From the NCBI RefSeq assembly GCF_025273655.1, contig NZ_CP045921.1, positions 810,001 through 842,000 of the forward strand: a stretch of 32,000 nt of DNA, given 5' to 3'. Shown piece after piece: positions 1 to 32,000 of this stretch (positions within the stretch are counted from its first letter, which is position 1; every line of letters begins with the position of its first letter). The notes beneath the pieces are model-generated. The model was not told where the DNA came from. It saw nothing but the letters and a program-made list of their open reading frames with translations, and did no database searches. Source of the stretch: Candidatus Saccharimonadota bacterium (lineage in GTDB: Bacteria > Patescibacteriota > Saccharimonadia > Saccharimonadales > Saccharimonadaceae). A program made the position numbers and the translations under genes.

Positions 1-251
1 AAGATATCACTGTGTACTACTTCGAGGTTTTTGCCAGGGAACTGACCCGGGAGCTTGCGTGCTAAGTCCGGGTCAAACTCAACCGCTATCACCTGCTCTG
101 CCCTGCCGAGCAAGATAGAGGTGAGGGTACCGAGACCTGGACCGACTTCGAGCACTGTATCCTGCATGTTCACATTGGCTTCGTCAGCGATGTGATCAAG
201 CACGAAGCGGTCATGAAGCCAGTGCTGGCCAAGCGATTTTTTGGTCGGCAC
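1..251 (-). CDS. rsmA: 16S rRNA (adenine1518/1519-N6) dimethyltransferase RsmA/KsgA, N-terminal part (gene runs off window start)
   Basis: The minus-strand frame from GTG at 251 reads MPTKKSLGQHWLHDRFVLDHIADEANVNMQDTVLEVGPGLGTLTSILLGRAEQVIAVEFDPDLARKL. KKSLGQH(F/W)L and the VLE(V)GPGxGxLT SAM-binding motif are KsgA hallmarks. It is absent from the ORF track because it is truncated. Its start sits 2 nt after the upstream stop. Confidence 0.85.
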   Translation of the reverse strand, partial: MPTKKSLGQHWLHDRFVLDHIADEANVNMQDTVLEVGPGLGTLTSILLGRAEQVIAVEFDPDLARKLPGQFPGKNLEVVHSDI

Positions 252-252
252 G

Positions 253-1473
253 CTAGCGTCCGTCCCCGTTTGTCCAGTCGGTCGCGAGATCAAATCCGTG
301 CGGATGCACCGCAGCGAAGCCACCAGTATCGTAGACTTTACCCGGCCCCATACTTGTCTCGACGACAGAGCAACGTGGGTAGTTGGACAGATTGGCTGCG
401 ATAAGAATGTAGCCGTCTTTATCTACCTTGGCACCGTCGGCGCGGATGGTATAGTCACCGCCGCCACAGGCACCCATGGTCACGTTCATTGGGAGGTCGT
501 AGTAGGTCTCACGGTGTGTCACACCCTTGCTATCGGTAAACTGCTGGGCGCCCTTGGATTTGGTGAGCGGATTGGCGCCTTTGCTGCCAATCACTTCTAC
601 CTGCTCTTTTGGCTCGGTGAGTGTGACACTCTGGATGACCTTGCGACTCACCTCTCGCCCACCTTCACGGACGATTTCGTAGACCACGCTCTTTTTGCCC
701 GTTGCACCCGGCGTTTGCACGGCACGATAGCTAGTCGGTTGGTCGGCATCGAGAATTTGGCGTGTCGCAAACGACACCTCTTCTTCGACCGTAGTCGTCT
801 GGAGACCTTCTCGCCAGATCTCGATTGTCATGCCCGAAGTAACAAGTGTCGACTGTGGTACAGACACACTGTCTGTTGCGGTAAGTTTAACGCCTTTTTC
901 CGTGAGCAGCTCACCCACAGTAGCAGCATGTGTGTAAATCTGGCTCGGCGCACCATAGAGCGAGAGCGTCACTGGTACTGCGCGATCGATGATAAGCTTA
1001 CTCCCCACTCCATCACTCAGCACGTCTTCCGACTGAGAAAGCATCAGGTTGTCTTCGTCGCGCACAGCTATGCCAGCATCTCTGGCAATATCGCTCGGTG
1101 CACTTGCCGGAGTGAGTACTTGCTCGCGCTTCATACCATCTACTACCATGACAGGACGCGCTCGGTAGATATTGACCGTGTAGTTCTGAGCTGCATAGAC
1201 AGTGTCAGCGGCAGGCTCCACACGGTCGTGGGTAGCGAGTGGAATTTCGGCTTGCCTCAGCGTATCGGCTACTGTTTGAGCTCGCGTGAGTACGACACGC
1301 TTTTGCCCCTGATCATAAATGGTGATGGCGTGTTGCTTGTCGCTCCGCGAGCTACTAGGCGACGCGGCAAATACAGTGCCGGTTGCGCCAACTGTCAGCA
1401 ACGCAAAAAGCGCCACGAACAAGCCAATTCGTGGCCGCATGAGTGACATTACACACATAGTTAGTAATTTCAT
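253..1473 (-). CDS. Secreted cell-wall hydrolase, DUF348 repeats + G5 domain + C-terminal 3D (YabE/YocH/RlpA-like) domain
   Basis: The 406-aa ORF has an N-terminal signal/anchor (RIGLFVALFALLTVGATG). It shares about 70% identity with the neighbouring paralog over the DUF348/G5 part (ITIYDQGQKRVVLT, YTVNIYRARPVM, G5-like KKSVVYEIVREGGREVSRKVIQSVTLTEPKEQVEVIGSK). The C-terminus (YYDLP..GACGGG..IRADGAKVDKDGYILIAAN..VVETSMGPGKVYDTGG) resembles the 3D domain. The exact start among several Met codons is uncertain. Confidence 0.8.
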   Translation of the reverse strand: MKLLTMCVMSLMRPRIGLFVALFALLTVGATGTVFAASPSSSRSDKQHAITIYDQGQKRVVLTRAQTVADTLRQAEIPLATHDRVEPAADTVYAAQNYTVNIYRARPVMVVDGMKREQVLTPASAPSDIARDAGIAVRDEDNLMLSQSEDVLSDGVGSKLIIDRAVPVTLSLYGAPSQIYTHAATVGELLTEKGVKLTATDSVSVPQSTLVTSGMTIEIWREGLQTTTVEEEVSFATRQILDADQPTSYRAVQTPGATGKKSVVYEIVREGGREVSRKVIQSVTLTEPKEQVEVIGSKGANPLTKSKGAQQFTDSKGVTHRETYYDLPMNVTMGACGGGDYTIRADGAKVDKDGYILIAANLSNYPRCSVVETSMGPGKVYDTGGFAAVHPHGFDLATDWTNGDGR

Positions 1474-1554
1474 AAGAGGTGGCGATGCTTCGTACTCTCA
1501 CAAAAGCTATCTATACCATCATACCACATATGGAGCAATAATGCAAGTATAGCA

Positions 1555-2715
1555 CTAGCGGTATATGTCTTGCAGACCAAGTTTGCGCGAGCATGACGGC
1601 CACGGCGACCAGCCGCGTGATTTATACGTCTGCCAGGCTTTTTCGTCTTGGACTGCCGGTGGTGCCAGCGAGGCGTTGGCATAGCCACCGAAGTTTGCCC
1701 AGGTGCTGATGTCGTACTGATATGCACCGTAATAGCCGTTGCCCGTATTGGAGGTATAGCTTCCCTCACACGAACGTAGCTGTGACAATGCACCGGCAAA
1801 GCCACCATTGGCCGTACTATCAATCTTGGCGCCGACCACTACTACTTCCTTCTGCGGTTGCTGGGTCACAACGCTCTGAATTTCTTTGCGTGCAACTTCT
1901 TGACCGTTTTTCATTGTCACTTCGTAGGTGACGGTTTTTTTACCTTTTACGCCAGGCGTACGCACTTGCTTGTAACCCACAGGTTGATCACCGTCCTGAA
2001 TCTGCTCAGTGCCGAACTCCACATCTTGATCCTCATTAACTGTCTGAACACCGTTACGCCAAATTTCGACCGTCATACCCTCGGAGATCGCAGTTTCCTG
2101 CGCCACAGAGACTGTATCATCCGTCGCCAATGTGACAGATTTCTCCTTTAGCAAGTCGGCAACGGTAGCAGTATGTGTGTAGACAGTAGTACGTTTGCCA
2201 TAGAGCACAAGATTGGCGGTGGTCGCTCGGTCGACGAGCAGTTTACTTCCCACGCCATCGGCCAACACGTCCTCGGACTGGGTAAGCGTCAATTTATCTT
2301 CGTCATGGAGCGCTAGGCCAGCATGCTTGGCAATATCACGAGGCGAACTATACGGCGACAATACTTGCTCGCGCTTCATACCGTCGACAATCATGACAGG
2401 GCGTGCTCGGTAGATATTGACCGTATACTGCTGTGCAGCATATTCGGTATCGAGTGACGGCTCAACCTTGTCGTGATCGGACAGCGTGACATCGGCTTGC
2501 TTGAGTGTGTCGCGCACCGTGTGAGATTTGGTAAGCACTACTCGCTTCTGCCCTTGGTCATAGATAGTGATAACATGCTGACCACGAGGCACTGGCTTGT
2601 CACTTGCCGCACCGACGCTATGCGTCAGACCGATCATAGCAGCCAAAAGTACGACAGCAATACACGCTACGCGCAGCGTCACCAGACGATGGTAATACTC
2701 TGTACTGATTTTCAT
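1555..2715 (-). CDS. RpfB-like resuscitation-promoting-factor protein (DUF348 repeats + G5 + Rpf transglycosylase-like domain)
   Basis: The 386-aa ORF has an ATG start and a signal/anchor (VACIAVVLLAAMIGL). It has the same DUF348/G5 core as 253..1473. The C-terminus (LRSCEGSYTSNTGNGYYGAYQYDISTWANFGG...EKAWQTYKSRGWSPWPSC) matches the Rpf lysozyme-like signature (CE(S)GG..NTGNGYYGGLQF..TW..GG...WPxC). Confidence 0.85.
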   Translation of the reverse strand: MKISTEYYHRLVTLRVACIAVVLLAAMIGLTHSVGAASDKPVPRGQHVITIYDQGQKRVVLTKSHTVRDTLKQADVTLSDHDKVEPSLDTEYAAQQYTVNIYRARPVMIVDGMKREQVLSPYSSPRDIAKHAGLALHDEDKLTLTQSEDVLADGVGSKLLVDRATTANLVLYGKRTTVYTHTATVADLLKEKSVTLATDDTVSVAQETAISEGMTVEIWRNGVQTVNEDQDVEFGTEQIQDGDQPVGYKQVRTPGVKGKKTVTYEVTMKNGQEVARKEIQSVVTQQPQKEVVVVGAKIDSTANGGFAGALSQLRSCEGSYTSNTGNGYYGAYQYDISTWANFGGYANASLAPPAVQDEKAWQTYKSRGWSPWPSCSRKLGLQDIYR

Positions 2716-2758
2716 AAATCTCTAGGCGTTCGTCGCTCTGCTACACGAGCAAAGTTAC

Positions 2759-3244
2759 TCATTTTATTGTAGCAAGTTCATCACGCGCCGACAACAGTCC
2801 GAGCGCACCATGCACCACGGGCTGAATTGGCGTCGGCAGCCTGTCTAGGTCACACCAACGGTACGCATAAATCTCAAACTTATCCGCACGCACCAGAAGT
2901 AACTCTTCGGCACGAAGCCGCACGAGGACAATAGGCGCCCGGTAGCTACCCGACGGTAATTCACCTAGCGATATGACGCGATCTGCGCCAATCTCCAGAT
3001 CCAGCTCTTCGGCTAACTCCCGTAGCGCTGCCACCTCCGGCGTCTCATGGCGTTTCATGCCGCCGCCAGGCAGTGTCCAACGACGATCGCCAAGTGAATT
3101 CATAACAAGCAGGATTTGCCCCTCGGGGGCAATCACAAGCGCCCTGGCACGCTTAGCTCGTGTAATATTGTTGAGCAGGTAGAATACAGTCAGCGCCAGA
3201 GGACCAATTAGCTTCATCATGAAGTAATAGCTGCGCCACATCAC
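2759..3244 (-). CDS. Nudix hydrolase
   Basis: The Nudix box GGGMKRHETPEVAALRELAEELDLE fits Gx5Ex7REUxEExGU. The start (GTG 3244 or ATG 3241) overlaps the pcrA stop (GTGATG), implying translational coupling. The N-terminus is unusually hydrophobic (LIGPLALTVFYLL). Confidence 0.8.
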   Translation of the reverse strand: MMWRSYYFMMKLIGPLALTVFYLLNNITRAKRARALVIAPEGQILLVMNSLGDRRWTLPGGGMKRHETPEVAALRELAEELDLEIGADRVISLGELPSGSYRAPIVLVRLRAEELLLVRADKFEIYAYRWCDLDRLPTPIQPVVHGALGLLSARDELATIK

Positions 3245-5349
3245 AGTTTCTCGAGGCGAGCGTATTCGATATTGAGCTTTTTGATCGAGCCGTTATCGAA
3301 CTCAATCGTCACCGCCATACCATCCACATCTACTACTGTTCCTGCGCCAAACTGCGCAGATTTAACACGTTCACCACTGCCGAGCATTTCGTCGGAGTAG
3401 AAATCGTCGAAATGCGACGCCTCGGCACGCATCGGCTCACGACCGCCAGCTAGGCCATCGATCTCCTTTAGGAAGCGTGATGGTTCATTGTAGCTCGTCT
3501 GCTGAAACGTACGGCGACTCGAGGCATAGCTAAGCCATAGCTCCTCACGGGCACGCGTCATACCGACATAGCAAAGACGGCGTTCTTCTTCGATGTCGTC
3601 CGGCGTGCCATCGAACACTCGCGCATGCGGCAGTACACCCTCTTCCATACCCACCATATGTACCACTGGGAATTCGAGGCCTTTGGCAGCGTGCAGTGTC
3701 ATCAACGTGACCTGTCCCTTTTCGTTTGCCTTATCGGTACTCGACATGAGCGCCACCTCTTCCAGAAATGTCTGGACATCGGCATATGTAGCGGCTTCGG
3801 CTACCAGCGAAGCGATGTTTTCGATGCGCTCATCGGCTTTGGGTGTGCCATCGTCAAGATGTGTACGATAGTGCGAGACATCGTAGATGTATTCGATTAC
3901 ATCACCCGGCGGTGTGTTGTCGGCTAGTTTCACCTGGATGATCCGGAACATGTCGCCAAGACTCACGAGAGCTGTGCGTGCCCTACCCGTAACGCTACTC
4001 GACTGCTCCGCGTTTGTCATGGCAGCTATAATATCCATGCCACTCGCGCGCTGCCATGTCAGGAACTTCTCGACACTCACCGTGCCAATACCGCGTGCCG
4101 GTGTATTAACGATGCGCAGAAAGCTGGCGACATCGCTCGGTTGATATGCGAGGCGCAAATACGCCAAAATATCTTTTACTTCGGCGCGGTCGAGAAAGCG
4201 CATACCGCCAATAATCTGCACTGGCATAAACCGCTGCCGGAATGCCCGCTCCAGGGCAAAGCTCTGGGCGTTGGTGCGATATAGTACTGCGAAATCGTCG
4301 TATTCACGCCCGCCCATTCGCACCTGCACGTCGACATGATCTGCCACGGCGGCGGCCTCTTCGTCTTCACTGTAGTACGCTTGCAGCTGCAACGCTGAAC
4401 CTTGCTTACTGTCAGTCCAAAGCATTTTTTCGGTACGGTTTTTGTTGTGTGCGATGACTTGCTGCGCCGCATCGAGAATCGCCTGGGTACTGCGATAATT
4501 TTGCTCGAGCTTCACAACTTCAGCCCCTGGAAAATCTCGTTCAAAATTAAGGATATTGGTAAAATCAGCGCCCCGCCAACTATAGATCGACTGCCAATCA
4601 TCACCTACTACACAGATGTTACGATCCGTATTGACAAGTAGTTTGACAATCGCGTACTGAGCGGCATTGGTATCCTGATACTCATCGATGAGGATATGAC
4701 GAAAGCGCTGTTGCCATTTCTGACGCACTTCTGGCACATCGCGCAGCAAGCGCACAACCTCTATGAGTAAGTCATCGAAGTCCAGCGCGCCACTTGCCCG
4801 TCGTTGCTTCTCATATTCCGCGTACACCTCGGCAATCATCTGCTGGTACGGGTATTTGGCGTTAGCCAACATCGTCTCTGGGTCATTCAGTTTATTTTTC
4901 TCTGTAGAGATGATCGAGCTGGCAGCATTTGCTTTGAGCTGTTTGTCGGTCACACCCAGTGTCTTCATAGCCTGTTTGATGACGCTGCGACGATCGTCTT
5001 CATCATAAATCACAAAGTTGGACTGAATACCAATGTGTGTGCCGTCCATGCGAAGTAGGCGTACACAAATACTATGGAACGTCCCCATCCAAGGCATAAA
5101 ATCACGTTTGGCAGCGTCTTGTTGTAAGATGTCAGCTAGACGAAAGCGCATTTCACGTGCCGCTTTGTTAGTAAACGTCACAGCCAGAATTTCGTTCGGC
5201 CAGACACCCTGCTCAGCGATAAGATAGGCAATACGGTGGGTGAGTGCTTTGGTCTTGCCGCTGCCCGCCCCTGCCAGTATGAGCACCGGCCCGTCTGTAG
5301 TCTGCACCGCCCTAGCTTGCGGCTCGTTGAGTCCCTCGAGAATATTCAT
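3241..5349 (-). CDS. pcrA: ATP-dependent DNA helicase PcrA/UvrD (SF1)
   Basis: The 702-aa ORF has Walker A AGAGSGKTKALTHR, motif II ILIDEYQDTN, VGDDWQSIYSWRGA, LEQNYRST, MTLHAAKGLEFPVV and YVGMTRAREEL. It also has the short C-terminal Tudor-like tail typical of PcrA/UvrD. Confidence 0.92.
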   Translation of the reverse strand: MNILEGLNEPQARAVQTTDGPVLILAGAGSGKTKALTHRIAYLIAEQGVWPNEILAVTFTNKAAREMRFRLADILQQDAAKRDFMPWMGTFHSICVRLLRMDGTHIGIQSNFVIYDEDDRRSVIKQAMKTLGVTDKQLKANAASSIISTEKNKLNDPETMLANAKYPYQQMIAEVYAEYEKQRRASGALDFDDLLIEVVRLLRDVPEVRQKWQQRFRHILIDEYQDTNAAQYAIVKLLVNTDRNICVVGDDWQSIYSWRGADFTNILNFERDFPGAEVVKLEQNYRSTQAILDAAQQVIAHNKNRTEKMLWTDSKQGSALQLQAYYSEDEEAAAVADHVDVQVRMGGREYDDFAVLYRTNAQSFALERAFRQRFMPVQIIGGMRFLDRAEVKDILAYLRLAYQPSDVASFLRIVNTPARGIGTVSVEKFLTWQRASGMDIIAAMTNAEQSSSVTGRARTALVSLGDMFRIIQVKLADNTPPGDVIEYIYDVSHYRTHLDDGTPKADERIENIASLVAEAATYADVQTFLEEVALMSSTDKANEKGQVTLMTLHAAKGLEFPVVHMVGMEEGVLPHARVFDGTPDDIEEERRLCYVGMTRAREELWLSYASSRRTFQQTSYNEPSRFLKEIDGLAGGREPMRAEASHFDDFYSDEMLGSGERVKSAQFGAGTVVDVDGMAVTIEFDNGSIKKLNIEYARLEKL

Positions 5350-5373
5350 TGTATCTAGTATATACTATCGTGA

Positions 5374-6663
5374 CTACAGAGCGACAGGGAGTAAGCCGCC
5401 AAACCATGCCGCTACCGCGCCGCCAACCGCCAGCAAGATAATGATGATGATCGCGATAATCCATCCCCAGCCAGATGATTTCTTGGCAGGGTGCTCAATA
5501 GGCTGCTGGTAAGTCTGAGGGTCGAAGATAGCACCAGATTCATCATCTTCGGATGCAGTACGAGGCTGCTCTTTGTATTGGCGGGCGATGGAAGCCGGAC
5601 CGGCTGGTACCTTGTTGGTAGCCATGGCTTTGTCCCCTCCAGCCTCGTTATTTTTCGATTCAGATGCAGGAGCGCCAGATTCGATGGCAAGCAGATCGCT
5701 CGCAAGTTCCTCTGGGATGGGAGTATTTTCTGGCTCGGGCGCAGGAGCTACCGGCTCTTCTGCAGGCTGTTCGACAGATGAGGTTGTAGTACTGACAGGC
5801 TCAGATACCTCGGACTCGGCCACGTCAGACAAGCCGCCCAGCGGTCGCTTCTCTACCTTGGCATCACTGAGAAACGGTGAAACGGCAGGCGCAGAAGTCT
5901 CGACCGGTGCAGCGCCCAACTCAGCTGCGATTGCCTCGACAGAATCATCACCTGTAGGGGCGTCACCGACAGACGGCGCTTCTTCGGGCACCGAGTCTAG
6001 TGCGGTAGCTTCGGCCTCTGGCGCAGTCTCCAGCCCAGTCTCGCCTGCAGGGGCGTTACCTACCACAGGATCATGACCTTCACTGACAAATAGCTCGTTG
6101 ATTGCCGCCTCGAGGCTCGTATTCGTCTCCGGGCTCGCCTCGACATTTAGCGTATCAGGTGTCTGCTCTGGAGCTACTTCTACCGAGGTGTCGTCACTCG
6201 CAGATGCAGGTGTAGCAACAGCCGACGGCCTGGAAGTCGAGGTGCCCGTACTTTGGCCAGGCCGCACCACATCCATAAAGCGCCCTTCTCGGTGCGGAAT
6301 ACGACGAGTGGCGGGTGGCGAGGGCGCTACAGGAGTAGCCACCACTGGCTCTGCTGTGGCAGCTACTGACACTTCTGGCGCTAGAGTTGGCGTAACTGTG
6401 TTGTCATCCGCAGGCATAACACTTTTGCGCTGCAAGGTGCTTCGTGAGGCATTTGCGACACTCGGCATAATACGTGAGTGCACGGCATGAGCAGAAATAC
6501 TTGGCGATGACTCGGTAGTCTGTGGCTCTGAGACCGGAGATGACACTACGTCCACAGGAGTAAGAGGCTCAGCAGTAGGGGTCGTGCCAGCATCGGCAGG
6601 CGTGTCGCTACTCAGTGCAGATGCAACCGCACGATCCAGCTCATCAAAATCAAGATCTTTCAT
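5374..6663 (-). CDS. Hypothetical acidic Pro/Ala/Glu/Ser/Thr-rich, C-terminally membrane-anchored protein
   Basis: The 429-aa ORF has an ATG start 15 nt after the tpiA stop. It is low-complexity throughout, with a single C-terminal hydrophobic helix (WGWIIAIIIIILLAVGGAVAAWFGGLLPVAL). It is the only long frame consistent with the flanking operon strand. No family was recognised. Confidence 0.6.
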   Translation of the reverse strand: MKDLDFDELDRAVASALSSDTPADAGTTPTAEPLTPVDVVSSPVSEPQTTESSPSISAHAVHSRIMPSVANASRSTLQRKSVMPADDNTVTPTLAPEVSVAATAEPVVATPVAPSPPATRRIPHREGRFMDVVRPGQSTGTSTSRPSAVATPASASDDTSVEVAPEQTPDTLNVEASPETNTSLEAAINELFVSEGHDPVVGNAPAGETGLETAPEAEATALDSVPEEAPSVGDAPTGDDSVEAIAAELGAAPVETSAPAVSPFLSDAKVEKRPLGGLSDVAESEVSEPVSTTTSSVEQPAEEPVAPAPEPENTPIPEELASDLLAIESGAPASESKNNEAGGDKAMATNKVPAGPASIARQYKEQPRTASEDDESGAIFDPQTYQQPIEHPAKKSSGWGWIIAIIIIILLAVGGAVAAWFGGLLPVAL

Positions 6664-6678
6664 ACGCTAGCCCGACCT

Positions 6679-7449
6679 TTACTGCACTACCACGTGTGCT
6701 TTTTTGATAATTTCACTAAATTCATGTAACTTCAGACTCGCACCACCGACGAGCAATCCATCGATACCCTTGATACGCAGGTAGTCGCTGGCGCTATCGG
6801 CCGTGACACTCCCGCCGTACAGTATACGCACTGCTGCGGCTTTCTCTTTGCCAAACAAATGCGCAATCTGGCTCCGAATCGTGAGTACAGCCGCCTCGAC
6901 ATCGTGTGGCGACGCATTACGACCAGTGCCGATTGCCCAGACTGGCTCGTAGGCTATCACTATATCGTTAATTTCTTCGCTGGTGATATTTGCGAGACCT
7001 CCCACGAGCTGATCGTGCAGTACATCGCGCATTTCACCGCTGGCACGCTCGTGCTCCGTCTCCCCAATACAGAGTACTGGTGTAATCTGGTTGCGCAGTG
7101 CGGCCTGGACTTTTTCCCGGCTGTCTTTAATCTTCTCACCGAAGACATGGCGACGCTCGCTGTGCCCCACCAAACCATAATTCACCAGTCCACGTAGCTG
7201 CGTGGCCGACACCTCACCTGTGAAAGCCCCAAAATCACGCCAGTAGAAATTTTGCGCCGCTAGCTTCATCTTGTGACGGTTTACCTGAAGGCTCAGCGGC
7301 TGAACTGCAAGTGCTGTCGGAGCGACAACCACTTCGACATCGCGATGCCCCTGAATAGCTACGTCGAGTTTATGCAAATACACGCTCGCGTCGTGTACGC
7401 CTAGGTTCATCTTCCAATTCCCGATAATGAGCTTCTTGTGTCCGGCCAT
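6679..7449 (-). CDS. tpiA: Triosephosphate isomerase
   Basis: The 256-aa ORF has NWKMN, the GHSERR catalytic His, AYEPVWAIGTG (catalytic Glu) and the YGGSV phosphate loop. Confidence 0.95.
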   Translation of the reverse strand: MAGHKKLIIGNWKMNLGVHDASVYLHKLDVAIQGHRDVEVVVAPTALAVQPLSLQVNRHKMKLAAQNFYWRDFGAFTGEVSATQLRGLVNYGLVGHSERRHVFGEKIKDSREKVQAALRNQITPVLCIGETEHERASGEMRDVLHDQLVGGLANITSEEINDIVIAYEPVWAIGTGRNASPHDVEAAVLTIRSQIAHLFGKEKAAAVRILYGGSVTADSASDYLRIKGIDGLLVGGASLKLHEFSEIIKKAHVVVQ

Positions 7450-7489
7450 CGTTTCTAATCGCTTATGCTTATGTTGTATTTAGTGTACC

Positions 7490-8716
7490 TTATTTCTTCG
7501 CCTCGAGCAACGCTTCGACACCTGGCAATTTGTTGCCCGCCATGAGGTCAAGACTGGCACCGCCACCAGTAGAGACGTGCGTGAAGCTTCTGCCGCCGTT
7601 ACCGTCCCACTTGAGTGCAAAATCGGCCGTATCGCCTCCCCCAACAATCGATGTCATGCCAGGGGTGGTGGCAAGCGTCATAGCCACGCGGGCTGAGCCA
7701 TGGGCGAACTCCGGTAATTCGGCGAGTCCCATCGTGCCATTCCAGACGACAGTTTTGGCGTGCGCAAGCTCGTGACTAAATCGCTCAATTGTGAGATCGC
7801 CGATGTCAGCCGCGATATCGTCCACGCCAATAGCATCGACTTTCGCATTGCGGCGTGAGGCTTCTGGTGATATCTCGCCTGCTACTGCTACATCGACGGG
7901 CAACATGATGAAGTCGTCCACTCCCGCCTCGCCTACTTTTGCACGAGCTGCCTCGTAGATCGCATCAAGCGTCTCTTGCTGATCTGTCTCTGCTTTACTT
8001 TTACCGATATCGTAGCCTTTGTAGGCAAGAAATGTATTAGCCATGGCACCACCGATAAGGATCTTATCGGCCACGTGTACAAATGCCTCTATCACCTTGA
8101 TCTTGTCGCTTACTTTTGCCCCGCCCATCACGGCATAGAGTGGTCGCTCGGGGTCTTCCATGGCATGCGAGATAGTGGTGACTTCGCGCTCGAGCAATAA
8201 TCCGGCCACACTTGGCAGAAAATGCGTAATTGCCTCCGTACTCGCATGTGCGCGATGGACTACGCCAAAACCATCCTGTACGAAGTAGCGTGCGAGTGAG
8301 CTTTTAGCGATTTTGCCGGCAAACGTACTGTCATTGGCCTCTTCTTCGGCATGAAACCGCACATTCTCGAGTAGGAGCACGTCGCCAGACTTGGCTGCTT
8401 TGACAGCTTGAGTAACTTTGTCGCCGTAACATGCATCGACGAATCGCACCTCGACTCCGAGCAACTCACTTAGCCGCTCTGCCACTGGTGCGAGACTAAA
8501 CTCCAGCTTAGTATCGCCGTCCGGCCGCCCGAGATGGCTCATCACCACTACCTTGCAACTTTGTTCGCGCAAATATTGCAGCGTCGGAACACTGGCTCGA
8601 ATGCGCAGATCGTCACTAATCTTGCCGCCCATTAGTGGCACATTATAGTCTGCGCGCACCAGTACGACTTTGTCGTGCACTGGCACGTCACGAATTGTCA
8701 GTTTAGCAAAACTCAT
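7490..8716 (-). CDS. pgk: Phosphoglycerate kinase
   Basis: The 408-aa ORF has RADYNVP, SHLGRP, GGAKVSDK, WNGTMG and STGGGASL motifs. Confidence 0.95.
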   Translation of the reverse strand: MSFAKLTIRDVPVHDKVVLVRADYNVPLMGGKISDDLRIRASVPTLQYLREQSCKVVVMSHLGRPDGDTKLEFSLAPVAERLSELLGVEVRFVDACYGDKVTQAVKAAKSGDVLLLENVRFHAEEEANDSTFAGKIAKSSLARYFVQDGFGVVHRAHASTEAITHFLPSVAGLLLEREVTTISHAMEDPERPLYAVMGGAKVSDKIKVIEAFVHVADKILIGGAMANTFLAYKGYDIGKSKAETDQQETLDAIYEAARAKVGEAGVDDFIMLPVDVAVAGEISPEASRRNAKVDAIGVDDIAADIGDLTIERFSHELAHAKTVVWNGTMGLAELPEFAHGSARVAMTLATTPGMTSIVGGGDTADFALKWDGNGGRSFTHVSTGGGASLDLMAGNKLPGVEALLEAKK

Positions 8717-8755
8717 AGCCCACCCTTTTATGTTTATGCTTGAATTATACTCTAT

Positions 8756-10168
8756 TTATAACACACGCACACGAATTGTGTCGGTTTCACCAGTCACGCC
8801 AGGCTGTTTGCCGCTCACTATCACGACCGAGACGGGCTGTTCATCTGTGTCGAAGTAGTTTTCCTCCTGGAGGCGCTTAGCAACTTCGAGTCCAGCTTTG
8901 TCGCCATCCGGATGAACATAGCTCTTGTTTGCGTAGCTCAGCGCAAGTAGCTGCGCGGTGCGCTTTTCGCTCGTAACACTGATGATAGGCAAATTTGGGC
9001 GGAATGCTGCGATAGAGATAGCTGTGGCGCCAGATTTGGTCTCAGCTACGATCGCATTTACTTTGAGTTGTTCGGCGATCTTGACCGCCGCTGCGCTAAT
9101 GGCGTCGCGTTTTGCGATAGAATCGATCAAGACACTGTCGAACGTCGCCACGGGCAAGTGCTCCTGCGTATAGAGAATTGTCTTCTTCATGGCTTTGACC
9201 GTCTCAACAGGATACGAGCCATTAGCAGTCTCGTCACTGAGCATCACCGTGTCAGCACCGAGAAGTACGGCTGTCGCTACGTCGCTTACTTCGGCGCGGG
9301 TCGGCTCCGGATTGTCCACCATACTGGCCATCATCTGAGTAGCAACGATGCTGAGCTTGCCGTAGCGACGGCACAGCTCAATGATCTGGCGCTGCACAAC
9401 AGGCACTACTTCTGCACCAGCTTCTACCGCCAGATCACCACGAGCCACCATCACACCATCGCTAGCTTGTACGATTGCACGGAGCGTATCAGTTTCAATC
9501 GCCGCTTTTGTCTCAATCTTTGAGATAATTTGTGCCGTACTACCAAGACTCACCAGCATCTGGCGGAGATTATTGATGTCTTCGGCCGACTGCACGAAGC
9601 TTAGCGCTACATAATCGATGTCGGCTTTCGCCCCGTATTCGATATCAGCAATGTCTTTTGGCGTCAGGATATCACCGCCGAAGTCGGTGTCGGGCAGATT
9701 GATACCTTTGCGGCTCATGAGTACGCCGTCATTCTCTACACGGAGTTTGATCGCCGTATCGGATGGAATCTCGACCACGGTCGTACGCACTTTGCCGTCG
9801 AAGATATAGATCGGCTCGCCTACTTTCACCTTTTCAGCCAGATTGTACTGAACAGGGAATGTCAGACCGTCGTGCTCGGCCGCGTAGTCGAGGACGATTT
9901 CATCGCCTTTTTTGACTTCGGTGTTTTCTTTCAAGCCGCCAAGACGGATCTTTGGTCCCTGAAGATCTTGCAGAATTGCAACAGGTTTACCAGCTTTTTC
10001 GCTCGCTTGGCGAATCCATGGAATTTGCTCGTCACGCTCTTCGTGGGAGCCGTGACTAAAGTTGAGACGAAAGCCGTTGACGCCCGCATTCATAAGTTCT
10101 TCGATTTTTTCTGGGGTGCTCGTATTTGGCCCGAGCGTAGCCAAGATTTTGGTTCGTTTAAATATCAT
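8756..10168 (-). CDS. pyk: Pyruvate kinase
   Basis: The 470-aa ORF has KILATLGP, NFSHG, the MVARGDL(A)VE catalytic region, ATQMMASM and a C-terminal alpha/beta domain. Confidence 0.95.
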   Translation of the reverse strand: MIFKRTKILATLGPNTSTPEKIEELMNAGVNGFRLNFSHGSHEERDEQIPWIRQASEKAGKPVAILQDLQGPKIRLGGLKENTEVKKGDEIVLDYAAEHDGLTFPVQYNLAEKVKVGEPIYIFDGKVRTTVVEIPSDTAIKLRVENDGVLMSRKGINLPDTDFGGDILTPKDIADIEYGAKADIDYVALSFVQSAEDINNLRQMLVSLGSTAQIISKIETKAAIETDTLRAIVQASDGVMVARGDLAVEAGAEVVPVVQRQIIELCRRYGKLSIVATQMMASMVDNPEPTRAEVSDVATAVLLGADTVMLSDETANGSYPVETVKAMKKTILYTQEHLPVATFDSVLIDSIAKRDAISAAAVKIAEQLKVNAIVAETKSGATAISIAAFRPNLPIISVTSEKRTAQLLALSYANKSYVHPDGDKAGLEVAKRLQEENYFDTDEQPVSVVIVSGKQPGVTGETDTIRVRVL

Positions 10169-10180
10169 TACCTAATTATA

Positions 10181-11212
10181 TCACATTTTGGCCTCTGTTA
10201 GAAGACCCTTTTCGACAATATCACGGTAGTTCCAGCCACCAAGCGACTCGGTTTTGTACGACCAATATATATGTGTCAACGCCTTGTCGTAGGATGCTAG
10301 TTGTACGTGCAGGTGATCTTTCTCGGCAAGATTAAGTGCCCGATCCCCCAGCTTGTCGTAAGATTCCTGCGCGAGCATCATACTCCACTCGCCCACCACT
10401 ACAGGCTGGATGTGCTGTAATCGCTGAATTGTACGACGACGTTTCGCGATGATTTTATAGTATGATGCGAGATCTGGTATTTTTCGCCAGTTAAGTGCGG
10501 AGGAATACCAATGCACATCCATCGCCACCCGCTGATGTGACGCACCTAGCAGTGCACCCGCGAAAAGCCATGGGTGAAATGCGTCCGAAAAGATGACATA
10601 TATATAATCCGGCAAGATCTTGGCGATACGTCGATATGCACGAAGATAGTAAGCACGTAGCTTCCAATGGGTACGCCAAGACACAAGCGGCTCATTGATA
10701 ACCTCGAACCCCCAAAGTGCCGAAGAGGTTCTGTAGCGCTGCGCCACCTCGAGACAGATATCTATTGATGTACGGCGGTGGGTAGTGTCATCGAACCAGT
10801 CCTTGTTTCCGATTTTTCCACTATGATCCCAGCCATTTTGCGAGCCGGGTAGGGCATGAAAATCTAGCAACACACGCAGTTGATACTTCTCCGCCATACG
10901 CATTGCCCAGTCGAGTCGCTCTTTACCGGTCACATAGCCATCACCTTCGCGAAACAACCAATAGCCAAACGGAATACGTACCAGTTCTACTCCGTGTTTG
11001 GCCAGCCAAGCGAAGTCCGATTCTTGGATAAACGAGTTGCGGTGACGAAGAATACGATCGGGGCCTTCAGGAGTTTGCGACAAGCCATATTCATCTTCGG
11101 CATCGCACCCAGCAAAAACACTAGGTGTCATCCACTTTTCGAGGATGAGCCATCCACCGAGATTAACGCCACGCAGAGCATGTTTTTTTGTCATACCTAT
11201 AGTATATCCCAC
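10181..11212 (-). CDS. Glycoside hydrolase family 5 (exo-1,3-beta-glucanase/cellulase-like), no signal peptide
   Basis: The motifs are GVNLGGWLILEKWMTPSVF, acid/base NEP in FEVINEP, and nucleophile Glu in VVGEWS. The ORF-track start at 11212 is GTG. An in-frame ATG at 11194 (MTKKHALRGVNLGGW) lies 6 nt after a minus-strand TATACT and may be the true, leaderless start. Confidence 0.8.
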   Translation of the reverse strand: MGYTIGMTKKHALRGVNLGGWLILEKWMTPSVFAGCDAEDEYGLSQTPEGPDRILRHRNSFIQESDFAWLAKHGVELVRIPFGYWLFREGDGYVTGKERLDWAMRMAEKYQLRVLLDFHALPGSQNGWDHSGKIGNKDWFDDTTHRRTSIDICLEVAQRYRTSSALWGFEVINEPLVSWRTHWKLRAYYLRAYRRIAKILPDYIYVIFSDAFHPWLFAGALLGASHQRVAMDVHWYSSALNWRKIPDLASYYKIIAKRRRTIQRLQHIQPVVVGEWSMMLAQESYDKLGDRALNLAEKDHLHVQLASYDKALTHIYWSYKTESLGGWNYRDIVEKGLLTEAKM

Positions 11213-11214
11213 CC

Positions 11215-11243
11215 TTTACTAGAGGTGCTCAAGCTGTTATAAT
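11215..11243 (+). promoter_or_regulatory. Sigma70-type promoter (TTTACT-17 nt-TGtTATAAT) upstream of tRNA-Glu
   Basis: TTTACT is at 11215-11220, followed by a 17-nt spacer ending in TG, then TATAAT at 11238-11243. It reads toward the tRNA 125 nt downstream. Confidence 0.45.
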
Positions 11244-11367
11244 GTCTCGAGTTGAATGTAAAAATTCAAGATATTTTGGCCCTCATATGGATCGCAAGCG
11301 ACCATATGAGACCGCTCAGTTTGGAAATGAAAATAAGCAAGCTGATTTTCATTCCGCTCACCTTTGC

Positions 11368-11442
11368 GGCCTCATCGTCTAACGGTTAGGACACCAGGTT
11401 TTCATCCTGGCAATCGGAGTTCGATTCTCCGTGAGGTCACCA
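11368..11442 (+). tRNA. tRNA-Glu (anticodon UUC), CCA encoded
   Basis: The 75-nt cloverleaf has acceptor GGCCTCA/TGAGGTC, anticodon stem CCAGG/CCTGG with loop TTTTCAT (anticodon TTC), T arm CGGAG-TTCGATT-CTCCG, and discriminator A plus CCA. Confidence 0.9.
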
Positions 11443-11479
11443 AGAAAATAGACTCATCCCTCGATGAGTCTATTTTCTT
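11442..11479. terminator. Perfect 17-bp hairpin, likely bidirectional intrinsic terminator
   Basis: AAGAAAATAGACTCATC-cctc-GATGAGTCTATTTTCTT is T-rich on its 3' side in both orientations. It lies between the tRNA (+) and the convergent hydrolase gene (-). Confidence 0.6.
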
Positions 11480-11578
11480 GGCAGAGTCTTGGCAGAGCCT
11501 CAACGCGAGAAGCAAACTCCGGCTTTTGCCGGAGTAAAAAGGAGTACAGCGTAGCAGAGAAAGAAAACGGGAGCTTGT

Positions 11579-12451
11579 TCACGTCCCTTTCTCTCCTAAA
11601 AACTCTCCTACCACTCGCAAAAACTTCTCCGGCTCTTCCAGATTCGCGCTATGTGAACTATGTTCAAACAACTCCCAGCGAATATCCGGTATGCGCCTCA
11701 CTATTTCCTGCATCTGGCGTGGCGTAGCTTCATCATATCTACCAGACACGAGCAGCGTCGGTTGTGAGATTTGCGACAAACGATCAAGCACCGACCAATC
11801 TTTGAGGTTACCTGTCGCATGCGCCTCACTTGGGCCCCACATAGTGTGATATACCTGCGCACCCATACCGGCGATTGCATCGAGCACATCTTGGTCTTTG
11901 GGTACACGCAGCACGAAATGATCGTCGAACAGATCTGACAATCGAGTGTATTCCTCGCCCTCTGTCTCGCCGCGCCGCTCAAGTTCGCGCATGCGCACAC
12001 CTTGTCCGTCTGGCAACTCATCTTTCAACCTATCCGCTTCGGCGACCCAGAGATGTGTATCGACAAGGGGTGAATGCGCCACGAGCTTGTGTACATACTG
12101 TGGGTATTTGAGCGCATACTCAAATAACAACGAACCACCCCACGAGCCACCAATGAGGTTGACTACTTCGTAACCAAGGTGTTGCCGTAATGCCTCAAGC
12201 TCCTCGACAAAAAACTCTACTGTCCACAGCGACGGGTCATCCGGCCGATCTGATTTACCGCAGCCGAGCTGATCGTACAGCACCACCGGATACCCACGCT
12301 CCGCCAACGCGATGTGCGTGCGTAGCGCATTGTGTGGAAACCCCGGCCCACCGTGCAACACGATAAGCGGCGTGCCGGGCTGCTCGGCACCGTGCACTTG
12401 ATACCATGTACTGTGTCCATTTCTCGTCAAATAGTTTTCTTCCGTCGTCAT
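11579..12451 (-). CDS. Alpha/beta hydrolase, proline iminopeptidase family
   Basis: From ATG 12451 the frame reads MTTEENYLTRNGHSTWYQVHG...LIVLHGGPGFPH (HGGPG motif), YDQLGCGKS, and the nucleophile elbow GGSWGG. The 90 upstream codons of the track ORF are Arg/Pro-rich junk and overlap the PadR promoter and gene. Confidence 0.8.
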   Translation of the reverse strand: MTTEENYLTRNGHSTWYQVHGAEQPGTPLIVLHGGPGFPHNALRTHIALAERGYPVVLYDQLGCGKSDRPDDPSLWTVEFFVEELEALRQHLGYEVVNLIGGSWGGSLLFEYALKYPQYVHKLVAHSPLVDTHLWVAEADRLKDELPDGQGVRMRELERRGETEGEEYTRLSDLFDDHFVLRVPKDQDVLDAIAGMGAQVYHTMWGPSEAHATGNLKDWSVLDRLSQISQPTLLVSGRYDEATPRQMQEIVRRIPDIRWELFEHSSHSANLEEPEKFLRVVGEFLGEKGT

Positions 12452-12490
12452 GTCACCAGTATAGCCTGGCGCTGATTTTCGTAAAATAGC

Positions 12491-12520
12491 TTGACATAAC
12501 GATATATCGTTAATTATACT
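12491..12520 (+). promoter_or_regulatory. Promoter of the padR-ABC-MMPL operon (TTGACA-18 nt-TATACT)
   Basis: TTGACA is at 12491-12496 and TATACT at 12515-12520. The RBS AAAGGAG is at 12552-12558 and the ATG at 12567. Confidence 0.5.
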
Positions 12521-12544
12521 AAGAATAGTTAGCGATATATCGTT
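12498..12544. promoter_or_regulatory. Two copies of a palindromic operator (A[A/G]CGATATATCGTT), putative PadR binding sites
   Basis: AACGATATATCGTT at 12498-12511 is a perfect 14-bp palindrome inside the -35/-10 spacer. AGCGATATATCGTT at 12531-12544 lies just downstream of -10. The centre-to-centre distance is 33 bp. Confidence 0.5.
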
Positions 12545-12566
12545 ATCGCAGAAAGGAGCATACAGT

Positions 12567-13145
12567 ATGTTTGCACAAGAATTTGAACACGCACATGCGT
12601 TTGGTCGCGGCCGAGGCGGTTTTGGCGGACCAGATTTCGAGGAGATGCGCGAAAACCTACGTGGGTTTCGCGCTGGTCGCGGCATGATAGAGCCCGCCAT
12701 CCTCGGCGCGCTCACAACCAAGCCTATGCACGGCTACGAAATCATCTCCTATTTGGAGGAGAAATCTCAGGGCGTATGGCGCCCTAGCGCTGGCTCAGTC
12801 TACCCCACCCTACAGCTACTCGAAGAAAAAGATTTGGTAACGTACACCGAAGAAAACGGCAAAAAAATTTACCAGCTCTCAACCGACGGTGAAGCAGAAG
12901 CCGCAAATAGCCAGAAACAGTTCGAGGCAATTTTCGAACGATTTGCCAGTGCCGACCAAGAAGAAGGACGCCGTATGAATTTCCGTCACGGGTATCAGCG
13001 ACAGTTTCACCGTCAAGCAGGTGATATCATGAAGACGATGCGTCAGATTTTTCGAAAAGGCAGCGCCCAGCAAAAAGAAGCCATGGATGCAGCTGTCAAT
13101 GAATTCAAAGTAAGGCTCGAAGCGATCGAGAGAGGAGAAATATAA
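12567..13145 (+). CDS. PadR family transcriptional regulator
   Basis: The winged-helix signature is ILGALTTKPMHGYEIISYLEEKSQGVWRPSAGSVYPTLQLLEEKDLV. It has a C-terminal coiled extension. Its stop overlaps the next gene's start (TAATG). Confidence 0.9.
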   Translation: MFAQEFEHAHAFGRGRGGFGGPDFEEMRENLRGFRAGRGMIEPAILGALTTKPMHGYEIISYLEEKSQGVWRPSAGSVYPTLQLLEEKDLVTYTEENGKKIYQLSTDGEAEAANSQKQFEAIFERFASADQEEGRRMNFRHGYQRQFHRQAGDIMKTMRQIFRKGSAQQKEAMDAAVNEFKVRLEAIERGEI

Positions 13146-14110
13146 TGGCAACATCTACGCCCGCCATCGAAGTCCATGGGCTCGAAAAGCGTTTCGGCGA
13201 CAACAAGGCCGTCGACGGTATCGACCTTGTCGTACCAAGTGGCATGATCTATGGAGTCTTGGGGCCAAACGGCGCCGGCAAAACCACCACCATCAACATG
13301 CTTGCCACACTCATGCGCCCAGATGGAGGCAGCGCCAAAGTCTTCGGCCACGACGTGGTACACGAAGCACAGGTCGTACGCCAGCTCATCGGCGTCACCG
13401 GCCAATATGCGTCGGTTGACGAGAAACTCTCGGCTATTGAAAACCTGGTAATCTTCGGCCGTCTACTCGGTTTGAGCAGCAGCGAGGCCAAAGCGAAAGC
13501 GGCTGAGTTACTGGAAGAATTTGGACTCAGTGATGCCGCAAAGCGCCCACTGAAGAACTTTAGTGGCGGCATGCGTCGTCGCCTCGACCTTGCCGCCAGC
13601 TTGATCGCCCAACCACCCCTTATCTTTCTCGATGAGCCAACAACTGGTCTCGACCCACGCACGCGCAACCAAATGTGGGATACGATTCGCAAGCTGGTCA
13701 AAAGCGGCTCGACAATCCTACTCACTACCCAGTATCTCGAAGAGGCCGACCAACTGGCAGACCGGATAGCCGTGATTGACCACGGACACGTCGTAGCCGA
13801 AGGCACACCAAACGAACTCAAGAAATCGATTGGCAACGCCACACTCGTGCTAGGTATCAAGCACAAAAAGTACATGGCAGAAGCAGCCAAGATCGTCGAA
13901 AAAACACTGAAAGTTAAAACTCAGCAGCCCGAACAAACAGTCATCACAGCGCCGATGAAAGACGCTGATACAGTTACGGACTTACTAATCAAACTCCGCA
14001 CAGCTGATATCGAAATCGATGAGCTCAGCGTCCAAAAACCAACCCTCGACGAAGTCTTCTTCGCCATCACCGGCAAACCGGCCGAGAAAAAGGAGAACGA
14101 AAATGAGTAG
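13145..14110 (+). CDS. ABC transporter ATP-binding protein (DrrA/ABC-2 exporter type)
   Basis: Motifs are Walker A GPNGAGKTT, Q-loop, signature FSGGMRRRL, Walker B LIFLDEPTTGLD and the H-loop. The C-terminal regulatory extension is typical of DrrA-like ATPases. Confidence 0.9.
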   Translation: MATSTPAIEVHGLEKRFGDNKAVDGIDLVVPSGMIYGVLGPNGAGKTTTINMLATLMRPDGGSAKVFGHDVVHEAQVVRQLIGVTGQYASVDEKLSAIENLVIFGRLLGLSSSEAKAKAAELLEEFGLSDAAKRPLKNFSGGMRRRLDLAASLIAQPPLIFLDEPTTGLDPRTRNQMWDTIRKLVKSGSTILLTTQYLEEADQLADRIAVIDHGHVVAEGTPNELKKSIGNATLVLGIKHKKYMAEAAKIVEKTLKVKTQQPEQTVITAPMKDADTVTDLLIKLRTADIEIDELSVQKPTLDEVFFAITGKPAEKKENENE

Positions 14111-14924
14111 TACTACCGCCACAATCACACCGGGCGAAAAACGAACGCTCAAAAATCACGTCAGCTTAGGCCAAACAGTTAGCCAATCGCTCACCATGGC
14201 GCATCGTGGCCTCATAAAGGTTCGTCGCAACCCCGAACAGCTGTTCGATGTAGTATTCCAGCCCATCATCTTTACTGTCATGTTTACTTACCTTTTCGGT
14301 GGTGCTATCGCCGGTAGCGTCGCGAGCTATTTGCCTATCATTATCCCTGGTATCCTGGCACAGACCATCATCACCGCCAGTGTAGTAACAGGCACACAGC
14401 TACGAGAGGATATGGATAAGGGCGTGTTTGACCGCTTCAAAAGCCTGCCGATTGCTCGTATCGCGCCACTATCTGGTGCACTGATCGCCGACACAGTACG
14501 CTACCTCATTGCCACAGTGCTCACATTCACCATGGGCTATCTTATGGGACTGCGTCCAGACGGTGGTTTCGGTAGCGTCGTCGTTGCAAGCCTGCTTGTC
14601 ATCGCTTTCGCCTGGTGCCTTAGTTGGATCTTCGCGTTTTTCGGTGTCATTGCCCGCTCAGCATCGAGCGTGCAGGGCATTTCCATGCTCATCCTCTTCC
14701 CGCTCACCTTCTTATCGAATGCGTTTGTACCGGTCAATACCATGCCAGGCTGGCTGCAGTGGTTTGTAAATATCAATCCAGTTTCGCACCTCATCACCGC
14801 GATTCGAGACCTCATCAATCACGGCACAATAGGCGGAGATTTCTGGCTCAGTGTCATTGGTGCACTCGTCATTTTGGCTATCTTCGCACCGCTGACAGTT
14901 CGCGCCTATATGCATAAAGCCTAG
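14103..14924 (+). CDS. ABC-2 type transporter permease
   Basis: The start ATG at 14103 overlaps the ATPase stop (ATGAGTAG). The product is a six-helix hydrophobic protein of 273 aa (RNPEQLFDVVFQPIIFTVMF...). The upstream 28 codons of the track ORF lie inside the ATPase gene. Confidence 0.85.
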   Translation: MSSTTATITPGEKRTLKNHVSLGQTVSQSLTMAHRGLIKVRRNPEQLFDVVFQPIIFTVMFTYLFGGAIAGSVASYLPIIIPGILAQTIITASVVTGTQLREDMDKGVFDRFKSLPIARIAPLSGALIADTVRYLIATVLTFTMGYLMGLRPDGGFGSVVVASLLVIAFAWCLSWIFAFFGVIARSASSVQGISMLILFPLTFLSNAFVPVNTMPGWLQWFVNINPVSHLITAIRDLINHGTIGGDFWLSVIGALVILAIFAPLTVRAYMHKA

Positions 14925-14991
14925 CGATTGACGCATGCACGGCACTCCCGCATAATAAGAGATAAATATACTACCGCAAACGAGGGACCAT

Positions 14992-17391
14992 ATGGGGAAT
15001 TTTCTGCAAAAACTAGGCGCGCGCGCGTTTGAACTAAAATGGGTGATTGTGCTTGTATGGATCGTCATACTCGGCATACTCGGTGCCACGGCTGCGCATT
15101 ACTTCAAATCACCGACCAGTGCCATCAAGATTCCTGGCACCGAGGCACAGAAAACATTTGATCGCTACGGGGAGCTCTTCCCAGACGAAGGTAAAGGCTC
15201 CGGCCGTATCGTGTTCTATACTGCCGACGGCCAGGTACGAGACCACGCTACAGAGATCAACCAGCTCCTTGCACGGATTGACGATGTCGACAATGTTTCG
15301 GCCGTGATTAGCCCCTTTACCAACCCCAAAGGTATCTCGGACGATGGCAAAACCGCCTATGCCATACTTCAGCTCGACGGCACTATCGGTTCAATCGACA
15401 AAGCCACAACAGATAAAGTCGAATCACTTGTAGGTGACGCACGCATTCAAGGTGTAGAAATTGACAGAGGTGGAGATTTGGTACGCAAAGTGCCAGACGA
15501 AATCCTCGGCGTGGGCGAAATCGCCGGCGTACTGATCGCCCTCATGGTGCTCCTCATCACCCTCGGCTCACTTATAGCTGCCGGTATGCCAATTATCACT
15601 GCGCTCGTCGCAGTGGGTGCTAGTGCAGCCGGACTCTTCTCACTCAGTCAAGTCATCGAAGTCAACTCCACCACTCCGGCACTCGCCATCATGCTTGGCT
15701 TGGCTGTTGGTATCGATTACTCCCTCTTCATTATCAATCGCTACCGCAGTCTGCTGCTTGAAGGCTATGATTACAAGACGGCCGCAGCCCGTGCGATCGG
15801 TACCGCTGGTAGCGCCGTACTTTTCGCCGCTTCTACTGTCGTAATTGCGCTCGCCTCGCTCACTGTCGTGCAAATTCCATTCATGACCACCATGGGACTC
15901 ACGGCAGCTGCTACCGTAGCAGCTGCCGCTATCATTGCAATCACACTGGTACCAGCCATGCTAGGTATCGCGGGCAAGCATGTATTTCGCGGTAAAACAC
16001 GCCAAGCAATTGCCGATGCCCAGAAACGCGGTATCAAACACAATGAACATGCGCCACACCGCTCGGGCTGGTGGAAATGGGGCAACACAATCACCAAATA
16101 CCCGTATGCTATCATCGCTGTCGCCGTACTTATTATCGCTGTCATCGCCTATCCAGTAAAAGACATGCGCCTCGGCCTCCCTACTGACGAATTTGCCGCC
16201 CAAGGCTCATCTGAACGTATCGCCTACGATCGACTCACCGATGGCTTCGGTGCCGGATTCAACGGCCCCCTCCTCATCTTGGTAGAGAACATGCCCCAGA
16301 CTTCACAAGCTGACAAAGATACGGTACGAAATGCCGCAATGGCCGAATTTAATAAACAAGTAGCCGCCCAGACAGAGTCTGCACAAACGGCTATCCAGGC
16401 GCAAATGGCGCAGATTACTACTCCAGAGCAAGCCGTTGCCCTGCAGCAGCAAATCGCAGCCCAACAAGCAGCCGGTGAGCAAAAGAAGCAAGAAGCACTA
16501 GTCGCTATAGACAGGCAAGTCGAACAATACGCACCGCTCGTGCAGTACAATCAGATCGCCCAACGTATCGCAAAACAAGACAACGTTGACCAAGCGCTAC
16601 CTGTCACTACAGCAAATAACGGCACCGTAGGTGTGATCCAGGTGGTACCGAAATCCGGCCCAAGTGACGCCGCTACTGGTGATCTCGTCAACAAACTGCG
16701 TGAATCTGACACCCAAGACAACGTGCTCGACAACACCACTGCCACACTCGGTGTCACCGGCACTACTGCTATGCAAATTGATATCAACAAGAAACTGTCT
16801 GCTGCACTGCCCGTCTACCTAGCTGTTGTCGTCGGTCTGTCGCTTATCTTGCTCGTGATTGCGTTTCGCTCCATCTTAGTACCAATCAAGGCAACTCTCG
16901 GGTTCCTTCTCTCGGTGGCGGCGATGTTCGGCGCTCTTGTAGCTGTATTCCAATGGGGGTGGTTTGGTATCGCCGAGGCACCAGGACCTATCGTCACCAT
17001 GCTGCCTATCATCGGTATTGGTATCTTGTTTGGCCTCGCTATGGACTATGAATTTTTCCTCGTCTCTGGCATGCACGAAGCGCACCAGCACACCGGCGAC
17101 GCACACAAAGCCGTCCTGCGTGGCTTCTACCAGGGGGCTAAAGTCGTGGTGGCTGCAGCAGCTATCATGGTATCCGTCTTCGCTGGCTTCATCTCCAACC
17201 ACGACACCACCGTACAGGCACTTGGTTTCGCGCTCACCGTTGGCATCTTTGTCGATGCGTTTCTGGTGCGCATGACTATCGTACCGGCCGTCATGCAGCT
17301 CCTTGGTAGTAGCGCCTGGTGGCTACCAAAGTGGCTCGACGGTATCTTGCCGCATATCGCAATCGAGGGCGAGTCAGACAACAAAGCATAA
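14992..17391 (+). CDS. MMPL family (RND superfamily) membrane transporter
   Basis: The 799-aa ORF has two 6-TM bundles, each preceded by a large extracytoplasmic loop. The MMPL signature is LGLAVGIDYSLFIINRY, with GLAMDYEFFLVSGMHE in the second half. A possible own promoter is TTGACG(14928)-17-CATAAT(14951). Confidence 0.9.
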   Translation: MGNFLQKLGARAFELKWVIVLVWIVILGILGATAAHYFKSPTSAIKIPGTEAQKTFDRYGELFPDEGKGSGRIVFYTADGQVRDHATEINQLLARIDDVDNVSAVISPFTNPKGISDDGKTAYAILQLDGTIGSIDKATTDKVESLVGDARIQGVEIDRGGDLVRKVPDEILGVGEIAGVLIALMVLLITLGSLIAAGMPIITALVAVGASAAGLFSLSQVIEVNSTTPALAIMLGLAVGIDYSLFIINRYRSLLLEGYDYKTAAARAIGTAGSAVLFAASTVVIALASLTVVQIPFMTTMGLTAAATVAAAAIIAITLVPAMLGIAGKHVFRGKTRQAIADAQKRGIKHNEHAPHRSGWWKWGNTITKYPYAIIAVAVLIIAVIAYPVKDMRLGLPTDEFAAQGSSERIAYDRLTDGFGAGFNGPLLILVENMPQTSQADKDTVRNAAMAEFNKQVAAQTESAQTAIQAQMAQITTPEQAVALQQQIAAQQAAGEQKKQEALVAIDRQVEQYAPLVQYNQIAQRIAKQDNVDQALPVTTANNGTVGVIQVVPKSGPSDAATGDLVNKLRESDTQDNVLDNTTATLGVTGTTAMQIDINKKLSAALPVYLAVVVGLSLILLVIAFRSILVPIKATLGFLLSVAAMFGALVAVFQWGWFGIAEAPGPIVTMLPIIGIGILFGLAMDYEFFLVSGMHEAHQHTGDAHKAVLRGFYQGAKVVVAAAAIMVSVFAGFISNHDTTVQALGFALTVGIFVDAFLVRMTIVPAVMQLLGSSAWWLPKWLDGILPHIAIEGESDNKA

Positions 17392-17425
17392 GCATTGCGT
17401 AAAAAGCTTGTTTAGTATATAGGTA

Positions 17426-17454
17426 TTGACTTTTTATCCTTTTTGTGGTAATTT
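17426..17454 (+). promoter_or_regulatory. Candidate promoter TTGACT-17 nt-TGgTAATTT reading into the GC-rich island
   Basis: TTGACT is at 17426-17431, followed by a spacer ending in TGg, then TAATTT at 17449-17454. It lies in native-looking AT-rich DNA just left of the left inverted repeat. Confidence 0.35.
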
Positions 17455-17493
17455 GAATATATACGCCGTTGTGTGAGGACATACGGGGGCGAT

Positions 17494-17535
17494 ATGTTCG
17501 TTAACAAGTCAGATTATTACAGTACATGTATATCT
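17494..17535. repeat. Left inverted-repeat arm
   Basis: The arm is ATGTTCGttaaCAAGTCAGATTATTACagTACATgtatatCT. The core CAAGTCAGATTATTAC is at 17505-17520. Confidence 0.6.
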
Positions 17536-17685
17536 GGCTGTGACTGTGGCGCTCTGGGCATCGCCATACTTGTTTGTTATGTCTAGAGCGCTGCAGTTGC
17601 AGCGCCGCTTTGCGTTGAAATTACTTCTTACGTAAAGCGAAGAGATACTCGTTACTATTTACGTTGTAAACTTACGCGCTTTCCC

Positions 17686-17745
17686 GTCGGGTACAACATC
17701 TTACCTACCAATCAGTTGATTTGCCGGTAGCATGTTGTACCCGAC
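17686..17745 (+). other. 60-nt composite stem-loop (14-bp perfect outer stem)
   Basis: GTCGGGTACAACAT at 17686-17699 pairs with ATGTTGTACCCGAC at 17732-17745. Inner helices are CTACC/GGTAG and AATCA/TGATT. The structure sits where GC content rises. Confidence 0.45.
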
Positions 17746-17863
17746 CCAGGGGTCACAACCACTTGCACAACACAGTGCAGGTGTAGATCCCCTAGGAAGG
17801 GGAAGTTATGTTCACGATCAGTATCGGTGGCATCGCCACCACCAACCGAGAGGAGGTGGCGGC

Positions 17864-19588
17864 ATGATGCTCGCCGTCATCATCGTGGCCACGCTGCTCG
17901 CAGCGTGGTTCGCGTGGCACCAGCTATGGTCGAAAGGCCTTGCGTGTGCGATCGTCGTATTCGGTATTGCGCTCGCCTGGCTGCTCGTCTTTCCGCCCAA
18001 GCTCGGTCCGCTGCAGACACCATTGTACGGTGTCGGCATCGTACTGATGCTCATTTCCATGGCAACTGTGGTCTACCTCTACTTCAAACGAGGTGGCCAT
18101 AGCGCGGATCAAAACCGCGTCGCCAAGGTGAACGGCACAGTCGCCGGAGTCATGGTGACCATCATGGTCGTCGGGGTGGCAATGGCAGTCGGTAATGCAA
18201 CCATGCCGGTCCCCAGCTCCTACAAGGGCGAGGATGTCGTCAAGGCGGCTGTCGTGGGGACGCTCGATTCCGGGCAGACCACGACCGCCCCCAAGGTGAC
18301 AACCGGTGATGCCAACTGCCGCGCATTCGACGCGCCGAAAGGTAGCAACAATTTCGGGCCAACCCCGAATATTGACCTTTCGGACGTCAACGCGGTATGG
18401 CAGCACTACCGAGAGAATGTGGCGAGCGACCCCTGCGTCGCTGCGTCCTGGATCTTGGTACGACGCGACGGGCTGACCGCCAACAAGGAAGAGATCAAGC
18501 AACTCGCTACCGCCTACCGGTCTGACCGGCAGCGGTGGCAGCGGGATCTCGACGGGTACTTCGCCGCAACATGCGGAGTATCGTTGGCGGATCTGGGTGA
18601 CATGCCGTACTACTCGTTCGGCATGATCCCGGGTGCAACTCGTACGGATATCGCCACTCCGACACAGCAATCAGAGCTGCAGAAGATGGGCTACACCTTG
18701 TTCTTCGCCAAGTGCGGCAAGGACAAGAATCCGATCGGGTTTTACGAAGTGGGTAACCGGCCGTTGTGCAACGACCAGCCATCCGCAGCAGCCCCGTTCA
18801 AGGAGATGTCACCAACCGCTCCCCCGCAGCCGATCCGGCCGCCGGGACAGGGTGGTGGGCCACCTCCATCGACACCGCCGACGACGACGCCTCCCACGAC
18901 GACGCCGCCGACAACCACACCGCCGACGACGACGCCTCCCACGACGACGCCGCCGACAACCACACCGCCGACGACGACGCCTCCCACGACGACGCCGCCG
19001 ACAACCACAACATGCCCTCCGGGGCACCCGGACTGCAAGTCGCAGTCCGGTGGCATCGATCCGCCGACAAGTCGGACCCCCGCTTCGCCGCCCCCAAGCA
19101 GCGAGCTGGAGACTTCATTGCCTCCAGAGCCGGATCCGATTGACCCCACCGTCACCTCCGACGCACCCGCGCCGGAGACAACAGTTCCGACCGTACCGAG
19201 TGCGGGTGGACAAACCGGTGGGCAGACCGCCATCCCCGACCCCGGCGCGTTGCCGGGCGGAGGAGATAGCGGTTCGAGCGAAGGTGCAGCCGGCGATGGA
19301 GGCACTGGGTCCGGTAGCGGAACTGGTGGCGATACCGCAGGTTCTGGTGATACTGCCGGCAACCAGCCTGCACACACCAGTGCAGTAGTCACAGGTGAAG
19401 CTGAAGACGCTGCGCCTACCAGCATGGCAATCGAGAACAGCGCCTATTCATCTCCGCTCAGCACAGGTCCCGGCCTCTTGGCCGTGATCGTCTTTGTGCT
19501 GTTTGGCATGCTGATTGGTGGTGCTCTCGTGCTACGCTTCGTGCGACGTCCGGTGGGCGGTGCATACAAGCCTCAGCATCTGGGGTGA
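17864..19588 (+). CDS. Hypothetical polytopic membrane protein with a Cys-containing domain, (PPTTT)n linker, Gly/Ser/Asp-rich region and a C-terminal TM helix
   Basis: ATG at 17864 is preceded by GAGAGGAGG (17848-17856). Four N-terminal hydrophobic helices are followed by an approximately 190-aa domain with 6 Cys. This is followed by nine PPTTT units and then a C-terminal helix (GLLAVIVFVLFGMLIGGALVL) plus RFVRRP. Codons are strongly G/C-ending. No family was recognised. Confidence 0.7.
   Translation: MMLAVIIVATLLAAWFAWHQLWSKGLACAIVVFGIALAWLLVFPPKLGPLQTPLYGVGIVLMLISMATVVYLYFKRGGHSADQNRVAKVNGTVAGVMVTIMVVGVAMAVGNATMPVPSSYKGEDVVKAAVVGTLDSGQTTTAPKVTTGDANCRAFDAPKGSNNFGPTPNIDLSDVNAVWQHYRENVASDPCVAASWILVRRDGLTANKEEIKQLATAYRSDRQRWQRDLDGYFAATCGVSLADLGDMPYYSFGMIPGATRTDIATPTQQSELQKMGYTLFFAKCGKDKNPIGFYEVGNRPLCNDQPSAAAPFKEMSPTAPPQPIRPPGQGGGPPPSTPPTTTPPTTTPPTTTPPTTTPPTTTPPTTTPPTTTPPTTTPPTTTTCPPGHPDCKSQSGGIDPPTSRTPASPPPSSELETSLPPEPDPIDPTVTSDAPAPETTVPTVPSAGGQTGGQTAIPDPGALPGGGDSGSSEGAAGDGGTGSGSGTGGDTAGSGDTAGNQPAHTSAVVTGEAEDAAPTSMAIENSAYSSPLSTGPGLLAVIVFVLFGMLIGGALVLRFVRRPVGGAYKPQHLG
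18872..19006 (+). repeat. Three perfect tandem copies of a 45-bp unit
   Basis: ACACCGCCGACGACGACGCCTCCCACGACGACGCCGCCGACAACC occupies 18872-18916, 18917-18961 and 18962-19006 with no mismatch. It is in frame and encodes the PPTTT repeats. Confidence 0.95.
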
Positions 19589-19619
19589 TCGACACAACTA
19601 AATAGATAGACGGGTATCT

Positions 19620-19650
19620 CCGGGGAGCTAGCCACAAGTTGGCTCCCCGG
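19620..19650 (+). terminator. GC-rich hairpin after the island gene (no U-tract)
   Basis: CCGGGGAGC (19620-19628) pairs with GCTCCCCGG (19642-19650), 32 nt after the stop. The lack of a T-run makes terminator function uncertain. Confidence 0.4.
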
Positions 19651-19660
19651 GATATTCCCT

Positions 19661-19699
19661 AGATGTATCGTAATAATCTGACTTGCACGATCCGAACAT
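19661..19699. repeat. Right inverted-repeat arm
   Basis: The arm is AGATGTATCGTAATAATCTGACTTGcacgatcCGAACAT. Its reverse complement shares blocks of 7, 16 and about 7 nt with the left arm. The core is at 19670-19685. Confidence 0.6.
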
Positions 19700-19744
19700 T
19701 AACAAATCGGTATAGCGCTTGTGTTAAAAAAGTTGTATAAAATA

Positions 19745-19772
19745 TTTACTTTTATAATTTTTGTTGTATAAT
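19745..19772 (+). promoter_or_regulatory. Promoter of the LPXTG protein gene (TTTACT-16 nt-TATAAT)
   Basis: TTTACT is at 19745-19750 and TATAAT at 19767-19772, in a very AT-rich spacer. A 5'UTR hairpin ATGAGCA/TGCTCAT (19792-19812) abuts the RBS AAAGGAG (19813-19819). Confidence 0.45.
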
Positions 19773-19825
19773 GACAATTAAACTATAACAAATGAGCATG
19801 TGGAGTGCTCATAAAGGAGTGTGTA

Positions 19826-21595
19826 ATGAAAAAACTATTCGCTGCGCTGCGAAGCGCACCAAAGCGAGTTGCAACACTGGCTATCGTAGCTGCGGCTATC
19901 GCCGTGCCAGCTAGCCTCTACGCATGGGGTCCAGATCGTCCTACATACACTATGCAGGATCCAGCAGATCACGTGACGTTCAACTCGATCACAGACAATG
20001 CAAAATACGGTGACGAGCGTAACTTCGTCCAAATCCGTGAAGCCGGTACCGGTACTTACGGTGAGAACATAAATATCCAGCCAGGCAAAGAATACGAGGT
20101 ATTCGTCTACTACCACAACAATGCGGCGACACGCCTCAACAGTGCAGAAAATGGCTACAAAGGTATCGCGCAAAACGCAAAAATGCGCATTCAGATGCCA
20201 GCAAGTGTTGCTGCCGGTCAAAAAGCACGTGTTACCGGCGTACTCAGTGCTGACAACGCTCAGCCACAGCAAGTATGGGACGAAGCCTATGGCACCTCTA
20301 CTTCAAATGACACAATGTACCTGCGCTACACACAGGGTTCAGCCACTATCCATAACCTCGGTACTACAAACGGCGCAACAATGCCCGACAGCCTGTTCGG
20401 CGAAGGTGCACCACTTGGCTACAACAGCCTCGATGGCAAGCTGCCTGGTTGTAACGAGTATGCTGGCTATGTCACATTCCGTTTCAAGGCCGTACAGCCA
20501 AACTTCGAAGTTAGCAAGCAAGTATCAAAAGCTGGCGCAAATAGCTACAGCGAAAACGTCACTGTCAATCCTGGCGACAGCGTCAACTACAAAATCCAGT
20601 ACAAAAACACTGGTACTGTTAAGCAAGACAATGTCGTAATCAACGACGTATTGCCAAAAGGCGTTACCTATGTCCCTGGCACTACCTACTACGCGACCGG
20701 CAATAGCAATGGTCAGTGGGTCAAATCAACAAGTGACAACGTGACGAAGGGTGGTATCAATATCGGTACCTTCTCGCCTGGCGCAAATGCCTATGTAGCA
20801 TTCACTGCTAAGGTAGCATCAAACGATGAACTCGAAAAATGTGGTACCAACGTACTCACTAACAAGGCACAGGCAATCACAGAGAACGGCACCAAAGAAG
20901 ACACGGCAGACGTGACCACTAACAAAGAGTGTAAGCCACAGCCAGAGTACAAATGTACCGCGCTCGCTGTCAGCACACTGAGCGACACCAAGTTCAAGTT
21001 TGAAACTGGCTACAGTGTCAGTGGTGGCACGTTCAAGAGTGTCAGTTACACTGTCCGCAACGAAGCTGGTGCAACCGTAGCAACTGTCGCCGGCACACCA
21101 AATGCAGCAGAGTACACTCAGACCACACCAGGTAAGTACACCGTACAGGCAACAGTGACATTCACTGTCAACGGTCAGGACGTAACTGCCACCGGTGACG
21201 CATGTAAAAAAGCGTTTGAGGTACCAACCCCACCACAGCCAGGCGAGATCAAAGTCTGTGACCTCAGCACAAAGCAAATTGTCACAATCAAAGAAGATGA
21301 ATTTGACTCAAGCAAGTACTCGAAAAACCTCGAAGACTGCGCTGAAACGCAAATCATCGTCTGCGACATGACTACCAAAACTATCGTGACGATCAAAGAA
21401 AACGAGCTTGACTCAAACAAATACACCAAAGACACAAGCATGTGCCAGGTTACACCTGTCACACCGACAACTCCAGCGACTCCAGCTGAGCTTCCTATGA
21501 CTGGTAGCACAGACGGACCACTGACTATCGCAGGTCTTGCGACCCTTGCCCTCGTGCTTGGTTACGCAGTCACTGCCCGCCGTACACTCGGCTAA
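19826..21595 (+). CDS. LPXTG-anchored surface protein with a DUF11/'conserved repeat domain' and Cys-bracketed C-terminal repeats
   Basis: ATG at 19826 follows the AAAGGAG RBS. The signal peptide is MKKLFAALRSAPKRVATLAIVAAAIAVPASLYA. A DUF11-like segment reads VTVNPGDSVNYKIQYKNTGTVKQDNVVINDVLPKGVTYVPGT. Two 35-aa repeats fall at 21248-21457. The sorting signal is LPMTG (21491-21505) plus a hydrophobic stretch plus ARRTLG. Confidence 0.85.
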   Translation: MKKLFAALRSAPKRVATLAIVAAAIAVPASLYAWGPDRPTYTMQDPADHVTFNSITDNAKYGDERNFVQIREAGTGTYGENINIQPGKEYEVFVYYHNNAATRLNSAENGYKGIAQNAKMRIQMPASVAAGQKARVTGVLSADNAQPQQVWDEAYGTSTSNDTMYLRYTQGSATIHNLGTTNGATMPDSLFGEGAPLGYNSLDGKLPGCNEYAGYVTFRFKAVQPNFEVSKQVSKAGANSYSENVTVNPGDSVNYKIQYKNTGTVKQDNVVINDVLPKGVTYVPGTTYYATGNSNGQWVKSTSDNVTKGGINIGTFSPGANAYVAFTAKVASNDELEKCGTNVLTNKAQAITENGTKEDTADVTTNKECKPQPEYKCTALAVSTLSDTKFKFETGYSVSGGTFKSVSYTVRNEAGATVATVAGTPNAAEYTQTTPGKYTVQATVTFTVNGQDVTATGDACKKAFEVPTPPQPGEIKVCDLSTKQIVTIKEDEFDSSKYSKNLEDCAETQIIVCDMTTKTIVTIKENELDSNKYTKDTSMCQVTPVTPTTPATPAELPMTGSTDGPLTIAGLATLALVLGYAVTARRTLG

Positions 21596-21643
21596 TACGA
21601 GACTGACCGCTCATCCAAACTGACACGTCAGTTTCTACCAGAA

Positions 21644-21671
21644 CCACCTCTATACGATAGGGGTGGTTTTT
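21644..21671 (+). terminator. Rho-independent terminator
   Basis: CCACCTCTA-tacga-TAGGGGTGG is followed by TTTTT. A second small hairpin, AAACTGAC-ac-GTCAGTTT, lies just upstream at 21617-21634. Confidence 0.75.
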
Positions 21672-21687
21672 GGTAGAATTAAGATAT

Positions 21688-21912
21688 ATGAGCAAACAGA
21701 AAAAAAAGCGTAACAAGCCGTATACTGGTGCTGGCAGCAACGCCGTCCGACCACAGACAATCCGCGTCGAAGCAGTGCAGCGCAACAAGGCGCAGCTGTG
21801 GTGGCACGATCGCAAGCACGTGCTCAAACCCGCACTCATCGCTGCAGCTGTCGTGATCATACTAGGCTATCTGCTCTACGAATTATTTCGTCTTATCTTC
21901 GTCGGCGTGTAG
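21688..21912 (+). CDS. Small basic single-pass membrane protein (74 aa), hypothetical
   Basis: An extended -10 TGgTAGAAT (21671-21679) lies 8 nt before ATG 21688, so the mRNA is probably leaderless. The protein reads MSKQKKKRNKPYTG... and has a C-terminal helix ALIAAAVVIILGYLLYELF. The 3' 30 nt overlap the convergent kinase gene. Confidence 0.5.
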   Translation: MSKQKKKRNKPYTGAGSNAVRPQTIRVEAVQRNKAQLWWHDRKHVLKPALIAAAVVIILGYLLYELFRLIFVGV

Positions 21913-24087
21913 CGCAGCAAGTGGCAAGCTAAAGCCAAATATGCTGCCTTTGCCCTCGCGCGACGAAAAGATGATATCACCACCATGCTCCGAGATGACC
22001 TTTTTTGCCAAATACAACCCCACACCTGTGCCGTCCGGTCGTTGCCTACGTGCATTGCTCGCTCGATAAAACTTGCTAAACAGCCGTGCCTGCGCACTCT
22101 TTGGCACGCCAATACCGCTATCTTCCACCGTAAACACAAGCTTTCCTGCTTTGCGGCCCAGGCGCACATCGATAGTCCCACCTTCGTGCGAATAATAGAT
22201 AGCGTTGTCGATGAAATTCATCACTACTTGGCGCAGCTTACTCTCATCAATCAGTATTTGTTTTGGCAATCTCCCACTTTTCTCAAAATTAAGTTTCAAC
22301 TCCCGCGACTCAGCTGTCGAACGAAGCACATTTACCTCATCAGAAATCATAGCTACAATATCGCTGGGGCGCGTATCAAGTGCAAATCGCCCCGTCTGCA
22401 GACGTGACATATTCAGGAAATCTTCGATAAGACTTACCATACGCTGGCTGCTGGCAAAAGCTTCATTGAGTAAGTGTTTCTGCTGTGCGTTCACCGGCCC
22501 CGCGTCGCCGTCAAGTACGAGGCTGATATAGCCTTTCACGCTCGTAAGTGGCGTACGTAGTTGGTGTGACGCGATGCTCAGAAACTCGTCTTTTACTTCG
22601 TCGATCTTATGCAGCTGAGCGTTGCTATGACGCAACTCTTTGGTGGCAGTACTCACTTCTTGACGCAGGCGTTTGTTAAACGCTTTTATTTCGTCGAAGC
22701 GCAGACCGTTTTGCACGGCGAGCGCAAGTTCGTCAGCCGTCGTAGCTAGCAGCTGCATATCCTGTTCGCTATACGGTAGACCGTTTTGGCGTTCGCCAAA
22801 AAAAAGCACCCCTACCTGCTCGCCCTTTACTAGCAATTGCACGATCACCTGTGCTCCGGAATCTTCTGCCACCTGACGCGTCTCAAACTGTGTGATATCG
22901 CTTACCCGTACTGTCCGTGGCAAATCGGCTAGAATATCTTTGACAATCTCCAGCTGCTGACGATATCGCCTGGGTGTATGTCGTCCACGAAGATTGCGAA
23001 CATAGTGATGTGTACGGCCTTTTGACGACATGATATAGAATGACACATATGCTGGAGCAAGTGCGTCTACCAGCACAGCAAGTGATTTACCGATAACTCG
23101 GTTGAGTTCAATTTCGTTGGCCGTCACGGTGCTAAATTGCTGGAGTACATCGTTGAAATTGTAATCGCGGTGATAAAAGAAACGATACGTCACCTTATCG
23201 AGTAGTGTCCGCAGTGGCCCAAGACTGAGAGACAGCGCCAAGGCTGAGCCCAGATAAAAAAGCTGCTGTACAACATCCGGCTGTGCGTCTCGAAATACCA
23301 TACCACCAATGCCAAATATAATTGCACTGTAGAGCACTACCACTACCGCCGCCACCGCTACATACCCCACCGAACGCGCTACTGCAGCTCGTACATCGAA
23401 AATTCCCTGTGTAATCAGCACATAAAGTAGGTAGCCTGTAAACGCAAACGTAAATGGAGGACCCATCCATATAGCCTCGTAATTACCGAGAAGTGGCAGT
23501 ATGATATCGAAGTACGCACCAGCAACCACTACAATCGCAAGTGTGTAGATAATCATGAGCACCTGGTGAGCGTATTTTTTTGCCCGAGTTCGTCGCACAT
23601 GCCGATAACTCATCATCAAACGCATGAATGCTGCTGCGACAAATCCACCAAAAATCAAGATATATAGAAGATACCAGCTCATGTTCAGCTCAATCGCATT
23701 TAATATCCCCGTTACCGACGCCTGCGCTACTACACCCTGCGGTGCCACCGCAACTAACACAGCTAGGCCGGCTATGGCCCAGCTTACGAGACGCTCTATA
23801 CGACTAACAAACCATGGCACTGGATACTGCAGCGAGAAATTATAGAGGCCAAATGCCATGACAATCGCGGTCGCATAGTATGTCTTAGCACAAAGCTCGG
23901 CAAGCTGCGGATCTTTTTGGAGCATAAACAGCAGCATCAGCAGGCTCCAGGCGCCCGCCCCCAGCACCATCACGCCAGACCAGACATTTATCGAACGACG
24001 CCGACGCGCCAAAAGTAATACTGCACCTACAGCTAGCGCCATAAGTGCGCAGCAGAGCAGTAATATCACCAGTGGATAAATCGTCAC
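21883..24087 (-). CDS. Sensor histidine kinase (multi-TM sensor + GAF-like + HisKA + HATPase_c)
   Basis: The 734-aa ORF starts at a GTG overlapping the upstream stop (GTGA). The N-terminal half has about 7-8 TM helices. A GAF-like segment reads VIVQLLVKGEQVGVLFFGER. The H-box is FLSIASHQLRTPLTSVKGY, the N-box is NFIDNAIYYS, and the G1/G2 boxes are EDSGIGVP and GTGVGLYLAK. Confidence 0.9.
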   Translation of the reverse strand: MTIYPLVILLLCCALMALAVGAVLLLARRRRSINVWSGVMVLGAGAWSLLMLLFMLQKDPQLAELCAKTYYATAIVMAFGLYNFSLQYPVPWFVSRIERLVSWAIAGLAVLVAVAPQGVVAQASVTGILNAIELNMSWYLLYILIFGGFVAAAFMRLMMSYRHVRRTRAKKYAHQVLMIIYTLAIVVVAGAYFDIILPLLGNYEAIWMGPPFTFAFTGYLLYVLITQGIFDVRAAVARSVGYVAVAAVVVVLYSAIIFGIGGMVFRDAQPDVVQQLFYLGSALALSLSLGPLRTLLDKVTYRFFYHRDYNFNDVLQQFSTVTANEIELNRVIGKSLAVLVDALAPAYVSFYIMSSKGRTHHYVRNLRGRHTPRRYRQQLEIVKDILADLPRTVRVSDITQFETRQVAEDSGAQVIVQLLVKGEQVGVLFFGERQNGLPYSEQDMQLLATTADELALAVQNGLRFDEIKAFNKRLRQEVSTATKELRHSNAQLHKIDEVKDEFLSIASHQLRTPLTSVKGYISLVLDGDAGPVNAQQKHLLNEAFASSQRMVSLIEDFLNMSRLQTGRFALDTRPSDIVAMISDEVNVLRSTAESRELKLNFEKSGRLPKQILIDESKLRQVVMNFIDNAIYYSHEGGTIDVRLGRKAGKLVFTVEDSGIGVPKSAQARLFSKFYRASNARRQRPDGTGVGLYLAKKVISEHGGDIIFSSREGKGSIFGFSLPLAALHADEDKTK

Positions 24088-25064
24088 ACCGCTACCTCGT
24101 AGACCGCGTAAACGCCGTCGTCTGGTCGTAGCACCGTCAACTGCCCCAAGGGAATGCCAGCGTGTGCCACTAGCGTCACCACTTCATGCTCTTCGCGCAC
24201 AATTACGCCCGGCCACCCCATGCCGCGCTGATGCACATGCAGATGAGGGTGTGACGGCAGCATATTGGTAAAAAAGAGCGATGCACCAGGCTGCAGGTGA
24301 GTGTAGATACTCTTCAGTAGCAGTACCGCATTGTCGGGAGAAAGATACTCAAACAGACCCATTGCATCGACGATAGCAGGCCGGAAGCCTTTGATCTGAG
24401 CAACCAATTGATCGTTGTGTTGGATAACGTTGAGTTGTGTCGTCTGGAGCGTTTCCGGTGCAATACCATACTCTGTTGACAATGTTGCCGCAGCCGCCAA
24501 TGCGCCTCCGTCCATATCGAGTAGCCGATATGAAACATCGCCTGGCAAGAGTCGTGCCGCATCAAATGTCGCCTGCCCAACACCACACGCAATACTCATC
24601 CAGTGCACTTCGGTTGCATCCCGGTACTTCCCCGTCACACGCCAGGCCATCGCATAAGCACGCGAGCGTACTCCTATGCCATCGTGAGCATGGCGAAAAA
24701 ACGAGCGCGCTAACGGATCGAGTCGTTTGCCGTTTTTAAGTCGCTTACGATCTGGATCGTACGCATGATACGTCACAAATCCGCCCGGCATATAGTCGTA
24801 CAGTGTATGAAACGACGGAGATGCGTAGACAAATGTGCGTGCGATATTGATACGACTGTCAAACTGCGTACGTGGCCGCCTCGACAAGTAGCGATTGAGT
24901 ATATTACCCGAAGTGCGAATCACTGCTCGCTCAAGACCATAACGCGAACGCGAAAAGCGGTCACGCACGGTCAGCGAAATACGCGCGTAGCCTTCGGGCA
25001 TGTCCTGCTTCCGGCTTCGCACCACGCTAAAATAGTCATACTCCTGAGCTCGCTGCTGTGTCAT
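24084..25064 (-). CDS. Class I SAM-dependent methyltransferase-like protein
   Basis: The 326-aa ORF has an ATG start. Rossmann MTase motifs are in order: I MSIACGVGQ, post-I acidic LLDMDG, II IVDAMGLFEYL, III LQPGASLFFTN. The approximately 150-aa N-terminal region was not recognised. The gene is translationally coupled to the kinase. Confidence 0.65.
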   Translation of the reverse strand: MTQQRAQEYDYFSVVRSRKQDMPEGYARISLTVRDRFSRSRYGLERAVIRTSGNILNRYLSRRPRTQFDSRINIARTFVYASPSFHTLYDYMPGGFVTYHAYDPDRKRLKNGKRLDPLARSFFRHAHDGIGVRSRAYAMAWRVTGKYRDATEVHWMSIACGVGQATFDAARLLPGDVSYRLLDMDGGALAAAATLSTEYGIAPETLQTTQLNVIQHNDQLVAQIKGFRPAIVDAMGLFEYLSPDNAVLLLKSIYTHLQPGASLFFTNMLPSHPHLHVHQRGMGWPGVIVREEHEVVTLVAHAGIPLGQLTVLRPDDGVYAVYEVAV

Positions 25065-25108
25065 GTGCTACCCATCTCGCTTATTCTTTGCTATAGTATA
25101 CCCTAGCT

Positions 25109-25477
25109 ATGACCAAAATTGCCATAATCGAAGACGATTCAGCCATCCATCAAATGTACCGCATGAAGTTTGAAAGCGAAGGCTTCGACGTTCAGCTGGC
25201 TGCCGACGGCCGTACAGGTGTGGCACTCGTCAAAACGTTTCGGCCGGATCTTATACTGCTTGACTTGCAGATGCCAGAGGTCGACGGTCTTACAGCACTG
25301 CGCCAAATCCGCGGAGAGGAATGGGGGAAACATATTCCTGTCATCATCCTGACGAACCTAGGTGCAGAAGAGTCGCCAAAAGAGCTGCAATCGCTTGGCA
25401 TTAGTGGTTATATCGTCAAAGCCGACCTCACTCCACGCCAAGTCGTTGCCCGCGTCAAAGAAGTACTTGGCAGTTAA
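25109..25477 (+). CDS. Single-domain (CheY-like) response regulator
   Basis: The 122-aa protein is a receiver domain only, with acidic pair EDD, phospho-acceptor D in LILLDLQMPEVDG, T in ILTN and K in YIVKA. There is no output domain. An extended -10 TGcTATAGT is at 25089-25097, 11 nt before the ATG, with no SD. Confidence 0.9.
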   Translation: MTKIAIIEDDSAIHQMYRMKFESEGFDVQLAADGRTGVALVKTFRPDLILLDLQMPEVDGLTALRQIRGEEWGKHIPVIILTNLGAEESPKELQSLGISGYIVKADLTPRQVVARVKEVLGS

Positions 25478-26292
25478 TTTTGACGGCTCTCGGCCACACG
25501 GCGCGCGGCTAGCAACACATTGTCAAACAGTGCCGCCACCGTTAGCGGACCTACACCACCACGCTCTGGTGTGATCGTGAGATCTTGTCGCTCTCGCACA
25601 TCATGCGCTACATCTCCTCGTATTACTCCACCTTCGCTGGCAGTACCTGCATCTACCACTACGGCATTTTGTGCAATCATGTCAGCCGTAATCACACCCG
25701 GTTGACCAGTTGCAGTGATAATTACTTTAGCCTTGCGCAGTTCCTCGGGGAGAACGTCAGCCGAGGTTTCGTCGTAGCTCATTACATCTACGCCAGAGTT
25801 GCGGAGCATCTTCTCGAGTGGCGCACCCACAAGTCGCCCACGACCCACAATTGCTACGTGTTCCAGGTTGATATTGTAGCCGGCTAGAAGCCACAAAATC
25901 GCAGTTGGGGTAGCTGGATCAAACTGCGCGTGGCTAGATAAGCCATCGACGTCTTTGTCTGCCATAACCGCCTCTATTGCCCCCTCTGTCAGGTCTGCCG
26001 GCGTAACCGGCAATTGCACAATGACACCGTGCACACTATCATCCTCATTCAGTGATTCAATCCTGGCTATGAGGGAGTCTGGCGTTTCGCTATAGACAGC
26101 CACCTCGACGCCGATATCATCACCATATGCTTGCTTGAGGCGAACATATGTTGAGATTACGTCACTCTGGGTATTGCAGCGTACAATAGCAAGTGTTGGA
26201 TGTATGTGGTGCGCTTGCTTAAGATTGCGCACTTGCTTTGCTTGGCGCTCTTTGATGAAATCGACAAGCTCCGAACCAGAAAGTAGTTTCAT
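25474..26292 (-). CDS. folD: Bifunctional methylenetetrahydrofolate dehydrogenase/cyclohydrolase
   Basis: From ATG 26292 the frame reads MKLLSGSELVDFIKERQ. Motifs are YVRLKQ.., VIVQLP, DVDG, VAIVGRGRLVGAPL and PERGGVGPLTVAALFDN. The 32 upstream codons of the track ORF are unsupported. The stop overlaps the convergent RR stop (TTAA). Confidence 0.9.
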   Translation of the reverse strand: MKLLSGSELVDFIKERQAKQVRNLKQAHHIHPTLAIVRCNTQSDVISTYVRLKQAYGDDIGVEVAVYSETPDSLIARIESLNEDDSVHGVIVQLPVTPADLTEGAIEAVMADKDVDGLSSHAQFDPATPTAILWLLAGYNINLEHVAIVGRGRLVGAPLEKMLRNSGVDVMSYDETSADVLPEELRKAKVIITATGQPGVITADMIAQNAVVVDAGTASEGGVIRGDVAHDVRERQDLTITPERGGVGPLTVAALFDNVLLAARRVAESRQN

Positions 26293-26360
26293 ATACGTAT
26301 ATTGTATCAAATCTGGCGACAGTGCTATAGTGAAGATATACTTAAGAGAAAGGTGATGCG

Positions 26361-26903
26361 ATGGATTACGAGACAACCTATCAAACAACTACAACTAGTA
26401 TGTCAGGCGGAGAGGTAGCCGCGCTTACGGGTATGACGCTGTTTTTTGGCATGCTTATCCTGATAGCCTATGTACTCACCGTCGTCGCTATGTGGCGCCT
26501 GTTTACAAAAGCCGGTGAAGCGGGCTGGAAAGCGCTGATACCCGTCTACAACAACTGGGTATTCCTCCGGATGGGAGACCAAGCTGGTTGGTGGTCAATC
26601 GTCAGTCTCGTACCATTTGTAGGCATTGTCGGCTACATCTTTACTGTGATCGCAGCATACAATGTCGGCCTCAAATTACAAAAAGAAGGCTGGTGGGTAA
26701 TACTCTATATCATCGTCCCTATCATCTGGCTCTACATACTAGCATTCGACAAATCTATCTGGAAATCGACTACAGCCGGTACTATTGACTCACCGGTTTC
26801 TAGCGACAGCAATGTGGCCAAACCAGCATACGCACCACCAGAGTCAGCTGCCGATACAGATTCACCAGAAGTACCCGCTACAAAGCCGCCCGTCCAGCTC
26901 TAG
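26361..26903 (+). CDS. DUF5684-like small membrane protein with a disordered C-terminal tail
   Basis: The RBS AAAGGTGA precedes ATG 26361. The core LFTKAGEAGWKALIPVYNNWVFLRMGDQAGWW..LVPFVG resembles the DUF5684 signature (KAG.PGW.ALIP.YN...L......WW). There are four predicted helices. Confidence 0.65.
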   Translation: MDYETTYQTTTTSMSGGEVAALTGMTLFFGMLILIAYVLTVVAMWRLFTKAGEAGWKALIPVYNNWVFLRMGDQAGWWSIVSLVPFVGIVGYIFTVIAAYNVGLKLQKEGWWVILYIIVPIIWLYILAFDKSIWKSTTAGTIDSPVSSDSNVAKPAYAPPESAADTDSPEVPATKPPVQL

Positions 26904-26960
26904 ACGCTTGCTTTTATAGGTGTTTTGATGTACTATACGTGGAGCAAATGCGACACGTAC

Positions 26961-27037
26961 GGGCCAGTAGCTCAGCTGGTTAGAGCACCTGCCTCTTAAG
27001 CAGGGTGTCGAGGGTTCAAGCCCCTCCTGGCCCTCCA
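26961..27037 (+). tRNA. tRNA-Lys (anticodon CUU), CCA encoded
   Basis: The 77-nt cloverleaf has acceptor GGGCCAG/CTGGCCC, D arm GCTC-AGCTGGTTA-GAGC, anticodon stem CCTGC/GCAGG with loop CTCTTAA (CTT), T arm GAGGG-TTCAAGC-CCCTC, and T plus CCA. Confidence 0.9.
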
Positions 27038-27043
27038 CGAAAG

Positions 27044-27069
27044 ATCCACCTCATCGCAGGTGGATTTTT
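27044..27069 (+). terminator. Rho-independent terminator after tRNA-Lys
   Basis: ATCCACCT-catcgc-AGGTGGAT is followed by TTTT. Confidence 0.7.
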
Positions 27070-27102
27070 CGTGGAAACTACCTGTGCCTACTTACACGAG
27101 TC

Positions 27103-27111
27103 TGCTACAAT
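27103..27111 (+). promoter_or_regulatory. Extended -10 element TGcTACAAT of pilin gene 1
   Basis: It lies 13 nt upstream of ATG 27125. An identical TCTGCTACAATA..CCATAA..ATGAGGGA arrangement recurs at 31541-31565 before the paralogous pilin. Confidence 0.45.
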
Positions 27112-27124
27112 AGCCATAAACGTC

Positions 27125-27592
27125 ATGAGGGATGCACAACAGAGTAATGCTGGTTTTACGGTGGTCGAGATGCTTGTCACAGTGGTGCTAGCTGGTATTT
27201 TTATCGCATTCTTTGTGCAGATGTTTCGTGCAACCTCCGCCCAGCAGTCAGCACTCATACGTCAGGCCACGGCCAACGATATCGCACGCTCCAACCTGAG
27301 CAAATTCCCCACTGTTGCCTCCATCGCGGGATACACCTGCGACACCAACTCTAGCACAAGCGCCAACACTAATAACCTGACTATAAATCCAAATGCCGCT
27401 GGCACCGCTATCCTGTCTGACAGTCAAAAAGAAACCGACCCGGGCACTATCGGTACACTTGTCCAAACAGTGCGGGCACTTTCGCCACGAGGTTGTAGTG
27501 GTAGCTACCTACCTGTCAAAATCGTATCGACAGTCGAATATGGGTTCACCGGCCAGCGTGACACAGTGGAGTATGCCACCTATGTCTTCTAG
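27125..27592 (+). CDS. Type IV pilin-like protein (prepilin-type N-terminal cleavage/methylation signal)
   Basis: The leader MRDAQQSNAG|FTVVEMLVTVVLAGIFIAFFV has G-1, F+1 and E+5 followed by a hydrophobic helix. The protein is 155 aa with a Cys pair in the C-terminal half (C..C). The track ORF start at 27005 runs through the tRNA and terminator and is rejected. Confidence 0.8.
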   Translation: MRDAQQSNAGFTVVEMLVTVVLAGIFIAFFVQMFRATSAQQSALIRQATANDIARSNLSKFPTVASIAGYTCDTNSSTSANTNNLTINPNAAGTAILSDSQKETDPGTIGTLVQTVRALSPRGCSGSYLPVKIVSTVEYGFTGQRDTVEYATYVF

Positions 27593-28418
27593 GCCCCGAC
27601 AGCGACATGGCTTCACTGTACCCGAACTACTTGTTGCTATCACTATCTCGGGAATCATTCTCGTTGGGCTTATATCGCTATTCGTTGGGCTGGCCAACAA
27701 CAGTGCTGCGGTTATCAAGACATCCGACCAAATTCGTAACAACAACACCGTCATCAGCTCCATCGAAAGTGACATGCGTCTTACCAAATCCTTTCGTGCT
27801 ACAGCTTCGCTCGCCGACGGCGACTCAACAGCTTCGCCTATACAGCCTAGCGGTTGGGTATTCCGCGGTATCGACAGCAACAGCCGCATACTTATCCTAC
27901 AAACCTACGCCACCACCACCAATAGCAAGGCAGACGAACGACAGATCGTCTATAGAGACGATGGACTCGGTGGGTGCCCAGTCGGGCTCAATCCGGTCTA
28001 CAACAATATTATCTATTTCCTAAAGGATGACACACTCTACCGACGTACACTCGTAGAAGCCACGCCTCCCCCTTCTACTCAGTACTGCGGCAGCACCCCA
28101 ACAGACTCTGTTGCCACTATTTCGCAGAAGCAAACCTGTACCGACGGACAAGCAAGTGGCATGCCCAGCAATTGCCGAGAAAAAGACGTTGCTCTCGCAA
28201 AAGGCATAACTCAATTTTCTATCCAGTATTATCAAAACCCCAGTGACAGTACTACACTTAACTCTGTATACAGCATGACAGACACAGATGCCAACACCGC
28301 GCTCAGCGGCACTAGTTCACTTCGTATCGATGTCACAACCAAGGGAGAACCGACAGCAAATATTGCAGACATTGCGTCGTATCGTCGCCTCTCGAAAGGA
28401 GCACTCCGTGTATTCTAA
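27582..28418 (+). CDS. Minor pilin-like protein (PilW/GspJ-like size) with a prepilin signal
   Basis: The leader MSSRPRQRHG|FTVPELLVAITISGIILVGLISLFVG has G-1, F+1 and E+5. The protein is about 278 aa. The start is ATG 27582 (GGAG 10 nt upstream) or ATG 27573, and it overlaps the pilin 1 stop. Confidence 0.75.
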   Translation: MSSRPRQRHGFTVPELLVAITISGIILVGLISLFVGLANNSAAVIKTSDQIRNNNTVISSIESDMRLTKSFRATASLADGDSTASPIQPSGWVFRGIDSNSRILILQTYATTTNSKADERQIVYRDDGLGGCPVGLNPVYNNIIYFLKDDTLYRRTLVEATPPPSTQYCGSTPTDSVATISQKQTCTDGQASGMPSNCREKDVALAKGITQFSIQYYQNPSDSTTLNSVYSMTDTDANTALSGTSSLRIDVTTKGEPTANIADIASYRRLSKGALRVF

Positions 28419-31400
28419 TACCCGCCAACAGGGCTTCATACTGCCAGCGCTGATCGTACTCTCACTGTTACTCATGTCGATGGGGCTAGTTGCTCTTCAG
28501 TACGTTGCGTCTTCTACCAACTCAGTCCAATCAGCATTTTATAACAATATGTCTAAAGAGGTGGCCCACGCAGGCGCATCCCTCGCATACAGCTGCCTCC
28601 GTAGCAACGGTGGCGCCGCCCAGTGGACAGGTAGCAAAAAAGCCCTAACCGTAGGAAGCGACTGCGCGGGTATTACCTACGCCGGCGGAATAGACTGTGC
28701 AGCAGGCAGAGATGCCAGCATAGCTCCCGATACCAGCACCCTATCACAGGGACCAAATGGTAGCTGGAAATCCCGGTTCATCGTATGCGAGCCGACAGTG
28801 GGCACTGGAGGTATTAGCTATATCGCAAAAGGCATTGTCGAATTCTACTATGCCGGAAGTAGTACTCCCACGCGGAGCTTCACAAGCCTCACAAAAGTCA
28901 ATATTCCGTATGATCTCAGCGCCTCAACAGTCCGCAAAGCTGTCGGCAAGGCAGTCACCCAGATGGAATCTGGCGGCAACTCCAACTGCGCCATTGCCAA
29001 TCAACAGTTGTATTGCTGGGGCGTCAATAACGTAGGTCAGATGGCACAGGGTGGCTCTGACACCGCAAGCCGCTCCTCACCCACACTTATCACCACTGGT
29101 GCCTTGAGCGGTAAACGGGTCACCTACACATCGATGGGCTACACAAATGGTTGCGCCATTGCCGACGGTCGCAGTTATTGTTGGGCAATCAACCAACGCG
29201 GCCAACTTGGCAATGGCACAGCACCAGGCTTTCTATCGGATTTCGATATCGTCGCACTACTTGCTGCGACGCGCTACCAGCCGACTCAGGTCACTGGCCC
29301 ACTCGCAAACGTTAATACTACCAAAATATCTGCCAGCTGGGCCCTAGATAACAATGCCGATCGCTCCCATAGTTGCGCACTTGCAAACGGTGCAGTATAT
29401 TGCTGGGGAAGTAACTACTATGGACAGCTCGGACAGCCGAAGTACGAAGGCGCCGTAGATGTACTCTGTGCGGCAAGTGGATGGGTAGCTGGCTACATTT
29501 TATTCGTGCCGTCTTCGTGGCTCTGCCCCAAGCCAGAATATACGGGCATGAGCATTGGTGACAATCACGACTACTATTCACCATCTCCAATTCTAGGCTT
29601 CGGCTCTCGCCCCCAAGAAAGCCAGGGGCTTTTCTATGGCAAACGCGTTACAGACTTCGACACTGGTGTATTTGGTGATTGTGCAATTGCCAATGGCTCA
29701 GTATATTGCTGGGGAGAGAATACACTACAGGTTCGAGGGTCGGCAGATCCCCTCGGGGGACTCACGACACAATCGACCAATGCGCTCAAGCAGGGTGATT
29801 TATCTGGCCGTTACGCTACATCCGTCGCTGCCGCCTCTACATCGGCATGTGCGGTAGCCGATGGCCGTATGAACTGCTGGGGACGTTTGCGTGGTGATGG
29901 CGTCGATAATGTAGTCGGTAATAGCACGCCTAAGGCCGTCACTGGGCTACCGGATGGAGATAAAGTTATCGACAAAGTCAAAAGCTCTACCGAGCTCTCT
30001 GGACCAATCTGCGGCTTCGGATCTGGTGACTCTTACTGTTGGGGACTGAATCAGCCCGGTACTGCAAGTCCCCTGCATGTCAGGCCAACCATGCTTAATA
30101 CCAATGAATCAATTACAGATGGGGGCACCGGTGGTGGCGCAGCTGGTCTCTTTGGCATAGGTGGCACCCCCGGCAACAGTTGCTATGTCGCAAATGCAAC
30201 CGTTTACTGTATCGGCAATAACGAATATGGTCAGCTAGGAAACGGCACTACGGGCGGATCATCTGGTAGCTCATTTGTGAAAGCCAATACCATAGGTCTC
30301 ACCGACGGCAAAGCCGCCACCGACATCTCGTCTGGCACTGACTACAGCTGCGCAATAATCGATGGTCAGCCTTACTGTTGGGGCAACGGTAGTAGCGGCA
30401 AGCTTGGTAACGGCGACAGTCTCAATCGCACCCACCCATATGGTGTCAATGGCCTGCCCGACTCGACGTCGTCGACACAGGTTACCGCCGGCAACGCTCA
30501 TTCATGCTCAATCACAGGCGGTCACGCCTACTGCTGGGGTAGCAATGCGTCTGGGCAAGTCGGAAGTGGTGCTAATAATCCACAACTATCTGCTCGTCTC
30601 GTGACGGGTAGTGGTTTTGAAAGTATGGCAGTCACCGACATCTCAGCCGGGCGAGATCACACTTGTGCTGTCGCAAATAGCAAGGCCTATTGCTGGGGAC
30701 TTAACACTTATGGCCAACTTGGCAATAACACGACTACTGCAACAGGTACGCCTACAGCTGTCCGAGCCAACAGTGGCGATGCACTATATGGCAAACAGGT
30801 GACCAAAATCGTTGCCGGTGATCGATTCACCTGCGCGATCGCCGACGGCCAGCCTTACTGCTGGGGGGAGCGCGCTAGCGGTAAAATTGGCAATGGTGGT
30901 AGCACTAGTGGCAATACACTACTCCCCGCGGCTGTATCAAATATGACAGGCGCTTCCACCGATCTTGAAGCTGGACCAGATTATGCGTGCGCTATCGAAA
31001 GCGGCATACCGAAGTGTTGGGGCGAAAATCAGTACTACCAACTCGGTATTAATAGCACCGTTGATCAGACGACTCCCACTACCAACACCACATTACAAGG
31101 TAGCTCTAGTAGTCCAAAAAACACCACTTCCATGGCTCTTGGAACCTCTAGCGCCTGTGCAATTACCAATGGTACCACCTACTGCTGGGGCAGTCGTGCC
31201 AACGGGCGCATCGGTAACGGAGGCACCACTACTGGTAACACTGCCACTCCTACGGCAATCACGGAAGTCAACTCTACGACAGACCTAGGACCCCAAAATA
31301 CTCCGTATAAACTGTCGGCTGGCAGCTTCGGCTCTTGTGCGATAGCCAACGCCCGCATCTATTGCTGGGGTGACGGCAGTCAAGGCCAGATGGGTACCGA

Positions 31401-31494
31401 CACCACACCTTCAGCCACACTCGCACCAGGTATCACTGCCGACTATACACGAGATGTCACTATTATCTCTTGGGCAAATACTATCTTCTACTAA
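28408..31494 (+). CDS. Giant PilX-N-like pseudopilin fused to 14 RCC1-type beta-propeller repeats
   Basis: GTG at 28408 lies 5 nt after AAGGAG (28397-28402) and overlaps the upstream gene by 11 nt. The N-terminus VYSNTRQQGFILPALIVLSLLLMSMGLVAL has no Glu at +5, as in PilX_N-type minor pilins. It is followed by 14 repeats of the pattern C(A/S)I..G..YCWG.N..GQLG.G. Confidence 0.8.
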   Translation: MYSNTRQQGFILPALIVLSLLLMSMGLVALQYVASSTNSVQSAFYNNMSKEVAHAGASLAYSCLRSNGGAAQWTGSKKALTVGSDCAGITYAGGIDCAAGRDASIAPDTSTLSQGPNGSWKSRFIVCEPTVGTGGISYIAKGIVEFYYAGSSTPTRSFTSLTKVNIPYDLSASTVRKAVGKAVTQMESGGNSNCAIANQQLYCWGVNNVGQMAQGGSDTASRSSPTLITTGALSGKRVTYTSMGYTNGCAIADGRSYCWAINQRGQLGNGTAPGFLSDFDIVALLAATRYQPTQVTGPLANVNTTKISASWALDNNADRSHSCALANGAVYCWGSNYYGQLGQPKYEGAVDVLCAASGWVAGYILFVPSSWLCPKPEYTGMSIGDNHDYYSPSPILGFGSRPQESQGLFYGKRVTDFDTGVFGDCAIANGSVYCWGENTLQVRGSADPLGGLTTQSTNALKQGDLSGRYATSVAAASTSACAVADGRMNCWGRLRGDGVDNVVGNSTPKAVTGLPDGDKVIDKVKSSTELSGPICGFGSGDSYCWGLNQPGTASPLHVRPTMLNTNESITDGGTGGGAAGLFGIGGTPGNSCYVANATVYCIGNNEYGQLGNGTTGGSSGSSFVKANTIGLTDGKAATDISSGTDYSCAIIDGQPYCWGNGSSGKLGNGDSLNRTHPYGVNGLPDSTSSTQVTAGNAHSCSITGGHAYCWGSNASGQVGSGANNPQLSARLVTGSGFESMAVTDISAGRDHTCAVANSKAYCWGLNTYGQLGNNTTTATGTPTAVRANSGDALYGKQVTKIVAGDRFTCAIADGQPYCWGERASGKIGNGGSTSGNTLLPAAVSNMTGASTDLEAGPDYACAIESGIPKCWGENQYYQLGINSTVDQTTPTTNTTLQGSSSSPKNTTSMALGTSSACAITNGTTYCWGSRANGRIGNGGTTTGNTATPTAITEVNSTTDLGPQNTPYKLSAGSFGSCAIANARIYCWGDGSQGQMGTDTTPSATLAPGITADYTRDVTIISWANTIFY

Positions 31495-31540
31495 CGACGC
31501 GTATTGGCCGCATTAACTCGTATGGTCTCGTGGACGAATC

Positions 31541-31549
31541 TGCTACAAT
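31541..31549 (+). promoter_or_regulatory. Extended -10 element TGcTACAAT of pilin gene 2
   Basis: It has the same sequence and the same 13-nt distance to the ATG as at 27103-27111. Confidence 0.45.
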
Positions 31550-31562
31550 AACCATAAGGATT

Positions 31563-32000
31563 ATGAGGGATATGCGGAGCGATACAGGTTTTACATTGGT
31601 GGAAATGCTTGTAACAGTAGTACTGATCGGCATATTTATTGCATTTTTCGTACAGATGTTTCGCGCAGGTGCCGCACAACAAGCGTCCATCGTACGCCAA
31701 GCAAAAGCCAACAACCTCGCCTACTCCAACCTCAGCAAATTCCCACGCGCTTCCAGTATTTCACCAGCCTACGTATGTGATACCTCCACCAACACTTCTA
31801 CCAATCAAAATAATCTGACAATCAATCCGAATGCAGCTGGCACACTCATACTTAGTGATGCAAGCGCCAATAAAGAACCGACAGACAGTGCACTGCCTAA
31901 TGCCACGCAGGAAGTCAGAGCATACTCCCCACAGGGATGCGGATCAAATGCCCTGGTAAAACTTATTTCAACAGTAACCTACGGTTTTACTGGCCAACAA
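31563..32000 (+). CDS. Type IV pilin-like protein, paralog of 27125..27592 (3' end beyond window)
   Basis: It is not in the ORF track because there is no stop in the window. My translation reads MRDMRSDTG|FTLVEMLVTVVLIGIFIAFFVQMFRAGAAQQASIVRQAKANNLAYSNLSKFPRASSISPAYVCDTSTNTSTNQNNLTINPNAAGTLILSD...STVTYGFTGQQ. It is colinear with pilin 1 along its whole visible length. Confidence 0.8.
   Translation, partial: MRDMRSDTGFTLVEMLVTVVLIGIFIAFFVQMFRAGAAQQASIVRQAKANNLAYSNLSKFPRASSISPAYVCDTSTNTSTNQNNLTINPNAAGTLILSDASANKEPTDSALPNATQEVRAYSPQGCGSNALVKLISTVTYGFTGQQ

Follow-up and report, generated by a model that had tools for sequence, protein, structure and literature searches.

The window analysed here, a stretch of 32,000 nucleotides from the genome of Candidatus Mycosynbacter amalyticus (NZ_CP045921.1:810001-842000), harbors a single GC-rich open reading frame (ORF) that is bracketed by inverted repeats and followed by a gene encoding a DUF11/LPXTG protein (Table 1). 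As read from the translation, the 574-aa product is composed of about four N-terminal transmembrane (TM) helices, a globular domain, (PPTTT)n repeats, a P/G/S-rich region and a C-terminal TM anchor with a basic tail. An AF2 model of the globular domain (pLDDT 90.4) predicts four helices and five strands. No match was found to Pfam or NCBIfam families, to PDB sequences, to PDB folds or to BFVD, and no transposase or integrase is encoded inside the repeats. The RefSeq entry WP_260762933.1 of Ca. M. amalyticus, located on a 1.08-Mb contig, is 100% identical but covers only the C-terminal 328 aa.

Table 1. Features of the bracketed transcription unit and its right-hand border, in positions of the 32,000-nt window.
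Feature	Position	Strand	Sequence or description	Basis
Promoter	17426-17454	+	-35 TTGACT (17426-17431), 14-nt spacer segment, extended -10 TGGTAATTT (17446-17454); inferred TSS near 17461	Read from the sequence; conserved in the ortholog alignment
5'-proximal hairpin	17465-17490	+	GCC.GUUGUGU-GAGG-ACAUACG.GGC; inferred role in protecting the 5' end	MFE fold of the leader; hairpin of different sequence at the same place in L001
5' arm	17494-17530	+	Outer block AUGUUCG (17494-17500), UUAA, helix-1 strand CAAGUCAGAUUAUUAC (17505-17520), one A, helix-2 strand GUACAUGUA (17522-17530)	Repeat search; covariation
Structured 5' leader	17536-17863	+	Hairpins P1 (17536-17603), P1b (17606-17639), P2 (17686-17745), P3/P4 (17747-17803); GGUGGC/GCCACC hairpin (17826-17840) that may compete with the SD region GAGAGGAGGUGGCGGC (17848-17863)	MFE and consensus folds; SD sequestration is a reading of the sequence
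SD	17848-17856	+	GAGAGGAGG	Read from the sequence
CDS	17864-19588	+	574 aa; globular domain of about 160 aa (roughly residues 165-325); (PPTTT)n repeats (18859-19008)	Translation; AF2 model
3' hairpin	19618-19652	+	GC-rich, without U-tract	Read from the sequence; not called as an intrinsic terminator; hairpins at an equivalent position in the related loci inspected by eye
3' arm	19660-19699	+	Helix-2 strand UAGAUGUAU (19660-19668), helix-1 strand GUAAUAAUCUGACUUG (19670-19685), 7-nt interior loop, outer block CGAACAU (19693-19699)	Repeat search; covariation
Promoter of the downstream gene	19745-19772	+	TTTACT-16-TATAAT; right-hand limit of the unit	Promoter scan
DUF11/LPXTG gene	19805-21595		Conserved right neighbour in all readable loci	Synteny

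An initial annotation of this segment, made from the sequence alone, had pointed to its deviating composition and to the bracketing repeats, and this observation was confirmed. The GC content in sliding 500-nt intervals is 0.59-0.70 from 17751 to 19500, compared to 0.46-0.60 elsewhere and a mean of 0.525 for the window. The CDS shows a GC of 0.630 and a GC3 of 0.700, whereas the GC3 of 23 other genes lies between 0.467 and 0.614 (mean 0.54, SD 0.034), which places the CDS at about +4.7 SD. Given the window's codon usage, a GC3 of only 0.53 is expected from the amino acid composition, and the high Pro/Thr/Gly/Ala content thus does not explain the excess. At two-fold degenerate sites, both C/(C+T) and G/(G+A) are raised, i.e. 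0.71 and 0.80, as opposed to 0.51 and 0.51 in the background. The noted SD and the GC-rich 3' hairpin without a T-run were also found, while the accompanying remark that neighbouring genes are often leaderless remains an impression of that annotation only.

The repeat arms at 17505-17530 and 19660-19685 are 26 nt long and 88% complementary, with a perfect 16-mer, CAAGTCAGATTATTAC, as their core, and an outer 7-nt block (ATGTTCG with CGAACAT) pairs as well. Even when up to two mismatches are allowed, the 16-mer occurs exactly twice in the window, and none of 100 shuffled sequences gave two or more matches.

The interpretation offered in the initial annotation, i.e. horizontal acquisition from a high-GC actinomycetal host as a repeat-bounded, mobilisable cassette, was only partly supported. 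The segment is a discrete, compositionally distinct and repeat-bracketed unit whose coding cargo is exchanged at the same slot in relatives. However, acquisition from a host belonging to the Actinomycetota is not supported. An exhaustive HMMER search over 1.84 billion representative sequences returned only 31 relatives, the best non-self hit being 34% identical, and word-index searches gave merely three hits. Every named relative is from Saccharimonadales or Saccharibacteria, and neither an Actinomycetota homolog nor any other outgroup homolog was found.

Moreover, orthologs occupy the same syntenic slot (PK/PGK/tRNA, the gene, DUF11-LPXTG, histidine kinase) in at least five other Saccharibacteria genomes, among them those of the related loci L001, L003, L029 and L170 (L numbers designate related loci throughout). 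The order is MMPL, gene, DUF11, HK and, further on, FolD in L001/L002, while L003/L004 show UvrD, TIM, PGK, PK and GH5 and, further on, the gene, DUF11, HK, MT, RR, FolD and RCC1. L170 has the same order, and nine further metagenome loci carry PK, PGK or hyp429 on the left and DUF11 or HK on the right. There is therefore no empty site, and the locus predates the divergence of these lineages. The same arms were found in L001, L003, L029, L170 and L173. A tRNA-Glu lies 6 kb upstream of the segment in the window, but no att-like direct repeat was seen.

The GC excess likewise recurs. GC3 is 0.68 in L001 against 0.37-0.60 in its neighbours and 0.64 in L003 against 0.40-0.54, and most bracketed cassettes over 1.3 kb exceed their flanks by 0.05-0.2 in GC. 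In L173, the GC-rich block is the CDS and not the leader. Not every ortholog is GC3-rich, however, as the main ORF of L029 has a GC3 of 0.43. Of three outcomes that had been named beforehand as speaking against host transfer, two were thus observed, as homologs come from the same lineage in the same context and the 16-mer is a recurrent lineage-wide motif, whereas the GC3 does not fall within the genomic range.

The arms were then compared across 34 distinct, non-redundant pairs. In the 16-bp helix 1, 99.4% of cells are paired and 7 of 16 pairs are changed on both sides; none of 500 shuffles was as good, and slid registers are only 22-44% paired. The 9-bp helix 2 also covaries, although that of the window is weak, with six Watson-Crick pairs, one G·U and one mismatch in its first eight positions. 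In L170, both arms carry the same four changes, which are compensatory. As evidence for pairing at the level of the sense-strand RNA, about 40 G·U or U·G cells stand against three A·C cells in helix 1, the consensus at position 4 being G·U in 27 of 34 pairs, and the counts in helix 2 are nine against one. This asymmetry rests on few independent events, i.e. about nine position/type combinations against three, and the sequences are phylogenetically related. The 5' arm lies 37-66 nt downstream of the same promoter element, TTGACx-N14-TGTGnTAnnnT, in 32 of 34 loci, and a long sense ORF fills nearly every cassette. In minimum free energy (MFE) folds of whole inferred transcripts, the long-range helix forms in 34 of 36 cases, with 16 of 16 pairs in the window, yet duplex energy alone is not distinctive, since other 70-nt intervals give similar RNAduplex energies.

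The roughly 400-nt leader is conserved and structured as well (MFE -190.5 kcal/mol, z = -10.3), and 29 of the 61 pairs in the consensus fold of five orthologs show compensatory changes. Apart from tRNAs, no Rfam 15 family was hit at the gathering threshold in the window or in 16 related loci, nor at E <= 1 for 17380-19810. Leader (over 484 nt) and 3' flank are 74% and 79% identical to L001 at the nucleotide level, while the CDS shows no nucleotide similarity. The protein is only about 30% identical, compared to 63-78% for MMPL, TIM, PGK, PK and RR. In L141, L154 and L163, flanks that are 95-97% identical enclose about 1.4 kb of unrelated cargo, and cargo classes are unrelated by BLAST and by profile comparison. 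The recombination breakpoints lie about 45-60 nt inside the 5' arm and inside the CDS rather than at the repeat ends.

Taken together, the segment is best explained, with moderate confidence, as one transcription unit that represents this genome's copy of a conserved, hypervariable surface-protein slot of the Saccharimonadia. In this view, a strong promoter would start an mRNA whose 5' and 3' arms pair over 2.1 kb into an interrupted helix of about 26 bp, i.e. 16 bp, a small asymmetric loop and about 9 bp, in addition to the outer 7-bp block seen here, which would close the whole mRNA. Such a 5'UTR-3'UTR bracket on an exchangeable surface-protein gene is, to our knowledge, undescribed. The helix may define and protect the mRNA ends, either as a substrate of a double-strand-specific RNase such as RNase III, as a shield against 5' and 3' exonucleases, or both, and its conserved sequence could also allow common control of the bracketed genes. 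The cargo would be a lineage-restricted surface protein anchored in the membrane at both ends, whose globular part evolves very fast or is replaced outright by homologous recombination between the conserved promoter and 5'-arm region and the conserved C-terminal module and 3' flank. Raised GC and GC3 are a shared property of these cargo CDSs in many Saccharibacteria genomes and, in this view, not a sign of recent import from the host.

The analysis establishes the synteny, the conservation and covariation of arms and leader, the mosaic replacement in relatives and the GC pattern, while the transcription start and 3' end, the presence of both arms on one transcript, their pairing in vivo, the RNA-level function, any RNase involvement, the cause of the GC excess and a role in host interaction are inferred. 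That both arms are transcribed is deduced from the promoter position and the lack of a terminator between the stop codon and the 3' arm. In the main slot, no terminator follows the 3' arm either, and only 7 of 36 loci have a terminator-like site, so that the 3' end is undefined and read-through is possible. Furthermore, the 16-mer is far more conserved in sequence than pairing alone requires, which suggests recognition by a protein that could equally act on DNA.

Among the alternatives, the one that survives best concerns only the GC excess, which might tentatively be viewed as a by-product of frequent recombination, i.e. GC-biased gene conversion, at a locus under diversifying selection, instead of selection on the mRNA or foreign origin. 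The enrichment of both G- and C-ending codons, the recombinational replacement and the recurrence of the excess across unrelated cargo families are in line with this view. Yet, the excess is confined to the CDS and does not extend to the conserved leader or flanks, where the recombination breakpoints lie, and it is lacking in small bracketed cassettes and the L029 ortholog.

It is unlikely that the repeats act at the DNA level, be it as terminal inverted repeats of a non-autonomous MIC/MITE-like cassette, as paired sites for a site-specific recombinase supplied in trans, as in pdif modules, or as ends of an invertible segment that switches the gene on and off. The sequence conservation of the 16-mer would be expected for a protein-binding site, the promoter lies outside the left arm, so that inversion would disconnect the gene, and cargo is exchanged between close relatives. 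All long cassettes with readable flanks are in one syntenic slot, but cassettes with other cargo also occur at a second locus between rpoC and rpsL in L077 and L083, one of them being present or absent between the two, and a serine recombinase (resolvase) lies about 4 kb from the bracket in L173 only. On the other hand, no inverted variant was seen, although assemblies report only the majority orientation, and the arms keep the same orientation relative to promoter and gene. The two arm types, one with a TTAA prefix and no bulge and the other with a 1-13-nt bulge, are never swapped, and the consensus G·T "mismatch" and other wobble-only differences have no DNA-level rationale. The flanks ...GGGGGCGAT and TAACAAATC... 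share no direct repeat that could represent a target-site duplication, and no recombinase, transposase or integrase was found among the window genes scanned against Pfam. The L077/L083 indel junction lies inside an arm at a short GCA(T) microhomology, which looks like a deletion rather than clean excision, and no bracket-like copies were found in viral contigs. An integron cassette is not supported either, as no integrase is present and the repeats form an inverted pair around the gene, not a single attC palindrome.

Even less likely, the arms could be operators for a DNA-binding regulator, for example of a surface-protein regulon, that binds downstream of the promoter and at the gene's 3' end and represses by looping, with complementarity as a by-product of two copies of one asymmetric site. 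The strong sequence conservation, the 5' arm position at about +40 to +60 relative to the promoter, the occurrence of the motif on several unrelated surface or membrane genes and the conserved neighbouring sensor kinase and response regulator would fit. However, the 16-mer is not palindromic, the orientation is always inverted, and helix 2 covaries behind a variable bulge. Concerted double changes, i.e. four positions in L170, the TAAATC/GATTTA arms in L077/L083 and ACC/GGT in L162, keep complementarity while altering the sequence, whereas a single regulator's site would not drift pairwise per locus. Finally, a recently acquired island from the host Gordonia amarae (PMC11880426; bioRxiv 10.64898/2026.03.03.709456) is very improbable and already largely refuted, despite the unexplained GC excess and PT-rich linkers of a style common in actinobacterial secreted proteins, by the homolog distribution and synteny described above and by GC-richness that recurs in orthologs and unrelated cargo, which amelioration after an old transfer would not preserve.

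The proposed bracket most closely resembles the RNase III processing stems of bacterial 16S and 23S rRNA precursors, in which sequences immediately 5' and 3' of a long RNA pair over kilobases into a helix of 20 bp or more that closes the whole molecule. Helix length and interruption by an internal loop are as expected for a double-strand RNase substrate, but here the enclosed RNA would be an mRNA for a surface protein, the same 16-nt sequence is reused on different genes and across many species, and cleavage is considered by analogy only. Long-range pairing between both UTRs of one bacterial mRNA that controls stability and translation occurs in hok mRNA (fbi/tac elements of hok/sok) and in Staphylococcus aureus icaR mRNA. 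Those are single-gene cases with short mRNAs and no family-wide conserved sequence; in icaR, the 3' UTR pairs with the SD, while the arms described here lie about 340 nt upstream of the SD and no toxin is involved. The cyclisation sequences (5' CS/3' CS) of flavivirus genomes also close a long coding RNA into a loop and are conserved across species while covarying, but they are viral replication signals in eukaryotic hosts, and there is no evidence of RNA replication here. The pdif modules of Acinetobacter plasmids, flanked by Xer sites, and mobile insertion cassettes (MICs) share the bracketing of one or a few passenger genes without a transposase by inverted conserved sites, and cassettes can sit in tandem, as in L077/L083. 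In contrast, the arms at the present locus lie inside the inferred transcription unit with fixed polarity, differ from each other in a wobble-type manner, lack a target-site duplication and do not coincide with the replacement breakpoints, and the locus is syntenic across species; by eye, the 16-mer shows no dif-like dyad. Lastly, hypervariable surface-antigen loci such as pneumococcal capsule or pspA-type loci are replaced by homologous recombination in conserved flanks and likewise display unrelated or highly divergent alleles in near-identical backgrounds, and Saccharibacteria are naturally competent, although here the conserved handles are largely the gene's own UTRs plus a C-terminal module and the alleles also share a compositional (GC3) signature, the L029 ortholog being an exception.

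The initial annotation described a GC-rich, single-gene segment between inverted repeats, and this observation is correct. In a window averaging 0.525, sliding-window GC rises to 0.59-0.70 across a segment whose only long ORF encodes 574 aa, is preceded by GAGAGGAGG and starts with an ATG that matches the start of its orthologs. The ORF has a GC content of 0.63 and a GC3 of 0.70, whereas the 23 other genes of the window have GC3 values of 0.467-0.614. As its amino-acid content combined with the codon usage of the window predicts a GC3 of only 0.53, richness in Pro, Thr, Gly and Ala does not explain the excess. Both C- and G-ending codons are enriched, at 0.71 and 0.80 against 0.51 and 0.51. 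The inverted repeat consists of 26-nt arms (88%) with a perfect 16-mer core and an outer 7-nt block. This 16-mer occurs exactly twice in 32 kb, while none of 100 shuffles gave two matches. No Pfam or NCBIfam family, transposase or integrase was found inside the segment. The C-terminal 328 aa are 100% identical to WP_260762933.1 of Ca. Mycosynbacter amalyticus (on a 1,081,308-bp contig), i.e. the RefSeq protein comprises only the C-terminal 57% of the ORF and begins at the internal Met247. Since orthologs align from residue 1 and a strong SD precedes the upstream ATG, the annotated start seems wrong and omits about four TM helices and half of the globular domain.

Positions of features in the window and in related loci (L numbers)
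Feature	Sequence	Position	Strand
GC-rich segment	window	17751-19500	
Long ORF	window	17864-19588	
Part of the ORF preceding Met247	window	17864-18601	
Inverted-repeat arms	window	17505-17530 and 19660-19685	
Outer 7-nt blocks	window	17494-17500 and 19693-19699	
Inferred mRNA start	window	near 17461	
tRNA-Glu	window	11368-11442	
Block of five genes between tRNA-Glu and the bracketed gene	window	11579-17391	
Two DUF348-G5 proteins	window	1555-2715 and 253-1473	- and -
RCC1-repeat protein	window	28288-31494	+
Shared motifs of cargo proteins	window	residues about 400-520	
Tandem bracketed cassettes between rpoC and rpsL	L077	3352-6990	
Tandem bracketed cassettes between rpoC and rpsL	L083	426-3368	
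tRNA gene upstream of the 5' arm	L003	7978-8049	
tRNA gene upstream of the 5' arm	L006	6509-6580	
tRNA gene upstream of the 5' arm	L018	1654-1725	
tRNA gene upstream of the 5' arm	L035	3009-3080	
tRNA gene upstream of the 5' arm	L075	1572-1643	
tRNA gene upstream of the 5' arm	L084	2388-2459	
tRNA gene upstream of the 5' arm	L170	5381-5452	
Tandem 5'-type arms	L125	436 and 568	
Tandem 5'-type arms	L138	966 and 1097	
Serine recombinase	L173	12158-13876	-
tRNA overlapping the recombinase	L173	12124-12195	

Ca. M. amalyticus is a cultivated Saccharibacterium that parasitizes Gordonia amarae. The suspicion that the organism is an epibiont of Actinomycetota was therefore right, which made the proposed acquisition of the gene from the host worth a proper test, but this transfer was not borne out, so that the interpretation of the initial annotation is only partly supported. 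A HMMER search with the non-repetitive N-terminal 326 aa against 1.84 billion representatives yielded 31 relatives at E <= 0.001, with a best non-self hit of 34% identity, and every relative that carries a name is from Saccharimonadales or Saccharibacteria. Word-index searches gave only three hits, the full-length query being swamped by PT-repeat words. A profile search of a 5.8-billion-protein set with an alignment of the domain, no stretch of which was conserved enough for retrieving related loci, returned nothing, not even family members, and is thus regarded as a technical null. The supplementary file of a pilus preprint does not list this protein. The relatives sit in the same place: the related loci L001/L002 show the order MMPL, gene, DUF11/CLIPPER, HK ... 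RR, FolD, while L003/L004 harbor UvrD, hyp, TIM, PGK, PK, GH5 ... gene, DUF11, HK, MT, RR, FolD ... RCC1 and L170 harbors UvrD, hyp, TIM, PGK, gene, DUF11, HK. The locus is therefore ancestral to these genomes, and there is no empty site.

The RCC1 member of this block is in the window a 1068-aa protein with seven repeats (RCC1-like beta-propeller), which is also conserved at the end of the syntenic block in L003. In many related loci, a tRNA gene lies 0.2-1.3 kb upstream of the 5' arm, and the slot is therefore ancestrally tRNA-adjacent. In the window, by contrast, five genes intervene that encode a proline-iminopeptidase-like hydrolase, PadR, a DrrA-family ABC ATPase (TIGR01188, 373 bits, above cutoff), a DrrB-family permease, and an MMPL transporter with a partial match to the MmpL3 model. 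L003 lacks the MMPL gene and has only small ORFs between the tRNA and the cassette (1.2 kb), and in L170 the tRNA lies about 300 nt upstream of the 5' arm. This 6-kb block hence looks lineage-specific, although L001 also has the MMPL gene. These are mycobacterial-type lipid exporters in a parasite of a mycolic-acid host, and their GC content is genome-typical. A more plausible candidate for a host-related cell-wall enzyme than the bracketed gene itself is found among the two DUF348-G5 proteins, the first of which ends in an Rpf-like transglycosylase domain, i.e. the RpfB architecture typical of Actinomycetota.

The GC anomaly is a property of the locus rather than of this genome. The L001 ortholog has a GC3 of 0.68 against 0.37-0.60 in its neighbors, and the L003 ortholog 0.64 against 0.40-0.54. 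In L173, a 2-kb block of 0.64-0.68 GC in a 0.47 background coincides with the CDS and not with the leader. The same holds for the window, where the leader (0.515) and the 3' UTR (0.535) contrast with the CDS (0.63), while other secreted or repeat proteins of the window have ordinary GC3. The bracketed L173 cassette holds a homolog of the target domain in a different genomic context, about 4 kb upstream of a serine recombinase with Resolvase and Recombinase domains.

The inverted repeat likewise is a lineage-wide bracket, as the same 16-mer flanks the orthologs in L001, L003, L029 and L170. A scan of a genome collection returned mostly chance hits, as expected for 596 Gb, but at least 12 loci, M. 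amalyticus itself not among them, were Saccharibacteria, and a longer pattern retrieved 43 metagenome loci. In viral contigs, only single chance matches without the TTAA prefix and the GUGCAUG extension were detected, so that a phage origin is not supported. The arms come in two types, namely a 5' type, (T)CGTTAA-CAAGTCAGATTATTAC-A-GTGCATGTC, and a 3' type that is its complement with a bulge of 1-13 nt between the two helices. On 34 distinct arm pairs, which are phylogenetically non-independent, helix 1 is 99.4% paired and seven of 16 pairs changed on both sides, whereas 0/500 shuffles reached the observed values and slid registers were only 22-44% paired. In L170 both arms carry the same four changes, L077/L083 have TAAATC.../...GATTTA arms, and L162 has ACC/GGT. 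Helix 2 (9 bp) covaries as well. L077 and L083 are two Saccharimonas-like genomes of about 44% GC, in which the rpoC-rpsL intergenic region holds three to four tandem cassettes, each bracketed by the same arm pair, with a putative polysaccharide-deacetylase-like 418-aa protein and small membrane proteins as cargo. L077 has one extra cassette of about 690 bp where L083 keeps only a solo 3' arm. Clean excision was considered, yet the junction lies inside the arm at a short microhomology, which rather indicates a deletion.

Four observations favor a helix in the sense-strand RNA. First, departures from Watson-Crick pairing are almost all G·U or U·G, with about 40 cells against 3 A·C-type cells in helix 1 and 9 against 1 in helix 2, and the consensus at position 4 is itself G·U (27/34 pairs). 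Second, in 32/34 loci the 5' arm lies 37-66 nt downstream of a consensus TTGACx-N14-TGTGnTAnnnT promoter and is therefore predicted to be in the 5' UTR. Third, a long sense ORF follows in nearly every cassette, the two arm types are never swapped, and no inverted variant was seen. Finally, in MFE folds of whole predicted transcripts (0.5-3 kb) the end-to-end helix forms in 34/36 cases, including 16/16 pairs in the window. However, independent wobble events are few, the sequences are related, the 16-mer is more conserved than pairing needs, and duplex energy alone is not distinctive, since unrelated 70-nt windows score as well with RNAduplex. In L125 and L138, two tandem 5'-type arms share one 3' arm, and in L125 the MFE fold does not pair the first arm with the 3' arm (0/16 helix-1 pairs), which suggests alternative 5' ends or alternative closures.

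Between the 5' arm and the ATG lie about 330 nt that fold far better than shuffles (-190.5 kcal/mol, z = -10.3). In five orthologs, these nucleotides give a consensus of 61 pairs, 29 of them with compensatory changes, and no Rfam family matches even at E <= 1. Near the start codon, a GGUGGC/GCCACC hairpin could, judged from the sequence alone, compete with the SD region GGAGGUGGC.

These conserved UTRs surround a hypervariable, exchangeable cargo. Against L001, the leader is 74% identical over 484 nt and the 3' flank 79%, which matches the MMPL gene at 72%, yet the CDS has no detectable nt similarity. The protein is about 30% identical over half its length, while MMPL, TIM, PGK, PK and RR are 63-78% identical. 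All long bracketed cassettes with readable flanks lie in the same slot. Their globular domains fall into at least three BLAST-unrelated groups, none with a Pfam domain, and an hhalign comparison of the target family with the commonest other cargo family gave a probability of 0.8%, so that common ancestry of the cargo domains is not shown. Otherwise unrelated cargo proteins of loci L126-L167 and the window protein share a Cys-containing end of the globular domain (RCGN, ACANPQ or CDxQP), followed by P/T-rich linkers and conserved low-complexity C-terminal motifs (KDPSQDP..GNAP.GGGPN..GPG, or ..G(T)G..DPD(G/A)) that may be an anchoring or modification signal. L141, L154 and L163 have flanks that are 95-97% identical at nt level, but about 1.4 kb shows no similarity, from 45-60 nt after the start of the 5' arm to the junction between the globular domain and the conserved P-rich C-terminal module. 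The L141 cargo is instead 40% identical to cargo in distant backgrounds (L128, L155 and L161). This is recombinational replacement of the cargo between conserved handles.

Taken together, an ancestral syntenic locus rather than a host-derived island can be stated with high confidence, whereas an RNA-level bracket is favored with moderate confidence. In this model, one mRNA carries a 5' hairpin and its two UTR arms pair and close the molecule, which would define or protect its ends in the manner of the RNase III processing stems of rRNA or the hok 5'-3' fold-back. The arm pairing and the structured leader may jointly control expression of a putative doubly membrane-anchored surface protein, and the cargo is diversified by recombination. 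While synteny, covariation, the composition of the CDS and cargo replacement rest directly on the sequence comparisons, transcription of both arms, the specific nuclease, the effect on stability and the reason for the high GC3 are inferred, the candidates for the latter being selection for structured or AU-poor long-lived mRNA and GC-biased conversion. A more far-reaching reading is possible, but remains doubtful. Conceivably, Saccharimonadia carry an undescribed expression-cassette system, in which a conserved promoter and both arms form an mRNA-closing helix of about 26 bp around surface and membrane-protein genes, while the same ends serve as homology handles for swapping unrelated, GC-rich cargo genes in and out by recombination in naturally competent epibionts. 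The element would then couple RNA-level control (end definition and stability, possibly co-regulation by one factor that recognizes the invariant 16-mer) with rapid exchange of candidate host-recognition proteins, and the GC3 excess would be an adaptation of these long-lived closed mRNAs.

Among the alternatives, DNA-level sites such as TIRs, Xer-like modules or invertons are unlikely, and looping operators are even less likely. Transfer from the host is very improbable and is rejected on homolog taxonomy and synteny.

Saccharibacteria and other CPR bacteria are obligate epibionts, whose mechanisms of host recognition and adaptation are largely unknown, and almost nothing is known about their RNA biology. 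The locus combines a lineage-wide structured RNA element absent from Rfam, inferred from sequence, with conserved UTRs around one of the fastest-evolving genes in the neighborhood and direct evidence that the encoded, predicted surface-exposed domain is exchanged between near-identical genomes. Such a profile would be expected of a host-interaction or immune-evasion determinant. As Ca. M. amalyticus is cultivable with G. amarae, the predictions on transcript ends, 5'-3' contact, RNase cleavage, surface location and a role in host range are directly testable. The locus is also a caution for island-finding, because a sharp GC3 anomaly bounded by inverted repeats is here an ancestral, syntenic feature and not a recent transfer.

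Searches of Rfam at gathering and E-value thresholds gave no hits, and literature searches for a described Saccharibacteria repeat or UTR element found nothing. The principle of long-range end pairing is known from rRNA precursors, hok, icaR and flaviviruses, and cassette-like gene modules are known from pdif modules and MICs. What differs here, and has no counterpart in Rfam or the searchable literature, is a sequence-conserved helix that is predicted to close whole mRNAs, is reused across genes and species, and is tied to an exchangeable GC-rich surface-protein slot.

Follow-up and report, generated by a model that had tools for sequence, protein, structure and literature searches.

Tandem prepilin and RCC1-propeller cassettes in a Saccharibacterium, likely alternative tip modules of a type IV pilus

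Near the end of the stretch of 32,000 nucleotides analysed here (the window), three overlapping genes with pilin-like N-termini are followed by the start of a further pilin gene, which raises the question whether these genes form a single operon or a repeated cassette, and which part of a pilus such a cassette would provide. The organism is a Saccharibacterium, as are all named relatives (all 'Candidatus Saccharibacteria bacterium'), in agreement with the setting suggested by the first-pass annotation. The features of the locus are as follows.

26961..27037, + strand: tRNA-Lys(ctt), from ARAGORN and Rfam
27101..27119, + strand: P1, promoter-like motif TCTGCTACAATAGCCATAA, from a two-site match and conservation
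27125..27592, + strand: V1, 155-aa type IV prepilin (PF07963 at 7.9e-5, TIGR02532)
27573..28418, + strand: W1, 281-aa type IV prepilin (PF07963 at 1e-5, TIGR02532)
28408..28935, + strand: N-terminal anchor domain of X1 (aa 1-176), from AlphaFold models and a family survey
28936..30177, + strand: RCC1-type beta-propeller A of X1 (about aa 177-590), from PF25390, PF00415, PF13540, the model and blade repeats
30178..31494, + strand: RCC1-type beta-propeller B of X1 (about aa 591-1028), from HMM, model and Foldseek
31539..31557, + strand: P2, promoter-like motif TCTGCTACAATAACCATAA, from repeat family D11 at 4438-nt spacing
31563..32000, + strand: V2, cut by the window end (PF07963 at 7e-7)

The public contig L001 matches window positions 18980-32000 with 0 mismatches over 13,021 nt and adds 5 kb past the window end. 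It carries, in this order, V2 (157 aa in full, ending at window-equivalent position 32036), W2 (260 aa), X2 (968 aa, RCC1), a terminator, tRNA-Arg(tcg) and murB; two major-pilin-like genes lie beyond murB (seen in L018). Since the minor pilin W2 and the RCC1 giant X2 follow V2 beyond position 32000, there are exactly two complete, collinear V-W-X three-gene cassettes, with a spacing of 4435-4438 nt between the repeats. The proposal of a duplicated cassette rather than a single operon is thereby confirmed, including the start of a second pilin gene (at 31563) directly after the third gene and a large protein of its own for each cassette. The overlaps between the first three genes were likewise recovered: W1 overlaps V1 by 20 or 11 nt, depending on its start (the alternative ATG at 27582 gives 278 aa), and X1 overlaps W1 by 11 nt, with AAGGAG 7 nt upstream of its start. 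The tRNA-Lys(ctt) gene bounds the cassette slot on the left and is kept in relatives. A window-wide search found no pilus assembly ATPase, platform protein or prepilin peptidase encoded in the 32 kb, which extends the earlier statement that none lies between the copies.

Each cassette appears to have its own promoter. The sites at 27101 and 31539 share TCTGCTACAATA, its 12-nt distance from the ATG and the first codons ATGAGGGAT without any difference, as the comparison of extended -10, leader and first codons in the first-pass annotation had implied. The 19-nt motif TCTGCTACAATANCCATAA has two occurrences only in 32 kb, against 0.02 expected; among 11 cassettes from 8 genomes, 9 have it upstream of V with the spacing unchanged. 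P1 reads as an extended -10 (TGnTACAAT) 13 nt before the ATG of V1 and is not followed by a Shine-Dalgarno sequence before V1, so the leader is very short. P2 is located 44 nt beyond the X1 stop, and an intrinsic terminator was not found between X1 and V2. On sequence grounds both motifs are regarded as putative promoters.

A single set of this kind has been described in the same phylum. In Nanosynbacter lyticus TM7x the T4P-2 'locus three' (pilV2, pilW2, pilX2, pilA2, pilZ2) is pilin-only and situated away from the machinery; its PilX2, a minor pilin whose signal peptide is non-canonical and which carries an RCC1 beta-propeller, has been proposed to be the tip adhesin for host binding (Grossman et al., ISME J 2025, PMC12206443). 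Deletion of pilX2 halves host binding, as does deletion of the major pilin gene pilA2; pilX2 is dispensable for filament formation, and deletions of pilV2 and pilW2 have no binding phenotype (PMC12206443). Even in TM7x, then, these phenotypes fall short of proof for a strict 'priming complex' role. By its published description, not by sequence comparison, locus three resembles V/W/X in being without assembly genes nearby, in combining small and mid-sized minor pilins with a large one (pilin-like helix, non-canonical signal, RCC1) and in having a separate major pilin in the neighbourhood. It differs in that V-W-X occurs here twice in tandem, as two ancient types, that each X has two propellers with 14 blades in all, against the one hepta-bladed propeller described for PilX2, and that murB and tRNA-Arg stand here between the trios and the major-pilin-like genes. 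The earlier remark that the arrangement is not a described architecture holds for the tandem doubling, which is new, but not for the single module known from TM7x (PMC12206443); with one such set described in a cultured relative, the doubling is a modest novelty.

The prepilin N-terminal methylation domain profiles (PF07963, TIGR02532) match V1, W1, V2 and W2 and exceed their cut-offs for V1, W1 and V2, which upholds the assignment of class III N-termini to these genes. V1 has the leader MRDAQQSNAG, the mature N-terminus FTVVEM... and two invariant Cys in the alignment; W1 has the prepilin signal G/FTVPEL and four invariant Cys. The GAST (Gly+Ala+Ser+Thr) content ranges from 36 to 46% (40% in V1) versus 26% for MurB. 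NCBIfam matches of V1 to GspH and PilV are weak and below cut-off, and W2 matches gspJ at 4e-4, below its cut-off; by such subtype matches, none of which reaches its curated cut-off and most of which are confined to the N-terminal helix, V1 is a probable minor pilin of the GspH/PilV type and W1 a probable one of the GspJ/PilW type. The genes A and A' after murB encode a pair of pilins of the classical FTIVELLIVIVVIGILAAI kind, whose best matches are GspG, PilA and ComGC, sit 1.3 kb downstream in every relative, and probably include the major pilin.

The first-pass annotation had called the first gene 'the pilin', and its wording ('pilin, minor pilin, giant protein') implied that each cassette builds its own filament, with V1 and V2 as the major subunits of two distinct pili. 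V is small (155 aa), comes first behind the conserved promoter and very short leader, has a canonical signal (G/FTxxE) and a GAST content on a par with the major pilins of TM7x, and is the best conserved of the trio (62-73% identity), all of which would suit a major subunit. We nevertheless consider two separate filaments unlikely, as the downstream pilins have far more typical major-pilin N-termini in every relative, what weak family matches V has point to GspH and PilV, which are minor pilins, and at the equivalent TM7x locus the major pilin is a separate gene with high expression, pilA2. A minor pilin is the more likely identity of V.

X1 starts with GTG and spans 28408-31494 (1028 aa), with QQG/FILPAL at its N-terminus. 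The whole model (pLDDT 80, pTM 0.76) comprises an N-terminal helix, a beta-sheet and two propellers. Propeller A consists of seven CWG blades with insertions, and propeller B of seven blades with pLDDT mostly above 85. The RCC1-like domain PF25390 matches at 1.8e-117, the RCC1 profiles PF00415 and PF13540 match as well, and the propellers match UVR8 and RCC1 best in Foldseek (for propeller B, E 1e-31 and TM 0.9 to the target). The anchor has Gly-Phe before the hydrophobic segment, no Glu+5 and conserved Cys63 and Cys86; AlphaFold models it as a 55-residue helix with a small beta-sheet. Its family comprises 865 clusters, in which the domain is N-terminal in every case and is elsewhere joined to lectin-type modules (Laminin_G_3, Fibrinogen_C, Gly_rich_2); these fusions fit an adhesin-display platform.

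The anchor could also belong to an ordinary surface protein independent of pili, held by a signal anchor or carrying a Sec signal peptide and merely co-transcribed with the pilins. Neither the prepilin HMM nor Pfam PilX_N (PF14341) matches the N-terminus of X, so that its earlier description as 'PilX-like' is not sustained; the anchor model has no significant fold match in the PDB, solved pilins included, and SignalP gave no PilD site in PilX2 or PilX1 of TM7x. GspK-type minor pseudopilins, however, are also without Glu+5 and yet are cleaved by prepilin peptidase. Gly-Phe before the hydrophobic segment is nearly invariant across the 865 family clusters and always preceded by a short basic leader, the continuous helix packed on a sheet in the model has the 'lollipop' topology of pilins, and X begins within the end of the prepilin gene before it, in the two cassettes here as well as in every relative. 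Moreover, the pilX2 mutant of TM7x phenocopies pilA2 and pilB2 mutants in host binding. A pilus-independent X thus has a low probability.

The two copies have diverged widely. Full-length protein identity between paralogues is 62% for V, which bears out the stated paralogy of the two pilin genes, 39% for W and 41% for X. At the DNA level the cassettes are 53.5% identical and nowhere match without a break for longer than the 12 nt of the promoter core; traces of recent gene conversion were not seen, and the suggested 'swapping' by recombination between the copies is unsupported. In close relatives the same slot between tRNA-Lys and tRNA-Arg holds a single cassette, which is either type I or type II; the nearest by flanking genes are L004 with a single type I and L007 with a single type II, and both types are present in this species. 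Neighbour-joining trees of V, W and X (11 sequences) agree with one another and resolve types I, II and III, on which basis the three genes were inherited as a unit. The sequences indicate an old duplication, with a type I/II split that predates the species.

One cassette has been enough for the close relatives, and one of the two here might be a redundant copy being lost. This is largely refuted and highly improbable: the reading frames of all six genes are intact in four independent assemblies, pN/pS between strains is <= 0.16 for each of them, the split is old and the promoter motif is retained. Both cassettes are under purifying selection.

How the two types came together may be read in two ways. 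The closest match to cassette 2 is in L012/L024 (X 57%, V 63%), a lineage that by murB, SHMT, folD and the histidine kinase is more remote than L007; L007 is also type II but only 46% identical in X; tRNA genes flank the slot, and serine-recombinase islands occur at its right edge in L005 and L026. Lateral capture of cassette 2 from another Saccharibacteria lineage by exchange at the tRNA-flanked slot is accordingly a possibility that we hold only tentatively, since unequal rates on long branches can explain the incongruence in trees of this kind, no integrase, repeat scars or composition break was found beside cassette 2, and the P2 junction cleanly reproduces that at P1. The alternative is an ancestral tandem pair, later reduced to one copy in the relatives. 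A tandem pair is also present in L013, a distant lineage; the two copies there are each other's closest relatives, and in-place duplication therefore does occur.

Myxococcus xanthus has three fimU-pilV-pilW-pilX-pilY1 clusters, paralogous sets of minor pilins and propeller adhesin that serve one pilus machine (Treuner-Lange et al. 2020, PMC7541494). The likeness lies in multiple such sets per genome with one major pilin and machine thought to be shared, and in a priming complex that ends at the tip and of which alternative sets are interchangeable. M. xanthus differs in being diderm, in four minor pilins per set, in a separate, non-pilin PilY1 with a PilY1-type rather than RCC1 propeller, and in PilX proteins that match PF14341, unlike X; head-to-tail tandems with duplicated promoters are not described for its clusters. 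Modular pilins of Streptococcus sanguinis, PilB with a vWA and PilC with a lectin module (Raynaud et al. 2021, PMC8179133), join a binding module to a pilin moiety, so that the pilus itself displays the adhesin. This organism, too, is a monoderm with the module grafted onto the pilin, as in the X anchor family with its RCC1, ConA-like lectin, fibrinogen-C and glycine-rich domains, but in its modular pilins the class III signal is canonical and includes Glu+5, their genes lie inside the pil machinery locus, and whole-set tandem duplication is not described. PilY1/PilC of Pseudomonas and Neisseria are likewise large tip proteins in adhesion with a C-terminal seven-bladed propeller, co-encoded with minor pilins; PilY1, however, has a Sec signal and docks on minor pilins, whereas X brings a pilin-like anchor of its own. 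No PilY1 Pfam profile matches X, PilY1 is absent among its best structural matches, and the resemblance is functional, not one of family membership.

Taken as a whole, we find it reasonably likely that the two paralogous, separately promoted modules are tip or priming sets of a type IV pilus. In each, V would be the small and W the larger minor pilin, and X would combine a pilin-like membrane or helix anchor with two seven-bladed RCC1 propellers as adhesin. The prepilin peptidase of the cell would cleave V and W, and probably X as well, at Gly-1/Phe+1, and the proteins would assemble on a PilB/PilC/PilM-type machine encoded elsewhere and presumably shared by both sets, together with the major pilin. 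The polymerising major pilin would then push the V/W/X set outward, and the X propellers at the pilus tip would bind a host-cell surface ligand. An adhesive, host-attachment role, as proposed at first pass, is kept as the best reading; PilX2, the TM7x counterpart, is a host-binding factor. Modules I and II would be two ancient cassette types, most likely alternative pilus-tip adhesin modules serving one pilus system. As this species retains both, one pilus system could display either of two adhesins, and the second module could widen the range of hosts that the cell grabs.

Positions 27103-32000 of the window contain three overlapping genes on the plus strand, after which a fourth begins. The region is continued by contig L001 of the same species, which was found by exact protein look-up, is identical to window positions 18980-32000 (0 mismatches in 13,021 nt) and reaches 5 kb further. 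The genes of the first cassette are designated V1, W1 and X1, their paralogues in the second cassette V2, W2 and X2.

Genes of the two V-W-X cassettes
27125-27592, plus strand: V1, 155 aa, class III signal NAG/FTVVEM
27573 or 27582-28418, plus strand: W1, class III signal RHG/FTVPEL
28408-31494, plus strand: X1, GTG start, 1028 aa, AAGGAG 7 nt upstream, QQG/FILPAL followed by a hydrophobic stretch
from 31563, plus strand: V2, 157 aa at full length (from L001), G/FTLVEM
beyond the window, in L001: W2, 260 aa, G/FTIPEL
beyond the window, in L001: X2, 968 aa, RAG/FVLPAL, RCC1

The first-pass annotation had proposed a duplicated cassette, and the extension bears this out: in L001 V2 is followed by a second minor pilin, W2, and a second RCC1 giant, X2. 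Downstream of X2 lie a hairpin with a T-run, a minus-strand tRNA-Arg(tcg) and murB. The same layout occurs in three more assemblies of the species (L002, L018 with a 596-kb contig, and L020); tRNA-Lys(ctt) and tRNA-Arg(tcg) enclose exactly two cassettes, both complete and collinear, which repeat with a period of 4435-4438 nt. Identity between the paralogous proteins is 62% for V, 39% for W and, over the full length, 41% for X. W and X have GGAG-type sites within the preceding gene. The 32-kb window has no gene for a pilus ATPase, a platform protein or a prepilin peptidase, an absence noted before that holds across its whole length. We regard the cassettes as probably two alternative tip-adhesin modules serving one type IV pilus system; the earlier view of an adhesive, duplicated module in an episymbiont was right in this respect.

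Two other loci in the window were noted. Just upstream of the cassettes, at 19805-21595, lies a gene for a conserved 596-aa surface protein with DUF11/CLIPPER repeats and an LPXTG sortase anchor. At 253-2715 on the minus strand two adjacent paralogous DUF348-G5 proteins are encoded, one with a transglycosylase-like domain of the resuscitation-promoting-factor type; they are unrelated to the cassettes.

Prepilins were recognized by a short basic leader, Gly(-1), Phe(+1), Glu(+5), about 20 hydrophobic residues and an HMM score above the cut-off. V1, W1, V2 and W2 lie above the cut-offs of PF07963 and/or TIGR02532, V1 and W1 passing both of these N-terminal methylation models, which supports the prepilin signals noted earlier for V1, W1 and V2. 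The remaining family matches are far below the cut-offs and mostly restricted to the helix: GspH (1.5e-4 and 1.6e-6) and PilV (2.3e-6) for V; PpdB-type proteins, HpsC and GspJ (4e-4) for W. When profiles of V and W were compared to PDB sequences, mainly the N-terminal helix of pilins was matched and no subtype was assignable. Relative to the core minor pseudopilins GspH/I/J/K (= FimU/PilV/PilW/PilX) there are three genes here, not four. V, W and X contain 36-46% Gly, Ala, Ser and Thr, compared to 26% in MurB, as well as conserved Cys pairs, as expected for exposed pilins.

Classical pilin genes follow murB. In L018 there are two, 1.3 kb past the second cassette, and in relatives one or two.

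Pilin genes after murB in L018
18547-18999: pilin A, 150 aa
19089-19613: pilin A', 174 aa, 76% identical to A

In this species they read KGFTIVELLIVIVVIGILAAISIVAYNG (KGFTIVELLIVIVVIGILAAI...). Their best sub-threshold matches are the major subunits GspG, PilA and ComGC, and because of the respective weak family matches V is taken for a minor pilin and the genes after murB for a likely pair of major pilins. The initial designation of V1 as the pilin was thus probably a mislabelling.

In X1 and X2 a Gly-Phe precedes the hydrophobic helix, but position +5 is occupied by Ala, and neither protein matches PF07963 or TIGR02532. The third N-terminus had originally been called PilX-like, a label that finds no backing in Pfam PF14341 (PilX_N): X1 gave no match at E up to 0.1, and one of eight diverse N-termini from the anchor family described below matched at E 2.4 (8.7 bits, cut-off 25.5). 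X resembles the PilX motif, a hydrophobic helix followed by an 'AK.AA.AG' helix, by eye only, so that 'PilX-like' denotes a likeness in topology and motif, not family membership. The structural model of X1 (26-sequence alignment, pLDDT 80, pTM 0.76) consists of a single N-terminal helix of 55 residues (12-66), a small beta-sheet domain of 4-5 strands reaching to about residue 170, and two propellers. A model of the isolated anchor (pLDDT 77) found no significant solved pilin or other structure in a Foldseek search of the PDB (best E 0.24).

An exhaustive profile search showed the X anchor of about 160 aa (window 28408-28935) to define a family comprising 865 clusters (50% identity), 806 of them at E <=1e-10, with the signature basic-GFALPT[VI]LIAS (proteins P0121-P0263). 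Where sources name an organism it is Candidatus Saccharibacteria. The anchor is always N-terminal, in proteins of 146-1861 aa, and the heads vary: among the best 143 of the 865 clusters only about a fifth carry RCC1 blades (7 or 14), and other heads include Gly_rich_2, ConA-like Laminin_G_3, Fibrinogen_C and DUF2341. From the constant position of the anchor and the variety of heads, X belongs to a modular display family whose heads are interchangeable and largely of the lectin type.

The head of X1 contains 14 C-W-G blade motifs and matches the RCC1 families PF25390 (1.8e-117), PF00415 (3e-65) and PF13540 (7e-28), the only families reported by Pfam; PilY1 was not among them. Foldseek gave UVR8 and RCC1 as the best solved folds (E 1e-31), with TM scores to UVR8 of 0.86-0.91 normalised to the target. 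The best 44 matches are UVR8, RCC1, HERC2 and RPGR, and PilY1 is absent from the top 50. Concentration of the divergence between X1 and X2 in one propeller can be dismissed, as the anchor is 43%, propeller A 38% and propeller B 46% identical. Double-RCC1 proteins of about 1030 aa from Propionibacteriaceae and Propionicimonas (P0061, P0071, P0084, P0090) share about 30% identity with both X1 propellers and span about 80% of the length of X1, without the pilin-like anchor. Actinobacteria are the phylum of the cultured Saccharibacteria hosts, and these proteins may be a clue to where the module came from.

V1 and V2 are preceded by the same block TCTGCTACAATA at the same distance from the ATG, and they share their first three codons, in agreement with the shared promoter and first codons described at the outset. 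The 19-nt version TCTGCTACAATANCCATAA has only two sites in the window (P1, 27101-27119; P2, 31539-31557), against 0.02 expected, and in 9 of the 11 cassettes compared, which come from eight genomes, the motif precedes V at equal distance. Such conservation makes a good comparative case for a real promoter, which would have an extended -10, a very short leader and no Shine-Dalgarno sequence. The call is based on conservation; a scan for the sigma-70 consensus missed P1 and P2 for want of a -35 match and yielded no more sites than did shuffled sequence. The stretches before V1 and V2 (27113-27124 and 31551-31562) contain no Shine-Dalgarno sequence, and the -10 hexamer is only about 13 nt away from the ATG, so that the V mRNAs would be leaderless or nearly so. 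The interval between X1 and V2 showed no terminator, so that cassette 2 may be transcribed from P1 as well as from P2. Rfam matched only the two tRNAs.

In DNA the two cassettes share 53.5% identity, with the 12-nt promoter core as the longest identical run; both values point to an ancient duplication. They also speak against recent gene conversion or a recombination switch between the cassettes, and the proposal of swapping by recombination between copies is left without support. Between strains about 1% divergent, pN/pS is at most 0.16 for all six genes, comparable to murB and folD. Both cassettes are kept by purifying selection, and strain-level diversifying selection is ruled out by the same values.

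All close relatives have a single V-W-X cassette (L004, L005, L006, L007, L009, L012/L024, L019 and ERZ1305449). Neighbour-joining trees calculated separately for V, W and X show the same three clades.

Cassette types
Type I: cassette 1 of the window, L004, L005, L019, L006, L009
Type II: cassette 2 of the window, L012, L007
Type III: both cassettes of L013

The single cassettes of L025-L028, placed by best tblastn match and not in the trees, are closest to L013. Congruence of the clades indicates that the trio is inherited as a co-evolving unit. By the flanking genes (murB, SHMT, folD, histidine kinase) the species is nearest to L004, which has type I only, and L007, which has type II only, a distribution indicating that the split between types I and II predates these species. 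Two histories of cassette 2 are possible: an ancestor may have carried both types, with one lost in the relatives, or cassettes may have moved between lineages. Cassette 2 is more like that of the more distant L012 than that of L007, which could stem from exchange or from differences in rate. The uncultured Saccharibacteria contig L013 (CAZCYG010000014.1) carries its own tandem V-W-X pair at 2648-11197, with 43%, 43% and 38% identity between the copies. These copies, from a distant lineage, are each other's nearest relatives, and doubling has thus occurred more than once.

In all relatives with enough flanking sequence the slot is preceded by genes for a 7TM-GAF histidine kinase, a methyltransferase, a receiver domain, folD and DUF5684; from tRNA-Lys on follow V-W-X, tRNA-Arg, murB, one or two classical pilins and SHMT. 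The genes for the histidine kinase, the methyltransferase-like protein and the stand-alone receiver domain (window 21883-25477) keep their synteny with the slot in all close relatives and may regulate the pilin genes. Islands with serine recombinase/resolvase and small unknown genes between X and tRNA-Arg/murB in two unrelated genomes (L005, 13170-18435; L026, 14082-18544) mark the right edge of the slot as an integration hotspot. The tRNA-Lys(ctt) of L005 (8529-8605) and L006 (8460-8536) is on the opposite strand relative to window 26961-27037, a small local inversion beside the cassette promoter.

A comparable locus is known from N. lyticus TM7x, whose pilin-only 'locus three' comprises pilA2, pilV2, pilW2, pilZ2 and pilX2 (Grossman et al., ISME J 2025, PMC12206443; preprint PMC11623550). 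PilA2 is the major pilin of the thin T4P-2 pilus, the machinery of which is encoded at a separate locus; PilX2, a minor pilin, combines a lollipop N-terminus with a hepta-bladed RCC1 propeller, and no PilD site is predicted in it (PMC12206443). Deletion of pilX2 halves host binding, as do deletions of pilA2, pilB2 and pilC2, and the authors proposed PilX2 as tip adhesin by analogy with PilY1 (PMC12206443). A pilin-only locus apart from the assembly genes and a large RCC1-propeller minor pilin with a non-canonical signal are likewise present here (PMC12206443, PMC11623550). A PilA2-type major pilin in the same neighbourhood corresponds to the 150- and 174-aa pilins after murB, a position also occupied in all relatives. 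V, W and X were likened to PilV2, PilW2 and PilX2 by description; a genome scan with the W profile found five environmental Saccharibacteria MAGs only. With locus three known, the single V-W-X module would be of an already described kind. Among other bacteria, Myxococcus xanthus has three paralogous clusters of minor pilins and propeller adhesin for one machine (PMC7541494), and Streptococcus sanguinis has pilins grafted to binding modules (PMC8179133).

A literature search for minor pilins, RCC1 and Patescibacteria retrieved only the Grossman work, in which no duplication or tandem copies are mentioned. The claim of a novel architecture therefore stands for the tandem doubling and falls for the single module. 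Apparently undescribed are a whole trio doubled head to tail together with its promoter, the occurrence of ancient cassette types at a single conserved slot, the double propeller, and the size and modularity of the X anchor family. This is no new kind of machine; a recently described one is refined and extended.

Saccharibacteria live attached to host bacteria. In the only system amenable to genetics, PilX2, the minor pilin with the RCC1 propeller, is the best candidate for the initial step of host recognition. Added here is that the module is a self-contained, separately promoted unit of three genes, that at least two ancient types of the unit exist at one conserved chromosomal slot, and that the unit can be doubled. 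A rather speculative and, on balance, unlikely extension is that the slot is a host-range locus. If true, the ancient, co-evolving V-W-X tip modules of types I-III would segregate or be exchanged among lineages there, much as phage tail-fibre cassettes are. This species and L013, with their tandem pairs, would then present two different propeller adhesins on a single pilus system, and such genomes could recognise two ligands on the host surface or two species of host. The anchor family of 865 clusters, its lectin-type heads interchangeable, would be the general system by which these episymbionts display adhesins. The self-contained unit, its types and its doubling together provide a concrete genomic marker that can be correlated with host range across genomes.

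Follow-up and report, generated by a model that had tools for sequence, protein, structure and literature searches.

What kind of protein is encoded by the long gene near the end of the 32-kb window (the whole stretch of DNA analysed), which joins a pilin-like N-terminus to a series of RCC1 repeats and lies directly behind two minor-pilin genes? The initial annotation had proposed a PilX-like pseudopilin with two seven-bladed propellers, acting as a candidate pilus-tip adhesin.

Gene, cassette and neighbouring pilins

The open reading frame of the initial annotation proved to be real: it extends from a GTG codon at 28408 to a stop codon at 31492-31494, encodes a product of 1028 aa and includes the hydrophobic segment. 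This GTG was favoured as the start because it follows a Shine-Dalgarno box, overlaps the stop of the upstream gene g2 by 11 nt and yields an N-terminus called identically in homologues P0001-P0005. A longer reading frame from ATG 28288 was rejected, as this codon falls within the upstream gene. The features of the region are collected in Table 1.

Table 1. Features of the pilin cassette region, in window coordinates (a slash marks the predicted cleavage site)
Feature	Coordinates	Strand	Description
Extended -10 box, promoter-like (TGcTACAAT)	27103..27111	+	5' of cassette 1; based on conservation only
g1	27125..27592	+	155-aa minor pilin; class III signal MRDAQQSNAG/FTVVEML, Glu+5 present
g2	27582..28418	+	278-aa minor pilin; MSSRPRQRHG/FTVPELL, Pro+4 and Glu+5; 11-nt overlap with g1 end
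Shine-Dalgarno box AAGGAG	28396..28401	+	6 nt 5' of target GTG; sequence read directly
Target gene	28408..31494	+	1028-aa modular minor pilin, PilX2 type (likely), two RCC1 propellers
Pilin-like N-module	28408..28962	+	residues 1-185; from AF2 model, invariant columns and family profile
Propeller 1	28963..30177	+	blades 1-7, residues 186-590; Pfam RCC1 2.9e-16 for this half by itself
Long insertion, blade 3	29419..29637	+	residues about 338-410; extra Cys pair 354/373
Propeller 2	30178..31437	+	blades 8-14, residues 591-1010; WD40_RLD 8.1e-59, RCC1 9.5e-54
Conserved C-terminal tail ...DYTRDVTIISWANTIFY	31438..31491	+	last residue aromatic
g1' (cassette 2 start)	31563..32000	+	63% identical to its paralogue g1; truncated at window end

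The end of g1 overlaps g2 and the end of g2 overlaps the target gene, indicating translational coupling. The product of g1 matched Pfam N_methyl (1.1e-4) and TIGR02532 (6e-4), together with weak matches of the GspH/PilV type, and the product of g2 matched the same two models (1.2e-5 and 2.9e-5, respectively). Orthologues of g1 were found at the equivalent position in L001 and L003-L006, and g2 has a conserved counterpart beside it in each of the five. The order Glu+5 pilin, GFTxPELL pilin and GFxLP-RCC1 protein was kept in these loci, all of them from Candidatus Saccharibacteria. In addition, one or two highly conserved GFTIVELLIVIVVIG pilins come after the cassette there, and the one adjoining the cassette is probably the major pilin. 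No genes for PilB, PilC, PilM, PilT or PilD were found within the 32-kb window or, in L001, in the 10 kb to either side of the target gene.

The three-gene cassette is tandemly duplicated in this genome. In L001, a contig 97-99% identical to this one, cassette 2 is complete and encodes a 154-aa pilin, a 260-aa pilin and a 963-aa double-propeller protein (P0012). The promoter-like element of cassette 1 recurs before cassette 2 at 31541-31549, and the 25 nt 5' of both starts are nearly identical. It has to be noted that a consensus promoter scan did not call this -10-like element, for lack of a matching -35 box.

RCC1 blades, propellers and their cysteines

All the motif strings quoted in the initial annotation are present in the protein, and a C-x8-C-[WI]-[GA] regular expression returned exactly the 14 blades that had been counted, with Cys pairs from 194/203 through 977/986. 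The whole protein matched the Pfam families WD40_RLD (PF25390, 1.8e-117, 393 bits vs a cut-off of 150), RCC1 (PF00415, 3.2e-65, 217 vs 21.7) and RCC1_2 (PF13540, 7e-28, 96 vs 22), so that in the profile comparison suggested earlier both RCC1 models scored above their curated cut-offs. In the full-length AF2 model (pTM 0.75) the blades are arranged as two seven-bladed propellers, and Foldseek retrieved UVR8 (E 3e-30, target TM 0.84-0.90 over about 385 columns) and RCC1 1A12 (2e-23). The proposed pair of propellers is thus supported by the model, by the UVR8 match and by the RCC1 match of each half, the division into two separate units being based on the model and the half-by-half Pfam matches.

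Propeller 2 is a canonical RCC1-like domain with a pLDDT of about 90, supported by the UVR8 match. Propeller 1 is divergent, its motifs are degenerate in blades 4-6, and it contains low-pLDDT loops at residues 272-279, 344-385, 398-406, 438-457 and 579-586. Cys-to-Cys spacings along the blades were 55, 74, 102 (from 323 to 425), 56, 54 and 57, followed by values of 52-60. Of the earlier description of blades 3-6 as irregular with long insertions, the irregularity holds for the degenerate GQLG motifs of blades 4-6, but the insertions are found only after blade 2 (~20 aa) and in blade 3 (~45 aa), blades 4-6 being of normal length. The blade 3 insertion (pLDDT <50) is the most indel-rich part of the family alignment, with 147 columns for 102 residues; a comparative check for the suggested hypervariability of the insertions found none at the strain level. 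With respect to the paralogue type P0012, identity was 26-29% in blades 3-6, 46-57% in blades 8-11 and 14, and 34-40% in blades 12-13. In the C-terminal tail, neither Y1013 nor R1015 is replaced in any of 16 homologues, and 27 of the 30 RCC1-type sequences of the family have F or Y as their last residue.

The 28 cysteines of the blades are all kept without exception in 16 homologues, the most distant of which share 34% identity. The AF2 model puts them in register on neighbouring strands of a hairpin (e.g. 646-651 / 654-659), a placement that fits the intra-blade disulfides raised in the initial annotation, and one disulfide per blade may staple both propellers. Motifs of the form C-x8-CWG, 11-28 per protein, were present in nearly all of the best 120 RCC1 matches. 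The Cys-Trp pair, described earlier as unusual, does set the protein apart from eukaryotic RCC1, but it is usual in the bacterial RCC1 proteins that were retrieved. Similar 14-blade proteins occur in Propionibacteriaceae.

Extracellular seven-bladed RCC1-like binding propellers are known from the plant CRINKLY4/ACR4 ectodomain (7A0J) and from Streptomyces BLIP-II (1JTD), to which propeller 2 showed weak sequence similarity (1.2e-7 and 2.6e-6, respectively). The ACR4 propeller has one disulfide per blade, as may be the case in the target. Unlike the target, both are single propellers without a pilin module, from an unrelated biological context.

The pilin-like N-module and its relatives

The N-module opens with the leader MYSNTRQQG and Phe+1. 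Residues 10-32 form a hydrophobic segment, the helix runs to residue 66, and a 4-5-stranded sheet comes after it. The N-terminus of the module, MYSNTRQQG/FILPALIVLSLLLMSMGLVALQY (beginning MYSNTRQQG/FILPA), carries Gly-1, Phe+1 and Pro+4 and has the short polar leader ending in Gly, the Phe at +1 and the hydrophobic stretch of a class III signal. Position +5, where such a signal is expected to have Glu, is occupied by Ala, in agreement with the earlier reading of a pilin-like hydrophobic helix lacking Glu+5. Glu was never observed at this position in 18 aligned N-modules, the relatives having A, S, T or G. Across the family, F+1, L+3 and P+4 do not vary and Gly-1 hardly does (G9, ≥90% conserved), the (G/A)F-x-L-P motif is present in 148 of 150 relatives, and a Cys63/Cys86 pair is invariant. 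The complete set of invariant columns in the 18 aligned modules comprises F10, L12, P13, S19, G56, C63, W73, L80, C86 and G88. AF2 modelling of the N-module alone (pLDDT 81) gave a helix (H12-66) and strands between 78 and 167, and in the full-length model a helix of about 55 residues (13-66) is followed by a small beta-sheet and then by the two propellers.

Searches with pilin models gave no corresponding signal. The target N-module did not match Pfam N_methyl, PilX_N or TIGR02532; PilX_N (PF14341) matched one of 18 N-modules, at E = 3; NCBIfam returned PRK10332 alone (E 0.07) and no GspK model; and Foldseek against the PDB gave no pilin match (best E 0.19). With hhalign, the G-F site was aligned in register with that of the neighbouring pilins at a probability of <10%. 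The only pointer to PilX of this sort was the IMG label Tfp pilus assembly protein PilX on one cluster member. The earlier assignment to PilX-type minor pilins is thus favoured by the absence of Glu+5 and by a gene encoded last, after minor pilins, in the operon, but finds no counterpart in a PilX_N match.

A profile search with the N-module retrieved at least 861 sequence clusters, in which the module is always N-terminal. The modules swapped onto it in relatives are RCC1 (single or double propeller), ricin-B, ConA-like lectin, fibrinogen-C, CBM and phage tail collar. This repertoire of lectin and adhesin modules fits a carrier of adhesin modules, as in the modular type IV pilins PilB (vWA module) and PilC (ConA-like lectin module) of Streptococcus sanguinis (Raynaud et al. 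2021, PMC8179133). Like the target, these proteins have a small pilin module bearing a bulky ligand-binding module for filament display; they possess, however, a canonical class III signal with Glu+5 (IPR012902), whereas the target N-module has Pro+4, no Glu+5 and no match to that signature.

The PilY1/PilC tip adhesins of Pseudomonas, Neisseria and Myxococcus show a beta-propeller at the type IV pilus tip, as proposed for the target. The PilX/PilY1 gene order, with minor pilins first and the propeller protein after, is also the same, and the tip subunits GspK/PilX likewise lack Glu+5. PilY1, however, is a non-pilin with a propeller of another family (IPR008707), whereas the RCC1 propellers of the target are fused to the PilX-like subunit itself. 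Identification of the target as a PilY1/PilC adhesin was rejected, since Pfam gave RCC1-family matches only, with none to Neisseria_PilC, and the N-terminus is pilin-like.

Likeness to PilX2 and proposed role in host binding

PilX2 of the oral species Nanosynbacter lyticus TM7x is a minor pilin of the T4P-2 'thin pilus', with 576 aa, a pilin module of about 158 aa and one hepta-bladed RCC1 propeller, in which its authors predicted no PilD signal; the gene and that of the major pilin share a pilin-only locus, apart from the assembly ATPases (Grossman et al., ISME J 2025, PMC12206443; Nat Commun 2026, PMC13194787). Deletion of pilX2 lowered host binding from 10.6% to 4.6% while thin pili were still made, and gave the same phenotype as loss of the major pilin gene pilA2 in both host binding and competition; TLR2 binding was shown for the purified propeller domain, and PilX2 was proposed as a tip adhesin (PMC12206443; PMC13194787). 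The single-propeller members of the N-module family (530-610 aa) agree with the published length and domain borders of PilX2.

Going by this published description, the two proteins come from one phylum, and the target shares with PilX2 a pilin-like N-module (about 160-185 aa) that has neither Glu+5 nor a recognisable PilD-type signal, an RCC1 propeller and a pilin-only locus, and so probably belongs to the PilX2 type. It differs in having 1028 aa and two propellers, the first divergent and with long insertions, vs 576 aa and one propeller, and in its location in a tandemly duplicated three-gene cassette. The target is therefore a probable two-propeller relative of PilX2 that extends known biology and is no new kind of system; a protein of this kind, which the initial annotation did not mention, has already been described and genetically tested in TM7x. 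Altogether, we consider it likely that the protein is a modular minor pilin of PilX2 type serving as a tip adhesin, in a double-propeller variant from Saccharibacteria (TM7). The operon, its synteny, the conserved N-terminal motif, the predicted fold, the modules of the relatives and the precedent of PilX2 all point to the pilin-anchored tip adhesin envisaged earlier, although the pilin profiles and the Foldseek search of the PDB do not.

It appears unlikely that the protein is a membrane-anchored surface adhesin outside the pilus, with the helix as an uncleaved signal-anchor and the pilin linkage reflecting co-regulation only. Such an anchor would be compatible with an N-terminus lacking both Glu+5 and a pilin HMM match, but the G-1/F+1/P+4 register is the same as that of g2 (GFTVPELL) and is kept in 148/150 relatives, and a plain signal-anchor has no reason to retain it; the predicted helix of 55 residues with a small sheet behind it would, moreover, suit a pilin architecture. 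As regards gene context, four single-propeller relatives (L007-L012) stand as orphan genes, with ATP synthase or ABC genes and no pilin genes next to them, whereas the target is translationally coupled within a cassette conserved in five loci. In TM7x, the PilD-type signal not found in PilX2 and the thin pili persisting in the mutant would agree with a surface anchor, but the shared phenotype of the pilX2 and pilA2 deletions argues against it (PMC12206443; PMC13194787). Quite improbable is a role in priming or capping a short T2SS- or Com-like pseudopilus for secretion or DNA uptake, with propellers binding cargo or DNA: g1 and g2 weakly match GspH, ComG and HpsC pseudopilins, GspK-type tip pseudopilins also lack Glu+5 (PMC8179133) and Saccharibacteria are naturally competent, but the T4P-2 pilins of TM7x, PilX2 included, make no contribution to competence (PMC12206443; PMC13194787), the modules of the relatives are of lectin or adhesin type, none being for DNA binding or secretion, and a conserved major-pilin-like gene adjoins the cassette.

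As a PilX2-type tip adhesin, the target would be inserted into the membrane through its leader and hydrophobic helix like any prepilin, and would probably be cut by the prepilin peptidase after Gly9. Through Glu+5, a pilin pairs with the N-terminus of the next subunit up. Because it lacks this residue, the target would be placed only at the very top of the fibre, and its disulfide-stapled propellers would therefore be displayed at the pilus tip. It may assemble with the co-transcribed g1 and g2 into a complex that primes or tips a type IV pilus, and the shaft of this pilus would be built from the conserved major pilin whose gene lies about 1.5 kb downstream in related genomes. The propeller ligand would most likely be a cell-wall glycan or protein of the actinobacterial host, and its binding would tether the epibiont to the host. 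Cassette 2 (41% identical) could supply a second kind of tip, in which the first propeller is different.

The target is thus probably a host-binding adhesin of an ultrasmall episymbiotic bacterium. A wider reading, which we put forward as doubtful, is that the tandem cassettes act as a host-range device, with alternative tip complexes on one shaft, blades 2-6 as the receptor-binding part and the N-module family as a plug-in receptor-binding system of Patescibacteria pili; the 14-blade proteins of Propionibacteriaceae might then point to an exchange of modules between the lineages of epibiont and host. If the cassettes had this role, the divergence between the cassettes would fall on the indel-rich blades 2-6 of propeller 1 (26-29% identity, vs about 50% in propeller 2), and the N-module family would be analogous to phage tail-fibre cassettes.

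The fourteen-bladed RCC1 protein

The 1028-aa protein was assigned a GTG start because an AAGGAG Shine-Dalgarno box (28396-28401) lies 6 bases 5′ of this codon, the start overlaps the stop codon of the upstream gene by 11 nt, and the N-termini called in the closest homologues (P0001-P0005) coincide with it. An ATG at 28288 opening a longer frame was rejected, as it lies inside the upstream pilin gene g2 and has no Shine-Dalgarno box, and the homologues begin at the GTG position. The pattern C-x8-C-[WI]-[GA] matched 14 times and no more, one match per blade, the Cys pairs being 194/203, 249/258, 323/332, 425/434, 481/490, 535/544, 592/601, 648/657, 700/709, 753/762, 809/818, 861/870, 917/926 and 977/986, and all 14 motif strings listed in the initial annotation were found. 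Pfam identified the RCC1 repeats far above chance (WD40_RLD 1.8e-117, RCC1 3.2e-65, RCC1_2 7e-28), with RCC1 matching each half separately (2.9e-16 for the first, 9.5e-54 for the second), and alignment of one half with the other gives 30% identity (E 5e-27). The observation of a 14-blade RCC1 protein with a pilin-like N-terminus is confirmed.

AlphaFold2, run on a 16-sequence family alignment, produced a model (mean pLDDT 78, pTM 0.75) with a single helix (residues 13-66) and a small beta-sheet (strands between 78 and 175) followed by two blocks of four-stranded blades, in agreement with the two propellers predicted earlier. The second block has a pLDDT of ~90, and the first is broken by low-confidence loops (272-279, 344-385, 398-406, 438-457 and 579-586). 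Foldseek against the PDB retrieved seven-bladed propellers of the RCC1 type, namely UVR8 (E 3e-30, target TM 0.84-0.90, ~385 columns) and RCC1 (2e-23), in addition to weaker ~900-column alignments to double-propeller proteins. Long insertions had previously been ascribed to blades 3-6; by blade spacing, one of ~45 aa, with an extra Cys pair (354/373), lies in blade 3, the other (~20 aa) follows blade 2, and blades 4-6 are of normal length, with degenerate GQLG motifs.

The Cys-Trp pair of each blade had been regarded as unusual. This holds in comparison with eukaryotic RCC1 (UVR8 has Ser or Val at the positions of the C-x8-CWG cysteines), but the pair is the norm among the bacterial RCC1 proteins retrieved, with 11-28 copies of C-x8-CWG in nearly all of the 120 best matches. 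In the AlphaFold2 model, each strand of a hairpin carries one cysteine of the pair, four residues away from the two-residue turn that joins them (strands 646-651 and 654-659 are an example). Regarding the suggested intra-blade disulfides, the two cysteines face each other across the modelled strands; given a standard two-residue beta-turn, they would occupy a non-hydrogen-bonded pair position, compatible with a cross-strand disulfide. The extracellular propeller of CRINKLY4/ACR4, which shows weak sequence similarity to our protein (E 1.2e-7), was found by crystallography to contain one disulfide in each blade. On the basis of this precedent and of the opposed Cys pairs in the model, one disulfide staple per blade is likely, and would adapt the protein to an extracellular environment.

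Approximately 50 of the 120 best RCC1 matches, including P0014, P0017, P0026, P0030, P0037, P0045, P0061, P0071 and P0090, have 14 blades, ~1030 aa and a common arginine-rich N-terminal signal (MRRGLRYLP...LVWQQQATLASF) unlike that of our protein; the named members belong to Propionibacteriaceae. Proteins of this type are ~30% identical to ours over both propellers. Propionibacteriaceae fall within Actinobacteria, the usual hosts of Saccharibacteria, and module exchange between epibiont and host lineages is possible.

A duplicated three-gene cassette

The minor pilin genes g1 and g2 and the RCC1 gene overlap end to end, with a tRNA-Lys directly 5′ of g1. Both pilins carry canonical class III signals and match Pfam N_methyl and TIGR02532. 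A paralogue of g1 (63% identity) begins downstream of the RCC1 gene, at 31563 (31563-32000 lie in the window), and a ~25-nt element with a TGcTACAAT box precedes both g1 and this paralogue. In L001, a 596-kb metagenomic scaffold (ENA ERZ28620716, scaffold_2) colinear with the window and 97-99% identical to it, the order is 155-aa pilin, 278-aa pilin, 1028-aa RCC1 protein, a second cassette, murB and two pilins starting MSLQTLKDQKGFTIVELLIVIVVIGILAA. The second cassette is complete there (13165-17234) and encodes a 154-aa pilin, a 260-aa pilin and P0012, a 963-aa double-propeller RCC1 protein 41-43% identical to our protein (BLASTP and alignment A1).

Features of the window and of related loci
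Feature	Sequence	Coordinates	Strand	Remarks
Two adjoining DUF348-G5 proteins	window	253-2715	-	one with a transglycosylase-like (Rpf-type) domain
429-aa acidic low-complexity protein	window	5374-6663	-	Pro/Ala/Ser/Thr-rich, single C-terminal transmembrane segment, no Pfam match
618-aa protein	window	17732-19588	+	no Pfam match
DUF11 (CLIPPER) repeat protein	window	19805-21595	+	596 aa, ends LPMTG + hydrophobic stretch + RRTLG
g1	window	27125-27592		155 aa, class III signal peptide ...NAG|FTVVEML
g2	window	27582-28418		278 aa, class III signal peptide ...RHG|FTVPELL
RCC1 protein	window	28408-31494	+	1028 aa, GTG start, stop 31492-31494
Conserved C-terminal tail of RCC1 protein	window	31432-31491		residues 1009-1028
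GFTIVELL pilins	L001	18547-19613		behind murB
GFTIVELL pilins	L003	12484-12921
GFTIVELL pilins	L004	7035-8210
GFTIVELL pilins	L005	12235-12702
GFTIVELL pilins	L006	6842-8023
Orphan single-propeller GFxLP-RCC1 proteins (564-577 aa)	L007	8001-9725
Orphan single-propeller GFxLP-RCC1 proteins (564-577 aa)	L008	225-1940
Orphan single-propeller GFxLP-RCC1 proteins (564-577 aa)	L009	801-2534
Orphan single-propeller GFxLP-RCC1 proteins (564-577 aa)	L011	6001-7695

Full-length homologues of the RCC1 protein span 34-99% identity, several being labelled Candidatus Saccharibacteria. A scan of species-representative genomes with a narrower alignment of the N-terminal module (N-module, residues 1-185) revealed 4 further loci, all in Candidatus Saccharibacteria MAGs, and the order E5-pilin, GFT(I/V/L)PELL-pilin, GFxLP-RCC1 protein is repeated in all of them. 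Furthermore, one or two GFTIVELL pilins of ~150-170 aa lie 1.3-1.8 kb 3′ of the cassette in every related locus, with an N-terminus near-identical between loci (M[SN]LQT[LV]K.QKGFTIVELLIVIVVIGILAA), and are likely the major pilin of the fibre. Genes for PilB, PilC, PilM, PilT and PilD were found neither in the window nor in the 10 kb flanking the RCC1 gene on each side in L001.

The remaining window genes are housekeeping (glycolysis genes, UvrD helicase, G5/DUF348 proteins, an MMPL transporter, a two-component system, FolD and the LPMTG-anchored DUF11 protein). The LPMTG tail is a signal for cell-wall anchoring of the sortase type, as would fit a monoderm-like envelope, and the DUF348-G5/Rpf-type proteins belong to a kind of cell-wall remodelling protein typically found in Actinobacteria and Firmicutes. 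The 618-aa product has N-terminal transmembrane segments, a C-terminal transmembrane anchor and a Pro/Thr/Gly-rich region (local G+C 0.63 vs ~0.52) in which PPTTT is repeated nine times in tandem; it is a probable surface protein.

The 16-sequence alignment shows no variation at any of the 28 blade cysteines, at C63 and C86 of the N-module, or at Y1013 and R1015 near the C-terminus. Between the two cassettes, blades 3-6 of propeller 1 are 26-29% identical, in comparison with 46-57% for blades 8-11 and 14; the corresponding values for blades 12-13 of propeller 2 are 34-40%. Blades 3-6 are the most divergent and indel-rich part of the protein, both between cassettes and across the family, and propeller 1 is therefore a better specificity candidate than propeller 2. 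Strain-level hypervariability of these blades, considered in the initial annotation, was not seen: the 99% homologue shows 7 scattered differences, those of an 80% homologue are evenly spread along the protein without a hotspot at blades 3-6, and divergence of the gene does not exceed that of its flanks in the strain-level comparison.

The Glu5-less N-module family

Among 18 aligned N-modules, F10, L12, P13, S19, G56, C63, W73, L80, C86 and G88 are invariant, and the position +5 from the predicted cleavage site is never Glu, extending to the family the absence of Glu+5 first noticed in this protein. A word-indexed profile search yielded 6 proteins only, and an exhaustive HMMER search against 1.84 billion cluster representatives was required; it returned 861 proteins with E <= 1e-3, of which 804 had E <= 1e-10. 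In all of these proteins, whose lengths range from 148 to 1861 aa, the module is N-terminal, and 148 of the 150 best matches contain the (G/A)F-x-L-P motif. None of the sequence tests assigned the N-module to a known pilin family: it matched neither N_methyl, TIGR02532 and PilX_N nor solved pilins, and hhalign with alignments built for g1, g2 and the putative major pilin placed the G-F site in register with a probability below 10%, short of significance. One cluster member bears the IMG name 'Tfp pilus assembly protein PilX'.

The C-terminal part is RCC1 in about half of the family, as single (530-610 aa) or double (900-1030 aa) propellers. Scanning of 73 members without the Cys-pair blade motif identified Gly_rich_2 (19), ricin-B lectin (16), ConA-like Laminin_G_3 (10), fibrinogen-C (3) and phage tail collar (2) modules; NHL and CBM4_9 were also found. 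This varied cargo follows the pattern of the modular pilins of Raynaud et al. 2021 (PMC8179133). In addition, 27 of 30 RCC1-type members (P0127-P0268 examined) end in F or Y; such a terminal aromatic is nearly always present in long modular members and absent from short stand-alone ones. P0082 (920 aa) and P0112 (1643 aa) carry multi-blade RCC1 on a canonical Glu+5 class III signal (GFTLIESL and GFTLVEVI, respectively), indicating that RCC1 propellers have joined pilins on at least two occasions, with two different N-termini as recipients.

Comparison with PilX2 and putative role at the pilus tip

PilX2 of Nanosynbacter lyticus TM7x is a minor pilin with a lollipop N-terminus, no predicted PilD signal and a hepta-bladed RCC1 beta-propeller, whose gene lies with that of the major pilin PilA2 in a locus of pilin genes only (TM7x_02975-02995; Grossman et al., bioRxiv 2024/ISME J 2025, PMC12206443). 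Deletion of pilX2 decreased host binding from 10.6% to 4.6%, as did deletion of pilA2, and abolished competitive fitness, thin pili persisting; the authors proposed PilX2 as a tip adhesin and likened it to PilY1 (PMC12206443). According to a 2026 paper, PilX2 has 576 aa with a binding domain at P159-576, this domain binds TLR2 in purified form, and binding to epithelial cells is lost in the mutant (PMC13194787). Judged by the published description, our protein has the PilX2 design plus a second propeller, and its single-propeller relatives agree with PilX2 in length and domain borders; it is a putative homologue of TM7x PilX2 itself. PilY1 membership was ruled out, there being no Pfam match. 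The earlier proposal of a PilX-like double-propeller tip adhesin was right in its core, although this kind of protein had already been published as PilX2. Three features are new: a double-propeller form, a tip cassette of three genes that is compact and duplicated, and a Glu5-less N-module family of this size and modularity.

Beyond the observed domain content, operon structure, synteny, family conservation and predicted fold, we propose that the RCC1 protein would enter the membrane as a prepilin and be cut after Gly9. Because it lacks Glu+5, it would take the top position of the fibre and, together with g1 and g2, would prime a pilus made of the neighbouring major pilin, with the assembly machinery encoded elsewhere; the propellers at the tip would then bind a ligand on the host surface.

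The main alternative is a membrane-anchored adhesin outside any pilus. In its favour, the pilin HMMs failed to match the N-module. Likewise, four single-propeller members whose surroundings were inspected are orphans, with ATP synthase or ABC genes as neighbours and outside pilin cassettes, two of them directly 5′ of the F-type ATP synthase operon with no adjoining pilin gene. The conserved G-1/F+1/P+4 register common to this protein and g2, the coupled cassette and the TM7x genetics argue against it. A role in a pseudopilus, for secretion or DNA uptake, is less likely, since the TM7x T4P-2 pilins have no effect on competence (PMC12206443) and the modules grafted in relatives are lectins.

Saccharibacteria, like other Patescibacteria, have to locate and attach to a specific host cell, and little is known about the molecules that determine host range; among RCC1-bearing pilins, functional data exist for PilX2 of one oral strain only. 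In environmental Saccharibacteria the protein is larger, with two propellers, and is encoded in a compact three-gene tip cassette able to duplicate and diverge. The same Glu5-less N-module, present in at least 861 sequence clusters, bears a wide variety of lectin-type modules. The general picture of type IV pili is unchanged, and that published in 2025-2026 is widened: the N-module family provides a concrete list of candidate host-recognition proteins, together with the testable idea that propeller 1 sets specificity.
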